From Mustelus asterias (taxonomy: Eukaryota), in contig NC_135818.1 of assembly GCF_964213995.1 (NCBI RefSeq), positions 78,306,001 through 78,370,000 on the forward strand: a stretch of 64,000 bases of DNA, in the 5' to 3' direction. The notes beneath the pieces were generated by a model. The model made no database searches and had not been told where the DNA came from. It saw nothing but the letters and a program-made list of their open reading frames with translations. The translations under genes and the position numbers were made by a program. Below, piece by piece: positions 1 to 64,000 of this stretch. How positions within the stretch are numbered: position 1 is the first letter of the stretch; each line of letters opens with the position of its first letter.

Positions 1-1685
1 TTTTGATACCCTTGGGTTTTCAAATGACATATAATTCGATGTTCATGTTCAAAATCCCCATGATCAGTTGGAAAAAATATAGTGTTATTCTACCACTAGA
101 TATCTCTGCCCACATTTCCATCTTGTATTAACATGAGTACAGCTTCTAAAGACACAAAAATCATTGAAGCCAATTTTGACCTTGGAGGCATGCCAGATAG
201 ACAACTTAACCCAAAGCAAGAGGGCATGTGTCATTTTGAGTCAATGGCCATGATATTAAGGCACTGGCATCCTTCAATGGGCCAGCAAGCAGCGGGGAGG
301 GTGATGATTGAGGAAGAAGATTTCAGATTGGCCTGGATTCTACACTGAAGCTTGGCCTCTTATCCTTTTACCACCATTGGTAAAAGGATAAGTTGGCAAA
401 CTTAGCTATATCCAATCTAAATGTGCATATTGAAATAGGTTTGAAAAGGGTGGATTGTGTGGGTGTCCAGTGGTACACCTTTTCAAAACAACACCAACCA
501 CATGATAGGTTTTAATTGGACAGTAAAGCTATCTTTTAAGGCTGCTAATACCATATGTAGCAATTGAAAACCTGTCATATCTTTGCAGATTGCCATCTCT
601 GACTATATGTGATAGTAATTTGGAAGCATTCCTGTAAACCAACAAGGTATTAGCACTATATCAGACTAGTTTCCCATGTGTTGATAAGAATATGCCAATA
701 GGATTGTTTTTATCATTCCCTGCTTGTAGTTTTCAGCTCCACTGAAATCCATATCTTAGAAATAACACTGTGTAATATAACATCAAACTATTGGCCATGT
801 TTGTATGAAATTATCTTGGCCAACATTTAACCCATTATTTTAAATGGGTATTGTCTATTAAAACAGCACACAAGGTAATTTCATACAAGTGCATGAAACA
901 TTCCAATGTTAAAAGTGGACAACATAATTTTGAGTTAATCTCTTTAAATCTGCAAATATTTATTTCTATTCTTAGTCGCTGTCTATTTTCCTTTCTTAAA
1001 AACTTGGCTATCATTGCATTGTTATTACTAGTTGGATGCATCTGTTCACACCTCTTTGGATGACATAAACATTTTTTTTTCAATGAATTGTAATAATTTT
1101 CAGTGAAAAAAAGTGATGACTGATTATCCATGTAATTAAAAACTACACTACCAGGATAATTTTAGAAATGTGCACCCCAACACACAATTTGTCCTTGACA
1201 AGAACATTTACTGGGAATTCAGGCAGCATAATTTTTCTAAATATTAATTTTAACAGTTGGAAAATGAAAGCTATCAGACTTCCAATGTACTCTGACCGTA
1301 AGTAAACCTCCACACCAAGAATGCAAATTCAGAAAAGTTATCTTTATTTGAATCAGACCTCTTCCTGTTGCTTTCTGTTCATACACTTGGGCGGGGAGCA
1401 AAGGACAATTAAAGGTAGAAATACAAGAAGTGTAAATGTATGAGAGGAACTAACTTTGTTACACAGATTCAATTTTCACTTCTGTAGGAAAAGCTCCTGA
1501 GTTTTGCATGGTTGCCAAGCCATGATATCAAATAGATCATTCATTTTGCTAATCTGATTACATTTTACTAATTTTCTTTTTAATTCCATTGGCTTTGACA
1601 TTAGTAAGAAAATACAAAATAAATTTCACAAGTGTAATGTCACCTATTTATGAAGTCAAATGTTTTAGGAATTTCAAACTCCATA

Positions 1686-2411
1686 GCGAGAATTTTAAGC
1701 TCCTCTCCCCATCCTGCAGGTTCTGAGATGGGGGCAAGTGAAATTGCATGAAAGGGATTCCATCTGGGATTCCGCCTGTCTGATCTGGTTGCAATTTTAC
1801 ATGGGGCGAGTGGAGCTTTGGATGGGAAGCCTGCCCTTGCACCAGTTAAGGCTACTTACGGGCCTTTTCCATCCAGCCTCAATTTTTAGGCTGGCAGACA
1901 GGTGACAGGTCAAGATAGCAAACCTGAAAATGAGTTCAATCGTGCACAGTAAGGGGGTGGGCACCACCATCAGAAGCCCCCTTCTAACTAAGGATGCTCT
2001 CCTCTTAAGGCCTGGTGACCTGCAGACCTCCCTTCCTTCCAGCCTATCCCCAGGAACCCAATTGTCCCCCTCACAATCCTCCAGAAGCCTTCATTACCCT
2101 CACTGCCCTCGGGCCCTGCCATTTCCCTCTCCTCCAGTTCCCAGAACTTAGTTCCAGGCAGTTCCCTGTAGTTCCTCTTCTGGCCACTACAGTGCTGTTC
2201 CTCGAGGGGTGAGGGGCTGGAGCTCTGTCAGCCAATCAGATTGGCCAGCAGATCTCCAAGTTGGAACTTCTTACCAATGATGAGCAGAAATCCTGCCTTA
2301 TGCCAATCAATGGTTGTTAGAGTGTGAAATGGCATTGGGCCTCCTGGAGTCAGCAGCGATGTGTTCCTTGCTGACTCTTCAGATGACGGGCGCTCCTGAA
2401 AATTTGGGCCC
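1686..2411. mobile_element. Possible old Harbinger-like MITE
   Basis: GC-richer block in AT-rich DNA bounded by GAATTTT...AAAATTTGGGCCC. Confidence 0.4.
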
Positions 2412-5400
2412 ATTTTTTGGTTAATTAGAACTAAATTAAACTTAATTTCCATAGGTGAAAGGTTTCATTTGATGAAGAGTTAAGTTATAGACTTTAGCAG
2501 ACTATACAAATAAAAACTGACTTCATTAAAAACATGTATAGATCTCATCATGGAATCAGATGACAGGTGGATTTCTAAGCCCGAGATCAAAATGGAATGT
2601 ATTTCACAACAGCATGAAGGAATTGCTGGAACTTTAGTTTCTTGGGGTCAGCCTGCATTTCAATGCAATACATAGATAACATTCAGTTTATATTAGAGGT
2701 TGGAGGAGAACTGTAAGCTAGATCTGCCACACAGCACTAATCAACAACTTGCAGCTTGCTCCCTACCATTTCCAGATAGAAAACTTGCACTTATTAATGA
2801 TCTAGTCTTGCATTTACATATATTCAGGTCTCACTAAGTCGCATTCTGTGTTTCAACTGTTATTCTTTATGTGTCCCTCAGAATAAACCAACCTCCTCAG
2901 GGTATATATGTATTCAAACATGAAGTAGGGTTCTACTTCCATACAATGACCTTACTCTTCCCAGATTTTCTTTCTGTGGTAAAGGATTTCTGGAGTGAAA
3001 TCCTGAAGTAAAGAAAAATTCAGATAAGGCCTTAATATAAACTGCCATTGTTGATGCCTTAATCACCATAATATGCCATCAGCAAAAATGATAATAAATA
3101 AATTTAGCCTGAATTTTCATCAAATTGAGAAATATATCAATTGCTTTAATCATTGAAGCTTATCTTAAAGCAAATCCACTTTCTGAATCTCTGAGGAATA
3201 AAAGTGCATTTAAAGCAGTTCATTAATTAAAACTGCAATCTTCAAAGGTTTAGATTTCTGAAGACGTGTCTGAAATGGTGCCATCCATGGCCTCAAGTAA
3301 TCGTTCCCATTATTTATGACAAGATGGTAGCAACATATGATGCAGTACTGGCTGCTGTTCTCCTCAGCTAATTTGATTACATGTACTTTAGCACCTTGAG
3401 TGATATCAATGTTCAATGCACTGTATTTGCAATTGTTGATAAAAACCAATTTAAAAGAAAACTTAGAAATTTTGTTACACAATGCCGCCAGAGGAAAGTT
3501 CTAACTTGATCTAAAATTACTTAAGACTATTCATAAGTTGAATGAATCATAACCTTCATATTATCTATTCAATATTTGAGGACATCCCATGTAAAATGTC
3601 ATGCAATGAGAAGGGAGTAACTCAAATTTGCAATGAAATAGGGTGTATATTATTTTGAGTAGTTCAGAATTGGGTTTTAATACAGAATCATTACTTGGCA
3701 GTTTTCTTTTTAAAGGATGCTATTAGCTTATGGATGCACTTTAATTTTATTATTACCTTGCTTTGAAAATTTACCTCAGTTACCTTGAACATGAATTAAA
3801 TTCACTTTTTGTCCTTACCAATTTTCACCTCTCAGCCCTCTGTTGAAGCTATTGATTCCACATTGGCTCTGATTTCAAGCACTATACATAATTGAGGTAG
3901 TCATTCTTCATGTTTAAACCTCTATGTTGACAAGCTATTCAATAATGGGACATCACAGTTCAGCTGCTTCTGCCATCACCCAGTGAAATTCGAGCAGATG
4001 CTGCTGGATATGGAGTGGAATCTCTGGTCACTTTACATACCCAAACCCATGGATGCTGATGCCAAATTCAGAGCTCCTACTACTTTCCCTGCTGAGATCA
4101 GCAAATGGAGTTGGGATGAAATCCAGAACAAATATGGTCCAGCAGCTACTGCATAATCTTGATGAGTGGAGCCAAATTATTGTTTTTAAAGTTACAGCAC
4201 GATTTTCTACATTATTGTGATAACACAATTTAAGGAGCATATTGCAATGTTCAAAATTAATACACATATCTGTATGGCAAATGAGTTGTCCAAATAGTTC
4301 TTAAAGACTACAGCCTGTATATTAATCTATATTCAAATCCAAAACTCTTGCACATAACATGAATATGTTGTGAATCCTCTCCCAGGTCTAACCAGTGTAA
4401 ACAAAGGACAGGTAAATTATTGAAAATCTCAAGTGAAGAAAACATTTCCTTTGTGTGTGTGTATTTTGTTATTTTTTGTAGTTAAAAGGCTCTGGTATCC
4501 CTTGTAAATCGTATTTGCAACTAAAACATCTGTAAAGCTACAACACCTGATTCCTGTATATGTTCTGTGGGTACAAGTACCATTCTCAAAAATAAATGAC
4601 CATATGTTTTGTACAGATTTATATACAAAATGCAATGTATTTAATGTCTTAGGCAAGATAAATATTAGTTATTTAGTAATAACATTGTTACTGTTTTCAG
4701 TTCAGACTTTATCCTCTTTACAAGTGACCTGGCTAAAGACTCAAGTATCTCATGCGGAAAAGTTGAAGTGTCAAGTGCCTTAGCCATATTTCATTTTATT
4801 TCAATTTACTGTTGAAAAATGTAACTTTTAGAAAACATTTTCTACACTGTACCATATAAAGTGCAAATTCTCTGCCCTGTGGAGCAGCTCTGGGTATTTG
4901 TTAGAAATCAACCAATACCGCATCATTCTCACTGTCACTATGGATTGAGACTAAAGTGGTAATTTTCCCGCCTTGCACTTCTTTAAGCTAATGAACAGAA
5001 AACTCTGAGCAGTGTGTATCTGAGTTCTGCTGATGCACCCTTAATGGATGAAGAAAAAAATACTCAAGTATCCATACAGTTGGAGCCACAGTTCTCTAGT
5101 ATATTCATTGTAAAAAAATTGCATCATGGTTAATTTGGTTATTCTGTTTTATCTCAAAACTACTGTATTATAGGTTATCCTCATTAACACTGCTCATTAT
5201 TCTGCTGGTATATTAAATGGATCTTTAAAATATTTACGGTACATTGGTCTAATTATTATCAGGTTTGCACTGGGATTTGACTTTTTTGGTACTTTGTGGA
5301 ACCTGAAGACCAAGTGCAAAAACAAGCACATGATTATTGAACAGGGAGTTGTTTGCTTTAATAATCCCTTTCCATTCAGTATCTTTGCTACCAGTCTGGT

Positions 5401-8324
5401 AACCTGGGGTCTGGGTATTGGTTGATTTATGGTATTTATAACTATTTATCAGTTTTCTTGCAACTACAAATGCTGAACAAAGCCTATAAATCTACATAAA
5501 AACAACTGCTAAAAAGCACTAGTTGTTTTCCCAGGTATTTTCCAACAACAGCAAAATTCTCCTCCCACCCATTCTCCACATCTGGGGGTGGGAGGGGTTG
5601 GGGGGAAGGCAGGATTTACGGCTTCTACCACCAGTGGGATGTTCGTGTCAGACCTAAGTCAATAGACCTTTGAACAGCTTGCCACATTGATGGTCCCACT
5701 CCTCCATAAAATTCCTCCCCTGGAATCTTCAAACAAAAGACGTGGAGAAAAAGTAACTCTTGTCTAAAACCTATTTGAAATCAGACAACATTTGTTTGAT
5801 CCTGGTTTCTGTACTGATGTGTAAAGTACTTTGAAATGTATTGAAAAATTAGGCAAATCAAATATAGGAAGCAAATGACTGATTTGCTTGAATAAAGTAC
5901 CAGAATTGGTCTGAGAATCGATGCTTGCTCGAGAAAGTGCTGGAAATCCTCCAGAGCTTGTTTGCTGCTGTTCAAGATGGCCATAGTACCGGTTTTTCCC
6001 ATAAGATGGCATGGAGCTTCCTCAAAAGATGTCACAGACATGAGCGAGAACCTGATTCAATCTGTCATCTATATCTTCTCATTAGGTCATTGTATCAAAT
6101 ATTCCATTGTCTAGTCACATGTTATGCTTTGGCACTGCCTATAGACAGTATCACTGCTCTGAAAATAGAGCTGTTGTATAGAAAGTCAACCACTCCAACA
6201 GGCATGAATTTATCATTTTCATCTTTGGAAATAAAACTGGTTGTAACTCCACAGTATTCTCTGTCTTTCTTTTGCATGCAGCATTTGTTTTGCAGTTTAT
6301 AATGCAGCAATCACACAGTATACATACCTGGTGCAAAACATCCAAACTGAAATGGACCAAAAGTCCACAGTCCTTCCAGGATATTCCAGCCATAATTACA
6401 ACCTGGTCCAGGAGCTATATGTGGCCTTTGTTCAGGGGCTAAATCATTTTCCAATGCTAAACAAGGGCATTGATACAGTATCTTCTTTCATCCTGAACCT
6501 GAAAATGCCAGTGTGGGGATCATCAGACAGTATATGCAGAATGGCAATTGTAGGGCTCATGAGACCATGTTTGAGATGCAGTTTGGAACCCAAAGGTTTT
6601 GGCCAACATTAATATCGTTCTATGAGGGAAGTGCCAAAAGTTGACTGATATTCTCGGTCAGGAGGGACTCCAAGCAACTTTTCATGAAGCAGACAAACTT
6701 GGATAAGGATTCCTGCAACAACACAGTCGGATGCCCTACCTGGTCCCCAAGTAGTGTGAAGTTTTCTGGTTCATTTTCCACATTGCTTCATCAAGTTGTC
6801 TGATGCAACTAACTACAAAATTCTCTGTTAATTTATTTACCTTGGTGCTGACAATCCATGGGACTGGTTACTTCATTGCTGCTTCTGGACCTGGGATTTC
6901 TGCCTATCCATGCACTACAGCACTCACCCCACCATGAAATGCAAGGTAAGCTCATTTACAAAGTCATTTGCATGTTGAAGGCACAACTCCCATCCAACAC
7001 TGGAGCATTGCGCTCTGGGCAGTATAGAACCTTGTTCATCGGCCTTTAGAATGATTCAACTATCGAGTAGTGCAACATCAAACCACATGGAGCAACATAT
7101 AAGTCGTGATTATTGTACCAGAGTGAATTGTGTTATCTAGTCTCAGATGTTTACTGAAGATAGAAACTTTCAGTAAATTTATAAGAATGGATTCAATTGG
7201 CAGAGCAGTCTGAGAAACTCAAAGACAATAGCACATGGCATTGAGACAGAAAAGATACAAGAACCTGTAGCCAAAAGCCTTTAGGATGTCAAAGAACACT
7301 GGCTACCAGTAGAAGGAAACATCAACAAAGTATTTTTCTAGGCATATGGAGAAAAGTGGCTCTGGCACTGAATGCCAACTTGCAGTTTTAGAACAGCAGA
7401 CTACTGCAAGATAAAGTTCAATATCCTGATCAGGGAAAACAGGATAAGAGAATTGCCACTATCTCTTGGGTACCAACACACAGGAACCAGTTATTACTTG
7501 GAGTATACATCCTCGTTCATTGCACTTTCGTTCAAGGACATCCTAACTCCTGTTGCAATATATCATAACATCCCCTCCCCTTGCAATGCTGACTTGCATG
7601 CAGCAGCATAAAAATATCTTCATCAACTTTGATTGAATGCTACTCGTGGATTCATAACATCAGTTATCTGATGACACCTGGGAAATATACTTGAAATATT
7701 TATATTCATCTAATACACTCAGTCTTGTTTTAGGAAAAACTAACACAAGTTTTAAAGTAGGTGACCAGAGACAAAAGAGCTTACTTCCTACAAGTATTAG
7801 GTTTTAGTACTGATGAGAAACACACAATTCTAGCCACAAGTGATTTCTCTTTGACAATTCTATAATTTTCTAGCTGTGAATAATTTCTCTAGGAAAATTC
7901 TACAATTTATGTTGCAATTTAGTTCCCATATAGAATCATTTACATCTTATCAACTTTTTTGGAATAGCCACAAGCTCTCTCTCTCCTTCAAGACTACCCC
8001 CCCCCTCCCTTTCAACTTCAAACCCATGCTGAGTCCAACTGCGTTCAAGCAGCATTCAACCCTGCTCATATCTCAGTCTTAGGATTTTTTTTCTACTCAA
8101 TAGGGTGCCTTTATTTACTCCGAATCCGGTTCTAAAAGGACCTCCTGGTTTTAACTAGAGTCCATTTTTAATACATCTCGCTGCAGGTTTCTAGAATTCA
8201 TTGTGTTTAGGTGAGTTGTTCCCACATTCACTCTGTAAAAACATTCCGTTTGCTTTACTGCAAACATGCACTTGTGTTTGATTGACCGGGGGCTGATTGG
8301 GTGTAAAATGCACAGGTCACTTTT

Positions 8325-8683
8325 AGAGAGGTTTATAAAATGATGAAGGGGATAGATAGAGTGAACGTTCAAAGACTATTTCCTCGGGTGGATGGAGCTA
8401 TTACAAGGGGGCATAACTATAGGGTTCATGGTGGGAGATATAGGAAGGATGTCCGAGGTAGGTTCTTTACTCAGAGAGTGGTTGGGGTGTGGAATGGACT
8501 GCCTGCAGTGATAGTGGAGTCAGATACTTTAGGAACATTTAAGCGGTTATTGGATAGGCACATGGAGCACACCAGGATGATAGGGAGTGGGATAGCTTGA
8601 TCTTGGTTTCAGGTAAAGGTCGGCACAACATCGTGGGCTGAAGGGCCTGTTCTGTGCTGTACTGTTCTATGTTCTATGTTCTA
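8325..8683 (+). mobile_element. CR1 LINE 3' fragment
   Basis: TRGH...FFTQRVVGVWNGLP ORF2 C-terminus and a (TTCTATG)n tail. Confidence 0.92.
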
Positions 8684-8904
8684 AGACTATTTAAAAATTG
8701 ACACACACCAGTTTAAGGGAAGCGTGCTGCTTCCGCTTTACCTGTATATGTGGAAGGCGTTGCGGGATTGGGAGGGGGCGGCGGTGGTGGTCTTGAAGGG
8801 AGGGAGAGAAGATTCAGTAAAGCTCACTGGGGAATATGGTTGAAACCTCAGTGGCTAATAACTGTTGGATATTACATTCTATGCCTCTTCATTACCACTT
8901 GTTC

Positions 8905-9140
8905 TGCATGTTCTACAGTCATAGCTAGGTGTAGAGAAAGGTCAACTTAATGCAAGGTAGGTCCATTCAAAAGTCTGATGGCAGCAGGAAAGAAGCTGCT
9001 CTTGAGTCGGTTGGTACATGACCTCAGACTTATGTATCTTTTTCCCGATGGAAAAAGGTGGATGAGAGAACGTGTAGGGTCCTTAATTATGCTGCCTGCT
9101 TTGCCGATGCAGCAGGAAGTGTAGACAGAGTCAATGATAA
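8905..9140 (-). mobile_element. Rex1/Babar-type LINE 3' fragment
   Basis: PSGKRY.SLRS.TNRLKSSFFPAAIRLLN C-terminal motif. Confidence 0.8.
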
Positions 9141-9639
9141 GATACTTACCTTGTGAATTAATTCCATTTTTTTTCAAAGCTGCACATTTTGGTAGCAGAA
9201 TGCACAGTGAAACTGCAGCTTCTGGAACTATGAATATTATTTTATGTAATTTGAAAAAGTTTTTAAAAATAACATGTTTGACATTAAAAACAATGATGTC
9301 AAGATGACCTTTGGTGAACCTTGGTGTGATGGATCTGTGATGCTGAATGCAAACGTGAACATCAATCCTATCGTCTACTTCCCGGCCAAAGTCAATGAAC
9401 AGGAGTGTCTCAGATGAATAACAGCCTGGTGAGTACATAAAATAATAACATTTTTACAACATACCTTAAAAACATAGATTTTCATGTACATATGATTAAT
9501 TATATGTTGATCTACAATCCATGTACTTTAATCATTATATACCGAATGTTGCCACATCCTTTGTTGCTTTTTTGCTTTATTGACATCTGGGATCCAATGT
9601 GTTAATATGGGGTCACAGTGGAAAAGCACAGATGTAAAT

Positions 9640-10035
9640 ACATCTTTACTCTGTATCTAACCCGGTGCTGTACCTGCCCTGGAAGTGTTTGACTGGACAG
9701 TGGAAAGGAAACCCTACTCTGTATCTAACCCCATGTTGTACTTGCCATGTGAGTGTTGGATATAGGACAGTTTACTTTGTATGGCAGTTTGTCAACATTT
9801 AAATCTCAAGGAGGTATTTTCACCTAAGTCTTGCCTCTAGTGTGAATTGCGGCTGGAGCCAGGAGGAGATGTGGCCTGTTGGAGACCCCACAGTCAAGCT
9901 GGAGGGGTCTGCAGGTCAAAGTGCATGTGTGGGCCCAGAGGTTACTCTGCTATCCTGCACTGGGAGCATTTGATGGAACATTATAGAGGGGGATTTTACT
10001 CTGCATGTAACCCCCATGCTATAACTCTGGGGGGC
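9640..10035. repeat. Degenerate copies of the shark ~66-bp minisatellite (CTTTACTCTGTATCTAACCC...GGGAGTGTTTGATGG)
   Basis: Motif recurs at about 9643, 9713 and 9995; the array is interrupted by the left inverted-repeat arm. Confidence 0.65.
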
Positions 10036-10492
10036 CTGAACTGAAATCTGTTTCTGCCACTGCAACACGATTGAGCCACGAACATTCCTGAATGATGACG
10101 TGGGCAACAGAGATTACAGACTGCCACAGTCCAAGAGGTCAGTGTCTCCTGTTTCTACTTGTGCTGTGTTGCTGTGTGTGTGCTGCTAGCACTACAATTT
10201 AAAGCAGGATCTGTTGTGACCGAAGGATGATGAGGTATGTTGGATGCTCTTAATTAAAAGACATGGTGTACATTGGGTGGGAACCTTGCTTGTGTTGGCT
10301 CCAATCTCTTGGTCCCCAAGCTGCAACCCAATGTTCAATGGCTTACGGGGCCCACTCATGTACTTTGACCTGCAGACACCTCCAGCTTGACTGTGGGGTC
10401 TCCAACAGGCCACATCTCCTCCTGGCTCCAGCCACAATTCACACTAGAGGCAAGACTTAGGTGAAAATACCTCCTTGAGATTTAAATGTTGA
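9792..10492. repeat. 145-bp inverted repeat pair (9792-9936 and 10348-10492) around a 411-bp spacer
   Basis: The arms are reverse complements with 4 mismatches counted by eye. Confidence 0.95.
10227..10234 (+). CDS. Exon 1 (ATG ATG AG) of a C1r/C1s/MASP-family protease homologue
   Basis: GGATGATGAG|GTATGT is a phase-2 donor that joins in frame to the acceptor at 11008. A tiny ATG-AG/ATG-TG first coding exon is typical of MASP/C1s/haptoglobin genes. A TATA-like ATTTAAAG lies about 30 bp upstream. Confidence 0.65.
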
Positions 10493-11007
10493 TGGTTTTT
10501 TCCTCAGCAAGGCTGAGAGGCCAGGCCAAATCTCCACTCAAGCATGGTAGTGTTGGGACTCTGAGGAGAGGATAGTTTCAACATGCATGGTCAGGTGTCA
10601 ACTGAAAGGGTTAGGAGTTAAATGCCAAGCTTCAGTATACCAAATGCCATTTTAAGAAGCTGGCAGTTATTTTAAGCAACTTGCAGACATTTTGTGGACA
10701 CTTTTTAAAAATGTTTTCTAGGGCAGTTTTGCATTTTCAACTTTGGCACTGCAGTCTTGCTGAAGGGTAGGATGTCTGTTGCTTTTAAGGCCGGAAAGTT
10801 GTTCTGGATAATGAGAAGGCTCTCATCTAACTCATTAGGCTCGAAAGTCTGAGCAACAATTCACCAAGGGCCTTAGCATCTGGGGTGTGTGGTCCTCAGG
10901 TCAGGCTGGGCCAGAAGTCCTGAAGCTTCCAACCACCTGATCCCACCTGTCCCCATTCCTGGTTTTCTTCAGCAATCATGGCCATCATTCTCTACTCTCC
11001 CTTCCAG

Positions 11008-11195
11008 GCTCCTGACTCTGGTTCTTGCTTTGCTCTGTGACCATTCCATGTCCCAGCTATCCAGAGGTAGATCAGATGTCCCACCAGCCAGTGACCTCCA
11101 AACGACCACCAAACCCTGGGTATCGGAGCAGAATGCCACAGGAATAAGCAAGAATGTGAGCGATGGCACAAGGAATCGGACCTCTGGAGTTCAAG
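11008..11195 (+). CDS. Exon 2: signal peptide plus Ser/Thr-rich N-glycosylated linker of the protease homologue
   Basis: Acceptor tctactctcccttccag|G and donor CAAG|gtaat (phase 1). Encodes (R)LLTLVLALLCDHSMSQ...QNATGISKNVSDGTRNRTSGVQ: a hydrophobic leader and sequons NAT, NVS, NRT. Confidence 0.8.
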
Positions 11196-11199
11196 GTAA

Positions 11200-11590
11200 T
11201 TTCTATCTCTCTCTAAATCTCTCTGTCTCTTGCTTTCTGTCTTTGCTTATCTTTCTTCATTTCTCCCTCTCTCTTACTATCTTCTTTTGTCTCTACCTTT
11301 GATTTTTTTTGTGTCTGCTCTCTCTTTCCCTGCCTGTCCCTCTTCCCCAGATGTTTTCTCTCTCACTGTCTCTACCTTTCATTTTTTCCTCTCTGTCTCT
11401 CTGTCTGTTTGTCTGTCTCTCTCTGCCTGTCCTTTTTTCCACACTCTCTCTCTACCTCTCTATTCTTTCACTTTGTCTAAAATGGTCTCTCTGTTTATCT
11501 CTCTTTCTCCCTCTCTCTGTCTCTCTTTCGCTCTCTCCTTTCTCTCAGTCCCCTTACCCCCTCTCTCTTTGCATGTCTCTTCCTCTTTGG
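11200..11590 (+). repeat. CT-rich low-complexity polypyrimidine tract in intron 2 of the protease gene
   Basis: About 390 bp composed overwhelmingly of C and T. Confidence 0.9.
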
Positions 11591-12389
11591 GTCAGATTTT
11601 CGCTACAAGGCAGGTACTTTTCTGACTCAGCAGATCCAGCTCGATTTAACTTACTGGTCTCGGACGATTTTTGCTCCATGTGGGTGTTGCAGGCGTGGGT
11701 TGTGGGGAAGGAGATGAGGGGGCACCAACCTCACAGATCCTAGATGGTTATGGGAGTGGGTGGGTGCCAAGGCAGGCTGGTTTGAAGGTCTGCCTCAATT
11801 ATCTGGGTCTTCATCATCCCAGTTGTAATAAAGGTGATTGGTTCTTCTGGCCCTTACCCCTCACATCATCTTACAAGACCCAATCCTAAGCTCTACTCAT
11901 AACCTCCATGTTAAGTCATGCCTCTTCCATGCTCACTCACCCAGTACACACAAGATACATAACCAATAAGCCATATAATAACAATGGCAAATGTGGAAAC
12001 TGCTGAGAAGAACAAAGAAATTATCTGTGAAAAATAACTTATTTCTACAACCCCACAAAAGTGTCAATCAGGCAGACAATTAAAGTGTCAATAACAGAGG
12101 CTGCCAACATTTCACATTTCTTAATATTGTCCAAATAAACATTGAAACACAGACAAAAGAGGTCACAGAAAGATCAACTTTTTATAACTGCTTAACGATG
12201 CCAATCAAGCAAAGTCAACAATTCACTTATTAAAACAGATTTCCTAATGAGCTAATGCTTTTATTGGTCTGATCTCATAGCCAAGCATGCATAATCTGGT
12301 CCTTTATCTCTCTCTCTCTCTCTCTCTCTTTATCTCTCTCTTCATCCTACACCCGCTGACTCCTGTTTTCCTTCTCCCCATCTTTGCAG

Positions 12390-13207
12390 TTTGCGGACGG
12401 CCTCCAAACCCGGTGACAATCGTGCAGAGGATAATAGGCGGCAAGCTGGCAGAAGAGGGGAGCTTCCCCTGGCATGTACTGGTGTTGGCAAGGGGTCGGG
12501 GGAGGGCTGGTGGCACCCTGATTGGTGGAGGTTGGGTTTTGACGGCTGCCCACATCTTCTACCCCAAGGGCAGCCTTCGAATAGACCTGGTCCGCCAACG
12601 CAACACCACCCAGATCCGGATGAGCCCAGGCACCAGCCTGCGAGCACGGCTGGCAGGGGCCAACCAGGAGATTGAGGATATCGTGGTGCACCCAGGTTTT
12701 GAGGAGGCACCACACAATTTTGATAACGACATTGCCCTGATCAAGCTGAGGGTAAACCAGGAAGAGGAGGGGGTGATGCCTGCCTGCTTACCCAGGACTC
12801 GGGGGCGTAAGGAGAGTGACCTCTTCCAGCCTGGGAGAATAGGCTATGTGGCTGGCTGGGGGATAGAAGACGGTCGCTTCCTCTGTGACCCGCTGCGCTA
12901 TGTCCCACTGCCCTTTGTCCACCAGAACCGCTGCTTGCAAGCTTTCCAGGAAGCACGAATCTTGGGTTACCGTCCTCCAGTCACCTACAACATGTTTTGT
13001 GCTGGCATTCCCGAGGGGGGTAAGGATGCTTGTGCTGGAGACACAGGTGGGGGCTTCCTAGTACCTGACCCACACTCGGGAGCCTGGTACTTGATAGGCA
13101 TCGTGTCTTGGGGCACTGGTTGTGGGCGGCCGGGACGCTACGGAGTGTACACACGGGTGTCCAGCTACCTCCACTGGATTAACTCCATCATTGCTGCACA
13201 TCCCTAG
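12390..13207 (+). CDS. Exon 3: single-exon trypsin-fold domain, C1r/C1s/MASP-like, with Ser195 replaced by Thr
   Basis: Acceptor tctttgcag|TT in phase 1. VCGRP linker Cys, activation site R|IIGG, WVLTAAH (His57), DIALIKL (Asp102), KDACAGDTGG, IVSWG, YGVYT. No Cys42-Cys58 histidine loop and no introns in the domain, as in C1r/C1s/MASP-2/MASP-3. The spliced CDS is 1014 nt (337 aa). Confidence 0.92.
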
Positions 13208-15289
13208 AGCAAATCTTCCCTCAAACCAACAGCACTGCACAAAATCCTGTTGGTAGGCTTTAGGCTGAATCCGATCTTATTGGGGTTATTATGCGGAGGT
13301 AACAAAATACAACAAATTTTCACAGTCCCCTTGAGGCTCAACCCCATTCCCGCCACTCCAAATTGTGAAGACATCTCACCTCCCCAGTCTGTGGGAGTCC
13401 TCATTTCCCCAAACTCTGATCTCCTTACATCCCCTAAACTATGGGTCTCTTCATCTCCGCACACTGTGGGAGTCCTCACCCTCCAAATTGTAGGCATCCT
13501 CAGCTCTGGCATGTCAGACTAAATGAAAGTATACCATTAAACAGAGGCAATGGAACATATGAACATATAAATTAGAAGCAGCAGAGGATCACTCAGCCCC
13601 TCTGGTCTGCTCTGCTATTTAATAAGATTGTAGCTGACCTGGTTGTGGCCTCAACGCCACATTCTGCCCACCTCCGATACTCCTTTGTTGGTTAAAAATC
13701 GATCTACCTCTGCCTTAAAATTATTCATTGACCCTGCCTCCACCATTCTCTGGGGAAGAGAGTTTTAAAGATAAAGGAATACAAGAGTATTGACGTTATA
13801 ATGCTTGCTTTATGGAACACTGTAAACAACAAATTAATAAAGATCGGGGCACTTTGTGTCCTTTGCAGAATTTCTGTATGACTGAGAAGTGTGATTGGGA
13901 GGATGGGCTGGTGTGTTTTCATGTAATCTCTCTGTTATCTGAATGTGGGTACAGATGGCATCTGAATATTCTAAGATTTCAATCGATTTATGACTTGCAT
14001 TTTCTAAAGCTCCTTTTGGAATCTCAGGAGGTCCTGAAACGGTATACAGCCAATGAAGTGCCCCCGAGGTGGAGTCACTGCTATCATCAGAGCCTTAATG
14101 AGGGCTTGGCATCCATATTAAGGTGTTATGTCCAGAATTGGGACCCACAACCACATCTGAGATCCAACCAGATCATGCAATCGGGGCCTTGAAGAAGTCA
14201 CAATACTTCAGTAGCTCTCACCTGTCGGATTTCCAGTAAAAGCTACGTTTTCTGCTGGTTGACAGGTGGTGGATCAAGGGTGCATTGAACGTTTATTGGT
14301 GTCTCTTTCCCTTCAATGCCTGACTTGTGTGTAGCACCCAGAGATCTGAAAGTTTTGATTTATTGGTGAGATGAGGCAATTTCTGATGCAATCAGCTTGC
14401 AGCTTGTCTCCAGGGATATCAGTTGTTCAACTCCAAGTGATTGTTTCCCTTGAGTCTTTTTTTAATCAATCTGTTCAAAGGATGTAGGTATCACTGGCTA
14501 GGGTTTCTTGACCCGCTGTAGTCCACATAGTGCAGGTACACCGACAGTGCTGTTGGGGAGCGAGTTCCAGGATAAGGACCCGCAATAGTGAAAGAAAGGC
14601 AATACTTTTCCAAATCAGGATGGTGTGTGGCTTGAAGGGGAACTTGCAGATGGTGGCATTCCCATGCATCTGCTGCCTTTGTCCTTCTAGGTGGTAAGTG
14701 TTGTGGGTTTGGAAGGTGCTGTAAAAAGACCCTTGGTGAGTTGCTGCAATACATCTTGTAGATGGTACACACTGCTGCCATTGAGCATCGGTGGAGGGAG
14801 TGACTGTTTAAGGTGGTCGATGGGTTGTGTTGTATGGATGGTGTCAATCTTCTTCAGTGTTGTTGGACCTGCTCTCGTTGCCACAGTAGCCGGTCCAATT
14901 CAATTTCTGGTCCATGGTAACTCCCAAGATGTTGATAATGGCGGATTCAGCAATGGTAATAGCACTGAAGTCAAGGAAAGATAGTTGGATTTTTATTAAA
15001 GATGGTCATTGTCTGGCACTACTATGGGATTGTTATTTAGGACTTGGTTAGCTTGATCACCTGTAGCACCACTGAGCCATTCTTGGTGATAGACATTGAA
15101 GTCCCCCACCTGGAGTACATTCTGTGTCCTTGCCACCCTCAGGGGGTAAGGGGTATGTTGATGGCGGCAGCTGATAATCAGCAGGTTTCCTTGCCCATGT
15201 TTAACCTAATGCCATGAGACTTCATGGGGGTCATAGGTCAATGTTGAGGACTGGTAGGGCAACTCCCTCGTGACTTTATACCACTGTCC

Positions 15290-15755
15290 TGGAAGTTGCC
15301 TAGTATGGAGGGCATTAGCTCTGAGCAGAGGTTGGAGAAACTTGGTTTGTTCTCACTGGAATCACAGAGGTTGAGGGGCGACCTGATGGAAATCTACAAG
15401 ATTATGAGGGACATGGACAGAGTGGATAGTCAGAAGCTTTTTCCCAGGGTGGAAGAGTCAATTACGAGGGGGCATAGGTTTAAGGTGCGAGGGGCAAGAT
15501 TTAAAAGAGATGTACGCGACAAGGTTTTTACACAGAGGGTGGTGGGTGCCTGGAATTCGCTGCTGGGGCAGGTAGTGGAAGCAGATACAGTAGTTACTTT
15601 TAAGGGGCATCTGGACAAATACATGAATAGGATGGGAATAGAGGGATATGGTCCCTGGAAGGATAGGGAGTTTTAGTTCAGACGGGCAGCATGGTCGGTG
15701 CAGGCTTGGAGGGCCGAAGGGACTGTTCCTGTGCTGTAATTTTCTTTGTTCTTTG
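15290..15755 (+). mobile_element. CR1 LINE 3' fragment nested in an older - strand LINE (about 14490-16130)
   Basis: RLRGDL..YKIM..TRGH..FTQRVV and a TTCTTTG tail. Confidence 0.92.
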
Positions 15756-16332
15756 TATACCCAAGGATGATGATGGTGGTGTCTGGGACATAGTTATATG
15801 TATGGAATCATAGCTTACAGACATTGTCAGGCTGTTGCTTGTCTAGATTGTGGGCAGCTCTCCCAATTTTAGCACAAGCCCTCAGATGTTATTAAGGAAT
15901 GTTGACAAGGCAGGGTTTGCTGCTGTTGTTTCCAGTTTCTAACCTAATGCTACATGTTCCGTCTGGTTTCATTTCTTTTAGACATAGTGGTTTGATACAA
16001 CAGAGTGGCTTGCTGCTGCCACTGTGCATCAGGGAGGGAATGAATATTTAAGGTGGAGGAGGATAAGATGCCAATCAAGAAGGCTGCCTCGTATGGATGG
16101 TGTCAAGCTTCTTGAGTGTTGTTGGACGTCCTGTTAAGAGCCAATCACATTGCTGTGGATCTGTAGTCATGTGTAGACCAGAAGGTATTGGCAGATTTTC
16201 TCCTCTAAAGGACATTAATGAACAAAATGGGTTTTTACGGCAATCGTTTCATGGTCACTATTACCAAGACTAGCTTTTAGTACCAGATTTATTAACTGAA
16301 TTTAAATTCCACCAGCTACCATGGTGGAGTTT

Positions 16333-17655
16333 TGTTGGGGAAATTCATAGTAGGTTAAAGAAATTTTAAATAAGCAGGGATTTAAGTTACTAACAAAATA
16401 CTAACGATAAGTGAAATGACCTTAGATTAGACTTACAAGCTAACAGGGGAACAATCTATGGAGAAACACATATAAACACTGCAAGTGATTTAACAAAGTT
16501 TGAGACTTGAACAAGTATTTCTGATTTAAACATGTATTTTGAATCTTTAAAAATGTATTTTAGCTGTATGTTGAAGAAATCTACACTTTAGCTAAAAGTA
16601 GGTTACTGCAAAGCCTAATAGGATAACATATTTGCACCTGCACCACTCACCTGTTTTTACATATAATTGATGCCAGCCCTGCATCTTTGGGTATATAATC
16701 TGGACAGTGTCAAAGGCATCTGTTGGTACCTCAGTGCCAATACATTCTTTGATGCTCACCATACTGAATGTTGGCTCATTTTGTGCGTCAATGGTTTGAT
16801 TATCATCACCACCAGACAGTGTCACTTGGCCAGTCATTTTGTGGATCTTGTTCTGGCGATGTTTGGTGTGCACTCTTAGTCAGTCAATTGGGATACTGTA
16901 CCTGTCCAGCCCCTGGTTCTGCTTCCCCATGATGTCAAACCACTTGGTTTGACCTGTGTTTTCTGTATGGGATAAGAGGCATATTGAGATGAGCCACATT
17001 CTTTAGAACAATGAAAGTACAGAATCTGTAAGTTCTTATCAATGATAGTTACCAGCAGTAAGATTCCCAGAGCCCCTTTATGAATAGGATAGTTCACACT
17101 GTCCAGATATGGCAGGTGCTTTCAAAGTCCTTTATGAATAGAGTTGTTCACATTATCCAGATAAGGCAGGTCTAAGAATGTACATCTGTCTAGTTCGGCC
17201 ATTGATGTAAGCAAGAGTTGTTGGAAACATTAACTTTAACCTCTGTAGCTAAGCATCAGAGGTTGCTAAGCAACAGATGAAGCAGCGTCAGCGACAGAGA
17301 GAGGAAGCATCCGGATTTTACGGACCAATGAAATCCCATGAGGTCAGCAGATAAGAGGCAATTGGCTAAAGTATATGACAAGTATTAACAATGATTGATT
17401 TGTATTGAAAATGGCTGGTTCATAACTAATGGAAGGCAGAAAATGTAAACTTGATCTGTCTGTTGCATTGTAACCTCGGAGTGCTATTGAAAAGCTCAAG
17501 GCCTTCTCTTGTATTAAGGCATTAGACTGCCCAATCCTCATTCTCCCATTGATTGTTGGTTAATAAAGTTGCGTCTTTAACCCGGACACTGGCTTTCATG
17601 AGTCTTTGTATTGGCTGAAGTTTTTGGTGATACCTAGCCTCCAGAGAACCCCACA
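16333..17655 (+). mobile_element. Probable solo LTR inserted in an old SINE
   Basis: Ends TGTTGGGG...CCCCACA; internal ~55-bp direct repeat (about 17072-17172); CCAAT boxes; AATAAA near 17562; host SINE sequence resumes on both sides. TSD is ambiguous (GTTT, with 4 extra nt on the right). Confidence 0.6.
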
Positions 17656-18249
17656 ATGGGTTTGAATCTGTGCCCCCAGAGCAGTAGCCTGGGCTCCTGG
17701 ATTACTAGCTAGTGACATCATCACAATGCCACCACCTCACCCTCCACTCTTCCAGGATGTAGCAGATCGGAAAAGGAGTTTATGAGGGAAGGGGGGAGGA
17801 GTGGAGGTAGTGAAAGAGTGGTGAGGATGTGGAATTTGCTACCATAAGCAGCACTGAAATTAATAGGCTGCAGGAATATGCAAACATTGGCAGAGGCAAT
17901 TCAGTGCAGAAAAGTGCATTTGGTATGAAGACACAGAATAGAATCTTGGCTCTGGGCACATGCTGATGGCTTATACACTATCGGTTGGGCATTTTATTTG
18001 AACTTTTGTCTAATGTTTAAGTTGCATAATTCATTGACTGTATGTTGGTTGTGGGCGCCTTTCACCGTCCTGTTTTTCAATTATTGCCTCTCATACTCCT
18101 GGGAGTATCGACCAGTGATGGCTGGGAAGGATTGCCACCCTTGTCTACCAAATTGTAACTTTGCTGTGATTCTGCAGTACAGTAAAGTGTGTAAGTTTGG
18201 AATGGTATACATTATTTGTTTCAGGCCATGTTGCGTAGCCTGCCAGCTG

Positions 18250-19500
18250 ATGATCTGGGTTGCAGAGTTAGGTGGTCTTCCCATGGTGTAAGTATGGGAT
18301 ATACAATGGTACTCTCGGGGGTTCTCACTCTTGTCTTGATGATGCCATGAATGGTGACCATGAACAGGAGGTCCCTGCAATCACTGGAGCTGTAGTGTCC
18401 ACAACATTTCTTTGGTGACTGGGATTATTTGTTAGAACAACACAGTGTAATGGATCCCATGGATGGAATCTCTGAGCCATTGTAGGTGTTGAGTTTGGCA
18501 ATGATTGGTTGAACCATCACTTGCCACTTCTGCGGGTACATGGATTAGTACATAGATAGCACAAAGTGGAAGGATATTTGCACCTGTACCACTCTCCAGT
18601 TTTGCCTATAATTCATGCTAGCCCTGCATCTTTGGGCATATAATTTGGACAGTGTCAAAGGCATCTGTTGGCACTTCAGTGGCCAATAGATTCTTTGATG
18701 CTCACCATACTGAATGCCAGCTCATTTTGTGCGTCGATGGTTTAATTATCATCACCACCAGAGTGTCACTTGGCCAGTCATTTTGTGGATCTTGTTCTGG
18801 CGATGTTTGGTATGCACTCTTAGTCAGTCGATTGGAATGCTGTACCTGTCCGGCCTCTGGTTCTGCTTTCCCATGATGTCAAACCACTTTGTCTGACCTT
18901 TGCTTTCTGCATTGGCAGTTTGTGTCCTCTACAGCCATGTACCTTCCATTCAGCATTAAAAGCTTGGCAATTTCTGGGTGAATGTGTGCCGCCACACTAC
19001 TTGCTTACTAGGCTTTCTTGCACTGGCCATCATGTCATGAATGGATGAATTCCATACAGTCGATAGACTATGGCTCTGTACTTGTATCTGCTTTGTAATC
19101 GTGCTTCCATACTGTAACCTTTGGCTTGGTCCAAGAGATCTTTTTGGAATGCTTTTATGGGGGTAGATGCCACCATGAGCTCAATAATTCTGCCGGCTTA
19201 CTCTATTGCCTTAAAATCACGCCATTGTCTCTGAATCTGCTTATGAATGGGTCAGTGGTCTACTCTGTATTCTGAAAGACATGAATTCCAGACGGTGCAT
19301 TCTGAAATTAAGGGGTATTGGAAATTCTGTGAACTTCCTGTGACTTTTCGCCGGATAAACAGGTCCATCTGTAACAGGAGCAAATAATCAGGGTCTTTGG
19401 TCCTACAGGACTGTGCATTTCTGGTGCCTGCTGCAGTACCTTTACTGGCCACAGCTTGTTTGACAACAAGGGTGTCACTATTGAGTTGTTGCTGCTTCAC
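18250..19500 (-). mobile_element. Decayed Ty3/Gypsy (Mag-like) gag-protease fragment
   Basis: Minus-strand remnants of a zinc knuckle (CGGTHSPRNCQAF...GH), a GTGANIL protease-like motif and VVDTTAPVIAG. Confidence 0.55.
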
Positions 19501-21076
19501 CAAGCACATGGGAGCTGTCCACAAAGCTGCAATGTTTTGGCGAAAATGGACTGCAGATTCTAAAGGGAAAATTTAAGTCAGAAAATACTTTTAACAGCCC
19601 TTTTTAAGCTGGTAGCAGCTGTTGGGAACTGTCACTTAATGGACTCTTACTTGGCTTAGTCTCAAGTTTTTTAATTGTGCCCCTCCCCTCAGATGATCTG
19701 CTGCAGTCATGGAATATCTTCTCTGTGGAGCTGTAATGCACCTCCTCCCAGCAGGTTATTTAATTGCTGTTCCTGCATAACCTTCACAGCAGGTAGACTG
19801 AGACTACTTAAACTCTCCTAACTTTGAACGATCTAACCATGACCCAAAGCTTGCTGGCTGGAGGCGTGATGTCCCAGAACTAAGGTACTGGGTGTAGGAT
19901 TCCTGAACTGGTGCAGAATCACTTACTCACTCCAACAATGTGAGTACTTGATCATCATTTTACTTCCACATTAATCTACTACATGAAAGGTTTGAGGTTG
20001 TATTTTTCTTGGTTGAATCTTCAAGAATCACAACCAGAACTGGTAGCACATTGATACATTTGTAATAAACAGAAGAATGCAATCATGCAGCAAGGATTGA
20101 GAAAACAATATTGTGGGTTCTTTATTTGAAGAGGATGTACAATGTTAATCAGGAGGTTGGGTGGACATGTTTAACCTGTATGACTGCCACTGTATTCCAT
20201 TTGCAGTTCATGAAATTGGATCTGTGTTGTCAGTCCTTTTCACTTTGCTAGCAAATACCTTGTCATCACTGTGATGTTCAAATCAGCCCATCCAAATTAA
20301 TCACAGTTACAGCCTTTAGCTTTGGCTCATTGTGCCCTCAAGAAGGTGGTGGTGAGCTGTCTTTTTAAACCACTGCTGTCCATGCGGTGCAGTCAGAGAG
20401 GGTGTTCCAGGATTTTGACTTAACAGGGTAAAATATGCTCCCATAAAGCATACCACATCATAACAGTAACAAGACTGAATTAAGGTTTGGAAAACATCTC
20501 AAACTCATTTGGTTGTAAGGCAAATTTAGCTATTCTTCCATGGTAAGCATGTAATTGTAATGTATGCAGCTTCGAAAGGGTTTCTGTGAAAAATTTTTCT
20601 GCTCCATGAAGCTAATCTAATGTCGAGATTACTGTCAGTGTCACATCCCATATTATTCAGCTGTAATGATTCCAGTCCAAGGAATATTAATGTTCCATAA
20701 ACCATTGCTAACGATAAATTCATCTGTCTCTTTTAAAAGCTATTGACAGTATTAAATGTTGTAGCACATGGACACTCAATGGGAAATAAAATCTTTTTAA
20801 TTTATTCTTCAGAGCCATGCAGCCAAAAGAGTCCTCCAGCTCTGCAATCCCTATCCAAAAAACTCTCGCAATGGAACTAATTTCCTTGAAGTCCACAATT
20901 TGCAGCACTGAACGTGTGCTAACTGTTCTCTTTCCATTGTTCTATAAATGTCACCACTTCTCCTCCCACTACTACTTTCTGAACTGGAGAAAAAATAATT
21001 TCCAAAATCAAATCATTGCAGATTTAGAAAATAATAGTTACCTACCTCTCAAAGGGCTTATGGATGGTTGAGTGTT

Positions 21077-21250
21077 CACAGTAAGAGTTTTAACAACACC
21101 AGGTTAAAGTCCAACAGGTTTATCTGGTAGCAAATACCATTAGCTTTCGGAGCGCTGCTCCTTGCTACCAAATAAACCTGTTGGACTTTAACCTGGTGTT
21201 GTTAAAACTCTTACTGTGTTCACCCCAGTCCAATGCCGGCATCTCCACAT
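21077..21250 (+). mobile_element. Short Penelope-like element with inverted 5' duplication
   Basis: Inverted arms 21077-21133 and 21162-21218; TSD ATGGT(T/C)GAGTGTT; 3' end CATCTCCACATC. Confidence 0.8.
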
Positions 21251-22910
21251 CATGGTCGAGTGTTGACAGATTTCACACTTTTTCCAAAAAGCGGTCATAG
21301 CAAAAGGCACACGGAAAATGTAATTCAAGTCATTAACACTCAAAAGCTCAAGTCTTGCTGCAGGCCCATTGATCATTTCACAAAGTTCATTCTCATTGTC
21401 CTGCTAGATACTATGTAGGTGTGGTGTGATGTGCTAATAATTGGAAGTTGGCTATTTTTAAACACACCAGACATAAACATTACCATTTGACATACACAAA
21501 TGAATGACTATGCACAACTACTGTCCCAATAAAGATAATTAGAGTTTTTATATTTGCCTGGATGAGTTTCAATTGCCTAAAAATTTGAAGAGGAACATGC
21601 TAATATTTTTCTTTCCCAAAATGGCCTGGGATCCTTTGTTTATTGCACTTCATGCAGGAAGTTATACATCTTAATATAGTCATCATGATTAAAGGAACAG
21701 GTGCATGGAACAGCACATTTCTTGTCCATCATTCTCCTTTACTTCCTGCACATGGACAGCTTCAGTTACCAAGGAGTCACAGATGGTGCTGCACGTTAAT
21801 GATTGCAGAAACATCCCTATTTCTGACCTTATGGAGGGATGGTCAAGGTTGAAGCAGCTTTAGAGATTTGGGCTCTAAACATTACCCTGAGGAGCTCCCA
21901 GTGATGTTCTTGGGCCGAGATGATTGGGCTCCAATAACCGTCTTCCCTTGTTCTAGGTTTTTCCCACAGATTCCCGTCAACCCTTTGAGTTTGTGAAGGC
22001 TCCTGGATACCATGCTGAAGAAGGGAAAGGGTTAATTTTTTTGTACTCAAAGTATTTTGTACCTAAAGGGTTAACGGATTTTGTACCTAGAATGTATCAC
22101 AAACATAACCCTTCATTGTGGCTAATCTCCCCAGGTTTATACTGCTCCTGGCATCAATATAAATTATTTATTCATGGTTTCATTCTTTCATTCGTGATCA
22201 AGGACTGTTAAATGGACTTTAATTCATGGCTGGTCTGGAGTTTGCTTCGTGACTGGTATTATGAGCCATGATATATAAATATCCACACTTCTTATGTTCA
22301 GTGAGAGATCTGGTGAACCGCTGTTAAGGTACCAGGTCTCTCCCAAAAACTTTTGAGAATAAAGCTCACTGTACTTTGACTTAGTAACTATCTCAGAGGT
22401 ATTATTTACCTACAACAATTTGGTGCCGAAACCTGGGAATTGTTTGCGGGCTCAGGTTGAATGGCCACAACCTGGGTACTGGAATAGAGTTCCGAACCTA
22501 ATAGGATGAGTCAAACTACAGTGGGTGATCATACGTGATGAGAGAGTGTGAGTGAAAGGAGTCTGAACTGAACACATACAGACAAGGAGGTGTTTGTTTC
22601 TTATACTCAGCCTTAGACCGAATGTTAAGAGGCCAGGATTTTGAAGTGGGTATAAAGACTGGAGAAAAGTTGCCTGAGGTGTGATGTTCAGACGTGAGTG
22701 AGAGAAAGACTATCTGAGTGATCACCGGAGTAGAAGCCGGCTTAATGATGTAAGCTTAATAGTGTAAGTTTAATAGTGTAAGCGGTGGTACGGAGGATTT
22801 GATCACCCCTGACAGGTAACACCGGACTCTGATAAGAGCGACCTAGGAGGGGAGAGCAAGAAGGGAGAATAGAAGACTCCAGGTGGTGCGTATAAAACCT
22901 TATCTGTATT

Positions 22911-24089
22911 ATGGCGGGATCACAAGGACAGTGGGGACCACCGAAATCCCTGATAAACGAATATATGACTAAGAGGGACAGATTCATTAAACAGGTGATA
23001 AAAGGGGGGAGGAATTCATCCCACCCACTAGACCAACAATGAAAATGGTTGGAAAAAGAAAAGAAAGATAGAACTAAGAAAATTGGAGTTCTCTTAGTTC
23101 ACCAATTGGCCGGATTAATTGAACAAGTCTCAGTCTTGGGTAAGAAATGGGCTGACGACAAAGCAAAAACTAAATTGTTGGGAGCATGCAATAGAGAAAT
23201 AGAAAGAAGAAACAAGACAAAGAAGATAGGAGTATTGTTAATACATCAGTTAGCTGGACTAATTGAACAAGTAGTCGCCTCCACTAAGAAGTGGAGTGAG
23301 GATAAAGAAAGGATTAGGGAGTTAGAATCCAGAGTAAGGGAACTGAAGAAACAAAACCAATTATTAGAAGAAAAGCAATGGAGAGGGGAAACCGTTCCTC
23401 TACCTCCTTATGAGTCCACACAACAGGGACTAACCGCTCTTCCAGAGGAGTGGGAAGTGCCAGTAACACAAGGGGGAACAGATGCGCAGCCAAAAGTAAA
23501 TTATGAACCCTTCACCCCAGGTGAGAGACAGCAGATAATGGTTTCCCTGGGTAAATTACAACCTAGAAGTGCAAACACTAAATTCTGGGAAGAATTAGAC
23601 ACAATCTGGGTAGGACATCAATTACACCTGAGAGACGTACACCAGCTGATCAGGGCAGCCTGTCCAGCAGGTAAGTGGAGGCAGGTAGCAGGTGGACCCG
23701 CCGTTCCTCCAGCACAGGATTATAGTGGGGGATGGTGGACACATGTAGTCACCCTAACATCAGAAATAGATGCCCAACAGACACCCTTCACCCAGTTTAA
23801 GGCAGAAATTCAGAGACTGTTAGGGAATGCTCCTACTAACTGGAGCGGAATAACCACAACAAAGCAGCTAAAAAGGGAAGGAGCTTCTGAATATGGGGGA
23901 TGGTTGTTCAAGGTATATCAGGAGTGCTCAAGACAAGGAGACCCAGGTTGAGGAGATTGAGCGTTCATCCAGGCTTTTAAGGATGAATTCTTTAGTGTTT
24001 ATCAAAACATCCTAAAATTGGGGGTGATCGTGTCCCAGGATTACGATGAGTTGGTAGAGTGGGCTAGTGGCATATCTGGAGCTGGATAG
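22911..24089 (+). pseudogene. gag: ERV gag, interrupted by in-frame stops
   Basis: ATG at 22911 is in frame with the 300-aa ORF, with one TGA at 23040 and further TGAs from 23949. Contains a coiled coil, an LPPY late-domain-like motif and a major-homology-region-like KQLKREGASEY. Confidence 0.75.
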
Positions 24090-25619
24090 GAGAAATCTTA
24101 GTTTTTGTATTTCAATGTGTTGTGTGGTCTGGTTGCTAGTCGAATGTAAGTGGTTGTTGTTGTATTAGATTGAGAGCAGGAGTTGTTGTAGCCTGTTTGT
24201 TCTTGTGGAATGTTTGTTGCAGGCAGTGGATGCAGTGCTTTGCACCTTAGTTTAGCCTCAGGGGAGCTGGGGAAGTGTTAAAACTGTTTAAAATTAAAGT
24301 GATAAGATTTCTTGAATTTACTTCTGTTTTGAGTTTAATTACAGTTTGGAAGAAAGAAGAATGAAAGTGACTGTCTTAATCCACGTTCTGTATTCTCTTT
24401 AATTGTTTATTGACATCTCAGTTTAAGATGTTAAGTTTGAATGAATGTTGGAAGCTTCCATGTATGCCTGTGTGTGTTTAACAAAGTTGTTTGCTTTGGT
24501 GTTTTGATGTTCTTCCCCTACTTATGATTTTACAATAATGGGTTTGATACAGAGTTTAAATAAAATTGGAAGGTAAATTGAAATTTCAAAATCGAAGTAC
24601 ATAAATTGAAGTTTGAATAGCCAATTTGAATTTTGAATAAACCTGTGTTTAAATTTTGTTAAGAAAGGATTTAAACCTTGGAGGGAGCCATGTGCTCTCT
24701 CCTTTGTCTTGAAGTGAAAATTATAAGAGTTAGTTGAGAAGTTAAGAGAAGAAATTAAGTAATTTTGTGAAAAGGTAGAAAAGCAGGAACAAAAGAATGA
24801 GGTAAATATACTGTCTATGAGTCAGTTTGAAGTATATTAAGTTAGTGAAAAGATTCAAAGTTTTGATTACCCCAGGTTCCAGTAGGAGATTAATCAATTA
24901 AAATCTCAGTTGCCAATGCAAGTTGCCCTTACAAACGTCTGATAATTTAGTATTCTGTAACTGGTTAAAATTATGTACTGCCATTGGAATTTTATATGCT
25001 ATCTATTCAAAGTTTTCCAAATATAGAGCATTGCCAAGCTTAAAATCTAGCCAGTTAAAATCAAACCAAAACATTACTGATTAATTAATAAGTATGTATT
25101 GTACCTACTTTGGTTTTGATTTGGCACCTGTTGTTTTCCTCGAGTGCGGGGTTTTGATCTGGAGCTTAGTTTAAAATTGGAAACGGCTTGGATTAAAGGG
25201 GTTTGGATATTACGGTTTTGATGTGTAAAGTGGTATGATACAACTGCCGCTTGATTATTTTTATCATGCAGTATAGCACTGTCATATAGACCCAAGAATA
25301 AAATCAAATCCTGAAAAGTCTTCACCAATTTTGTATAATATAGTTATATATTATATGTTGTGTATGGATAAAACATAATTCTGCAGGAGCTTCCTGTTTT
25401 CCTCGCCATACAAATGATCAAATTAGATATAATGTAAGAGTACATCATATGAAGATTGGAGCTGTATGGCATGTGATTTTAATGGGGAATGCGATGTCTT
25501 TTGATGGGATTACATACAAATGAATGGATGTCCAGCTGCAGCCAAAAAGCCAGTGTAAAGTGTTACTTAATTCACAATAAGCTTTCTATGGAAGGGGGAA
25601 TGTGTAGTTAACTGTATAA

Positions 25620-25970
25620 TGTACTAGCTAAAGCCATACAGACATCGGGAAAATGTGGACAGAGATATTTCCCACTATACTGATGAGGCTAAGAGTTACC
25701 ACAAACCGGACAACCAGATTAATCCCTTATGAATTAATGACAGGACGGGCGATGATGTAGGTTCACTAAAGGATGAATTCAGGAGATATGTTTTGGAACT
25801 AAGCACCCAACTAAAAGGGATGCGCAAATTGGTAAAAGACAATCAGGAACAAAGAGCCACAGAGAGAGAGCTTGAAATGCTCCCTGACGGGTGGGAAGTT
25901 GCGACCTAGTAAAAGCACGACCTGACAAACCTGGGTTCGCCCCTAAATGGAAGGGCCCCTATGAGGTTAA
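25620..25970 (+). pseudogene. ERV integrase C-terminal remnant
   Basis: LMRLRVTTNRTTRLIPYELMTGRAM and PKWKGPYEV (GPY/F motif). Confidence 0.75.
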
Positions 25971-26115
25971 AAATTGTGTAGTGTGCTTAATTCACAGATA
26001 TGTGAGACGGTTGACCTCCAAGCAAGCTGAACGGGTTTGCGGGAAGTTGTGCTCGGGCGGTATAGCCTTTGGTCCATTGTATAACGGTCACATGGGTTAT
26101 TAGTCAAGTGATAGG

Positions 26116-27530
26116 ATGATTCTTTTGCTGCTTCTCACGACCCTTGCCCTGCTAGTCACGGAGGGGAAGTATAGATGGAATTGTGTAGACTTGGGGATAG
26201 AGCATCACAAGCATCTCTGTAACGATGATTCTGTCTATTGTAACCTTCCGACACATGGAATAAGCCTCTGGGAGGTAACCCGTAGGGACCGCTACTCGGG
26301 ATTCCTTAACCATACCATGTTGCATTTCTGTTGGAGGGGCGAGGTGATTGGCGTCTCCCATGCAATGTAACGTGGTGTAACTGGAATTTTCGGTGTTTAG
26401 CTGAGGGACCGGGATGGACCTGTACCCGGCAACAGCAGAAGTTCTCGGGAGGATGAGTACATCAACATGAGATTTGGCCGATCCATGCGATCATTGTACC
26501 AATCCTCTAAAATCAGACCCCATCACATGAACACTTTCATGTATATGTCTCACTTGTATGCATTACAGTCAAATTTGAGCAAATGCTGGGTTTGCTTACA
26601 TATTCCCATGCACGGAGGAAAGGGGGGAAAGTCCGTCATTCCCTATCCCTTTGTCAACTCCGGGAATAGTAGAATGGATTTTGAATCAGAATGGAACCCA
26701 AGACGGGACAAGGAAAATGACATTTAAAACCCCATCAGGCATGTTGTGAAAAACCAACAAGGGGGGATCTATCTGCTTGGTAAGAAACAGAACCATACTT
26801 GTTAAGCCATAGCTACTGTACCCAGCAGGTTAATGTCATCAGTGGTGCCTGGGCTTTGGTGCAACAGATTACAATTCATTGCCCCATTGCTGATGTCCTG
26901 GTCAGCCTCTCCGCTACTTATATGAGCAGCATGACTGCATATAATGATACCTATTTTGTCTGTGGAGACAATGGCTTCCCTGGGATTGGGCAGGATCGTG
27001 TTATTTGGCATATGTGGTACCCTATATTCACCATGAGTGAGACAGAACGGTTCTTTATGATAGCCTTCCCACTTTATGGGACAGCAAAAGCAGCTCAGGA
27101 ACTTATACATATGGCCTCGACCTTAGAGAGAATTGCAAATGAAACTAGAGACAGGTTCGAGGTGAGCACAGCCTTCTCTGAAGTATCAGCCGAGGTTGTA
27201 GCTATCCGGACTGTTGCTTTACAGAACTGATTGACACTTGATTATGTGTTGGCTTTCCAGGGAGGAATGTGCTCTATAATTGAATCTGAATGCTGCACGT
27301 ATATCCCAGATGATTCGGAAAATATAACTCGTTTGGCAGATCATATCAAATGAGTGGCAAAGACAATACAAGATGAAGGGAGCCAATATCATAACTATAA
27401 CCCTCCGGGATGGCTGGGGCAATGGTTCAGGTCGTGGGGATCATACCTGATGCATGGGTTGATTGTATTAATTGTAATTGTTATTGCTTGTTGTATTTGT
27501 ATGACATTATTGAACACATTGTAATATGGT
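26116..27530 (+). pseudogene. env: ERV env, frameshifted
   Basis: Leader MILLLLLTTLALLV, CWVC motif, heptad region, immunosuppressive domain LQN*LTLDYVLAFQGG, CX6CC (CSIIESECC) and a hydrophobic transmembrane segment. Confidence 0.88.
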
Positions 27531-29582
27531 AACAGTCTGAATTATGCCAAGTGCAAGTGTACAGGCAGAAGGGGCAGACTTCCTGACGAAGGAGGTAGGC
27601 CCATATACTGGTAACATTTGGCTCTGAATTGGTCATGGGGCTATGCTTGGACCTGGCCCCGACCAAAAGGGGGGATTGAAGAAGGGAAAGGATTAATGTT
27701 TTTTGTACTCAATGTATTTTGTACCTAGAATGTATCACAAACATAACCCTTCATTGTGGTTAATCTACCCAGGTTTATACTGCTCCTGGCATCAATATAA
27801 ATTATTTATTCATGGTTTCATTCTTTAACTTTTATTCTTATGAAGACAGTCAAATGTAAATGTTGTTTGTAGGCATTGCAAGTCTTACCTTTTCTACAAG
27901 CTTGTGTGTGATTTGAACAAAGAAAGCAGCTACAAGATGTGGAGTGTGATAACGGCCGTTTGACAGGAAGACTCCCCGCTGGGATCGCCACGGGCCACAC
28001 AGTCACTTCAAAGGAAAAGCCACGGGAAGAGCAGGGAACCTAAGACTGCGTCGTGACTACCGCTGCCAGAAGACTGGTGCTTCATCACCTGAGAATGCCA
28101 GATACACTCTGGTTTATGGTCAGAGGCTGCCAGATGCATCGTGCTTTGTGATCAAGGGCTATTAAATGGACTTTAATTTATGACTGGTTTGGAGTTTGCT
28201 TCGTGACTGGTATTATGAGCCATGATATATAAATATCCACATTCTTGTGTTCAGTGAGAGATCTGGTGAACTGCTGTTAAGGTGCCAGGTCTCTCACAAA
28301 AGCTTTTGAGAATAAAGCTCACTGTACTTTGACTTACTATCTCAGAGGTATTATTTACCCACAACAATGCTCAGTCAAATGCTGCCTTGAGGCCAGGTTA
28401 GTCACTATTACCTTGTATCTTGAATTTAGCTCATTTATCCATGTGGACCAAGTCTATAATAAGGTCTGGAGCTAAGGGGCCTGACTGGAACCCAAACTGT
28501 TGAGTAACGGTTGACAGCACCATTAACAATATGTCACTATACTGGTATTATTTGGCCAGATTGGATTTGTCCTATTTTTGTAGACAGGACGTACCTGGAC
28601 AATTCTTCAGACTGCCAGGTAAATGCCAACTGAAATGGCAGCTAGCTCTGGAGCAGTCTCAGTATTATTGCCAGAATTCTGCCAGAGTCCATAGCCTTTG
28701 TTGTGTCATGTGCAACCAACCATTTCCTGATACCACAGAGTGAATCAAATTGGCTGAAGATTTGTGATCATCTTCTCACTGAAGATGCTGTAAATGTTTC
28801 AGTCTTAGCACATCAGTGCATAAGACATCTTATCATTGATTATGTGAAGGCTCCTTTGCTGGTTAGTTCATTGTCCACTATGCCCAACTGAATGTGGCAG
28901 GACAGCTGAGCTTTTAGCTGATCCTATGGTTGTAGGATTGTTTAGCTCTACATATCGCAGGTATGTGTTGCAGATTCACCAGCTTGGCACTTTTTCTTTT
29001 AAAAAAAGTACTGGTGCTGCTCCCCTGCACTCTTTGTTGAACCAGGGTTACCAGGGTTGAACCTGACTTAATGGTAATGGCAGAGTAAGGAATATATCCA
29101 GCCATGAGGTTAAAGACTGGTTGAATACAATTCAATGAAGGTTGAAAGGACAAAAAGCAGGAAGCCTGAAACAATCAATCTTTGCCATGAGATCAGCACT
29201 AGTGTAGTAAGAGACACATGGAAGGAGGTTGTGATGTACATGGCAGAGTTTGAATGGCATCTCAACAACTGTAAAGTTGTTTACAGTTCTGAATTAGGAG
29301 AGATTTAAACTGTCCATCCCTCCATTTAAACATGAAAACACCATCAACCAAACACAACATGTAGTTAATTTCTTTATTGAGCCAGTCAGGTTAATTTACA
29401 AAACCAATCTTAGTATTAAAGCTAAACACAGGTCACAATGTTCATCTAGAAATTGTGTTGCAATGTTACAAGTACAAGATTTTGTAAAAATATGAAAAAT
29501 CTCAAAGGCATCTGTTTTAATTTCCATTGTGCAGCTGACCACAACATCCAAACTATTACGGAGTCACGTTCAGCAGTCTGGC

Positions 29583-29669
29583 TTAGCTGGAGATCTTGAC
29601 AGGAATCACCCAGCAGAAGATATCGTTTTTATCATCATCCTTCAGCTCCCATTTAACCTCCAATTCAAC
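29583..29669 (-). CDS. NPC2: NPC2 copy B exon 4 (to stop codon)
   Basis: gttaccag|VELEVKWELKDDDKNDIFCWVIPVKISS*; total 149 aa. AATAAA on the - strand at 29373-29378. Confidence 0.93.
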   Translation of the reverse strand, partial: VELEVKWELKDDDKNDIFCWVIPVKISS

Positions 29670-31519
29670 CTGGTAACGGTGGTGGGGGAAAGAAAGGTGT
29701 GGAGAGGATTAAGAGAATCTTGCTTGATCCACTGAAAACCAATTCACTTAAAATCTGACATGCTAATCATTTACTTCTCGAGTATCAGTCTCAATACTCC
29801 AAAGGCTTCGCAATTCAGATGCAATCATAGTCGTGTACAAAACTTTAGAACTATCCGCTCCCATCACTATTTGTCAACTAAAAACCAACTTTTGCAATGC
29901 TTTCCACCCACGTCTCACTTCCCTTTGCCAATTCCCTTTTTTGTCCACCCAAGAAAACTTATGTACAACTTCACTTCCAAAATCTAAACTGTCCTGCCTT
30001 TGGCTATCCATTCATTCTCTTCTGTACCCCTCAACAGCAACCTCACCCCCGTCTCTGATGCCTTAGTCCTATTAAAGCCTATGCAGTCTCTCATCCTGGC
30101 CATTCTCCTGATGCAGCCCTCATCTTTATGACCTCAAGCCTGAGGTTTGGATAATGTGGACAACTGATTTGGTCATTTACTGCCAGATCTGGCTGGATCA
30201 CAAAGCCAGAAACTGCTCCAAAATCATCTTTCAATGCAAAGATAACCTTTAACAACTTTCCTCTTTTGACCACTCTCCCCGTCTCTCCACCATCAGCAAC
30301 AAACAAAGACTTGATCAAGATTAAGACTATTTGATCAGATGCCTGCCATGTCCTTTTTCCTCCCTGCCCAATGAGCCAAGCTTCTAATTTGTCTCCCTGC
30401 CCTAAACTCTTTGCTCTAGTTTCTGTCCTGCCTCTTGCTGCATCCCTCAAAATAATTCCTGCTTGATCTCTCTATCCTTGCAACTGACAACTTCTCTTCA
30501 CCAAACTCCAGTTAAATTGTTGGCTCCCAATTCATACCCATCTTTCCAGAAATTGCCACTCTTGACTCGTAAGCGGTCTCTAAACTGGCAGCTTGCTTGT
30601 CCAACAACCAGTTCTGGGCGAGTTGAAATATCCTCCAACTGAATATTGGGAGGTTCAGAGCTATTGTCTTAGTTTCCTGCCACAAATTCCATTCCGCGAA
30701 TCATAGAATCCCTACAGTGCAGGAGAGAATATTTGGCCCATCAAGTCTGTACCGACTCTGATAAGGCAAGGGTAAGATGCTCTATCCCCGTAATCCCATG
30801 CATTTACTACACTAAATCCCTTAAACTATACATGTAGGGACGCTAAGGGGCAATTTAGCAAGGCCAATCCACCTATTTTGCACATCTTTGGACTGTGGGA
30901 GGAAATTAGAGCATCCAGAGGAAACTCACGCAGACACGGGGAGAATGTCAGACTGTCACCCACACCTGGAATCAAACCGAGGTCCCTGGCACTGAGGCAG
31001 CAGTTGGTGCCCTATTCATAAGCTTGGGTCATATCTGACCCTGAGATGACTTTCCAACCACAAATCTTCATTATTCTTTCCATCTCTAAACCTGCCTCTG
31101 ATACCGAAATCCTCAACCAATCATCTGCTGCCCTTAGACATAATTTTCCAACTCACTCCTGGGAGTGCACAAGAGGCCAGAATTATGAGTGCATACATTC
31201 AGCTGTCTGGGTCAATTCCATCGCCAAGGCTCTCTTTCCTCCTTTAAGATGCTCGTGACCAAGCTCATCATGTGGCTCCGTGCTAAATTTGATTTGATGA
31301 TGCTCCTGTAAAGCATCTTAGGAAGTGTTAAAGCTGCTATAGAAATACAAATTGTTCTTCAAGCTGCCATTAATCTGCAATCCAAACCTGGGGTAAATAA
31401 ATCACAAGCTCCAGTTTTTTCTGACCTGCAAAGTCCTGGTTGCTGTCAGAATTTTCCAACTTGGTTCTTAAACCTTACTTGCTTTGCATTTTAATCTTGG
31501 CTTGTCCAGTTACCAATTA

Positions 31520-31860
31520 TCATAGAATCCATAGAATCCCTACAGTACAGAAGGAGGCCATTCGGCCCATCGAGTCTGCACCGACCACAATCCCACCCAG
31601 GCCCTACCCCCACATATTTACCCACTAATCCCTCTAACCTACACATCTCAGGACTCTAAGGGGCAATTTTTAACCTGGCCAATCAACCTAACCCGCACAT
31701 CTTTGGACTGTGGGAGGAAATCGGAGCACCCAGAGGAAACCCACGCAGACACGAGGAGAATGTGCAAACTCCACACAGACAGTGACCCAAGCCGGGAATC
31801 GAACCCAGGTCCCTGGAGCTGTAAAGCAGCAGTGCTAACCACTGTGCTACCGTGCCGCCC
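31520..31860 (-). mobile_element. HE1-type tRNA-derived SINE, full length
   Basis: A box (CAGTGGTTAGCAC), B box (GGGTTCGATTCC) and a GATTCTAT tail shared with the partner LINE. Confidence 0.9.
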
Positions 31861-32049
31861 CTAATGCCCCTGTGCTACCGTGCTACTTCCTAATGGATAA
31901 ATTAAGATCTACATTGGCCCTTTTCAAAATCTACCATCCCAAACAGTTGAGCTGAGGACAAAACAATCTAACAAATACAAAAGTAAAGACGGTCAACAAA
32001 AAAAGCTAGAACAGGGTTTTATTGTGTGAAAAATAAAACTTTAACATTT

Positions 32050-33229
32050 TGTGGTCGAAGGGTCTTTTTCCGGCTGGAGGTCTGTGACCAGTGGTGTTAG
32101 CCTGAAGAAGGGGCTCAGAGCCTCGAAAGCTTGTGTGGCTTTTGCTACCAAATAAACCTGTTGGACTTTAACCTGGTGTTGTTAAACTTCTTACTGTGTT
32201 TACCCCAGTCCAACGCCGGCATCTCCACATCATGACCAGTGGTGTTCCACAGGGCTCTGTACTGGGACCTCTGCTATTTGTGATATATATAAATGATTTG
32301 GAAGAAGGTGTAACTGGTGTAATCAGCAAGTTTGCGGATGACACGAAGATGGCTGGACTTGCGGATAGCGAAGAGCATTGTCGGGCAATACAGCAGGATA
32401 TAGATAGGCTGGAAAATTGGGCGGAGAGGTGGCAGATGGAGTTTAATCCGAATAAATGCGAAGTGATGCATTTTGGAAGAAATAATGTAGGGAGGAGTTA
32501 TACAATAAATGGCAGAGTCATCAGGAGTATAGAAACACAGAGGGACCTAGGTGTGCAAGTCCACAAATCCTTGAAGGTGGCAACACAGGTGGAGAAGGTG
32601 GTGAAGAAGGCATATGGTATGCTTGCCTTTATAGGACGGGGTATAGAGTATAAAAGCTGGAGTCTGATGATGCAGCTGTACAGAACGCTGGTTAGGCCAC
32701 ATTTGGAGTACTGCGTCCAGTTCTGGTCACCGCACTACCAGAAGGACGTGGAGGCATTAGAGAGAGTGCAGAGAAGGTTTACCAGGATGTTGCCTGGTAT
32801 GGAGGGTCTTAGCTATGAGGAGAGATTGGGTAAACTGGAGTTGTTCTCCCTGGAAAGACGGAGAATGAGGGGAGATCTAATAGAGGTGTACAAGATTATG
32901 AAGGGGATAGATAGGGTGAACGGTAGGAAGCTTTTTCCCAGATCAGAAGTGACGTTCACGAGGGGTCACGGGCTGAAGGTGAGAGGGGCGAAGTATAACT
33001 CAGATATTAGAGGGATGTTTTTTACACAGAGGGTGGTGGGGGCCTGGAATGCGCTGCCAAGTAGGGTGGTGGAGGCAGGCACGCTGACATCGTTTAAGAC
33101 TTACCTGGATAGTCACATGAGCAGCCTGGGAATGGAGGGATACAAATGATTGGTTTAGTTGGACCAAGGAGCGGCACAGGCTTGGAGGGCCGAAGGGCCT
33201 GTTTCCTGTGCTGTACTGTTCTTTGTTCT
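32050..33229 (+). mobile_element. Young 5'-truncated CR1 LINE (RT C-terminal half) in NPC2-B intron 3
   Basis: GVPQGSVLGPLLF, KFADDTK; open frame 32233-33149; interrupted at 32099 by a Penelope-like element. Confidence 0.96.
32099..32232 (+). mobile_element. Short Penelope-like element with hammerhead core, inserted in CR1
   Basis: 14-bp TSD TGACCAGTGGTGTT (32085-32098 and 32233-32246); CTGAAGA-stem-GAAAGCT; AATAAA. Confidence 0.85.
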
Positions 33230-33842
33230 ATTTGTTTTAAAGGTATTTTCCACTTTCATTGTATAGGTTCCATAGCAACCAATTCAAGTTTGGACATCCT
33301 ATCCTCTTCCACAATCACACTCCATGGTCAGTAGTGTCCAATCGTGTTTTAGAGTATTGGAGAACCTCTTCCTTACTCTTCAGTAGACTTAATCATATTG
33401 TTTGTTTTTACTAACACTGCCCTGTTCACAAATCTCAATGTGTGAAGATTAGTTAGCTCAGAAAACATTCTACATATGTTGCTTACAGAAAGCACCATAA
33501 ATGAATGATATCATCACCCATACTGAATTCATTAAGAGCTGGGAAAGTAAAGATGATACTCAGCTCATGTTGGGGGGTTCTACAATTCCCTGAAAAATGC
33601 CAAACATCTTTGTAGTCACTTTCGAGGACAACCTCAACACAAGATCCCAACTGAACAATGTATCACCAGATAGCTTGGAATGACAAATTCTTGTTACATA
33701 CTTGTTACAAACAAATCTTTGTTCCAAATAGCTATATTCATTCCTGCAACAAACTCTCTTGATCTACAAATTATTTCACCCTCCTTTTGATAAAGTACAA
33801 GGGATGTTAGTATGCATTCTGATGTTTCATAAAGACACTTAC

Positions 33843-34015
33843 TGATGGGTAGGCGTCCTTTATTGGAAATGAATTGATGTAGTTATACTTCTGCATCTTC
33901 CGGATGGGGCACTGAATCCCAGATTTGCAACCATCAGAGTTTGAAATATGAAATGGAATTGGAAGTCCAGCTAGGATACCATGAACCACAGCCTCGCTTG
34001 TCTGGCTCGAGGTTG
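33843..34015 (-). CDS. NPC2: NPC2 copy B exon 3
   Basis: 173 nt; TTSSQTSEAVVHGILAGLPIPFHISNSDGCKSGIQCPIRKMQKYNYINSFPIKDAYPS. Confidence 0.95.
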
Positions 34016-35749
34016 CTGAAAGAAGACACATCACAGCATAGTTAGTCCACTTTTTAAAAAAAAGTCACAACAGAGTATAGGATCACACGTGCAATTCCAT
34101 TTGGGGTGAGATGGTTTGTTACTTGGATATATTTCAGTTGGCACTATGAAACAATCCAAGAAAACTTATTTTAGAAACACTTGATGCTTTGGTCAGACCT
34201 TGGATGCTCCATTCTAATTGAATGAAACGTATCCAAATTGTTGCTTTTGGAGAACCCATCTCCCTACCATGTGGATAGCTTTCTAACTGCTGCTGGACAT
34301 TTCAACAGGGGTTTAACCACCTCAAACACATTTCAATTGTTAATAGCAAAAGGGAGACTCCCACCAGCCAGAGTTGGATTTAAACGCCATTTGAGAGATT
34401 AAAAAGTACAAGACGAAAGGACATTGATCTGAAGTTTTATAAACAAATGTTGGGGAAGACAAAGCATCAGGATAGCTGATGTCACAATTGATTTATCTTA
34501 TCCAAACATAGAATTTTCCCCAATGCTACGTTTACTTATTAACAGTTGAATATCTGGAATCAATTAATGTGTTTGTGACTGCAGTCTTGAACTTACCTTT
34601 AGCAGTTCCTACACAAGTCCCCTTACATAAAATACCCCATCAAGTTTGCTTCCTTTCAAGAAGAGTTAACGTTGTTTTAACTTTTCCCCCATAGTCTAAC
34701 CCCCAAGTACTAAGAAACTAGATTTCTGGCTCTTCTTTATACTGCAGAGTTGGATATTTTCCTTTCGTCTGAGTGAAATCAAGACATTAGTCAAATGGGG
34801 GCCAGATCAGAGTGTTCGACAACTGCAGGGTGACATCCACAGACTGTACTCACAATTTTGCACTATCGCACAGCATGTTTCACTTTGCTAGTGTCAGGCT
34901 GAAGAATTCACTGACACCTTGTCAGTAAATCATAAAAGTTCATTAGGAGTTCAAGATGTACACCAGCTTTTTAGTATCGCTCACCCTCTCTCTCTGGGTC
35001 TCACAGTCAAGATGTTGCCAATCTTCCTTCCACCAGATGTCGCCAGTCTCTCTGCCAATCTCTCTATAGTTCGTTATTCATTCCTCCAGAGAACGCCCAT
35101 TTATATTCAATGGTTAATTAAACACATCATATAAGGTGGCCGACACCAATTGGTTCTAACCTCTGATCATGCATTGCGCACAAAGTTAGCTGAGAGCTGA
35201 GAATGCAATGCAAGCAGAGCAGCACATGTAACATGATAAGCTTTCAGCAGGGTTTGTCCCGTGTGAAAATGGTAATAAAAGTATACTGTAGAAAATGTTA
35301 TATAAAAAAGGTCAAATAAAAGTAATAAATAGTGGCTTCCAACACTAGCTTGTATGCTGCAAGGATTGCAGTATTGATTAATATAATCATTCCCAGATAT
35401 CTGTCAACCTATTTATATGCCCCCATTCACTACATCACACCCACCCCCATACCCAGTATTGTGTGAAAGACCCTGAACTTCCCCATATTAAATTCCACCC
35501 ATTATCATGCTGCATTTGGAAACATTGACAGTGTCTTTCCTTAACTCAGCTGCTTTATCATACTCTATCACCTCAGTTTGATTGCAGTTGGAAATCTGGC
35601 ATTATATTGGATTTCTGATCAAGTCATTTATGGTTATCAAAAACAATGCTGGGGCCAACAATTAACCTCAAAAAGCTTCAGTTGGTATAACACAATAGCT
35701 CTTCAGGTAATGTCCATTACATCCTTCCTCTCAGCCACCTCCAAGCATT

Positions 35750-36260
35750 AGAATCATACAGTGCAGAAGAGGCCCTTTGGCCAATCGAGTCTGCACCGTC
35801 ACATGAGAAACACCTGAACTCCCACCTAATCCCATCTGCCAGCACTTGGCCCATAGCCCTGAATGTTATGATGTGCCAAGTGCTCATCCAGGTATGTTTT
35901 AAAGGATGTGAGGCAACCCGCCTCTACCACCCTCCCAAGCAGAACATTCCAGACCGTCACCACCCTCTGGGTAAAAAGGTTTTTCCTCACATCCTCCCTA
36001 AACCTCCTGCTCCTAACCTTGAATCTATGTTCCCTCGTGACTGACCCTTCAACTAAAGGAAACAGCTGCTCCTTTTCCACTCTGTCCATGTCCCTCATAC
36101 ACACCTCGATCAGATCACCCCTCAGTCTTCTCGGATCCAATTAAAACAACCCAACCTCTCTTCATAACTTAAATGTTCCATCCCAGGCGGCATCCTGGTG
36201 AATCTCCTCTGCACCCCCTCCAATGCAATCACACCCTTCCTATAATGTGGCAACCAGAGC
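35750..36260 (-). mobile_element. CR1 LINE 3' fragment
   Basis: RLRGDLIEV..FTQRVVTVWN. Confidence 0.9.
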
Positions 36261-37028
36261 TCGATACCTAGGATACTGTCCCATCTCAAATCCTAGAAGC
36301 TTGTTCACATGACATCATGACAACATGATTGAATGGCAGAGCAGAGTCGACGGGCCAAATTTTGCCCCAATATCTTATGGTCGTTTGGAAACTGCAAGAG
36401 GATTTTCTCAGGCCCATTTCTCCTAATGCAGTTAATATTTTAACATTTGAAGTTCTATATTCTTTCCTCACAGGAATTCTGCATCGTCATCCATTTATGT
36501 ATGCTCATTGATATTATCTTATTAATCCACTTCGGCACCTTACTACAAGATATGATATTTTTCCTTTCATGCTTGTAATATTAACATTTTTTTGGTCAAA
36601 TGCCGAATTTGCGCTTCCAGATTTGTTCCCCAATATCAGATTTTCAGTCTGTGCATTTTGGATTTTATCTAATCCTAATTTTTGTTGGTCTGTCTGGTGT
36701 TTGCAGATTCTTAGTTGAATAGAAATACAAGTTACCAAAATGAGAAAAGCTCTGCACTAAGAAGTTAAATCCAGCAAATCAAGCAAACTTGATAGAATTG
36801 GCCCTGTCACAATAGGAAAATTTGTTAAAACTCTTGTCTCATTGTTGTTTGATATTTGCCAGAGGGAATGTGTACATCCTGTTTCCTCTGTTCAGTTGGG
36901 AAGGTTTAAACTGTTGTCGCACATCGAGAAGGGATCTTTTCAAAGGAAAATCTAGACTCCACTGAATAATTTGTACGCAGTTGAAGAACAGTTTTGTCCT
37001 TTGCAAGTTTGTATTGTAACCTACTTAC

Positions 37029-37133
37029 TGCTGGTAAAGGTGACGTTCACACTGTAGTTTTGTCCTTTGTGAAGAACACATGGCAGTGTGGGGCACGGGG
37101 TGACATCCACTATAATCTGCTCCGCTTTCGAAC
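37029..37133 (-). CDS. NPC2: NPC2 copy B exon 2
   Basis: attgcag|GT...AGCA|gtaagt; 105 nt; [35 protein letters not shown]. Confidence 0.94.
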
Positions 37134-37587
37134 CTGCAATAGTAATGACCAGTTAATACCAATTATTTCAAGTTAGTTGCACAAATAAATTAACCAGACC
37201 TTGATGCTGTGAAAGGATAAACTGCACCTAGCTGTAAAAAAAATGAAAATTACCTAAAGCCACAAACTATCTATAGAATAAACTAGGTGTTTCAATTCAT
37301 TCTTCTCCTTCACCACACCACAGGTTTTCCTATTCTGAGATGATCAGCAACAAAACGCCTCATAAGACTCGCATAAGCTGCACAGCAAGCAGTTTCAAGA
37401 TTACACCAATAATAATGTTGGAAACTGTGGTTGAACCTTGTGAAACTGGAAGCATCGACAGTTTAACTGAAGTGTTGTTTACCATAGCCAGTTGCACAAA
37501 GACTTTACCAAAGTAACCCGCTAAAAGCTTTATACTGCTTTTTCAGATATACAAGAACCACTGGACTGCGTCAAGAAACAAAGTCAT

Positions 37588-37818
37588 GATGTGGAGATGC
37601 CGGTGTTGGACTGGGGTAAACACAGTAAGAAGTTTAACAACACCAGGTTAAAGTCCAACAGGTTTATTTGGTAGCAAAAGCCACACAAGCTTTCGGAGCT
37701 GCAAGCCCCTTCTTCAGGCGAGTGGGAATTCTGTTCACAAACAGAGCATATAAAGACACAAACTGAATTTACATGAATAATGGTTGGAATGCGAATACTT
37801 ACAACTAATCAAGTCTTT
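37588..37818 (-). mobile_element. Penelope-like pseudo-LTR fragment with hammerhead motif
   Basis: 15-bp TSD AAGAAACAAAG(T/C)CAT; the - strand reads CCACTCGC-CTGAAGA-AGGGGCTTGCAGCTCC-GAAAGCTT-GTG. A further copy is at about 42278-42396. Confidence 0.82.
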
Positions 37819-40800
37819 AAGAAACAAAGCCATCAACTTATGGGATGGAAGGCTGCCACTACGTAGATCCTTAATATGGTTTTAATCGTTTGACAATAGA
37901 GATCATTTAGACTGGATCAACACTGTTAACAGTTCTGAGCAGAAGTGACTGGTAACAAATGCAAACATGAAAACTCAAAGTTCATTTACAAATCAGAGAT
38001 GTGATGTTTCAAGAAAGTTAATTAAAACTACCTTGGATAAGATAGGGAAAGATGACATTAAAACCAGTTTTTGACTGTTAATGACAGAAAACATGTGAAT
38101 GCTTTAGATGCTTGTGGAGGTCAATGTCAAGATGGGTTTTAACTCCATTGGATAATATATTACAGAAGTCAGTGTAACATCCTGCCTGCAGTCAGGCAGT
38201 GGTAATTTGACCAAACAACTCAAAAGACCCACAAACAACAGGCGCGGATCATCTGTTGGCTGTGCGCGTGGTTCCCTCTTGTAACATCATTGATGGACTG
38301 CTTATAGCGTTGTGTGGCATAAATCTCAAGTAAAAAGAATCATAAATCTGTAAATTCCAGGAGAGAGGACTTATTGTACTGGACACTCACTAAATCCTCA
38401 ATTCCACCTCGAAAAGAATTCTACATCAGCCTGGAAGAACCAGGAAAAATAAAGGTGCTGATTCATTCATCCCAGATTCTCTTGCAAACAGGTCAGTCAA
38501 AAAGAAGTTGTCCTTAGCCCGAGGGAGTGAGATAAATCTACTAGCTTCAGTAACGTAACAGCAATAATTGCAAAATATATGCACTATTTGGAAAGCAGCA
38601 AATTGCATAACAATATTTCCTTACTTTTATGGTTAAGTGGACTGTGCAGTTATTAGATCAAAGCATAATAGAATTGCAATTTTACTGTGATTTAAAACAA
38701 CACCATTAGTTTATAAATATTGATTATGGAGAAGCAGGAAGGGATCTCGCTGATTCACTTTCAAGGTCAGAATGTTTTTATTATTTCTTGGGATGTGGAA
38801 ACAAGATTGGAATGGGCCAAGTGTTCAAAAACACGAAAAAGATGATCAACTCAAAATTATCCCGAAAAACAAAGCTGAGAATCCTAGAATGCTTCATCAT
38901 ACCAATTTTAACTTGTATAAAATGGCACTGGATGATCAGTAAAGTAACACAGAGAAGAATTGAGACTAGAGATTTGCTTTTTTGAACATGTCACACCAAA
39001 TCTAATGTTGAAAGAACTCTGCTGGTCAAGATCAGGAATAAACAGTGGAATTTCTCGGGTGCATAATAAGAACGGAGAGCATGCTTCACCAGCATCCTTT
39101 ATGGAAATACACCAGCTGTTCTTATTTGGGCGTGCCTGGATGTAACTCCAACTCTCCGGCCAACTGCAAACTCAGGTGGTTGACTCTTAACTGCCAATTG
39201 AAATGGTCTAGCAGGCTAAACAAGTGTTACCAATGCCCATTATCAAGAAGCAAGCAGACCAATCAAGGTGATTGGGGATGAGCAGTGATCACTGGCCAGC
39301 AGCACCCACATACTATAAATTTTAAAAATAATGGCATCAATATTCAAAGAGCACATTCATGTACACTTTAATAATCAGAATTCAAAAAGCAGAATTGGGT
39401 AGATTTTGCTTTAAAATCTTTGTGCTATTTTTGCTCAGTTCTTGCCAAAACTGTGTAACATCGAAGAAAATACTGGACTTCAATACCACAGAGGGAAACT
39501 CTCAGCTAGGCCAACTGGAATAACTCCACTAGGTCAACAGAAAACAACAAACCTATAGTGAAAAGGGAAACAATATCCAACGACTCAGTCAACATTCTCA
39601 GCAACAATTTGCAGAAGTTCCACGATTACCGGACAGAGACCAAGAAGCTACTCGGTGTCTGACAAATTCATGGCAGAATTTCAAACTTCTGCAGTGCACA
39701 AAGTTCAGCACTGGATGGTGGTAGATTTTTGATAAGTAAATATACATGTGAAACACAATTGTATTGTGCAAAGCATTTCAAATCACGTAGCTAAAACAAT
39801 GCTACCGCAGTCTCGTCTGAAACTAGTCAAGTGATTTCTATTGGACACCACGGATCTGCAGGAGGAACGGAAAATAAATTCCTGCAGCTCTCTCTTCATG
39901 GAGAACAACAGAAACGTAGAGTGGAAAAGAAACGGGATGACCCCAATTTGCCGATAAGGTGAAAAGGGGCTACGCAAAATGGTGGAGGGCAAAATAGTTA
40001 AAACGTTAATAAGTAATTCTACAATCTTACATGGACAGCAGACTTTATAGCACTTTGAGTGCCAAATGGTGTGAAAAGCACCATCAAAACGTGTGCCACG
40101 TGTGAAAATTAAGGGCACCTTGATTGATAGGTCAATGGAGGGTGAGCTGTAATAATTGCAATCCCCAGGAGTTTGGCTGATGATCTTCAAGGAACCACCT
40201 TAATTTATTTTTGTCTCACTTGGGAGATTCTCTAGACAGCATAGAGAGGCAAATGCACTTTTAGAACTCAAATTCACCTCAAGATGGGTGGCTTTTTAAA
40301 AAATTAGTGTGGACCATACTGCCCATAAGAAAATATGACATTCAATACACTTTACTCCATAGATGTCATGGACTAGAAAACTTTCTGTAGAGAAAAATGG
40401 GAAGAGAAACAAGGAAGAGAAACTAGAACAATGCTATAAAAAGATTTTGATTTTACTTGCATGGTTTAGCATGCCTTTGTGGCCCTTGGAGATTTTGCAC
40501 AATACATTTCAGCAAACACAAAGTCTCTGTTATAACCTCGCTCTGTTCAAGTTTGTTTCCTGTATTATACCAACACCACGTTATACGTTAACACATTAAA
40601 CCAACACCAACATGAAGCACTTTTTAAATGACACAAGCATCTAAAAGAACTAAAAGTTAATTGTTTCCAAGCAAGTTCACTACTTGTTTGGCAAGTGAGG
40701 CAGCCAATTCTTCACACAACGTGATAAACAAAATACTGGAAATCTATTTCCAGCTTTTCTGTTTTGTTTTCACTCGGCAGTTCAGACAGTATCTGTTGAT

Positions 40801-41014
40801 CAACAGAGTCAGTCAACATGACAGTTTCTCAGATGTCTCAGGTCAGGTCTGAGTTCTTCCTGCCAGTCCCAAGGAAGAGACTTAGACCTGAAACAAGCTG
40901 ATATCTTCCAGGACACTGAGTATTTGTCTATTTTCAAATAAGATCATCCATTAATGTGGTGTTTTTGGCCAACTGTGGAACTTTGCTCAGCACACCAGCA
41001 GAATTTCAGGTTAA

Positions 41015-41336
41015 TCATAGAATCCCTACAGTGCAGAAGGAGGCCATTCAGCTCATCGAGTCTGCACCGACCATAATCCCACCCAGGCCCTATCCCCATA
41101 ACCCCATGCATTTACCCTAGCTAGTCCTCCTGTCACCAAGGAGCAATTTAGCATGCCCAATCCATGTAACCCGCACATCTTTGGGCTGTGGGAGGAAACC
41201 GGAGCATCCAGAGGAAACCCACGCAGACACGGGGAGAACATGCAAACTCCACACAGGCAGTGACCCAAGCCAGGAATCGAACCCAGGTCCCTGGCACTGA
41301 GGCGGCAGTGCTAACCACTGTGCCACCATGCTGCCC
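41015..41336 (-). mobile_element. HE1-type SINE
   Basis: Same structure as 31520-31860. Confidence 0.9.
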
Positions 41337-42752
41337 CATGCTAAGGGATAGAAGTTAATGCTAAGGGATAGAATTGAAAAGCAGAGATGCCCTGTTAAAT
41401 ATATAGAACTTGGTTGTGTACAGTTCAGAATGCCATATTACATAAATGATAGAGGCACTAGGGAGTGGGTGCAAAATTAATTTACAATCATTTACAATGA
41501 TTATACCAGAATGATGCAGAAAGGATGAACGGGCTGCGTCTTTGAGTAGAAAACTCAAGAGTGACCCAATTGAAAGATGTCCTAAATAGACTATACACAC
41601 AGAATGTTTCCACTAGCATTAAAGATTTAAAGACAGTCAATGTTAGATAACTAAGTAATTAAACAGGGGAGTCAAAACAAACCCCTTTACCCAGAATGTG
41701 GGACTCATTATCACAGGGAGAGGTTGGGGCAAATTGTCTAGATTTAAGAGCAAGTTAGAAAAGCATGAGAGAGAAGGGACAAGACAATTACACTAATAAA
41801 AGTCAGGTAGAGAGGTGCATGAACAGAGAATGTCAGGCCAAGACACTGAAATGTCTGTCCCAGTGCTACAAATTCTCATGGATTTATTTTAACAGCAGTC
41901 TCTTGTTTCCCAGAGATTTAAAAAAAATACTTGCAGCAAATAGGCAAGCTATAATTTAAAATGTCGGCAGTTAGATGGAGCTCAATAATTCCCTATATTT
42001 CCAAATGTTCAGCGGTTTATTCACACAGGTCAGCTGAGGAGGCTTGGCACTCAGCAGTCTGACTAAGAACACTTCAGTTGGGGCGCTGCCACCCAAGAAA
42101 CACTTTGCGAGTCTTTCAAGAACCCACACGCTATTGAAAAAAAACAATTCCCAGCATGGGCGCACACACACAATAATAATGAATGGGCACTTGATCTAAC
42201 CAGTGTACGTGAACGAGTCAGATGATCAGACCACACTCACATTCCAACAGAATTAGCCAAGTCAGTCTGCAGAAATGATGTAGAGATGCTGGCGTTGGAC
42301 TGGGCATGGTAAAAAATTTCACAACTTCAGGTTAAAGTCAGACAGTTTTATATTTGAAATCACGAGCTTTTGCAGCGCTGCTCCTTCATCAGGTGATTGG
42401 AGAAAGCTGAGGAGGAAGATAATTAGGTGCCTTATCAACCCAGTTTTGGGGCTCACACCTCAGGGGGCATCAAGTTGTTTTAAAGGTAAGGGGAACTGAT
42501 CCACTTCAGATCAGCCATGATCTTATTGAATGGCGGGGCAGGCTCGAGGGGCTGGATGGCCTACTCCTGCTCCTATTTCTTATGTTCTTAAAAAAAAACA
42601 CACAGCAACTTGGGAGAAATGCGATTTTGTTTGGCAGAAAGTTGTGTGAACTCAGTGACAGGTTAGTGAAGTTTAATCCCCGATGTAAACTATATAAAAC
42701 ATCAATCTACCCGCACCCAATCCAATTCCCCCAGTCCAATCCATTCACTCAC

Positions 42753-42837
42753 CACAGTCATGAAACTTGACGGGCTGGGCTTGACTCAGCGCCGTCAGCG
42801 CCAGCAGAGCAGCCGTCAGTCTGCACACAGCCTCCAT
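42753..42837 (-). CDS. NPC2: NPC2 copy B (tandem paralogue) exon 1
   Basis: MEAVCRLTAALLALTALSQAQPVKFHDC-G|gtgagt; 85 nt; lies in a CpG island. Confidence 0.94.
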
Positions 42838-43240
42838 AGCTCCAGCACAGCGAGAAGCCAGCCGAGTAAAGGCCGCGCCCTCACATGATTCACTTCCCAA
42901 TCTTCAGAGGACCAAACTCCGCCCCGCCAGCCGGGGCGGTGACCGAGGACCTTGCGACCAGATTCCGCCATCACCCAGGCAGCAATGGCGCCATCACCCT
43001 GCCCTCAAACCGTCGCCCCTGTCAATCACCGGCTGCGTACGTCACCACCCCCGCCCCCTGTCAATCACCGGCTGCGTACGTCACCACCCCGCCCGCTGTC
43101 AATCAATACGTCGCCGGCCCCACCCCCATCAATTACCGGGTCGACACGTCACCTGGCCCACCCCGTCAATCACCAGGCCCCGCCCCTGTCAGTCAGCGGA
43201 TTCACGCATCAGTAAATCCAGCTCCCCGCCCTCACTGACC
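42838..43240 (-). promoter_or_regulatory. CpG-island promoter of NPC2-B with a 39-bp tandem repeat
   Basis: GC boxes, TCATGTGA M-box (42881-42888), repeated TGATTGAC and GTGACGTA motifs at 43017-43195. Confidence 0.7.
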
Positions 43241-44820
43241 CATTGAAACAACAGCAAAGGATGCTGGGAAAAAAACAGCAAGGCTGGCAGCCTCTTCAGG
43301 GAGGGAAAGTAGTTAATTTTGTTCAGAGTTGAACAGAGGGCGGAAGATAAAAGGAAAATACTGCAGAATACTGCACAATAGAAAATATTGGACCATCTCA
43401 ACAGGTCTGAGCACCTCTGAAGAGAGAAGTCTTCGTCAGAGCTGTTTCAGTTTCAGAAGGGAGAAAGGTCTTGGTTTGTATACTGTATAAGTGGGGCTAG
43501 AACAGGGTAGGTCAGTGATTAGGAGAAATTGCTTCAAAAAAATGACAAAATTTAACAAGTGATAGATGGCCTGGTGAGTGAAGGAGAGTTTTTGCACCCA
43601 AAAAACTGTTTGGGATATATAAACAAAGCATCAAGATGGAAAAGACAGGTCAGTCTAATGTTGTGGAACTCACTGTTGAGTCCTGTAACATGCCTAAATC
43701 CAAAGATGTGTTGTGCTTCACCTGAGCATTGCAGCAGGCCAAGGACAGAAATGGGGTAATGACAGCAAATTGCTGAGTTGAAATGGCAGTAACAGGAATG
43801 GCTTCCAGACTGAGTGAAGGTGTTCCCTAAATCTGTCACCTAGTTAGCATTCAGTCTCCACAACGTAGACATGACTGCATTAGGAGCAATGTATACAGTG
43901 GGTCAATTTGAAGGAGGTGCAAGCGAAACGTTGCTTCACTTTGGTGGGCCATCTATCAAGAGGTCAAGGGAGGGAAAGGTTGGAGATGGATCATGTGAAG
44001 GTGAGAACCCATTGACCCTGTCCCCTGCTCTCTCCAATCACTTCATTGGCACACAAAATGTGAGTTCTAGTCAAACTCTTGCTGTTAATACTATCCTGCC
44101 CATCCCACTCAGTTGCATAAGATTGGGTCAGTGATGATTCTACGTACAGCATTCAGCTAGTAGTTTAACTGACATACTTGTGAGCCAAAACAAATGAAGG
44201 TAGATAAACACATCTGCAGCCACTGAATCAGATGAGGCAGACAAAAGCTGGAAAAAGACTGCCAATTTCTTGTTGTTGCCAAAGCAAAAAAAAAGGAAGG
44301 CAAAGGAGGAACTTGGCAAACAAAAGGCCAAAACCAAAGCAAACAAAAATTGAGCTGACAGTTCAGCAGGAACAATCACTATTTAATCAGTAGAGCAAAA
44401 TATTCCTAATAGTATTGCAGGAAGGGAGGTAGATAAGCCTAAACAAGAAAGGTGGCCAAACATCCAGGCCAGACAGTAGGGGATTAATTCCTCTAATAGT
44501 CAGCTCTACATCACTCAGTTTAAAAACATCAAAGTGGTTTAAATACTTATTGATATCTCAGTTCCTAAAGAACTCTGGATTTGAAAACACTCCATGTACA
44601 CAGTGTAATTCACAGCTTTATTAATCCACTCATGTTAAGGCCAGGACAGGTCACAGTCTAAACGTTCAAAAACTTACAAGTGCAAAAAATTGTAATATTC
44701 TGTCCTTGCTCAAGTTTGACAATTTCTTCTTGAAGATGCAGAACTAGAAATTGCTAACTGGCTAGAGTGGATAGATGCGTTTTGGATGCTGTTACAGGAG
44801 CTGGTAATCAGTGATTTAGT

Positions 44821-44907
44821 TTAGCTGGCAATCTGCACAGGGAGCCTCCAGCAGAAGAGGTCTTTGTCATTTTCATCCTTCAGTTTCCATTCAACCACCA
44901 CCTTAAT
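44821..44907 (-). CDS. NPC2: NPC2 copy A exon 4 (to stop codon)
   Basis: ttttcccag|IKVVVEWKLKDENDKDLFCWRLPVQIAS*; total 150 aa with the six conserved ML-domain Cys. AATAAA on the - strand at 44617-44622. Confidence 0.95.
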   Translation of the reverse strand: MKVVVEWKLKDENDKDLFCWRLPVQIAS

Positions 44908-45903
44908 CTGGGAAAAGGGGAAACAAAAGGTCAAAGATTTTTAATACCATGGCCACATTAATTCATGAAAGTTAATCACATATACATTTCTCAATGCTAG
45001 TTCATTATATAAAGTTAGGTATGTTATGAAGTGGCAATTCGTAATACTTTACAAGTTGGGTTGTCACCGCTATTCAAGTCATTAGTTCATAGAATCAAAG
45101 AATCCCTACAATGCAGAAGGAGGCCATTCAGTCCATCGAGCCTGCACCAAGAACAATCCCACCCAGGCCCTATCCCCATAACCCCACGTATTTACCCTGC
45201 TAATCCCCCCTGACACTAAGGGGCAATTTAGCATGGCCAATCAACCTAACCTGCATATCTTTGGACTGTGGGAGGAAATACATGCAGACATGGGAAGAAT
45301 GTTTGTGTGGGGGTTGCACAGTCACTTGAAGCCAGAATTGAACCTGGGTCCTGGGCACTGAGGTAGCAGTGCTAACATTGTGCCACTGTTTACCTATGTC
45401 TAGCAATAACGATATTTGATCTGTCGTGTCCAAATTGCAAATTCCATTACTTGCTTTGCAAATCCCACGTTCCTGAACCTGAACTGGCACTTGGACTTTA
45501 AATTTTGGTTTTGTTGGACTAGTGGACTGGAAAGACACCTATCAATCCCACTTTGGTGGATGGAACATTTTCCAAATGACCAGCTACAGAAAATTCGAGC
45601 AATCCCAACACTAACTTAACAAATGGAAGAACAAGAACCATTGGATCAAATGAAGAGGACCAGTGGAGAGCAGACAGCCAGGAGGTATCAAAGTCTATCA
45701 CAGCCTGCAGGTATCCACCACGCTGTACAGGGGAGTTCAACTAATATGTGAAAGAACTTTAGGTCACTTTTCCATTTTGATGAAGCATTCCCAGAGTTTT
45801 CCCAGATGATAGGATTACATCCTTACAAAGTTCCTGGGAAAGAAAAAGAGCAGCCGAAGAAACGCAGAAGTCTGGATACCCTCATATGGAAATCAAGGCT
45901 GCT

Positions 45904-46198
45904 CATAGAATCCCTACAGTGCAGGAGGCAGCCATTTGGCCCATCGAGCCTGCACCGACCACAATCCTACCCAGGCCCCGTTCCCATTTTCCTGCTAATC
46001 CCCCTGATACTATAGGGCAATTTAACATGGCTAATCAAACTAACCTGCATATCTTTGGACTGTGGGAGGAAACCGGAGCACCCAGAGGAAACCCACGCAG
46101 ACACAGGGAGAATGTGCAAACTCTGCACAGTCACCCAAGGCCAGAATTGAACCTGGGTCCCTGACGCGGAGGCAGCAGTGCTAACCACTGTGCCACCC
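45904..46198 (-). mobile_element. HE1-type SINE; further copies at about 30700-31004 (-), 45087-45388 (-), 48704-48950 (+) and 50640-50800 (+, partial)
   Basis: Shared A/B boxes, central domain and tail. Confidence 0.88.
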
Positions 46199-47540
46199 CC
46201 ATACCTCATCACATTTCATACAAGTTCCTCAATTGATAACATATCAAAGCATATGGTAAAAAATAATTAAACCAATAAAGTTATGTAGAATAGTGCCACC
46301 ATTAAAATTGCATCAAGGTTGCATCAAGACTGCAGTGTTCAAAATTCACAACTCCTCAGATACTGAGGCTGACCATACCCACATGCAGCACCAGAAAAAC
46401 ACATTCAAACTTGGGCTGATAAACTTCGCAGCACAAAGAAGCATTTAGATGTGCACTCGTGAAGCCAAAGCATGCAAAGCTATGGGCCATGTGCTGGAAA
46501 ATGGGATCAGAATGGTTAAGTGGTTTGTCTTTGATCAATGTAGACACAAAGGCTGAAGGGCCTTTTTCTGTGCTGCTTACCACTGACAGATGCAAGGCAA
46601 TGATCATATCCAGCAAGAGAGAATCTAACCATCTCTGCTGGACATTGTGTCATTACCAACATTGAATTTGGTTCCTTCACTGTCACTGGGTCAAAATCCT
46701 GGAACACCTTTGCTCATAGCACAGAGAGTACTTACACATGGACTATAGCAGTTCAAGTAGGCAGCTAACAACCATCTTCTCAAGGCCAATTAGGGATAAG
46801 GAAATAAATACTGCCCTTGCCAGATCCATTCAATCCACCAATGAATAAAAAGAAAGTGGACTTCTGAAGCTTCTGATATTCTACTGCACCTGTAGGTATT
46901 GATGAGCTCAGAAAGTGCAGCTCTCTTTCACACTAGTCTGTTGGAAGGACTATCCAATCAGAGTCAGTTGTAGCATCAGTGTATTTTTGCAGTTTCTGTC
47001 CAGCACAAGTGTCCAAATGAAAGATAGAGCAAATTAAATGTGCATCACTAACATGGAAGTGCTGTCAAGAGTCAGTGAAACAGTTGTTCATGGGATGCTC
47101 AAAAAGCACTGCTTTGTTTAGTTCAGCTAGATAGTAGACTTCTGAATCAAACATCCCACAGTTAACTGAAAATAAATTCCTATTGTGCACAGAAGGACAG
47201 ATACCTGACAAAACTCTATTCATTACATGACACTCTTTGTGGATAGGCTCCAGTGATGCATCACGCTGCACTAAATAAAAGCAAATTACTGTGGATGCTG
47301 GAATCTGAAACCAAAAGAGAAAATGCTGGAAAATCTCAGATCAGGCCGCATCGGTAAGGAGATAAAGAGCTGATGTTTCGAGTCCAGATGACCCTTTGTC
47401 ACCACGCTGCACTCTTTCTTTGTAACCAACTGGCATGAAATTTGTTTAAATACAAATGCAGGCTGCATAGAATGGGTGCAAATAACCTGCATATGAGACA
47501 ATGTTTTAGTTCAATTCTATTGTTTCATGAGGGCACTTAC

Positions 47541-47713
47541 TGATGGGTATTCACTTTTAACTGGCAAGGAATTGATGTAGTGGTAGATCTGATTATTCCG
47601 GATGGGGCATCGAATCCCAGATTTACAGCCATCAGCATTAGGAATAGAAAAAGGAATTGGAACTCCACCCAGGATCCCATGAACTGCAGCCACACTTGTT
47701 TGACTTGATGTTT
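47541..47713 (-). CDS. NPC2: NPC2 copy A exon 3
   Basis: 173 nt; KTSSQTSVAAVHGILGGVPIPFSIPNADGCKSGIRCPIRNNQIYHYINSLPVKSEYPS; canonical splice sites. Confidence 0.96.
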
Positions 47714-49104
47714 CTGAATAAAAAGAAAAGTTGCAAGAGTTAGATCTCATTAAACACAGATTGTTATCTTAAAAAAAGAATCATAGGCAAAGAACAGACA
47801 CAGGGCCACAACTATAATCCAATTCTCTGCCACTTGAAAGCCAGGCAGAGAGATAACAGGAAAAGTATCACTCGGACCGTTTATTGTATTTAGCATTTTT
47901 AAGCAGCGATATGAACCCCAAAAAGCAATATTTAAAAAGTCTATTGCACTACTTAGCTTTTTTTTTAAAAACCAGTATATTAATCCCCCAAAAAACTTGC
48001 TCAAGCACTAAGACAAAGACAAGGTGGAGATTGAAGCTCCTTCCATGTCACCTATAGCTTCTTGTACTCAATATACACCAGCAACCGAGATTTAGTGATT
48101 CTGCCTCGAGTCAGATGAGCACATCCATTCAAACTGGTGTTATTGAATTTAAGTGCAGAACTTCTCAGACTGACTGCTTTTTCCCCTGATAATCACCGTT
48201 TTCCCAGTTCCCATACTGTCCCTCATATCTCTACTGGATTCATATGATTGCATTAGTTATATTTTCCGATCCATTTTGGGTCTCATTCCATTTTGCACTC
48301 AACATTTATCTTAGGTGCTCAGTAGGTTAAATAACTGCTCCATTCCAAAATAATTTCAAATTTAACATTTAACAACTCATTTAATGTATGGAAGACATTG
48401 TAAGGTGCTTCAATAATGAACAATATTAATCACATTTGAAGAATTTTCAAAGTTCTTTCATGGGATGTGGGCACCATTGGGAAGGCTGGTTGCCCAATGT
48501 AATCACCCTTGAAACAAATGGCTTGTGAGGCCATTGCAGAGAATAGTTAAGAGTCAACCACATTGCTATGGGTCCAGAGTTGCACGTAGGCCAGACAAGG
48601 CAAGGATGGTAGATTTCCTTCCCTATAGGCCAAAACCCCAGATGAGTTTTTCCAACAGATGACAATTTCATGGTCATCATCACTGAGTTGAGCTTTAATA
48701 ATAGGGCAGCACAATGGTTAGCACTGCTGCCTCAGTGCCAGTGACCAGGGTTCGATTCCTTGAGTGACTGTGTGTGGAGTTTGCACATTCTTCCTGTCTA
48801 CGTTGGTTTCCTCTCACAGTCCAAAGATGTGTAGGTTAGGTGGATTAGCCATGGTTATTGGGTGGGAGTAGAGCATGCTCTTCTGGAGAGTCGGTGCAAA
48901 CATGACACCCGAATGGCCTCTTTCTGCACATTAGGGTTTATATGGTTCTATTATTCCAGATTTATCACGAGTTGTCATGGACATTAGTCTGGGCCTTTGG
49001 ATTACTAGTCTGGTATTATCACCACACCATCCACTGTTTTCACCATAATAATACAAATCTACAGAACAATTGAGCAGACCTCGATGTGTCACTAAGTAGA
49101 AATC

Positions 49105-49515
49105 ACTGCGAGAAACTACAAAGGGTCATAAATGAAGTCCAGTCCATCACTCAAACCAGCCTCCCATCCATTGACAGTCTACACTTCCCTCTACCTTGGA
49201 AAAGCAGCCAGCATAATCAAGGACCCCACGCAACCCGGGCATTCTCTCTTTCACCGTCTTCCATCAGGAAAAAGATACAAAAGTCTGAGATCACATACAA
49301 ACCGACTCAAAAACAGCTTCTTCCCGGCTGCAATCAGACTTTTGAATGGACCTACCTCGCATTAAGTTGATCTTTCTCTCCACCCTAGCTATGACTGTAA
49401 CACTACACTCTGCACTCTCTCCTTTCCTTATGTACGGTATGCTTTGTCTGTATAGCGTGCAAGAAACAATACTTTTCACTGTATACTAATACACGTGACA
49501 ACAATAAATCAAATC
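49105..49515 (+). mobile_element. Rex1/Babar-type LINE 3' fragment
   Basis: LPSGKRYKSLRSHTNRLKNSFFPAAIRLLN and an AATAAATCAAATC tail; a second copy at about 50880-51208. Confidence 0.82.
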
Positions 49516-49744
49516 ACACATAACCCCTCAATGGTAGAAAGGATGACAACATTAAATGAATATAACTTGCTGTTTAATGTTTTGATATTTGCTGTTTAAT
49601 GTTTGACATTTGTTAAGTCAGCAGATATACACTCAGCTTTGTATAGACTTTCAAGAGTGCACTTTTATTAAAAACAGAATTGCCAAAAAAAAACCACTCA
49701 GAGAAACGTGTTCTTTCCCTATTTTGCATTTTTGAAATACTTAC

Positions 49745-49852
49745 TGCTGGTAAAGGTGACATTCACTGCATAGGACTGTCCTTTGCGAAGTACACATGGA
49801 AGAGTGTGACAGGGGGTGATATCCACTATTAGAATTTTTCCAGCTGTAGATC
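49745..49852 (-). CDS. NPC2: NPC2 copy A exon 2
   Basis: tattacag|GA...AGCA|gtaagt; 108 nt; [36 protein letters not shown]. Confidence 0.95.
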
Positions 49853-51358
49853 CTGTAATATAAAGGCCAATGTTACAGGACTTGACAAATTGTACAGTTG
49901 TAATGAAACTTGGCGTGGCAACAGTATGAAGTACAGAAACTAGTTCAGGTGGCTTTGATTTATTAGACCATTTCTAGAAACAGCTAGAACACTGATCTCC
50001 TCAAACCAACATGCCCCCTCCCCACCTGCCACAAATCAGCTGCAGACATTGTCTATATGAAGCCACTTGAAGCACTGAAAAAAGGAGGTTTTAGACAAGG
50101 ACTCCTTCACACAGATACTTCTATAAGTTCTCCACAAATGGAGTAAAGACAAGAAATAGCTGTAGTTTTCCACCTTCTTTTAGGAATCCACTTGAGTAGC
50201 GTTATTGGATATTGCTTACAGGACCATATGACTCACCAAAGTTAGTCACATTTCTGCTAACAGAAAGAGCGAATAGGAAATACCCCTCACAATGTTATAC
50301 ATCTCAATTGAAACTCCATTCAGTTTCCTCTGGTCCAAAGAAAATAAGCCCAGACTGTCCAAATCTTTCCTCTTAGCTAAAATTACCCATTCCTACTAAT
50401 ATGTTCACAAGTTTCCTTTCTAGTGCAAACACATCCTTCCAACAGTACCGGGACCAACAGGGTTTGACGATAAAACTTGCTTGCTCTTGAACTCTCAAAA
50501 TATAAAAGGAAAATGTCCTCTTTGACCACTTGTCCCATTACCTTCAGGAATCTGTAGACATATACACCTCTAAAATTAAATCTGTGATAAAAAAAACTGA
50601 CGCAGCCTAGACTCAGGTACAGTATTTCCATTCTAGGACTCCAAAGATGTGTGGGATAGGTTGATTGGCTATGCTAAATTGACCCTAGTTTCAGGGAAAA
50701 AGCAGAGTAAATATCTGAGGTTATAGGGATAGGGTGGGATTGTTGTAGTGTAGGCTTGATGGGCCAAATGGGATCCTTCTGTACTGTAGAGATCCTATGA
50801 CATCCTGATTGTCAAATAAAGCTCAAACTCTTCCTTTTATAGACTTGACTTCCGAAGCAGTCTTGCACAATTTCCTTATACATTATCGGAAAAGCAGCCA
50901 ATATAATCAAGGACCTGGACATACTCCCTTCCATCTTCTTCTGTCAGGAAGAGAACACATACCAATCAACTCAAGAACAGCTTCTTTCCCTGCAGTTATC
51001 AAACTTTTGAATGGACCTATCTTAAGTTACGAGGTGGAGATGCCAGCACTGAACTGGGATGGGTTTTGATTTTTCCCAACACTCAGACTATGACTGTAAC
51101 ACTACACCTTCTCCTTTCTTTCTCCCCTATGTACTCTATGAACGATGTTTTGTCTGTATAGCACGCTTTTCATTGTATCCTAATACATGTGACAATAAAT
51201 CAAATCAAGGGATACCTCGAACTCAGTGTAGTACTTTCACTCTAGGACATCCCGATTTTTCTTCAAAAAGTTCTAACTCTTCCCTTTATAGACTTGAAGG
51301 GTTCGAATATCTGGATAACATTTATAAAATACAATTCATCCTGGGTCTTTCCACTCAC

Positions 51359-51443
51359 CACAGTCACGAAACTTCACGGGGTCGGCCCCACAAAGAGCTC
51401 CCAGAGCCAGGAGAGTTACTACCAGCCGACACACAGTCTCCAT
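51359..51443 (-). CDS. NPC2: NPC2 copy A exon 1
   Basis: METVCRLVVTLLALGALCGADPVKFRDC-G|gtgagt; 85 nt; signal peptide plus the PVxFxDCG start of the ML domain. Confidence 0.95.
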
Positions 51444-52162
51444 CCTGAGCAAGTGGAAGCCTCGCACCGAGGAAAAGGTGCGAAGAGAGATCAGCGCCGG
51501 CTTAAAAGGAGCCGGTGGCAGCTCACATTGCCCCAATTCTCCGCCCCAGGGGGTGGGGACTCACCAAACTCCACCCTCCATCAAGCAGAGGGCGGGACAG
51601 AAGGGGAGTTTTGAGTTAATGGCGGCCTAACCGAGCGGCCGGGGGACATCCCCATCCGCCGCCATTTTGTGTCCATCACGACGCGATGATGGCGGCGCCC
51701 CTCATAATGGCCTCAAAACACCTTGTGAGGGGAAAATTGACTACAAAATCGGAACAGATAACATTTATACATTATAGTCAGTGACAACAATAAATAAATC
51801 CCCTCAATTTAAACATGGTTTTCCTCATGAAGATGCTCCGAGCCGACGTTCTCCCTGACTAACAGACGTCCACCCGCCATTGTGATTGACAGGCGAGCCG
51901 CCCAATCAGCTTGCTCATACCTCGTGAGCATCCAATCGCTGCCGCCCTTTGCTTTGTGACGTACGTCCACCTCAGCCAATGGACGAGTCGAGGAGGCGGG
52001 ACCAGGTCGCGGTTCTGACGGACGTGTTCCGTGTCCAATCCTTTGAGGGGGCCGGCCTGGCTCCGGACCAATGGGAAAGCGGTCAGGGGGCGGATACCTT
52101 GAGGCGCTCCTCCTCCTCCTCCTCCTCTCCGGGGCGGGGTGTCCTGGTTACCCAGGGGGAAG
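51444..52162. promoter_or_regulatory. Bidirectional CpG-island promoter between NPC2-A and the putative ISCA2
   Basis: ATGs are 720 bp apart. Five CCAAT boxes (51902, 51932, 51976, 52035, 52068), a TGATTGACAG Pbx/Prep-type decamer (51883-51892), a YY1-like CCGCCATTTT near 51657 and GC boxes. Confidence 0.8.
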
Positions 52163-52227
52163 ATGATAGCAGTCGGGCTGCTGAGGAAAGGCCTGTTGCC
52201 AGTTGCTGTGCAGCTTTGCTGGAGGAG
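52163..52227 (+). CDS. ISCA2: First coding exon of the gene head-to-head with NPC2, probably ISCA2 (mitochondrial targeting peptide)
   Basis: MIAVGLLRKGLLPVAVQLCWR-AG|gtgagc is basic with no acidic residues and ends in a phase-2 donor. NPC2 and ISCA2 are head-to-head in human. Downstream exons were not found in the window, so the name rests on synteny. Confidence 0.55.
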
Positions 52228-52251
52228 GTGAGCTAACAGTAACTGTCAATA

Positions 52252-52555
52252 TTCATCCCGGCCTTTTGGCTAAGAACAAGTGTAGTTTTGGCCTCCTGCA
52301 CTTGTTTGAAGTCATGAGGTTATACTGAGGCTTCACTTGAAGCAATTTTGTAAAGTGGTATCTAGGCCTTTTGGCCAAAATGCGAGATCAAGCCTTGGAG
52401 AAGGTGCAATGCCTGCTGCAATCAGCTTGCATCATGTAGATCAAACCCAAGACAAGAAGTGGGATGCCTGTCTTGTCAACTTGGATCTGGAATGTCTCAC
52501 TTGCTGAGACTTTGAATTGGAATTTGATTGGATTGAATTGGATATAAACAAAAAG
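52252..52555 (+). mobile_element. U2-snRNA-headed retroposon (SINEU-like) in intron 1 of the putative ISCA2
   Basis: Perfect 15-bp TSD CAGTAACTGTCAATA (52237-52251 and 52556-52570); CGGCCTTTTGGCTAAGAACAAGTGTAGT matches the U2 5' end at 27/28 nt; second U2-like copy at 52361-52380; (TTGGA/TTGAA)n plus A-rich tail. Confidence 0.85.
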
Positions 52556-53154
52556 CAGTAACTGTCAATACCCAGTTACCTGTGGGAGAGCCAGGTCAGT
52601 GCCCTCTAAATGGGTCCTCATGTTAGTAAGGGACAAGCGCACATCATTAGGCCGCCTGAAATCTGCATCAGGACTAAAGTGACTGAAGAACACCTTGGCA
52701 GTTCATACTGAGTTGTCCTTTGATGTTCTGACTTCCATTCAGGCTTTTCTGAAAATGAGTACTGTTGAAGATATTGCAAACTCTCCTAGTTCCAGACAAC
52801 GTGGAATATAGCTGTGCTTGTCGTGTTTCTGTTATATTTTGAACTTTAGTTGCTGCTTTACAACTTTCTGACTGTTACAGACTTGATCTGGTTCTTTGTA
52901 CACTGCAAGTTGACTGTGTGCATGAACATTTCAATCCCCTAAAAATGTTAAGAACGTTAAAGTTTTCTTTCCCTTTCCATAAGTCACTCTGCACCTTTGT
53001 TCTGCCATTCACACATTCCAATCTCTTAATGGGTGCTCTTAGCGCCTTTCTTAGCCTTTATCGTCACCATGAGGGGCATAGATAAGGTGAATAAGCCAAG
53101 GTCTTTTCCCCAGTCTAGGGGAGGCCAAAGCTAAAGAGCATAGGTTTAACAGCT

Positions 53155-53455
53155 AGGAGGTGGTATAGTGGTTAGCACTGCTGCCTCACAGCTCAAGGGA
53201 TCCGGGTTCGATTGCCAGCTTGGGTCACTGTCTGTGCGGAGTCTGCACGTTCTCCCTGTGTCTGTGTGGATTTCCTTCGGGTGCTCCGGTTTCCTCCCAC
53301 AGTCCGAAAGACTTGCTGGTTAGATGCATTGGCTGTGCTAAATTCTCCCTCAGTGTACACAAACTGGCAACAAAGTGTGGTGACTAGGAGATTGTCACAA
53401 TAACTTCATTGCAGTATTAATGCAAGCCTTCTTGTGACACTAATAAATAAACTTT
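53155..53455 (+). mobile_element. tRNA-derived SINE with an HE1-like head and a different tail
   Basis: A/B boxes and HE1-like core; tail GTGACACTAATAAATAAACTTT. Confidence 0.8.
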
Positions 53456-54520
53456 AAGAACATAAGAAATAGGAGCAGGAGTAGGCCATCTAGCCTCTCG
53501 AGCCTGCCCCGCCATTCAATAAGATCATGGCTGATCTGAAGTGGATCAGTTCCACTTACCCGCCTGATCCCTATAACCCCTAATTCCCTTACTGATCAGG
53601 AATCCATCTATCCGTGATTTAAACATATTCAATGAGGTAACCTCCACTACTTCAGTGGGCAGAGAATTCCAGAGATTCACCACCCTCTGAGAGAAAAAGT
53701 TCCTCCTCAACTCTGTCCAAAACTGAACCCCCTTTATTTTGAGGCTGTGCCCTCTAGTTCTAGCTTCCTTTCTAAGTGGAAAGAATCTCTCCACCTCTAC
53801 CCTATCCAGCCCCTTCATTATCTTATAGATCTCTATAAGATCCCCCCTCAACCTTCTAAATTCCAACGAGTACAAACCCAATCTGCTCAGTCTCTCCTCA
53901 TAATCAACACCTCTCATCTCTGGTATCAACCTGGTGAACCTTCTCTGCACTCCCTCCAAGGCCAATATATCCTTCCGCAAATAAGGGGACCAATACTGCA
54001 CACAGTATTCCAGCTGCGGCCTCACCAATGCCCTGTACAGATGCAGCAAGACATCTCTGCTTTTATATTCTATCCCCTTGCGATATAGGCCAACATCCCA
54101 TTTGCCTTCTTGATCACCTGTTGCACCTGCAGACTGGGTTTTTGCGTCTCATGTACAAGGACCCCCAGGTCCCTTTGCACAGTAGCATGTTGTAATTTTT
54201 TTTCCATTTAGATAATAATCCAATTTGCTATTATTTCTTCCAAAGTGAATAACCTCGCATTTGTCAACGTTATACTCCATCTGCCAGATCCTCGCCCACT
54301 CACTCAGCCTGTCCAAATCTCTCTGCAGACCTTCTACGCCCTCCACACGATTCACTTTTCCACTTATCTTTGTGTCGTCTGCAAACTTTGTTACCCTACA
54401 CTCAGTCCCCATCTCCAGATCGTCTATATAAATGGTAAATAGTTGAGGCCCCAGTACTAATCCCTGCGGCACACCACCAGTTACCATTTGCCAACCAGAA
54501 AAGCACCCATTTATTCCGAA
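53456..54520 (-). mobile_element. CR1 LINE RT/3' fragment
   Basis: GVPQGLVLGPQLF, KFADDTK, RPQLEYCVQYWSP; one frameshift in a poly-T run; TTCTTATG tail. Confidence 0.95.
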
Positions 54521-55311
54521 ATTCAAAACTAATCTGTGAAAATATTAATTCAATGAGTGGTCACTCTATGGAACAGACTCATTAGGGAAATGGTGGAAGC
54601 AAAGTTTTGAGTAAAATTCGATTGATTTCTTTCAGGAAATAATATTTTAGGATGCAATGCGTGAGTAATTTGAGACCCACCTCCAAGGCCAAGATATCTT
54701 TCCTGAGGTGTGTTGCCCAGAACAGAGTAATCAAAATGGGTTCAAGCAAGAGCTCTGTACATACCAAACCCTTTGTATTCTAGCTGCCTTGAGATAAAGG
54801 TTAACATTTAAGTAGTCTTAGTAATTATTTCTTGTAACTCTCCATGAGCTTGTCGTGATTTCTACATTTGCATCCCCAAAAACTCTTTTATACATAGTTT
54901 TTAGCTTCTCAACTTTTAGAAAATATTCTTATCCATCTTAGGTCCAAAATGACAAAGTGGGGAGTTGTCAAGGAAGACTGCAACCCAGAAACAGTGTGTA
55001 AAACTACTCGTGAATAATTAATACTTTCAATTCAAATGTTGACTTCTAGTTTTTGCAGATGCCATTTGGCAGTAAACAGAGAACAGATGCCTGAGCTTGA
55101 TAAGAATTCAAAGTCTTCTGTGCTAGGTCCCAAACCTTCAAACTGCAGCTAACAATCAATGACTTACCAGGAGTTATATTTACTTTAGTATTCTGTTACA
55201 AAACCTATTCACCATCAGATACTTGCTGCAATCCCACAGCCACAGAATCAGGTGTCACTAGGTAATGAGGATAAATCATTGGCTTCTGATAGGGGAATCT
55301 TAGTGTTGGGG

Positions 55312-55655
55312 AAGTGGTGGTGTAATGGTACTATCACTGGACTAGTAATCCAGAGACCCAGGATAATGCCCTGGAGATCCAGGTTCAAATCCCATCACTG
55401 CAGAAGATAAAATTTGAATTCAATCAAAATCTGGAATCAAAAGTCTAATGATGACCATTAAATTATTGTCAATTGTTGCAAAAACCCATCCAGTTCACTA
55501 ATGTCCTTTAGGGGAGGAAATTTGCTATTGTTCCCTGATCTGGTCTACATGCGACTCCAGATCCACAGCAATATGGTTGACTCTTAAACATCACCTCAAT
55601 TAGGGATGGGCAATAAATGCTGGCCCAGCCAATGACGCCCACATCTCATGAACAA
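55312..55655 (+). mobile_element. Ancient tRNA-derived SINE (SacSINE1-like); other copies at about 62355-62692 (-), 62010-62290 (+), 48450-49030 (-, split by an HE1) and 16135-17735 (-, split by the solo LTR)
   Basis: GGTTCAAATCCC B box and a shared core ACTAATGTCCTTTAGGG...GACTCCAGA.CCACAGCAA..TGGTTGACTCTTAA. The family name is from recall. Confidence 0.7.
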
Positions 55656-55699
55656 ATATAAAAATTATATCTGCGTCGAGTCCTTCATTTGGAGCAACG

Positions 55700-57310
55700 A
55701 GTGGATGCTCAAACATTCAGATAAAGTAAGAAGGTGTGCAAAAGACTACAGTCATAGGTTACAAAAAAGTAGATTTTGAGGGGCTGAGACCAGAACTTGG
55801 GAAAATAAACTTGGGCAACAACATTGCATTATTGTTTGCCAGTGGAAAACATTTAAACAGCATTGAACAGGATCCAGTAGCAATATATGTGCTAAAAAAC
55901 AAGAACAAACTAATGAGACATCATGAATGAATAAAGACATGAGGGAGGGTGAGGAAAGGGACATACACTAAATACATGAACAGGGGAGAGCAAGAAAAGG
56001 GAGAACATAGATTACAAGTAAAGACAAAAACATGATGCAGAAGGCAAAGAGGAACAGTGAAATCAAATTATCAAAGGACAATCAACAATAGTCAAAATTT
56101 AACAAGCATAAATAAGAAAAGAAATTCAAATTGGGAAGAGAGTTGTTAAGGAACAGATAGGAGAAAAATCAGACAAATACCAAAACAGTAGGAATATTAA
56201 ATAATTATTTTTCTTCATTATTTAACAGGAAGATGGATTGAATCTATATGAAATTGGAAATTATATAACCATATTTAAAATAAGAAACATTAGAAAATGT
56301 TAAAATTCTGGTTTGGAAAATTTGCATTCCCACATTCTAAAATAAAGAGATAGCACAGCCACAATTACAGATATTTAATAATTTATTAGAGAAAGCTGTA
56401 ATGAGAGAAGAACAGCAGATAGCCAATGTTTATAGTTATATTTAAGAAGTGAGGTAAATATGTCCAGGGAACTTCAAACTAGTCAGTTTGACATCGGTAC
56501 TGGAAAAATAATAGAATCCCTAGAAATTAAAAACATTATAATGAATAGTCAACATGGATTTCAAAAGGATAAGTCTTGTTTGATCACCCTCCCGGAATAT
56601 TTTCAGAGGTAAGAGAGATAGTAGGCAAGAGTCATGAAAAGATGCCGCAAATAACTAACGAGTGAGGTCACAGCATATGGAGTCAATGGACAAGTAGCAG
56701 AATGGATAACTGGCTGGAAGTCAAAGCAGAGAACAGACGTAAAGGTAGCTGTTCAGAGTGGCCATAGGTGGAAATGATTAGTGCTGAGACCATTATTGTT
56801 GATAATTTATATTAATGATTTAGACTTTGGAATCAAAAACACAATTTTTAAATTGTGAGGGATAGTCAACAGAGAAGGACTGCAATAAATTATAAGATGA
56901 CTTTAATAAACTTGCAGAATAAGCATTTAAGTATAATTGAATTTCAGAGTTAAATGTGAGGTATGACATTTTGATAAGAAAAATGTGTTGATGTTACATG
57001 AAAAATAAGAAGCTAAATGGGGTGCAGGAGCAAAGAGGTCTGGGAGAACAAACACAAATTAGAAGTTGTGACCCAGGCCTATAACAAACACAAATCACAC
57101 ATTAGAGTTTATTTCCAGAGGGATAGAATTGAAAGATAGAATGTTAATGCTAAATTATCAAACCTGGGTATAGACCATACCTAGAGTCATGCATACAGTT
57201 CCTGTCAGCATATTTTAAAAAAATTATGTAGAGCATTAAAGAGGGTGCAACGATTTATAAGGATATCTGAACTGTGAGATTATATTAATTTGGAAAGATT
57301 GAATAGACTA
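55700..57310 (+). mobile_element. Old, highly decayed CR1 ORF2
   Basis: Remnants equivalent to NYRPVSLTS, SQHGF and INDLD, with many stops. Confidence 0.7.
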
Positions 57311-58050
57311 AGAACAAAGAAAATTACAGCACAGGAACAGGCCCTTCGGCCCTCCAAGCCTGCACCAACTATGCTGCCCAACTGAACTAAAACCCCCTAT
57401 CCTTCCGGGTACCATATCCCTCTATTCTCATCCTATTCATGTATTTGTCCAGACGCCCCTTAAAACTCACTATCGTATCTGCTTCCATTACCTCTCCCGG
57501 CAGTGAGTTCCAGGCACCTACCTCCCTCGGAGTAAAAAGCTTGCCTCGCACGTCTCCTTTAAACCTTGCCCCTCGCACCTTAAACCTATGCCCCCTAGTA
57601 ATTGACTCTTCCACCCTGAGAAAAAGCTTCTGACTATCCACTCTGTCCATGCCCCTCCCAATCTTGTAGACTTCTATCAGGTCGCCCCTCAACCTCCATC
57701 GTTCCAGTGAGAACAAACCAAGTTTCTTCTACCTCTCCTAATAGCTAATGCCCTCCATACCAGGTAAATCTTTTCTGTACCCTCTCCAAAGCCTCCACAT
57801 CTTTCTGGTAGCGTGGCGACCAGAATTGAACACTATATTCCAAGTGCGACCTAACTAAGGTTCTATAAAGCTGCAACATGACTTGCCAATTTTTAATCTC
57901 AATGCTCTGGCCGATGAAGGCAAGCATGCCGTATGCCTTCTTGACTACTTTCTCCACCTGCGTTGTCACTTTCAGTGACCTGTGTATCTGTACACCCAGA
58001 TCTCCCTGTCTATCAATACTCTTAAGGGTTCTGCCATTTACTGTATATTA
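57311..58050 (-). mobile_element. CR1 LINE 3' fragment (same subfamily as 15290-15755)
   Basis: VKKAYGMLAFI, HLEYSVQFWSP, RLRGDL. Confidence 0.93.
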
Positions 58051-58056
58051 TACTAG

Positions 58057-58713
58057 GGCTGGGATTCTCCCAAAATAAAACTAAGTGCCAAATGGGCTGG
58101 AAAACGGGAGTGTTTCCTGCCGTTTTTTGGGCGTACTTACCGCAATGAATCTCCAATCTGAGCAATGCAGAGTGCCATAGCACGATACACTCTGAAAAGT
58201 GGTGGGCGGGGGCTATTCTGGCCAAGAGGCCGGCAGCATAGTTCTGAGGACACCTGTTCACCGTTAGTGGGGAACAGTTGTAAACCCTGCTGGTGGGAAT
58301 CATGATGTGGAGATGCAGGCGTTGGACTGGGGTAAACACAGTAAGATGTCTCACAACACCAGGCCAAAGTCCAACAGGCCTACCCGGCAGCAAAAGCCAC
58401 TAGCCCTCGGAGCACCGCTCCTTCACCAGCAGCGCTCCGAAAGCTAGTGGCTTCTGCCACCAAACAAACCTGCCGGACCTCAACCTGGTGTTGTGAGACC
58501 TCTTACTGTGGGAGTCACTCCTAGTTTTGGGGAGGCGGGGTGAGGCTAGCAGGCCCAGAGATTATAGATTTCCAGCACGGAGCTGATTGCGCTTAAAAAA
58601 AAGAGCAGCGATTGAGAGACTTGTGATTGGGAATCTCACAAAATGCCTCCCGCTGTTGTCTCCCAGCCCACTGCTCTGCTTAAGCAGCACAGAAGGCCAG
58701 GAGAATCTCGGCC
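58057..58713. mobile_element. Harbinger-like MITE
   Basis: Terminal inverted repeats GGCTGGGATTCTCC and GGAGAATCTCGGCC flanked by CTAG; hosts the edited Penelope-like copy. Confidence 0.65.
58301..58510 (-). mobile_element. Penelope-like hairpin element, A-to-G hypermutated
   Basis: Inverted arms about 58337-58418 and 58428-58510; TSD GTGGGA(A/G)TCA; about 20 T-to-C (+ strand) differences from sister copies. Confidence 0.85.
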
Positions 58714-58729
58714 TAGGATTCTTTCCTTT

Positions 58730-59632
58730 GGTTTGATTGATTGGATAGAGAAAAAGTGAAGTTCACTCCAGAAAAGTGAGAGGCAATGCGTTTTGGGAGG
58801 GCAAACAAAGCAAGGGAATACTCAATAAACGGGAAGGTGTTGAGGGGTTGAGGAAATGAGACACCTTGGAGTGCATGCCCACAGGTCCTTGAAGGTGGAC
58901 AAGGTGGTCATAAGCATACGGAATACTATCCTTTATTTGATGAGCTACTGAATACAATAGCGGGAATGTAATGATGGAAATGTATGAAACACTTGTTAGG
59001 CCACAAATGGACTTTTGTGCACAGTTCCATTTACCACATTACAGGGAGAGCATAACTGCTGCAGAGTGTGCACAGAGAAAATTTACAAAAATGTTGTCAG
59101 GGCTTGAAAATTGCAGTTATGAGGAAAGATTGGACAGGCTAGGGTTGTTTTTCTTTGTAAGAAGTTTAACAACACCAGGCCAAAGTCCAACAGGTCTACC
59201 TGGCAGCAAAAGCCACACAAGCCCCCGAGGCGCCAAGCCCCCTCCTCAGGAATTACTCCTCCCCCTCCTCCTTTAAACTTCATCATCATCATCATGAGGG
59301 ATATAGAAAGGTGAATAGCCAAGGTCTTCCCCAGAGTAGGGGAGTGCAAAACTAAGGGCATAAGGTGAGAGGGGAAAGATTTAAAAGGGACCCGAGGGGC
59401 AACTTTTTCACATACAAGGTGGTATGTATATGGAATGAGTTGCTGGAGGAGGTGGTAGAGACGGGTAGAATTATAAATTTAAAATACATTTGGACAGGGT
59501 ACGGCTGGGAAGGGTTTAGAGGGATTTGGGCCAAATGTAGCCAAATAGGACCGGTTCAGTTTTGGAAACCTGGTCAGCATGGACGAGTTGGGCCAAAGGG
59601 TCTTTTTCTGTGTTGTATATCTCTATGACTCT
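58730..59632 (+). mobile_element. Decayed CR1 3' fragments
   Basis: LVRPQMDFCAQF, SYEERLDRLGLF and a CTCTATGA tail. Confidence 0.8.
59157..59250 (-). mobile_element. Penelope-like fragment, A-to-G hypermutated
   Basis: Aligns to 37625-37718 with about 11 T-to-C (+ strand) changes. Confidence 0.8.
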
Positions 59633-59639
59633 CTACATT

Positions 59640-59850
59640 CCCTTTGTCTTATTGTCCATACCATTCCTATAAATTACAGCCCTCACCCTCATGGTATAAA
59701 TCTTGTCTGATTATTCTTGTCTTCAGCTCTGACAAAGGGTCATCCTGATTCAAAACATTGACTCTATTCTCTCTACAGATGCTGCCAGACCTGCTGAGAT
59801 TTTCCAGCATTTTGTGTTTTTGTTTCTGATTCCAACATCCGCAGTACCTT
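59640..59850 (+). mobile_element. 3' end of a second Penelope-like family; another copy at 47283-47400 (-)
   Basis: CTGACAAAGGGTCATC...AAAC degenerate hammerhead-like core and the GATGCTGCCAGACCTGCTGAG..TTTCCAGCA tail. Confidence 0.6.
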
Positions 59851-62849
59851 GCCTTTTTCTAGGCATTCTTACTCTTTGGATGAAGGCTGACGTTGGAAAT
59901 AGGCTTTAAGTTGGGATAACTGTAATTATCTCGACTTTGGAATATCTTTACCTGGGGGATAGAAACCCAAAACCAACACAACCTAATGAAACACCGCATC
60001 TCTTCCACCTTTTTTGTACTTTTTTATTTGTTGCATATACTTTATTTGTAAAATATCTGAAAGAACATTATAACATTTCTAACTGGCTCTCACAGAGAGG
60101 GCAATGCTATTCTAGTTTTCTGCATAGATGATGAAGCACTCTGAGGTGCTTTGAAGGAACATTACAGACAGTTAAGGATGGTCATTACAGGAAGTGCAGT
60201 GGAATTTAAAGTTGTCTACATGAATCAAGTTGCACTACGAGATGCTTCAATGCAATTGTGAGCTATCTAATGTTCATCGTATACACAATGCCCTGGGTGA
60301 ACTATTTTTTGCTGCAAAAATATGCTTCACTTTTTATGCCATGGAACTATTAGTCATTATCATTTTTAATGGGCTATTATCAGTGACAAAAGAGAAGTAA
60401 GCCAGGATTTCTGGTCTTTATTTGAATGCACCTGTTGGCAAATACATGAGGAACCTGTGTTTTATTTGAACACAGTGTGTGACAGCATCAATTTATTTTA
60501 TTTGCAATCGAAAAACAAATCGATATTTCACACTCAGCATTGTATTGTTGACTGATCACAGTGTTGCAGTATAGCCAATGACCTGCAAACCTCATTAAAC
60601 TGCTGATATGACTAGTCTTTAGTATGCCGACGTTTCTCATAGTTGGTTGTGCCTGCTTGCTGCAGCTTTGGCAATAGTTAGTTTATTTTTGTTAAAATAA
60701 ATGGGAAGTGTTAGGAATGATATATATGGCATGTGTAATTGCTCATACATGATGGGATTATATGATTAATTTTACAAGCGAGATCAAAAATGTAATTTAA
60801 AATCAATTTGGGTATCTTGCACTTTGAGCTTATGTTTCTCGTCATTTTTTAAAAATGATTTAGCATTATAACTGACTGTAAATGTAAATATATAAATGTG
60901 AGAGCAAGTTAATATTGACATATAATTGCCAAAGCCTGCCTGTACAAACTGGCAAAGGAAGCCACAAAATTTATTGGGACTAAAGAAATATTAGTTTCTT
61001 GGATATTCTGAGTTGTAGCCACTGAAATGGAAAAAAGTCCTTGACAGTCAGTCACATAGACCTGTTTTTTTTACCATTTGGCCTTGTTTTATCGCTCAAC
61101 CTTCAATGCTGCCAATGCAGAACGTGAATATGAACTTTTACTGCAGTTGCTCAATGTTGCATTTGCTGAAGGTTTGTGTTTGATTCGTTAAATAACTCAA
61201 CGCAGCATTTCCAGACAGTCAAAAAGGCTGAGGTATTTTGAAAGCTCCAAGTATTCATTTCAAAGTTAAAACTCCTCTCTTGTGGTACATTTATGTTGTA
61301 ATTATTGTTCCAACTGCGTTGCAAGATATCAACTGGATTTCTGTCCGAGAGCTTTTCACTTGAATTCTTACGTGCGTTCATCCTTGCACGCATTTAACCT
61401 TTAAATTAACTCCAGGTAAGTTGGCTTGAGCACTGTTTAAAGCAGATTTGATGACACACCGGTTACATTCCCGCGCATATTCACATTCAAACAGAATGAT
61501 AATCCTTTATTCAGCAGAGGTCTATACAGGAGCCCATAATTTTAACATTGGAATGTGAAACCACACTGCAACTGCAGGGTGCTGTTGTTCTCTTTGTGGG
61601 GTTGGGAGAGTGTGGAAAATCCATTTTTATTGCAATCCCACTAATTCTGTTCTTAACCAATTACTGTATTGCTCGTTTATGCTGCTCAAGAGTGCAGAAA
61701 TGTAAAAACTTAACAATCAGTTCGAAAAGCCTTAGGACATTGCACTGTGAACCTGCTAATCATGAATTTGTATTTGAGTGCATTTTCATTGAGCTGAAGG
61801 TTAAGGTTTGTATTTCTGCCACCTCTCATTAGTCAGCACTTCTCTTCTTTTTAATCTGAGAAACTGAGGTAAAGGGCAGAACATGGCCAAAGATAAAACA
61901 ATTTGGTGAAAGGGCATGTAAATTAAGAGGTGATGAGTTTTAAAACCCTTTAACAATGTGGGATGACAGGGAGATGAACGGTTTCACTGTTTTGAGTACT
62001 TCGAAAATTGAGTCAGAGTAAGCCTTACTGTTGCCTAGCAATTATAATCCAGAAAGCATGACTTCAAATCTCACTGTGTCAACAAGTTGTGAAATTGAAT
62101 TAAATAAATCTCGTTGTTTGTGCAGTGGCATCAGAACATAAATGACCATGAAAGCTGTCAGATTGTCTAGAAATCATTAATGTCCTGTTAATACACAGTC
62201 TAGCTTAACTGCCACTACAGTCCTAGATGATTTAGGGATGGGCACTAAGTTCTAACTTGCCAGTGTCACACACATCCAAGAACTTGTTTTATAAAGTAGT
62301 CTTGACAGTTTTCAACATTCAAATTAGATAGCAAAAAAAAACTTGCACTGAGTTTTTTTTATTCATTTGTGGGACATGGGCGTCGCTGGCTGGCCAGCAT
62401 TTATTGCCCATCCCTAGTTGCCCTTGGAGGGCAGTTGAGAGTCAACCACACTGCTGTCGCATGTAGGGCAGACCAGGTAAGGACGGCGTATTTCCTCCCC
62501 TAAAGGACATTAGTGAACCTGATGGGTTTTTCCAACAATCGGCAATGGCTGCATGGTCATCAGTAGATTCTTAATTAATTGAATTCAAATTCCATCATCT
62601 GCCATGGTGGGATTTTAACCTGGGTCCCCAGAACATTAGCTGTGTTTCTGGATTAATAGTCTAGCAATAATACCACTAGGCCATCGCCTCTCCGTAGGGT
62701 GGCCTATTTAGAGTTTAAAAGGGAGAAGGAAGAAAAGTTCAAAGAAACACTTGAATAATTTTGATTTTAAACAGTGGCCAAAGGCAAATGGAATCAAGTA
62801 ACATATTTTTGATGCCCTGCTAAAATGTTTCCTTCATTACAACAGCACT

Positions 62850-63720
62850 TCAATGGTTGTAAAGTGCTTTGAAACGTCTGAAAGCTGCCGTCCTTTGCAC
62901 GTCTGGCCTACGTGTGACTCCAAACCCACAGCTATGTGACTGATTCTTAACTGTCCCCGGAAATGGCCCAGTAAGCAACCTACTGCTATCAAAACCACTA
63001 GGGAAAAATTCAGCAAAATGAAACCAAACAGACCACACAATATCGACAGAGGCACCAGAAACAACACAGTCAGCCGAGCAAAATCCTTCTCCCAAACATC
63101 TGGAACAACATGCTGTACCGTAGGTGAGTCAGACAACATCCTGACATGGTCACTCATACTTACCAAATCGCATCATACAACCTCTATCCCAGACTCCTTT
63201 ATCATCCTGGATATGTCCTGTCCCATTGTTTGGACAGGATCTCACAGAGGTGGTGTCAGAGTGCCATATAGTATGAGTGGGAGTCTGCAACATTGACCCT
63301 GAACCCATGAAATATCATGGCATCAGGTCAATAATGAGCAAGGAAATCTCCTGTTGATTACAACGTACCGCCTTCTCTCAGCTGATGAATCAGTACTCCT
63401 CCATACTGAGCAGCATTTTGAAGAAGCACTGAAGGTAGCCAGGGCACATTGTACTCTGGGTTTGGACTTCAGTGGCCATCACCAGACTGGCTCCACAGCA
63501 TCACTACTGACAGAGTCCTGCCATAGCTGTCAAAATGGGATTACAGCAGATGGTGAGAGAACCAACAAGAGGAAGAACCGGCTTGTCTTTATCATCAACA
63601 ATCTGCCCATTGCAGAGGCATCTGTCCATGAAAGTATTGGCCGGAGCAGCCACCTCTTCAAGGGGCAATTGGGGATGGACAATAAATGTTGGCTTTGCCA
63701 GCAATGCTCACATCTCAAGA
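62850..63720 (+). mobile_element. Old LINE fragment (AP-endonuclease region and 3' end)
   Basis: ITTYR...DESVL...LDFSGHH...QMVREPTRG resembles LINE endonuclease motifs; the same family occurs on the - strand near 14490-16130. Confidence 0.65.
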
Positions 63721-64000
63721 ATGATTTTTAAAAATGGACTCCCATACGATGGTGTGTGCCCTTGGTGATTGTAATAATCTAGGAGACAGTTGCTGACTGA
63801 AGAGTATTTTAAAGTAGCTATCACAGATGTATAACATACAAATCTCACTATTATATGGGAGATTTAAATCTGGGGTTAACTATAATATTATAGCTGCAAA
63901 ATTGTTTCAAGATGCAAACGGTGATGCTGCATAATCTTCATTTCCAATAAAGTGGCACAGAAATTAAAAGGTTTTAAAAAGAACAAACTTATTATCGTGA

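Follow-up and report, generated by a model that had tools for sequence, protein, structure and literature searches.

What is a complement-type protease domain for when it is encoded without the other modules of its family and carries threonine in place of the catalytic serine? This question is raised by a gene on the forward strand of a 64,000-nucleotide stretch of Mustelus asterias DNA, here called the window. Splice-site reading gives 1014 nt of coding sequence (337 aa and a stop codon) in three exons. The coding part of exon 1 (10227-10234) has two ATGs, where its orthologues in other sharks begin with a single Met, and ends in a phase-2 donor. Intron 1 (10235-11007; 773 nt, phase 2) is followed by exon 2 (11008-11195), which encodes the remainder of the signal peptide and a Ser/Thr-rich tail. 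After the CT-rich intron 2 (11196-12389; 1194 nt, phase 1), exon 3 (12390-13207) encodes a linker peptide with Cys67, the entire trypsin-fold domain and the stop codon. Candidate polyadenylation signals lie at 13536-13841 (ATTAAA at 13536, AATAAA at 13836).

A sequence-only reading of the window had proposed these three exons, in phases 2 and then 1, and the 337-residue product. Both are borne out by the GT/AG ends of the introns, whose acceptors are pyrimidine-rich, and by the identity of the spliced translation, exon 1 included, to P0001, a protein of 337 aa modelled automatically by NCBI for Mustelus asterias. The interval from exon 1 to exon 3 has 12 acceptor-like and 10 donor-like sites, of which four pairs enclose an open exon in the right phases; the orthologues match the pair 11008-11195, and five shark orthologues used as tblastn queries recover exon 2 as conserved coding sequence (E 1e-14 to 4e-3). 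The complete short form is present in Mustelus asterias and five other sharks, with partial models in two more, and the protease domain has a mean identity of 71% among seven sharks, against 51% among the six rows of the cartilaginous-fish C1r group. On these comparative grounds, the short-form gene of Mustelus asterias is confirmed as real.

The signal peptide is probably cut after Ser18, judging from hydropathy. The following 48 residues (19-66) lack Cys and include 13 Ser/Thr, or 27%, where the protease domain has 8%, with predicted sequons at N45, N52 and N59 (positions 11132, 11153 and 11174, in exon 2). Thus, the Ser/Thr-rich linker of about 48 residues with three sequons, as first described, is present in this species. 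The term stalk, on the other hand, does not hold: there is no membrane anchor, and the region is a free N-terminal tail, with pLDDT below 50 across residues 1-65 of the predicted structure. The idea of three conserved sequons was also dropped, as the complete orthologues have one to three each and only N59 is common to all six. The tail was likewise rejected as a decayed CCP module: with a 14-sequence CCP-tail profile, none of six tails beat their shuffles, 52 to 500 of 500 of which reached the tail scores.

In C1r proper, the protease domain follows a heavy chain in the order CUB1-EGF-CUB2-CCP1-CCP2 (PMC6015906), which is absent from the short form. It had been noted that the two short introns hold no CUB, EGF or CCP exon, and this extends to the whole window, where a C1r heavy-chain profile, run over all 2849 open stretches of at least 15 aa, detected none (best E 0.7), although very short exons could escape such a search. 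At E<0.01, the profile recovered 17 of 30 held-out control fragments of 25 aa, 17 of 20 of 35 aa and 14 of 16 of 45 aa.

Several lines of evidence place the domain in exon 3. It matches Pfam PF00089 (Trypsin; E 4.7e-47), and the predicted model (pTM 0.77) has MASP-3, C1r and MASP-2 as its top Foldseek matches; by sequence, the best solved relatives are C1r (peptidase S1A; PDB 1md8, 1gpz, 9ekd) and MASP-2. A protease domain in a single exon and without the Cys42-Cys58 bridge is a feature of the C1r/C1s/MASP/haptoglobin family. The shark domain shows the same arrangement, with Ala42 and Ile58 (checked against 190 bridge-less domains), and it groups with this family against the coagulation proteases (support 100/99). 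In whole-domain profile comparisons, C1r scored 213 bits, MASP-2 196 and haptoglobin 177; by these scores, C1r rather than haptoglobin is the closest family. Descent from C1r is the best-tree placement, the short form joining cartilaginous-fish C1r at a support of only 87/89 in trees that lacked haptoglobin (a motif screen found none among the 471 collected proteins) and contained one named MASP-2; in AU tests, a sister group of MASP-2, C1s, MASP-3 or the short form of newts is kept as well (p 0.15-0.32). The claim of a module-less relative of the C1r/C1s/MASP/haptoglobin family, predicted to be secreted and unable to dock on C1q or lectins, is supported.

In addition to the single-exon, bridge-less domain, the protein shares with C1r Asp189, Tyr225, the Gln-Arg|Ile activation sequence and the Cys1-Cys122 link. 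It differs in the missing CUB, EGF and CCP modules, in Thr195, in its identity to the human C1r region (about 38%, with 36-37% in structure alignment) and in its charge, since its domain is basic in all seven sharks (pI 8.3-9.8, against 5.5-6.2 for coelacanth, paddlefish, chicken and pig C1r). When the protein was aligned locally with human C1r, the match also ran on into the CCP2 tail.

The active site is where the description as a protease domain needs to be qualified. The trypsin-type domain stands, but plain protease is the wrong name for it: in chymotrypsin numbering, all shark orthologues (8/8) have Thr in place of the catalytic Ser195 (codon ACA at 13043-13045 in Mustelus), for which C1r proper has an AGY codon. 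The ACA codon lies in the segment 13025-13054, which also encodes Asp189 of the Arg/Lys pocket, Ala192, Gly193, Asp194 and Gly198. The catalytic His57 is kept at 12506-12556, between Ala42 and Ile58, and Asp102 of the triad lies at 12728-12730; both catalytic residues are intact in the seven complete shark domains. The activation site, Arg79|Ile80 (15|16), lies at 12428-12433, its Gln-Arg|Ile sequence is found in all seven sharks covering the site, and the resulting chains are predicted to be tied by Cys67-Cys198. The shark protein would be either a binder that does not cut or a rare natural threonine enzyme of the trypsin type.

The tentatively preferred reading, with a likelihood a little short of even, is a binder that is secreted, consists of two chains and is strongly limited in catalysis. 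A C1r-type gene would have been duplicated in the shark lineage, or possibly earlier among cartilaginous fish, the duplicate retaining the first micro-exon, the signal peptide and the final protease exon and losing the CUB-EGF-CUB-CCP-CCP exons. After secretion of the product in one piece, a trypsin-like enzyme, of the C1r family or another, would cut it at Gln-Arg|Ile, leaving a short glycosylated chain disulfide-joined to a basic chain of protease fold, which is the anatomy of haptoglobin. Such a form would be unable to join C1. Since Thr occupies position 195, catalysis would be throttled to little or none and the main role would be binding: the intact Asp189 pocket might hold an Arg-bearing partner without turnover, as a decoy or scavenger, with complement substrates, serpins and foreign protease inhibitors as candidate classes. 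The universality of Thr195 in sharks and a domain that is well conserved and basic are consistent with a binder, and PRSS35 is named inactive for the identical Ser-to-Thr change in an extract of PMC10468140. By contrast, TSP50/PRSS50 is reported as an active Thr protease (extract of PMC3344824), and the fixed Gly198 and Ala/Gly192 look like a site fitted to a Thr nucleophile; both count against a binder.

It is also possible, at a lower likelihood, that the protein is a working threonine protease, in which Thr195 would act after activation as the nucleophile of a slow and narrow trypsin-like enzyme. The inherited loss of the bridge and small residues at 42, 192 and 198 would make space for the methyl group of Thr. 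In effect, Ala42 is found in 7/7 sharks and Gly198 and Ala/Gly192 in 8/8, while among 445 other domains Gly198 occurs in three and Ala/Gly192 in nine. According to extracts of PMC8695361, S195T strongly impairs trypsin and thrombin, and removal of Cys42-Cys58 restores them marginally or partly; by analogy, the bridge-less background with small residues at these positions is the one that partly rescues the engineered enzymes, although the rescue reported there is small. Nine activation and catalytic positions (R15, I/V16, H57, D102, D189, G193, D194, S214 and G226) are intact in the seven complete shark domains. Among the 152 Ser195 domains that lack the bridge, 68 have all nine; this set takes in many C1RL rows in which the activation Arg is missing. 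Nevertheless, intact machinery was rejected as proof of activity, as all nine positions are also kept in 13 of the 20 relatives that lack the bridge and have a dead residue (Gly, Ala, Val or another) at 195, and His57 is also kept in dead-195 relatives. Thr195 domains keep His57 in 10/10 cases without the bridge and in 1/6 with it, counts that represent only about three and four independent lineages, respectively. Thr195 belongs, with His30, Thr45 and Gly198, to the only 13 of 111 clade-derived positions that are fixed in all eight rows (seven sharks and P0008), and these four are presumably near the active site, judging from the trypsin fold. Invariance alone is common, however, because the same rows show no variation in 94 of 229 columns. 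CCP modules help C1r-family enzymes to recognise their substrates, and their absence also argues against an enzyme. In its fullest form, this reading would make the protein a long-conserved natural threonine protease of trypsin fold in the complement family, with Ser195 changed to Thr in a bridge-less C1r duplicate, Ala42, Ala/Gly192 and Gly198 fixed to fit, and a free, slow, Arg-specific processing role in sharks; as a whole, this seems rather unlikely.

The ancestry may be questioned separately from the function. Instead of C1r, shark MASP-2 might be the source, the gene being what is left of it with the protease alone and its product acting as a binder or as a Thr protease; this is improbable. 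In its favour, two orthologues are automatically named MASP-2-like, C1r and MASP-2 are tied in single-sequence scores (about 172 bits), and the AU test keeps MASP-2 at p 0.154. An excerpt of a review (PMC6795676) also describes a hammerhead MASP2 transcript without the protease domain and MASP2 as missing in several cartilaginous fish. However, the C1r-type activation peptide and the YPK motif after His57 argue against it, as do the scores over the opening 64 residues encoded by exon 3 (C1r 61, haptoglobin 45 and MASP-2 36 bits), the best trees with their single named MASP-2, and the gene of Heptranchias, modelled beside a C1r-type exon.

Haptoglobin offers a parallel in anatomy to the preferred binder and a precedent for it within the family. 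Like haptoglobin, the shark protein is predicted to be a secreted C1r/MASP offshoot made of a short chain and a protease-fold chain, with the catalytic Ser lost. Mammalian haptoglobin is a CCP-protease fold, the teleost form lacks the CCP, and haptoglobin has lost both His57 and Ser195, whereas the shark protein keeps His57 (7/7) and has Thr at 195. Haptoglobin is cleaved after Val-Gln-Arg, similar to the shark Gln-Arg|Ile site, which is common to C1r too. According to an excerpt of PMC5856381, its tight binding requires cleavage after P-V-Q-R. It is very unlikely, nevertheless, that the protein is a second haptoglobin-like haemoglobin scavenger or shark haptoglobin itself. The two-chain anatomy and the cleavage site match, one orthologue is automatically named haptoglobin-like, and haptoglobin comes second to C1r over the start of exon 3. 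Against this, the shark domain is less similar to haptoglobin than to C1r over its whole length, His57 is kept, a nurse-shark haptoglobin record (H9LEQ0) exists, and no CCP-bearing close match appears among the 240 listed. The shark protein also lacks a conserved free Cys for dimers; the candidate Cys231 was rejected as confined to Mustelus.

In the C1r/MASP family, the CCP exon is joined at a phase-1 acceptor before Val-Cys-Gly. That exon 3 closes a long CUB-EGF-CCP gene with its other exons outside the window, the short form being an artefact of annotation or a minor isoform, is the least probable reading and very unlikely: it would explain the same phase-1 junction here, the several truncated models that start at that boundary and a Heptranchias model fused to upstream C1r-type sequence, and the window gives only 10 kb of upstream DNA, but a signal-peptide exon of its own is kept in 6/6 complete orthologues, the only close match among 120 listed proteins of 476-2000 aa lacks CUB and CCP, and the fusion leaves the short gene intact.

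Stripped-down relatives are known elsewhere. C1RL (C1r-LP) is also a truncated C1r duplicate, and its marsupial models show the trypsin domain alone in Pfam. It keeps Ser195 and usually a CUB domain, without the activation Arg, and it arose separately, as its place in the tree is beside mammalian C1r (support 100/99); the shark protein has neither CUB nor Ser195 and is not nested in mammalian C1r. Automatic models of newts (Pleurodeles P0275, Lissotriton P0376) are similar in form, with a glycosylated tail and a protease domain without modules, and P0275 has a signal-like start, as in the shark protein. They are 40-43% identical to the shark protein and keep Ser195; thus, the stripped architecture is not unique to sharks. 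The newt forms fall with tetrapod C1r at 95/96 in one tree and are unplaced in another, and a common origin with the shark forms is kept by the AU test (p 0.237). TSP50/PRSS50, PRSS35 and the engineered S195T trypsin and thrombin also have a trypsin fold in which Thr replaces the catalytic Ser, but they belong to unrelated subfamilies. The shark protein differs from these in being a complement-family member, predicted to be cleavable for activation, in which Thr195 occurs naturally without the 42-58 bridge.

The suggestion of an undescribed member holds in part: no published description of the shark short form was found in the literature searched, but automatic models exist in NCBI and UniRef, where the three names C1r-like, MASP-2-like and haptoglobin-like conflict; recognition of the short form would correct them. 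P0001 has no entry in the ESM Atlas, where the whale-shark orthologue led only to generic arthropod trypsin clusters, and the available part of a shark skin proteome paper has no C1r-like entry. As the natural bridge-less Thr195 sequence is kept on both sides of what we take to be the main division of sharks, into Galeomorphii and Squalomorphii, the question of why Ser and not Thr becomes testable on an evolved protein. If inactive, the protein would show that a C1r/MASP protease domain was turned to a new use once more, independently and in the manner of haptoglobin. The complement system of sharks is poorly known, and its list of components would grow by one.

Finally, two NPC2 copies lie downstream of the gene on the minus strand. 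ISCA2 is the usual neighbour of NPC2, and a look through the window with ISCA2 motifs gave nothing convincing. The locus had been called unexpected, which holds within the window only, since in the Heptranchias model the gene follows immediately on a C1r-type protease exon; for the same reason, the NPC2 neighbourhood may be secondary. The fused part of that model is another protease domain, behind which the short gene retains its own Met and signal peptide.

The shark short C1r-like gene, predicted from exons at 10227–10234, 11008–11195 and 12390–13207 of the plus strand, is a real gene. The three exons proposed in the sequence-only reading have canonical splice sites and intron phases 2 and 1, and their 337-aa product matches in full P0001, a Mustelus asterias model generated automatically at NCBI under the name 'complement C1r subcomponent-like', whose gene is placed on a 91-Mb sequence. 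Genes of this family open with a 5-nt first coding exon that ends in a phase-2 intron, and the intron before their protease exon is in phase 1. Judged by hydropathy, residues 1–18 are hydrophobic and signal-like. The glycosylated linker of 48 aa described earlier corresponds to residues 19–66, with 13 Ser/Thr and three sequons, and the low model confidence of this stretch is as expected for a disordered tail. The trypsin-fold domain (residues 67–337) is encoded by a single exon. The absence of a CUB, EGF or CCP exon, noted earlier for the two introns, held across the window: a profile built from 16 C1r-type heavy chains was run on 2849 open stretches and gave no match (best E 0.7); this profile recovered 17/30, 17/20 and 14/16 control fragments of 25, 35 and 45 aa, respectively. 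The observation of a predicted three-exon, module-less gene is confirmed. As to cysteines, Cys231 (12884–12886) is unpaired and found only in Mustelus, with Arg in the orthologues. The carpet sharks Rhincodon (P0003) and Chiloscyllium (P0004) have two extra cysteines, residue 50 of the tail and residue 144 of a protease loop, a pair that might link the chains by a second disulfide; of the two, Heptranchias has the loop cysteine alone.

What was first described as a protease domain carries Thr in place of the catalytic serine: the motif is Gly-Asp-Thr-Gly-Gly, and Thr195 (chymotrypsin numbering; residue 284, codon ACA, 13043–13045), which had been missed, is present in all eight shark sequences. 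In the seven sharks covering the whole domain, Arg15, Ile16, His57, Asp102, Asp189, Gly193, Asp194, Ser214, Tyr225 and Gly226 are intact; all seven have Ala at 42 and one of Ile, Val, Thr or Ala at 58. For the site counts, unnamed and human records were set aside, and 289 named proteins (of 471 stored) supplied 453 domains. This set was gathered by searches with the shark query and contains many related rows, so that the counts are not independent draws. Gly198 occurs in 8/8 sharks versus 3/445 other domains, and Ala or Gly at 192 in 8/8 versus 9/445. A family-rare shark residue is found at 111 positions, 13 of which, including 195, 198, 30 and 45, are fixed across seven sharks and P0008, a 238-aa fragment. 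In teleost and amphibian C1r-like domains without the Cys42–Cys58 bridge, another residue often takes the place of Ser195 (Gly 11, Ala 3, Thr 3, others) and His57 is usually kept; the nucleophile has been lost repeatedly there.

The protein would be secreted and cleaved at Gln-Arg|Ile, as with prohaptoglobin, giving a two-chain product joined by Cys67–Cys198 that would not dock on C1q or lectins. Prohaptoglobin is reported to be cut by C1r-LP after P-V-Q-R, which is required for tight binding (PMC5856381). In trypsin and thrombin, S195T strongly impairs activity, for which a clash with Cys42–Cys58 was proposed; removal of this bridge improves the trypsin mutant marginally and partly corrects the thrombin deficit, and the same source describes an active-site Thr as undocumented in any trypsin-family protease (PMC8695361). 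Elsewhere, TSP50 is reported to be an active Thr enzyme (PMC3344824) and PRSS35 is termed inactive on account of its Thr (PMC10468140). Judging from sequence, we lean tentatively towards a binder with throttled catalysis. A working threonine protease is possible and somewhat more doubtful: the rescuing bridge-less background exists naturally in the shark protein and small residues are fixed around Thr195, but of 20 bridge-less family domains whose residue 195 is no nucleophile, 13 retain all other machinery too, and 94 of 229 domain columns are invariant in any case across the seven sharks and P0008.

Three further explanations are less likely than both, an annotation artefact least of all. 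The best placed, a remnant of MASP-2, is improbable. MASP-2 ties with C1r at about 172 bits in a single-sequence query, whereas the shark profile scores C1r at 213 bits, MASP-2 at 196, a MASP-3-type protein at 180 and haptoglobin at 177 among solved relatives, and the first 64 residues of exon 3 give 61 bits for C1r versus 45 for haptoglobin and 36 for MASP-2. A 60-row tree, which left the family backbone open, unites the seven shark domains in one clade (100/97, or 100/99 when P0008 is included). A 32-row tree places this clade as sister to cartilaginous-fish C1r (87/89), two of whose five rows were assigned by tree placement. AU tests on the latter rejected none of four alternative sisters (p 0.15–0.32): MASP-2, the newt short form, C1s (our label for first domains of fused teleost c1s.2 models) and MASP-3 (our label for an unannotated Caranx protein). 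An origin from C1r is favoured, and only favoured, since no alternative is rejected, labels are partly assigned and both trees were built without haptoglobin.

C1r is thus the likeliest ancestor, although the shark protein, having neither modules nor Ser195, falls outside C1r; it also falls outside C1RL. Haptoglobin is closest in anatomy, but the shark protein retains His57 and on that ground falls outside haptoglobin; a role as haemoglobin scavenger is very unlikely. In marsupial C1RL models (P0401, P0426, P0434, P0450, P0460 and others), Pfam finds no CUB domain and the activation Arg is absent; their N-termini may be mis-modelled. Newts have module-less C1r-like models with a glycosylated tail as well, but with Ser195 (P0275 of Pleurodeles and P0376 of Lissotriton, 81% identical). 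Thr195 likewise turns up in C1r-like models of one newt and two characiforms. Each trait by itself is therefore found elsewhere, and what stands out is their stable pairing across sharks. No description of the protein was found in the available parts of the shark C1r, MASP and haptoglobin literature (including PMC9207270, PMC10707392, PMC6015906, PMC7579410 and PMC6795676), in which few subscription journals are covered.

Among the best 120 of 405 matches, seven at 62–100% identity are all from sharks, and the following one drops to 49%. The short form is complete in Mustelus, Cetorhinus, Rhincodon, Chiloscyllium and Heterodontus, and partial models exist for Scyliorhinus and Pristiophorus. 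Among longer proteins (best 120 of 559), the one close match is Heptranchias P0123 (66%), a fused model without CUB or CCP. It joins a C1r-type protease domain, Ser195 included, to a short gene downstream that is intact and keeps a Met and signal peptide of its own. Neither the best 150 matches of a profile search over 1.84 billion representatives nor those of a third search (best 120 of 963 matches) included an orthologue from a named ray or chimaera, and the rays among the matches listed have ordinary C1r-like proteins only, at 40–43% identity. P0008 is very GC-rich in composition and has Gly198. As it also has Thr195 and branches next to the shark clade as its sister, the gene could predate sharks.

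The fused model of Heptranchias (40-kb contig) points to an origin of the gene beside C1r. The ratio of Gly-Ala-Arg-Pro to Phe-Tyr-Met-Ile-Asn-Lys, a proxy for GC content, is 3.0–3.9 in Heterodontus (358-kb contig), Heptranchias and Pristiophorus, and 1.8–2.5 in four species with the gene on 91–149 Mb sequences, which fits, though indirectly and as one event only, a relocation of the gene out of GC-rich surroundings and onto a large chromosome. In the window, the gene lies tail to tail with two tandem four-exon NPC2 (ML-domain) genes on the minus strand, at 44824–51500 (exons near 51.4, 49.8, 47.6 and 44.9 kb) and 29600–42850 (near 42.8, 37.1, 33.9 and 29.6 kb), with three exons confirmed by Pfam. 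The DNA directly upstream of the first (51650–52250) is CpG-rich and promoter-like and carries CCAAT and CRE-like motifs; no gene was identified on its other side. Between the short gene and the second NPC2 lies a plus-strand retrovirus-like element of about 6.3 kb (~22020–28370). Its terminal repeats are 93–97% alike, with about 315 nt more in the 3′ copy, and it has a primer-site-like stretch near 22420 and a purine tract near 27665. It lacks a long pol frame; its 302-aa gag-like frame (23043–23951) and env-like pieces (near 26400–27230) were labelled by eye and gave no Pfam match. Many LINE-type reverse transcriptase fragments occur (32172–33149; 15.3, 35.9, 53.5–54.5 and 57.4–58.0 kb), one confirmed by Pfam RVT_1, and a stretch of about 320 nt is locally duplicated at 16655–16971 and 18600–18915, 1945 nt apart and 90–93% alike.

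Follow-up and report, generated by a model that had tools for sequence, protein, structure and literature searches.

A conserved protease-domain-only C1r paralogue of sharks with threonine at the catalytic serine position

The window analysed here is a stretch of 64,000 nucleotides of Mustelus asterias DNA (NCBI RefSeq assembly GCF_964213995.1, contig NC_135818.1, positions 78,306,001 to 78,370,000 of the forward strand), and it carries a three-exon gene whose last exon encodes an entire protease domain (Table 1). Residues are given in chymotrypsin numbering, for which the protein was aligned with characteristic family motifs and with the Cys42-bearing proteases of the data set. Exon 3 was preceded by a polypyrimidine tract and ttgcag, was free of stops and frameshifts, and lay in an ORF of 308 codons. 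Its product matched Pfam PF00089 (Trypsin) with an E value of 7.4e-47; the top PDB sequence match was human C1r (E 8.4e-50), and MASP-2 was the third. The catalytic motif was GGA GAC ACA GGT GGG, or GDTGG, at 13037-13051, and it occurred once in the whole window (0.01 expected by chance). A sequence-only reading of this DNA had reported this motif with the ACA codon, and retention of His57, Asp102, the R/IIGG activation site, Asp189, Gly216, Gly226 and an open reading frame; all of these were found. Gly193, Asp194, Ser214 and Trp215 were kept as well, as were the Cys pairs 1/122, 168/182 and 191/220, with no Cys at 42 or 58. In the alignment, TMPRSS and coagulation proteases have their Cys42 in the column of Ala42. 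An additional, seemingly unpaired Cys231 of the protein (12884-12886) was present in the relatives' contigs too; 11 other sequences were aligned over this stretch, and 10 of them have Arg instead.

Table 1. Features of the threonine-bearing gene and of its neighbourhood
Feature	Position	Strand	Basis or conservation
Exon 1: 5' UTR and first 8 coding bases (ATG ATG AG, 10227-10234), then GT donor	10146..10234	+	RNA-type contig of a relative
Exon 2: remaining predicted signal peptide and Ser/Thr/Pro-rich spacer with three N-glycosylation sequons	11008..11195	+	Splice joints
Exon 3: Cys1 linker, activation site, entire protease domain, stop codon	12390..13207	+	Pfam, AlphaFold2
Arg15-Ile16 activation site (R79-I80 in the protein)	12428..12433	+	Kept in 11/11 orthologues covering the site
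Ala42 replacing Cys42, no histidine-loop disulfide	12506..12508	+	Ala in 12/12 covering orthologues
His57 and Ile58	12551..12556 (His57, 12551-53)	+	Alignment; His57 in 12/12 orthologues
Asp102	12728..12730	+	13/13 orthologues
Asp189 (S1 pocket)	13025..13027	+	13/13 orthologues
Thr195 (ACA), catalytic serine position	13043..13045	+	Thr in 13/13 orthologues
Gly198, clade-specific	13052..13054	+	Gly in 13/13 vs 2/151 Ser-type domains without Cys42
Gly216	13112-14	+	S1 pocket
Gly226	13142-44	+	S1 pocket
NPC2-like (ML domain)	window 29586-29708	-	Coding stretch
ISCA2-like	L040:4413-4658	+	Coding stretch
LTBP-like (TB and EGF domains)	L033-L039	+	Coding stretches
MRPL55-like	L049:5059-5487	+	Coding stretch

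The coding pieces 10227-34, 11008-11195 and 12390-13207, joined across GT..AG introns, gave exactly the 337-aa protein P0122 (NCBI: complement C1r subcomponent-like, Mustelus asterias), with the C-terminal part of which the exon 3 product was 100% identical. This protein consists of a predicted signal peptide, a spacer of ~45 aa and the protease domain. The hydrophobic N-terminus (Kyte-Doolittle peak of 3.1) is predicted to be a signal peptide; the spacer is 35% Ser/Thr/Pro, and its sequons were kept in orthologues. Transcript evidence came from RNA-type contigs of organisms other than M. asterias. A relative's contig spanned 10146-10232 and was joined to exon 2 at GT..AG, and both predicted splice joints were present in X5 contigs (from another organism, the RNA type being guessed); three of the four runs over 9800-14500, which matched the window almost exactly, showed neither joint, the comparison resting on 40 of the 118 rows listed. 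Transcription, the absence of which would have told against the earlier reading, was supported by spliced RNA-type contigs in a relative. By tblastn no CUB, EGF or CCP exon was found in the window, and no CUB exon was found on contig C18 among the 150 scored of 349 CUB candidates. Because the three-exon coding sequence equals P0122 and the splice joints leave no space, the 337-aa protein is without CUB, EGF and CCP domains. A reading of exon 3 as the last piece of a complete C1r or MASP gene was rejected on the three-exon coding sequence, the splice joints and the lack of N-terminal-domain exons in these searches.

The alignment-based AlphaFold2 model had a mean pLDDT of 89.1 and a pTM of 0.90, and the single-sequence fold prediction a pLDDT of 33. 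In Foldseek the AlphaFold2 model matched trypsin-fold structures at E 4e-25; the top matches were MASP-2, and the TM score to active C1r (1md8) was 0.84. A trypsin fold is therefore predicted with confidence, although such a model cannot show catalysis.

Orthologues were gathered by protein searches and cluster look-ups. Twelve proteins of 12 named shark species were obtained, from Mustelus asterias, Scyliorhinus (2), Cetorhinus, Carcharodon, Rhincodon, Stegostoma, Chiloscyllium (2), Heterodontus, Pristiophorus and Heptranchias, together with the deepest-branching partial record P0129. All 13 read GDTGGG; Thr was found at 195 in every one and Ser in none, which settled the check on other sharks proposed earlier. 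Over a clade tree length of ~2.10 substitutions per site, Thr195, His57, Asp102, Asp189, Gly193, Asp194, Ser214, Trp215, Gly216 and Gly226 were invariant in all covering orthologues (n=13). Invariance alone is common in this clade: of 224 columns 93 did not vary, and among the 10 columns with Thr this held for 4. Near the catalytic loop, His30, Thr45, Gly198 and Leu209 were invariant and clade-specific, and residue 192 was small (Ala/Gly/Val) compared with mostly Gln otherwise. Position 58 was Ile, Val, Thr or Ala, and never Cys. No ray or skate orthologue was among the protein-search matches, which does not imply absence. Two orthologue accessions were absent from a shark skin proteome supplement (PMC10707392).

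The protease exon differs from that of organism B at 19 synonymous sites (dS 0.106) and 16 non-synonymous ones (dN 0.028). The resulting dN/dS of ~0.26 (Fisher p 1.4e-4), approximate because two runs were combined and 40 of 118 rows listed, indicated purifying selection; for exon 2 the value was 0.5 and non-significant. Neutral evolution, which the sequence-only reading had kept in view, was not seen, and its claim of a maintained complement-type gene agrees with this ratio, with the conservation of Thr and with the position of the gene in the C1r group.

That position was obtained from trees of 54, 43, 100, 28 and 27 rows. The rows were selected from a set of 433 extracted domains, to which nine proteins were added later, and most of those dropped were redundant teleost copies. 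The 13 proteins formed a single clade with support of 100/99, the branching inside which follows what we take to be the relationships of sharks. The clade lay within the C1r group (support 95/85 and 96/89, then 96/93), and in one tree it was sister to cartilaginous-fish C1r (P0312, P0332 and P0389, with Ser) at 89/90. It fell outside the cartilaginous-fish C1r clade, indicating that the gene is not a canonical C1r orthologue. Basal branching was not resolved when the long haptoglobin-like branch was included. One clade with C1RL was rejected (p-AU 1e-5) and a C1s grouping narrowly so (p-AU 0.037), while one clade with MASP2 was not rejected (p-AU 0.11). Of the nine later proteins that were scored, the newt protein P0305 (protease-only, C1r-like, Ser195) scored highest outside the clade; orthology with it was neither favoured nor rejected (p-AU 0.35). 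The phylogeny with C1r, C1s, MASP2/3 and haptoglobin that had been suggested from the sequence alone thus places the clade in the C1r group, apart from the canonical genes. By its sequence the gene is a protease-domain-only C1r paralogue conserved across sharks, and its product is predicted to be secreted.

The Heptranchias model P0004 lies on a contig of 40 kb and joins a Ser-type C1r protease domain to the Thr195 gene; a signal-like peptide occurs inside it, and this arrangement suggests a tandem origin. In Pleurodeles, P0305/P0384 stand for a protease-only C1r-like protein with a signal-like N-terminus and Ser195. One gene model fuses this newt protein to an upstream C1r N-terminal region, resembling the Heptranchias model.

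A protease domain on a single exon and without the Cys42-Cys58 loop is a feature of C1r, C1s, MASP-2 and MASP-3. Both traits were present in the shark gene; a CUB-EGF-CUB-CCP-CCP N-terminal region and an AGY-coded serine were not, the codon being ACA. The traits of the trypsin-fold S1A group were found as regards fold, His57/Asp102, Arg15-Ile16, Asp194 and Gly193, with Ser195 as the missing one. The paralogues L002, L003 and L007 have AGT/AGC serine codons, the typing of catalytic serine codons as AGY or TCN being described in available text of PMC6015906. It had been argued that ACA lies two substitutions from AGY, which would speak against a single mutation. This argument is weaker than it was put: a single change turns AGY into ACY (Thr), and the further step to ACA is synonymous. 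The amino acids one step from AGY are Cys, Gly, Ile, Asn, Arg and Thr.

The gene is flanked by an LTBP-like gene upstream and by NPC2 and ISCA2 downstream, as seen in a scan of 284 of 2,989 candidate ORFs; NPC2, ISCA2 and LTBP2 are adjacent in human 14q24. Two window ORFs on the plus strand (23043-23951 and 26784-27230) had no Pfam match and by eye are putative gag-like and env-like retroviral-type remnants. C1s-, MASP3-, MASP2-, haptoglobin- and C1r-like exons were found on other contigs, a MASP2-like CUB exon lying near TARDBP on C22. The Thr195 gene was rejected as the MASP2, MASP3, C1s or haptoglobin gene of the genome, each of which has a separate locus. C1r-like CUB/EGF/CCP exons lie on the small unplaced contigs C4183 and C3217, and a Ser-type C1r protease exon matching them was not found in the genome searches.

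Two further loci of this genome are non-Ser copies. L004 (G000:C2791:29551-30294) belongs to the C1s group and has Gly195 and Ser57; a Ser-type C1s-like exon is located 21 kb away, and its own Cys at both 42 and 58 is unlike other C1s-group domains in the trees. L017 (G000:C3954:22016-22666) is a protease exon with Arg195, Asn189, Tyr215, Asp216 and Ala226, which we take to be haptoglobin-like on characteristic motifs; its start and remainder are in different frames, an apparent frameshift in which an assembly error is possible. Since the genome thus has another gene of haptoglobin type, and one whose S1 pocket is destroyed, the haptoglobin identity considered in the sequence-only reading is not supported for the Thr195 gene.

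Two things were overlooked in that reading: the complete lack of CUB, EGF and CCP domains, and the missing Cys42-Cys58 bond, whose absence is precisely what has been reported to make Thr195 workable in trypsin. Baird 2006 is reportedly the primary paper behind engineered Thr195 trypsin. C42A and C58A/V together with S195T are described as turning trypsin into a threonine protease (PMC3835919, seen in excerpt), and C42A/C58A restored part of the S195T deficit in thrombin, whereas on amide substrates of trypsin S195T removal of the bond helped only 'marginally' (both from available text of PMC8695361). As far as the accessible part of a preprint goes (bioRxiv 10.64898/2026.10.13.758922), S195T lowered thrombin activity but did not abolish it, and Val213, Ser214 and Gly216 touched the Thr methyl in thrombin simulations. 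These three residues were unchanged in the shark clade, which counts against the enzyme reading. Among Ser-type relatives (n=151), Ala42/Ala58 occurred in 14, Ala42/Val58 in 12 and Gly42/Val58 in 55, and Ala42 as a Thr-specific adaptation was therefore rejected. Because the disulfide-free background is inherited family-wide and is also found in Ser-type relatives, it permits Thr without proving adaptation.

Characin, milkfish and newt copies acquired Thr195 on their own, and this recurrence, with Thr a single step from AGY, speaks against the enzyme reading. The independent C1r-type copies with Thr195 are P0144 and P0179 (characins), P0170 and P0135; the two characin copies have the remaining machinery intact and Ser42, and P0170 is without His57.

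We give a chance just short of even to the reading that the product is a slow but true threonine protease of trypsin specificity. From the established gene structure, conservation, residues and tree position, we infer the following for secretion, activation, catalysis and substrate. Another protease would cut the secreted zymogen at Arg15-Ile16, and the two chains would remain joined via Cys1-Cys122. Ile16 would then pair with Asp194, by which the oxyanion hole would be formed, and the pocket of Asp189, Gly216 and Gly226 would accept Arg or Lys. The Thr hydroxyl would be activated by His57-Asp102, and Thr may be tolerated because Ala42 and the non-Cys residue at 58 free the space usually filled by the Cys42-Cys58 bond. 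Without CUB-EGF-CUB or CCP domains the protein would not enter C1q or MBL complexes, and it might work unattached, with one or a few substrates, for example in proprotein processing as mammalian C1r-LP does. Against activity of this kind it counts that C1-family enzymes depend on CCP domains for substrate binding. As to origin, a C1r protease exon was likely duplicated in a cartilaginous-fish ancestor, and a single AGY to ACY change would have followed in a family already without the disulfide. A stronger version, in which cartilaginous fishes have maintained a fully functional His-Asp-Thr protease over hundreds of millions of years and His30, Thr45, the small residue 192, Gly198 and Leu209 have tuned it into an efficient enzyme with its own substrate in immunity or processing, seems unlikely to us.

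Nearly as much weight, though somewhat under half, is given to a maintained pseudoprotease, whose cleft would bind an Arg/Lys loop of a substrate, a serpin or a pathogen protease inhibitor with negligible turnover, as a decoy, trap or binder in the way of haptoglobin, with Thr retained because it packs or binds. The C1r/C1s family repeatedly yields non-Ser copies: there were 30 other non-Ser C1r/C1s-type domains, and in 14 of them, mostly with Gly195, the 11 remaining machinery residues were all intact. Because of these 14, retention of the machinery does not discriminate between an enzyme and a decoy. The two non-Ser copies L004 and L017 in the same genome point the same way, as do salmonid/esocid and Denticeps records, whose Gly195 clades retain His57 and Asp102. 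A sister relation to the haptoglobin-like L017 was not rejected (p-AU 0.40), on a long (2.0) branch, and a short protease-domain-only build occurs in fish haptoglobins. Natural Thr195 trypsin-fold proteases are called undocumented, and engineered ones are poor, in the available parts of a 2021 paper (PMC8695361) and of a 2026 preprint (bioRxiv 10.64898/2026.10.13.758922). The record of substitutions argues against a dead protein. In a chemically dead otophysan clade (Gly/Ala195), 57 (His/Asn/Ser) and 195 both varied within 0.76 substitutions per site, and in three dead clades pooled there were 3 changes in 1.31, versus 0 in 2.10 at 57, 102 and 195 in the shark clade, with p about 0.06 on changes counted by eye. 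Thr to Ala at 195 needs one transition, yet it was seen in 0 of 13 orthologues. Long-lived dead paralogues have decayed further, at the S1 pocket in L017 (Asn189, Tyr215, Asp216, Ala226) and at Ser57 in L004, and unlike that of L017 the S1 pocket of the shark protein is intact. The pseudoprotease and the threonine protease named in the sequence-only reading were the right alternatives.

Between these two lies a special case, a single-turnover or ester-type enzyme or trap, in which the Thr195 acyl-enzyme would be released slowly and would serve covalent capture or one cut of the protein itself or of one partner. It would account for selection on both the hydroxyl and an intact triad even if turnover is slow, and it is compatible with the covalent binding of the inhibitor PPACK by Thr195 thrombin and with the marginal rescue of amide hydrolysis (both in available text of PMC8695361); we consider it improbable. 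A sequencing error, private allele, RNA-edited site or decaying pseudogene has next to no probability, for although the transcript support comes from contigs of other organisms, ACA was identical in 4/4 runs aligned over 12900-13260 (one DNA run, X11, possibly the source of the assembly, and RNA-type contigs of two other organisms, from three studies), which with Thr in 13/13 orthologues excludes error, allele or editing at the codon, and the joints are spliced and dN/dS is 0.26.

Why trypsin-fold enzymes use Ser rather than Thr is a standing question of enzymology. The shark gene offers a conserved natural Thr195 case in the disulfide-free background singled out by engineering work, and should the product be a functional enzyme, nature would have reached the engineers' solution of Ala42, non-Cys58 and Thr195. 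If inactive, it would still be an undescribed shark-wide complement-derived pseudoenzyme, mislabelled C1r, MASP2 or haptoglobin in databases. No paper on the gene was found in the full-text literature searched, outside which most subscription papers lie; Redmond et al. 2018, said to deal with shark haptoglobin and MASP evolution, could mention it. Judged from its sequence, the gene is a conserved, apparently undescribed protease-only C1r paralogue with a His-Asp-Thr triad and a disulfide-free active site.

In build the shark protein, as predicted, is like a trypsin-specificity complement protease, but it is not C1r proper, having neither the N-terminal domains nor Ser195. Complement C1r (PDB 1md8/1gpz) likewise has a single-exon protease domain without Cys42-Cys58, a trypsin-type S1 pocket and an Arg-Ile activation site; the shark protein differs from it in lacking CUB1-EGF-CUB2-CCP1-CCP2 and in Thr195, is about 40-46% identical to it, and is encoded apart from canonical C1r, a separate gene with its C1r-like CUB/CCP exons on C4183 and C3217. 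MASP-2, to which the shark model is closest in Foldseek, is often Ala42/Ala58, but the trees prefer C1r. Haptoglobin is a dead protease of the C1r-type family, and NCBI calls several of the shark orthologues 'haptoglobin-like'; the haptoglobin-like L017 has a degenerate triad and S1 pocket, whereas the shark Thr195 protein differs only at 195. C1r-LP (C1RL) is likewise a shortened C1r paralogue and illustrates which tasks a C1r of reduced length can take on; it has a CUB domain, which the shark gene is without, and in the records examined Ser195. Mammalian C1r-LP is described as cleaving prohaptoglobin in the endoplasmic reticulum (PMC5856381, in part). TSP50 (PRSS50) is the sole, contested claim of a natural Thr195 protease; accessible passages of PMC3344824 describe it as a trypsin-like protein of the ER/membrane that is expressed in testis and tumours and whose catalytic residue is Thr, its T310A mutant being protease-dead. 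Both proteins have Thr195, in the shark with His57/Asp102, and going by the description of TSP50 the shark residue would be of independent origin. Trypsin engineered as C42A/C58A(V)/S195T and thrombin engineered as C42A/C58A/S195T share their residue pattern with the shark clade, which has Ala42, Ile/Val/Thr/Ala58 and Thr195; the shark protein differs from them in being natural and long conserved and in its additional His30, Thr45, small residue 192, Gly198 and Leu209.

Follow-up and report, generated by a model that had tools for sequence, protein, structure and literature searches.

Does the hairpin of Penelope-like sequence at 58301-58510 of the window record RNA editing that was written back into DNA, and if so, by which route did the edited RNA return to the chromosome? 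The window (the whole stretch of DNA analysed here, 64 kb, C18:78306001-78370000) belongs to a genome of 3.68 Gb, and LINE fragments and SINEs are abundant in it; the character of these repeats suggests a cartilaginous fish. A sequence-only reading had described about 20 T-to-C changes in the hairpin and few other differences, and had explained them by a fold-back transcript that was hyper-edited by ADAR, reverse-transcribed and inserted with a target-site duplication (TSD).

Results

The window copy and its unedited parent

A genome search with 58290-58525 returned, besides the window itself, one match with the same flanks, at C6:43258422, which carries T at every site flagged earlier. From this match, 58301-58510 differs by 19 T>C changes and in nothing else, in agreement with the earlier description. 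The similarity extends well beyond the hairpin: window 53442-59250 and C6:43253586-43259383 are 98.8% identical over 5810 nt, and the unique part of the duplicate was found in two copies, the window and C6, among the 40 best candidates scored. The 5797 aligned columns contain 56 substitutions, 36 of which read T in the donor and C in the window. Thirty-one of these 36 lie in the arms described below, and the other 25 substitutions amount to a background divergence of 0.43%.

C6 is the parent, since a second Penelope-like element is whole there, with a TSD on both sides, whereas the window copy breaks inside it. By alignment to the donor, 53455..59250 is an unspliced, 5'-truncated retrocopy of G000:C6:43253598-43259383, with the RNA sense on the minus strand. 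The two sequences are colinear, with only three small indels, the largest of 11 nt; the template was therefore an unspliced RNA and the copy is not a classical processed pseudogene, the alignment to the donor showing none of the intron loss that marks one. At the left end, 53455..54560 (minus strand) is a 3' fragment of what we take, from tail and ORF sequence, to be a CR1-type LINE; it resembles other repeat copies in the window and ends in a short tandem-repeat tail. The donor alignment starts in these tail repeats, which form the 3' end of the copied RNA. Because this end lies in a minus-strand CR1 tail, the template RNA was of the minus strand, and T>C in the window means A>G in the RNA. 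Three marks of a LINE-made retrocopy are present, namely a 3' end at a LINE tail, a 5' truncation and a donor elsewhere.

The target site is the 3' tail of a presumed SINE at 53150..53454 (plus strand). A 7-nt unit of this tail is found again at 59274-59280, behind 23 nt of filler (59251-59273), and may be either a short TSD or the plain continuation of the SINE tail, two readings that look alike in the sequence; beyond this 7-nt repeat, no clear TSD was found at the focal insertion. Two LINE fragments that are 82% similar, at 53065-53142 and 59290-59370, flank the SINE together with the insertion and suggest an older local duplication. On the donor side, a 1001-aa open frame with endonuclease and reverse-transcriptase domains, a nearly intact LINE ORF2, lies just 3' of the CR1 tail on the opposite strand (L032 86-3088, G000:C6:43250085-43253087).

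A second CR1-type fragment at 57304..58049 (minus strand) travelled as a passenger and is essentially unedited: it shows four T/C differences, three of which are donor-side C>T when compared with 11-16 other repeat copies. Light editing of the CR1 piece 57299-57767 (four T/C differences), together with position 54462, was considered and rejected, as other copies of the repeats show that in four of these five T differences, which are those found outside the arms, the donor changed from C to T. A search for an inverted partner of 57299-57767 found none. In assembled reads from four sequencing runs the repeats swamped the arms; the unique parts in X1 mix donor-type and window-type alleles, and low-depth contigs of X5 carry window-type alleles at four sites of the unique parts.

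Two stems carry the changes

The hairpin, read on the minus strand, comprises an unpaired 3' tail (58301..58336), a 3' arm in the sense of the Penelope-like pLTR (58337..58419) and a 5' inverted arm (58428..58510). Eleven of the 20 Ts of the 3' arm are changed to C (58364, 58365, 58379, 58380, 58383-58385, 58388, 58405, 58406 and 58416), as are 8 of the 26 Ts of the inverted arm (58454, 58458, 58465, 58473, 58474, 58479, 58481 and 58500), whereas none of the 45 As of the two arms is changed. Both arms were thus edited on the same strand, as had been claimed. The tail, which lies outside the long stem in the fold, has 0/8 Ts changed and the loop 0/2, while 18 of the 19 T>C sites are paired in the predicted donor fold, so that the confinement of the changes to the paired part also holds. 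The minus-strand AATAAA and GAAA motifs are present in the donor 3' arm and lost in the copy, as the earlier reading had proposed for AATAAA and the hammerhead GAAA.

A second edited arm had been missed, as had the fact that both stems sit inside one 5.8-kb duplicate. At 59157..59250 (minus strand), the last 94 nt of the 268-nt arm of the other Penelope-like element carry 12 A>G changes in RNA sense (12 of 22 Ts, against 0 of 30 As). The second element has the opposite orientation to the hairpin in the donor, and yet it is edited on the same strand. Its partner arm, C6:43259823-43260090, is 98.9% complementary and absent from the copy, and the 94 nt are fully paired in the predicted fold of the donor. 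Because this arm is edited although its partner exists in the donor only, the editing took place on RNA before reverse transcription. Hammerhead self-cleavage was considered as the origin of the 5' end at 59250 and rejected on the known geometry of hammerhead cleavage, since the 59250 junction falls upstream of the core, and editing has removed the GAAA.

When the three arms are pooled, T>C is found at 31 of 68 Ts (46%) and none of the 75 As is changed, against 5 of 1492 Ts in the rest of the duplicate (Fisher p 8e-41 for T>C in the arms versus the rest; p 9e-13 for T>C versus A>G within the arms). The base 5' of the edited A in the RNA matters: 19 of 27 As are edited after A, 8 of 16 after U, 3 of 14 after C and 1 of 11 after G (U/A versus C/G, p 0.0003). 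In the hairpin itself, 0 of 7 As with a 5' G are edited, which upholds the earlier remark that Ts followed by C are spared. ADAR prefers a 5' neighbour in the order U>A>C>G and saturates at 40-50% in duplexes over 50 bp (PMC11019741). The focal changes are likewise on one strand, the RNA strand set independently by the CR1 tail; they are confined to duplex, and they affect about 46% of the As.

The hairpin is a passenger

A 10-bp TSD bounds the hairpin (left copy 58293..58302, right copy 58508-58517, with one mismatch), but it is identical in C6. As TSD and flanks alike are found in the unedited donor, the hairpin travelled as a passenger inside a longer CR1-tailed RNA, and the proposal that it was inserted in edited form with its own TSD does not stand. 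Insertion of its own edited transcript by a Penelope-like reverse transcriptase, with a fresh TSD, would agree with the position of the hairpin tail at the RNA 3' side, and the TSD-bounded edited hairpins L093, L083 and L112 indicate that some members of the class may have followed such a route. For the focal copy it is refuted by the flanks that the edited copy has in common with the donor along with the TSD (4.8 kb on the 3' side and 0.7 kb on the 5' side), and by the second, oppositely oriented element edited on the same strand; we consider it extremely unlikely here.

The element family

The hairpin is, by its sequence features, a member of a very large Penelope-like family with a layout as in Neptune/Nematis: an exact-match count gave 138,798 copies of a 35-nt pLTR core genome-wide. 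At locus L134, the end of a 414-aa ORF with a weak match to RVT_1 (E 1.5e-5, under the cut-off) and, identified by eye, a Zn-finger-like Cx4CxxC linker and YIG/HH (GIY-YIG-like) residues, is followed by the same pLTR. Since the pLTR lies downstream of this RT/GIY-YIG-like ORF, the sense strand of the element is the strand with AATAAA. A putative hammerhead CUGA..GAAA core was recognised by eye in L134 and in the second donor element, while CUGA is missing from the donor hairpin; an Rfam scan of the 64-kb window gave nothing at gathering score. Neptune/Nematis elements, as described in PMC8557442, have a pLTR with a hammerhead core and AATAAA after an RT and GIY-YIG-like ORF, and occur as truncated, 5'-inverted copies of which one end bears a tail of 30-40 nt. 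The pLTR layout, the 5'-inverted truncated copy and the tail are the same here; the difference is that the element served as substrate only, and its own enzyme did not make the focal copy. Four more pLTR copies of the family, all unedited, lie in the window at 21077-21254, 32101-32234, 37576-37828 and 42275-42392.

Edited copies elsewhere in the genome

We searched the genome with the 35-nt core, forcing an adjacent doublet of one transition type per pattern while any other base of the same type could vary. At least two further changes of the same type were present in 21/32 T>C and 28/32 A>G matches, against 0/35 for C>T and 0/41 for G>A, where the control patterns had 5-6 free positions versus 8 in the T>C and A>G patterns. 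Clusters thus occur in 49 of 64 A>G/T>C pattern matches and in 0 of 76 C>T/G>A matches, and clustered G>A of APOBEC type on the sense strand is absent from these doublets. A script counted 30 T>C, 30 A>G, 12 C>T and 12 G>A matches, and the remainder come from match lists. A third search pattern added 41 matches.

Seventy-eight T>C/A>G loci were fetched and 68 scored against their best unedited copy, leaving out 4 duplicates or focal arms and 6 loci whose best reference is itself edited. An arm was called edited when it had at least 8 changes, at least twice the other transitions. Forty-five arms passed, with 822 A>G, 72 C>T, 66 T>C and 35 G>A changes outside the core, and they represent 37 distinct elements after removal of 8 more redundant rows. 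The same filter, applied by hand to 24 control loci, lets one pass (L144, whose reference is partly edited). Where two arms could be compared (n=24, hand tally), 17 loci are edited in both arms on the same strand, 4 mainly in one arm and 3 mirror-symmetrically. As the search patterns catch a minority of edited copies (the first doublet, for instance, is present in 3 of 16 daughters of the C5 source described below), we roughly put the genome total at a few hundred edited arms, about 0.1-0.2% of the family.

Several loci deserve mention in their own right. L052 (G000:C4:147014305), which when used as a reference shows about 60 changes over 900 nt of its element body, is a very long edited tract that further edited arms adjoin. 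The edited loci L118, L119 and L123 have 1.15 kb of CR1 3' flank in common at 91-97%, and possibly constitute a third source family. At L063/L064 (G000:C16:47404091, 47409854) an edited arm lies in a DNA-level tandem duplicate, 99.7% identical over 1.2 kb. L085/L086 (G000:C7:2335960-2336141) form a large palindrome of an edited antisense arm, in which mirror-identical edits lie on either side of a short spacer that is not pLTR; an edited copy was probably duplicated here in a second round.

One source, seventeen daughters

Six edited matches have a flank in common, and a search with this flank led to 22 loci: an unedited source on C5 with its segmental twin, 3 copies that stop short of the arm, and 17 daughters, all of which were aligned. 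In the source, a Penelope-like element whose inverted arms are 245 nt long is joined to 750 nt of other sequence and to a CR1 fragment that ends in its tail; the source lies in a segmental duplicate (L157/L159, G000:C5:108293413, 108207121; spacing 86 kb, identity 99.85% over 10 kb). The 22 loci make up a small composite non-autonomous family in which a 4-nt indel separates two groups.

In the 17 daughters, A>G is found at 454/832 positions (55%) in the 3' arm and 141/310 (45%) in the 5' arm, against 10/457 in the loop, 6/595 upstream, 47/3716 in the 3' flank and 10/2439 in the CR1 part; T>C in the arms amounts to 22/1291, against 595 A>G. Sixteen of the 17 are edited, the exception spanning 4 As, and among daughters with at least 12 arm As the figure is 16 of 16. 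Pairs of daughters differ at 6-20 of some 55 arm As, versus 3-33 of 800 flank bases; because the differences at arm As exceed those in the flanks, each daughter was edited separately, although some sites are edited in nearly all of them. The flanks have diverged by up to 4%, which identifies the daughters as inherited germline insertions.

All daughters with sequence reaching the 3' end stop at the CR1 tail, whereas their 5' truncation points vary. In 3 of 8 daughters tested, joining the two target flanks restores a single repeat that the insertion had interrupted (gaps of -1 to +6 nt). Ten of the 17 daughter 5' ends fall in the 3' arm, and 12 ends lie in 4329 nt of stem against 4 in 4069 nt of unpaired sequence (one-sided p 0.05), which hints at stalling of the enzyme, or cleavage of the RNA, within the edited stem.

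Neighbour preferences and the candidate enzyme

The 5' preference is U/A > C > G in all three sets (focal arms, 45 arms, C5 daughters), and in two of them the rate after A is no lower than that after U. The rates in the 45-arm set are 0.62 for U, 0.56 for A, 0.34 for C and 0.29 for G; over the two larger sets 5' G gives 0.29-0.34 versus 0.56-0.69 for U/A, so that the avoidance of G is weaker there than in the focal copy. The 3'-G preference of mammals is absent from our sets, in which the 3' rates run from 0.40 to 0.62 and A is highest in the two larger ones. Depletion of 5' G and, in amphibians and invertebrates, a 3' A preference have been described (PMC5625713). We infer from this signature that ADAR was the editing enzyme. 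The genome holds 32 exon-level matches to PF02137, the ADAR-type deaminase domain (ADAR, ADAT or ADAD), at several loci.

How far the CR1 route extends

Among the 37 edited elements a CR1 piece lies 3' in the RNA sense in 11 and in antisense in 2 (p 0.022), against 2:2 in controls, while 24 have no CR1 piece of at least 200 nt within 1.5 kb 3'. The element tail of edited hairpins is found at either RNA end (about 11 versus 6, by eye), as would be the case for passengers. Two hairpins, L093 and L083, have their own TSD of 12-14 bp and both arms edited on one strand; for neither did the best 40 candidates scored include a second copy of the flanks. Owing to these two loci and to the 24 elements without a CR1 piece, the CR1 route may not hold for all edited copies, and for some copies with a TSD of their own, insertion may have been the work of the Penelope-like enzyme. 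At L112 1440-1615 (G000:C7:50451597), a TSD-bounded hairpin, the edits in the two arms are mirror-identical, which means that the template of the inverted arm had been edited before it was copied. Taken with L093 and L083, this locus indicates that the Penelope-like enzyme probably copies edited templates too, and the pattern suggests that it sometimes builds the inverted arm afterwards. The earlier statement that the inverted structure was already present in the RNA template is hence true of the focal hairpin, where it was already in the donor DNA, but it says nothing on how Penelope-like inversions arise.

Discussion

The focal copy is very probably the product of germline ADAR hyper-editing of an unspliced read-through RNA, fixed by CR1 LINE reverse transcription, as far as assembled sequence can tell. 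Minus-strand transcription of the donor would have crossed two Penelope-like elements, each with inverted arms, and reached the 3' end of the CR1 fragment. Both elements would fold into long, nearly perfect duplexes, in which ADAR would deaminate about half of the As. A CR1 ORF2 protein would then recognise the tail, prime at the SINE tail on C18 and copy inosine as G, until reverse transcription stopped 94 nt into the second stem, and from then on the edits would be inherited as ordinary DNA. The C5 family would have followed the same route. The central claim of the sequence-only reading, a fold-back RNA hyper-edited by ADAR and then reverse-transcribed, is in this way strongly supported by the unedited parent and by the replicates.

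Could the changes have arisen without RNA editing? The edited bases were read from assembled sequence, and systematic clustered errors have entered references before, in the form of a G-to-A motif in Sanger traces (PMC2873906), so that a sequencing or assembly artefact at DNA hairpins has to be considered. The identical C6 hairpin and the 138,798 cores are nevertheless unaffected, the window lacks a partner for the arm at 59157-59250, and the strand of the changes follows the CR1 tail in 16 daughters with flank divergence of 0.4-4%, with the 5'-neighbour bias in addition, all of which makes an artefact very improbable. A duplication of DNA followed by a DNA-level process, whether GC-biased gene conversion or adenine deamination in a cruciform or RNA:DNA hybrid, would account for the direction of all changes from A/T to G/C and for the unspliced state of the copy, and ADARs do edit DNA in hybrids in vitro (PMC12925331). 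But gene conversion is strand-symmetric and brings transversions, against 31 T>C and no A>G here; no cruciform is possible at a solo arm, hybrid editing is not limited to intramolecular stems, and LINE-tail ends with variable 5' truncation are marks of retroposition. We therefore hold a DNA-level origin to be very unlikely.

The location of the changes in stems that need unwinding, where truncations seem to cluster too, could also be put down to the infidelity of a reverse transcriptase that inserts C opposite A on a structured template, with no part for ADAR. Such an origin is hardly to be expected, as changes at about 50% of the As, of one substitution type, in both arms, with neighbour bias and saturation, fit the biochemistry of ADAR, and reverse-transcriptase error rates are orders of magnitude lower. 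There remains the idea of a C-rich subfamily descended from one mutated master, or of a reversed polarity in which C became T in the donor. That nearly all C5 daughters share some edited sites and that L063/L064 are DNA-level twins might speak for it; yet T is the state of 138,798 cores and allows perfect pairing of the donor arms, the edited copies span several pLTR variants, and siblings diverge at arm As 5- to 50-fold more than they do in their flanks. This idea is largely refuted, and we attach practically no probability to it.

Editing of RNA followed by LINE-mediated copying thus stands as the preferred reading, and it has precedents in part. Chimeric RNAs are retroposed by LINEs in trans, leaving a LINE 3' tail, a variable 5' truncation, little or no TSD and many daughters per source; what differs here is that the passenger carries the marks of RNA editing. 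ADAR-type A-to-G hypermutation of avian retroviral RNA has been found to become fixed in the DNA of proviruses (Hajjar and Linial 1995; Felder et al. 1994, cited in PMC12925331). The likeness is close, since nearly 50% of the As of an inverted repeat became G and were carried into DNA (PMC12925331), but those cases arose in infection or culture, whereas here we deal with inherited non-LTR retrocopies of the host, an unedited parent and independent replicates. LTR retrotransposons edited G-to-A by APOBEC are known from vertebrate genomes (PMC4866542; PMC2873906). Such fossils resemble ours in their clustered, strand-biased deaminase marks, which come to light when a copy is set against its unedited source, and differ in that they record cytidine deamination of cDNA, read as G>A, and are not tied to inverted repeats. 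In the main set of the APOBEC screen, only alignments dominated by G-to-A were retained, and A-to-G served as background. At the RNA level, palindromic or inverted repeats are the main targets of hyper-editing across animals, with Penelope RNA heavily edited in lizard and brain RNA hyper-edited in elephant shark (PMC5625713); the available part of that account describes no write-back into the genome. Our literature search, of partial coverage, brought up no paper in which non-LTR retrocopies edited by ADAR are described as fixed in the genome of a vertebrate.

The suggestion that ADAR inactivates these elements heritably finds no support. The 210-bp hairpin is too short to encode the protein of the element, and the CUGA part of its hammerhead core is absent from the donor already. 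The destroyed motifs lay in passengers that are immobile by themselves. Nor did editing stop insertion, 16 of the 17 C5 daughters being edited. We tentatively raise a different and wider reading, doubtful as it may be in its full extent: the hundreds of retrocopies may form a dated archive of germline ADAR activity at the level of single molecules, in which the LINE-copied RNAs of a source with a long perfect stem were nearly all saturated before copying, editing would license retroposition by loosening stems that stall the reverse transcriptase, and ADAR would act as a structure-targeted germline mutagen.

RNA editing is normally lost with the RNA, and here parent and edited daughter stand in one vertebrate genome. 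Such parent-daughter pairs, together with the replicates, make the non-LTR write-back of A-to-I editing into heritable DNA countable. Genomes alone can then be used to test whether the germline RNAs that LINEs use undergo editing before they are copied, which sites germline ADAR preferred in the past, and whether dsRNA or inosine causes 5' truncation. The edits are strand-specific bar codes, by which one can also test when Penelope-like elements form their inverted arm. Two pitfalls follow for repeat and editing studies: edited copies resemble diverged subfamilies, and copies missing from a reference can mimic or mask calls of RNA editing. If the licensing reading is true, the site preferences of ADAR would be readable through time from DNA alone.

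What the first reader, a model, noticed from the sequence alone, without database searches (positions are those of the whole stretch)
59157..59250. Second independent A-to-G hypermutated copy
Seen: about 11 T-to-C changes in about 95 bp relative to 37625-37718 (GGCCAAAG, GGTCTACCTGGCAG, GCCCCCG, CCCCTCCTCAGG). It belongs to the CACACAAG/CTGAAGA variant, not the CACTAG variant at 58301, and the altered positions only partly overlap. Inference: two separate events within 1 kb suggest the process is common. Their closeness and shared strand could instead point to a local cause.
Basis: partly seen in the sequence, partly recalled or inferred. Interest (0 to 1): 0.7.

Follow-up and report, generated by a model that had tools for sequence, protein, structure and literature searches.

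The report
RNA-edited retrotransposon copy in shark DNA
A 94-base piece of a jumping gene in a shark genome has half of its A letters changed to G on one strand, the pattern the RNA-editing enzyme ADAR leaves, which suggests an edited RNA was copied into inherited DNA; a similar copy lies 650 bases away.

Summary
At the 89 positions where two unedited copies agree, 59157-59250 has T>C at 11 of 22 T and 1 other change in 67 sites (p=2e-7). The element looks like the hammerhead-bearing pseudo-LTR of a Penelope-like retroelement in a smooth-hound shark; no element ORF was found. On the element's RNA strand (minus) the changes are A>G and break the hammerhead core and AATAAA. Flanking LINE DNA shows no such skew. 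Pooled with the neighbouring palindromic copy (58301-58510; 18 of 45 A edited, both arms, same strand), editing avoids a 5' G (1 of 11) as ADAR does; in this copy alone that bias is not significant. Best reading: ADAR-hyperedited RNA was reverse-transcribed into the germline, separately from 58301. A single local RNA-to-DNA write-back is not excluded, and 'common' is unproven. Ten literature searches found no report of germline-fixed ADAR-type hypermutation in Penelope elements.

The parts
59157..59250 (-). Hypermutated fragment of a Penelope-like pseudo-LTR (element sense = minus strand); 11 A>G in sense, all within 59180-59245; the four As at 59158-59167 near the 3' end are unedited
59223..59249 (-). 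Hammerhead-like core (CUGAAGA, stem II, GAAA in unedited copies); here 5 A>G edits remove both conserved core stretches
   Evidence: sequence; stem II folds in the 37585 and 32100 copies; no Rfam hammerhead match
59195..59200 (-). AATAAA of unedited copies, here broken by three A>G edits
59251..59290 (.). Junction filler: a 10-nt direct copy of the already edited end of the element, a 9-nt inverted copy of its 3' part, and a (CAT)n run joining the right flank
   Evidence: 10-mer matched in 75 of 5000 shuffles; best match to unedited copies 6 nt
58863..59156 (+).
   Evidence: the comparator copy carries RVT_1
59287..59630 (+). Right flank: LINE 3' part, colinear with the left flank but about 40 bp of target missing; no target-site duplication; no T>C skew
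58301..58510 (-). Neighbouring palindromic copy (83-bp arms plus 36-nt unpaired tail at 58301-58336); A>G on the minus strand in both arms (7 of 25, 11 of 20), none of 8 in the tail; 10-bp TSD with one mismatch
58057..58713 (.). MITE-like host element of the 58301 copy (14-nt inverted ends), showing that 58301 sits at its own insertion site
37585..37820 (-). Unedited reference copy, same variant, with tail and 15-bp TSD
32100..32234 (+). Unedited reference copy, same variant, with tail and 14-bp TSD
21077..21252 (+). Unedited palindromic copy with 36-nt tail and 13-bp TSD (control for 58301)
42275..42397 (-). Older diverged copy with CUGAUGA core, no A>G excess (0 of 30)

Best explanation
The copy is a genomic fossil of ADAR hyper-editing. 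A transcript of a shark Penelope-like element was double-stranded over its pseudo-LTR, most likely through the inverted copies this family often forms (inferred; the partner is not present at this locus). ADAR turned about half of its As into inosine (inferred from the mutation pattern). The element's reverse transcriptase started near the tail-less 3' start site, read I as G and inserted the cDNA into an old LINE in a germline cell (inferred). The join was untidy: about 40 bp of target lost, no TSD, filler templated from local sequence (shown). The 58301 palindrome is a separate insertion of another edited RNA. Shared edited positions reflect hot spots in an identical duplex sequence.
For: One substitution type on one strand at 50% of sites, A>G on the element's RNA strand. 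The 58301 fold-back has 19 C.A mismatches on plus and 0 G.T among 20 mismatches, so both arms changed on the same strand, as expected only if one hairpin RNA was modified; its unpaired tail has 0 of 8 edits. 5' neighbour over three arms: U 7/15, A 18/27, C 3/13, G 1/11; G versus rest p=0.017, U/A versus C/G p=0.0008, matching the upstream-G depletion described for ADAR (PMC5625713 section 6; PMC8096273 passages). Flanks unskewed. Of 170 repeat alignments in the window, the T>C cluster flag hit 12: 9 involve these two copies and 3 one SINE. The filler copies edited bases, so edits existed when the junction formed. The 3' end lies 4 nt from the tail-less end of the inverted arms at 21077 and 58510, fitting the two internal RT start sites of PMC11167929. 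5 of 11 remote translations of the repeat show antisense plus sense pieces. Penelope RNAs are top ADAR targets in X. tropicalis (PMC10636886 passage) and elephant shark shows hyper-editing (PMC5625713 table passage).
Against: In this copy alone the neighbour bias is not significant (G 1/4, p=0.31). No 3' G preference (7/19 versus 22/47). No dsRNA partner is shown for this copy. 8 of 11 edits are shared with 58301; nesting has p=0.04 after context correction over 13 sites, 0.31 over the 10 sites inside the edited span (weights included one site later reclassified). The two edited copies are the closest pair among six (647 bp versus 4.5-15.9 kb; 1 of 15 pairs, post hoc) and share a strand. A small hairpin between them (58659-58704) has 4 C.A and 0 G.T mismatches, though 3 of 4 fit CpG decay and the MITE ends show the opposite. 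The tail control is confounded, because the outer 27 bp of the 58301 duplex is also unedited (0 of 4 favourable sites). No element ORF links the repeat to Penelope by protein.
Confidence: 0.6

Rival explanations
1. One local write-back event. Both copies first inserted unedited. A minus-strand read-through transcript over 59250 to 58301 was edited by ADAR where double-stranded, and cDNA or RNA-templated repair overwrote its own locus.
For: Closest pair of six copies and same strand. 58301 keeps an exact tail-less end and a TSD just like the unedited palindrome at 21077, which a retrocopy of a palindromic RNA need not reproduce. The 59157 copy can pair with the 58301 inverted arm (-116 kcal/mol). 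The intervening hairpin has 4 C.A and 0 G.T mismatches. The filler could be the remnant of a lost second arm.
Against: The 58301 arms pair better with each other (-149 kcal/mol) and the predicted fold of the read-through does not pair 59157 with that arm. Edits at 59242 and 59245 lie beyond the stretch complementary to the 58301 arm. The filler repeats edited bases. No host exon with a Pfam match was found among 140 frames scanned from 43.2 to 63.9 kb. It needs a mechanism with little precedent.
Confidence: 0.17
2. Descent, not a new event: the Gs come from an already edited master copy that was re-amplified, or from short gene conversion between the two neighbours.
For: 6 of 6 nested edits in the shared 60 nt; 8 of 11 overall; 647-bp spacing.
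Against: Variant-diagnostic bases differ on both sides of the shared tract. Two 58301 edits lying among the shared ones are missing here (59195, 59201). Three edits are not in 58301. 0 of 11 remote translations show the G-rich form. An edited master within this variant would still need ADAR upstream, so it changes the event count and not the cause.
Confidence: 0.12
3. DNA-level error: G misinserted opposite template T during second-strand synthesis or gap filling by an error-prone polymerase (Pol iota or eta type; recalled), or adenine deamination on single-stranded DNA.
For: Would also give same-strand A>G on both arms; the recalled Pol eta WA context resembles the 5' U/A bias seen.
Against: A density of 40-55% with almost no other errors is far above recalled polymerase error rates. 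It gives no reason to spare the tail, the flanks or the other four copies.
Confidence: 0.07
4. Sequencing or assembly artefact.
For: Reads were not available. Clustered same-type sequencing errors exist (G-to-A in Sanger traces, PMC2873906 abstract and passages).
Against: Confined to two copies of one family, absent from the palindrome at 21077 and the 145-bp inverted repeat at 9792-10492; shows neighbour bias; repeated in the filler. The matching named protein comes from a 91-Mb contig.
Confidence: 0.04

Closest known systems
A-to-G hypermutated avian retroviruses (Rous-associated virus, avian leukosis virus; seen only as a passage in review PMC12925331)
   Same: About 50% of As changed to G, in part within an inverted repeat, attributed to ADAR and read out after reverse transcription.
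   Different: Those are infectious LTR retroviruses; this is a non-viral Penelope-like element in the genome sequence of a shark.
APOBEC 'DNA editing' of LTR retrotransposons (PMC4866542, one passage; PMC2873906, abstract and passages)
   Same: Clustered, strand-specific, single-type hypermutation in individual genomic retroelement copies.
   Different: That is G>A on the sense strand from cytidine deamination of cDNA. Here it is A>G on the sense strand, pointing to the RNA stage. The PMC4866542 filter selected against A-to-G.
ADAR hyper-editing of repeat transcripts, including Penelope in X. tropicalis (PMC10636886 passages) and elephant shark brain (PMC5625713 passages, section 6)
   Same: Repeat-derived dsRNA, clustered A>G, 5' G depletion.
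   Different: Those are RNA-versus-genome differences. Here the pattern is in the genome itself.
Penelope/Poseidon-type pseudo-LTR fragments (PMC11167929 parts 1-2 of 4; PMC8557442 passages)
   Same: Hammerhead motif, 30-40 bp tail at one end only, inverted 5'-truncated copy, two fixed 3' ends.
   Different: No RT/GIY-YIG ORF in the window, so clade membership is untested; the papers' passages read do not describe hypermutated copies.

Membership tests
Penelope-like element (pseudo-LTR fragment) | ORF with PLE reverse transcriptase and GIY-YIG endonuclease | tested here: inconclusive
   All six copies are short fragments. Pfam scans of 50 long and 140 short frames found no GIY-YIG (only part of the window's frames were scanned). 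Searches with a pLTR frame found no linked RT.
Penelope-like element (pseudo-LTR fragment) | Type I hammerhead motif in the pLTR | tested here: met
   By inspection: CUGAAGA or CUGAUGA, a stem II hairpin and GAAA in unedited copies. Rfam gave no hammerhead match, fold z-scores are near 0 and cleavage was not tested.
Penelope-like element (pseudo-LTR fragment) | 30-40 bp tail at one end only | tested here: met
   36-nt unpaired tails at 21219-21254 and 58301-58336; feature from PMC8557442 passage.
Penelope-like element (pseudo-LTR fragment) | 5' truncation with adjacent inverted copy | tested here: met
   2 of 6 window copies are palindromic; 5 of 11 remote translations contain antisense plus sense pieces.
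ADAR hyper-editing signature | Clustered A>G on the transcribed strand, few other changes | tested here: met
   11 of 22 versus 1 of 67; 19 versus 0 mismatch classes in 58301.
ADAR hyper-editing signature | Depletion of G 5' of edited A | tested here: met
   Pooled 1 of 11, p=0.017; this copy alone 1 of 4, p=0.31. The pooled arms are not fully independent.
ADAR hyper-editing signature | Enrichment of G 3' of edited A | tested here: not met
   7 of 19 versus 22 of 47. PMC5625713 section 6 reports that this preference is lineage-dependent (A in some groups); the text does not place the shark.
ADAR hyper-editing signature | Double-stranded substrate | tested here: inconclusive
   Met for 58301 (-149 kcal/mol, z=-16); no partner shown for 59157.
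ADAR hyper-editing signature | Inosine in RNA, dependent on ADAR | not testable with these tools
   No RNA-seq or reads available.
APOBEC DNA-edited retroelement | G>A clusters on the sense strand | tested here: not met
   Direction is A>G on sense, polarised with five other arms.
Non-LTR retrozyme | Head-to-tail tandem units each with a hammerhead | tested here: not met
   Copies are single or inverted; definition from bioRxiv 10.64898/2026.07.22.740005 part 1 of 5.

The most novel reading that the evidence does not exclude
RNA edits were written back into their own genomic locus: one ADAR-edited transcript spanning both copies served as template, through Penelope RT or RNA-templated repair at a palindrome, to overwrite germline DNA in place. 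This would be a natural, heritable RNA-to-DNA editing route acting on fold-back repeats. A less extreme version (probability about 0.35) is that shark genomes hold many ADAR-hypermutated Penelope insertions, an A>G counterpart to APOBEC DNA editing.
Probability: 0.15. Interest if true: 0.9.

Novelty: new variant of a known kind. Interest (0 to 1): 0.62.

Why it matters
Deaminase footprints in genomic retroelements are known as G>A from APOBECs. A 2016 review states that a role for ADAR editing in retroelement evolution and suppression by mutation was undetermined (PMC4982230 passage), and L1 RNA was found unedited by ADAR1 in cell culture (PMC5224506 passages). Germline copies with an ADAR pattern would show that heavily inosine-modified RNA can be reverse-transcribed and inherited, that editing destroys the hammerhead and polyadenylation motifs of daughter copies, and that genomes record past germline ADAR activity. 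A single genome-wide scan of a public shark assembly can test this. Both edited copies keep an unedited 3' end (0 of 4 favourable sites here versus 10 of 12 inside, p=0.008 post hoc), hinting that the priming region is protected or must stay intact.

Tried and rejected
Regional T>C bias: rejected. Left flank T>C 10/73, A>G 9/76; right flank 12/73 and 10/80, and 1/19 and 1/26 against the closest copy; the LINE 530 bp left of 58301 has 12/120 and 5/120, scattered and unpolarised. The comparators are mostly 65-70% identical, so a small skew would be missed but 50% would not.

C ancestral and T derived: rejected by five unedited arms, loss of conserved motifs and the two-arm pattern.

One long transduced insertion from 59290 to 58301: rejected, because 58301 has its own TSD inside a continuous MITE and no convincing outer TSD was found.

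One site was dropped: 58433 was first counted as an edit and reclassified as CpG decay in the partner arm.

More copies from outside the window: 0 matches in genome contigs and none in plasmids. Two protein searches with a pLTR frame gave nothing. The profile search gave 11 unnamed proteins; their sources could not be looked up, so they may be genomic or transcript-derived and of any shark species. Rfam found no hammerhead; its MIR1144 and mir-503 rows are below gathering score and reflect the hairpin. A host gene over the locus was not found.

Literature: 10 searches found no paper on germline-fixed A>G hypermutated Penelope copies. The library lacks most subscription papers. Supplements were not read; those of PMC4866542 and PMC5625713 may hold A-to-G control counts or shark repeat editing data.

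Full report
Observation. The 94 bases at 59157-59250 align without gaps to 37625-37718 and, reversed, to 32101-32194. Against 37625 there are 11 T>C changes and 4 others, all four in a stem-loop that also varies between the two unedited copies. At the 89 positions where those two agree, 11 of 22 T are C and 1 of 67 other bases differs (Fisher p=2e-7); A>G on plus is 0 of 28. The variant assignment is right.

Organism and family. An exon at 12401-13204 is 100% identical to a named Mustelus asterias protein, and the next six hits are also sharks. The repeat has six copies in the window: 21077, 32100, 37585, 42275, 58301 and 59157. Read on the strand opposite to the T>C changes, unedited copies carry CUGAAGA or CUGAUGA, a short stem and GAAA, then AATAAA. 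Rfam did not call a hammerhead. Two copies are palindromes with a 36-nt unpaired tail, and four have 10-15 bp target-site duplications. A hammerhead motif, a 30-40 bp tail and inverted truncated copies are the described marks of Penelope-like pseudo-LTRs (PMC8557442 passages; PMC11167929 parts 1-2 of 4). No RT/GIY-YIG ORF was found, so the assignment rests on structure.

Direction and strand. On the element's RNA strand the changes are A>G. Five other arms have A at these sites, the edits break the hammerhead core and AATAAA, and 0 of 11 unnamed remote translations of the same frame show the edited residues. That last sample is biased towards unedited forms by the profile and by 50% clustering.

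Why ADAR. The neighbour at 58301-58510 is the key control. Its fold-back has 19 mismatches of the C.A type on plus and none of the G.T type among 20. After one CpG site is removed, 7 of 25 As in the inverted arm and 11 of 20 in the sense arm are G on the minus strand, and 0 of 8 in the unpaired tail. Copying one arm from the other, or priming each arm separately on sense RNA, would put the changes on opposite strands; a single edited hairpin RNA puts them on the same one (inference). Across the three arms the 5' neighbour gives U 7/15, A 18/27, C 3/13, G 1/11 (G versus rest p=0.017), the upstream-G depletion reported for ADAR (PMC5625713 section 6; PMC8096273 passages). Against this: the bias is not significant in 59157 alone (p=0.31), there is no 3' G preference (7/19 versus 22/47), the outer 27 bp of the 58301 duplex is also unedited, and no partner strand for 59157 is shown.

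Flanks. Neither LINE flank is skewed (left T>C 10/73, A>G 9/76; right 12/73, 10/80). Among 170 repeat alignments in the window, 12 were flagged for T>C clusters: 9 involve these two copies and 3 a SINE at 30698 that has C>T relative to its relatives. A regional bias is therefore rejected.

Anatomy of the insertion. The two flanks are colinear on a LINE copy with about 40 bp missing and there is no TSD. The element's 3' end is 4 nt short of the tail-less end shared by the inverted arms of 21077 and 58301, consistent with the second internal RT start site described for the Anolis element (PMC11167929). The 40-nt filler at 59251-59290 holds a 10-nt copy of the edited end of the element (75 of 5000 shuffles match as well; unedited copies match only 6 nt), a 9-nt inverted piece and a (CAT)n run. 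Such patchwork resembles templated end-joining (recalled) and suggests the edits were present when the junction formed. The inverted piece could instead be the remnant of a lost second arm.

Independence. For: diagnostic bases differ on both sides of the shared tract; 58301 has its own TSD inside a continuous MITE; two 58301 edits among the shared ones are absent here and three edits here are absent there. Against: all 6 edits in the shared 60 nt are nested in the 8 of 58301 (p=0.016), or p=0.04 to 0.31 after allowing for context; the two are the closest pair among six copies (647 bp versus 4.5-15.9 kb) and share a strand; a hairpin between them has 4 C.A and 0 G.T mismatches, 3 of them at possible CpG sites, while the MITE ends show 2 G.T and 0 C.A. 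A one-event local write-back explains closeness, strand and the exact ends of 58301. It does not easily explain the edits at 59242 and 59245, which lie beyond the 58301 arm's complement, or the edited filler, and the predicted read-through fold does not pair the two copies. I put separate insertion of edited RNA at 0.6, local write-back at 0.17, descent or conversion at 0.12, DNA-level error at 0.07 and artefact at 0.04. An ADAR-RNA origin of some kind is thus about 0.85-0.9 likely.

Frequency. Two of six copies in a selected window cannot give a genome-wide rate. No other shark DNA was reachable (two contig collections closed; source look-up for the remote proteins unavailable).

Comparison with what is known. 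ADAR-type hypermutation after reverse transcription is known for avian retroviruses (PMC12925331 passage; the 1994-95 papers were not seen). G>A editing of genomic LTR elements is known (PMC4866542, one passage; PMC2873906, abstract and passages). Penelope RNA is a leading ADAR target in X. tropicalis (PMC10636886 passages). ADAR1 restricts L1 without editing it (PMC5224506 passages), and a review calls a mutational role of ADAR in retroelement evolution undetermined (PMC4982230 passage). Ten searches found no description of genomic A>G-hypermutated Penelope copies; the library is incomplete and no supplements were read. Recalled and from no call: the CR1, MITE and SINE labels, hammerhead core conventions, polymerase error properties and the end-joining signature.

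Verdict. Real, well above chance, most likely an ADAR-edited Penelope-like RNA fixed in shark DNA. It is a new variant of a known kind: known ingredients, in a combination I did not find reported. This copy mainly adds recurrence to the stronger case at 58301. Interest 0.62.

Noticed in passing
window 12281-13207 (+): Long trypsin-family exon (Pfam Trypsin), 100% identical over 268 aa to a Mustelus asterias 'complement C1r subcomponent-like' protein; the basking shark relative is named haptoglobin-like.
   Followed up: partly
window 30698-31004: SINE-like copy with C>T 13 versus T>C 0 and G>A 6 against 31525, and C>T 15, T>C 3, G>A 9 against 41013; most C>T sites are not CpG. A mild strand-biased C>T excess, possibly age, possibly cytidine deamination.
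   Followed up: partly
window 52249-52290 (+): Short match to the 5' end of U2 snRNA, below Rfam gathering score (31.4 of 46 bits); probably a truncated U2 retrocopy.
   Followed up: no
window 21077, 32100, 37585, 58301 junctions: The tail end of each copy overlaps its target-site duplication by 3-4 nt, suggesting microhomology-assisted priming; TSDs are 10-15 bp.
   Followed up: partly
window 59158-59167 and 58301-58363: Both edited copies keep an unedited 3' region; editing stops at the same element position in both. Could reflect protein protection or a need for an intact priming site.
   Followed up: partly
window 9792-10492: Young inverted repeat with 145-bp arms, 141 of 145 paired, no editing-type skew.
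   Followed up: partly
window 23043-23951 (+): 302-codon open frame with no Pfam match; not examined further.
   Followed up: no
window 59228-59238 and matching parts of 32100, 37585, 42275: Stem II and loop of the hammerhead-like motif vary between copies while keeping pairing in the 32100 and 37585 copies.
   Followed up: partly
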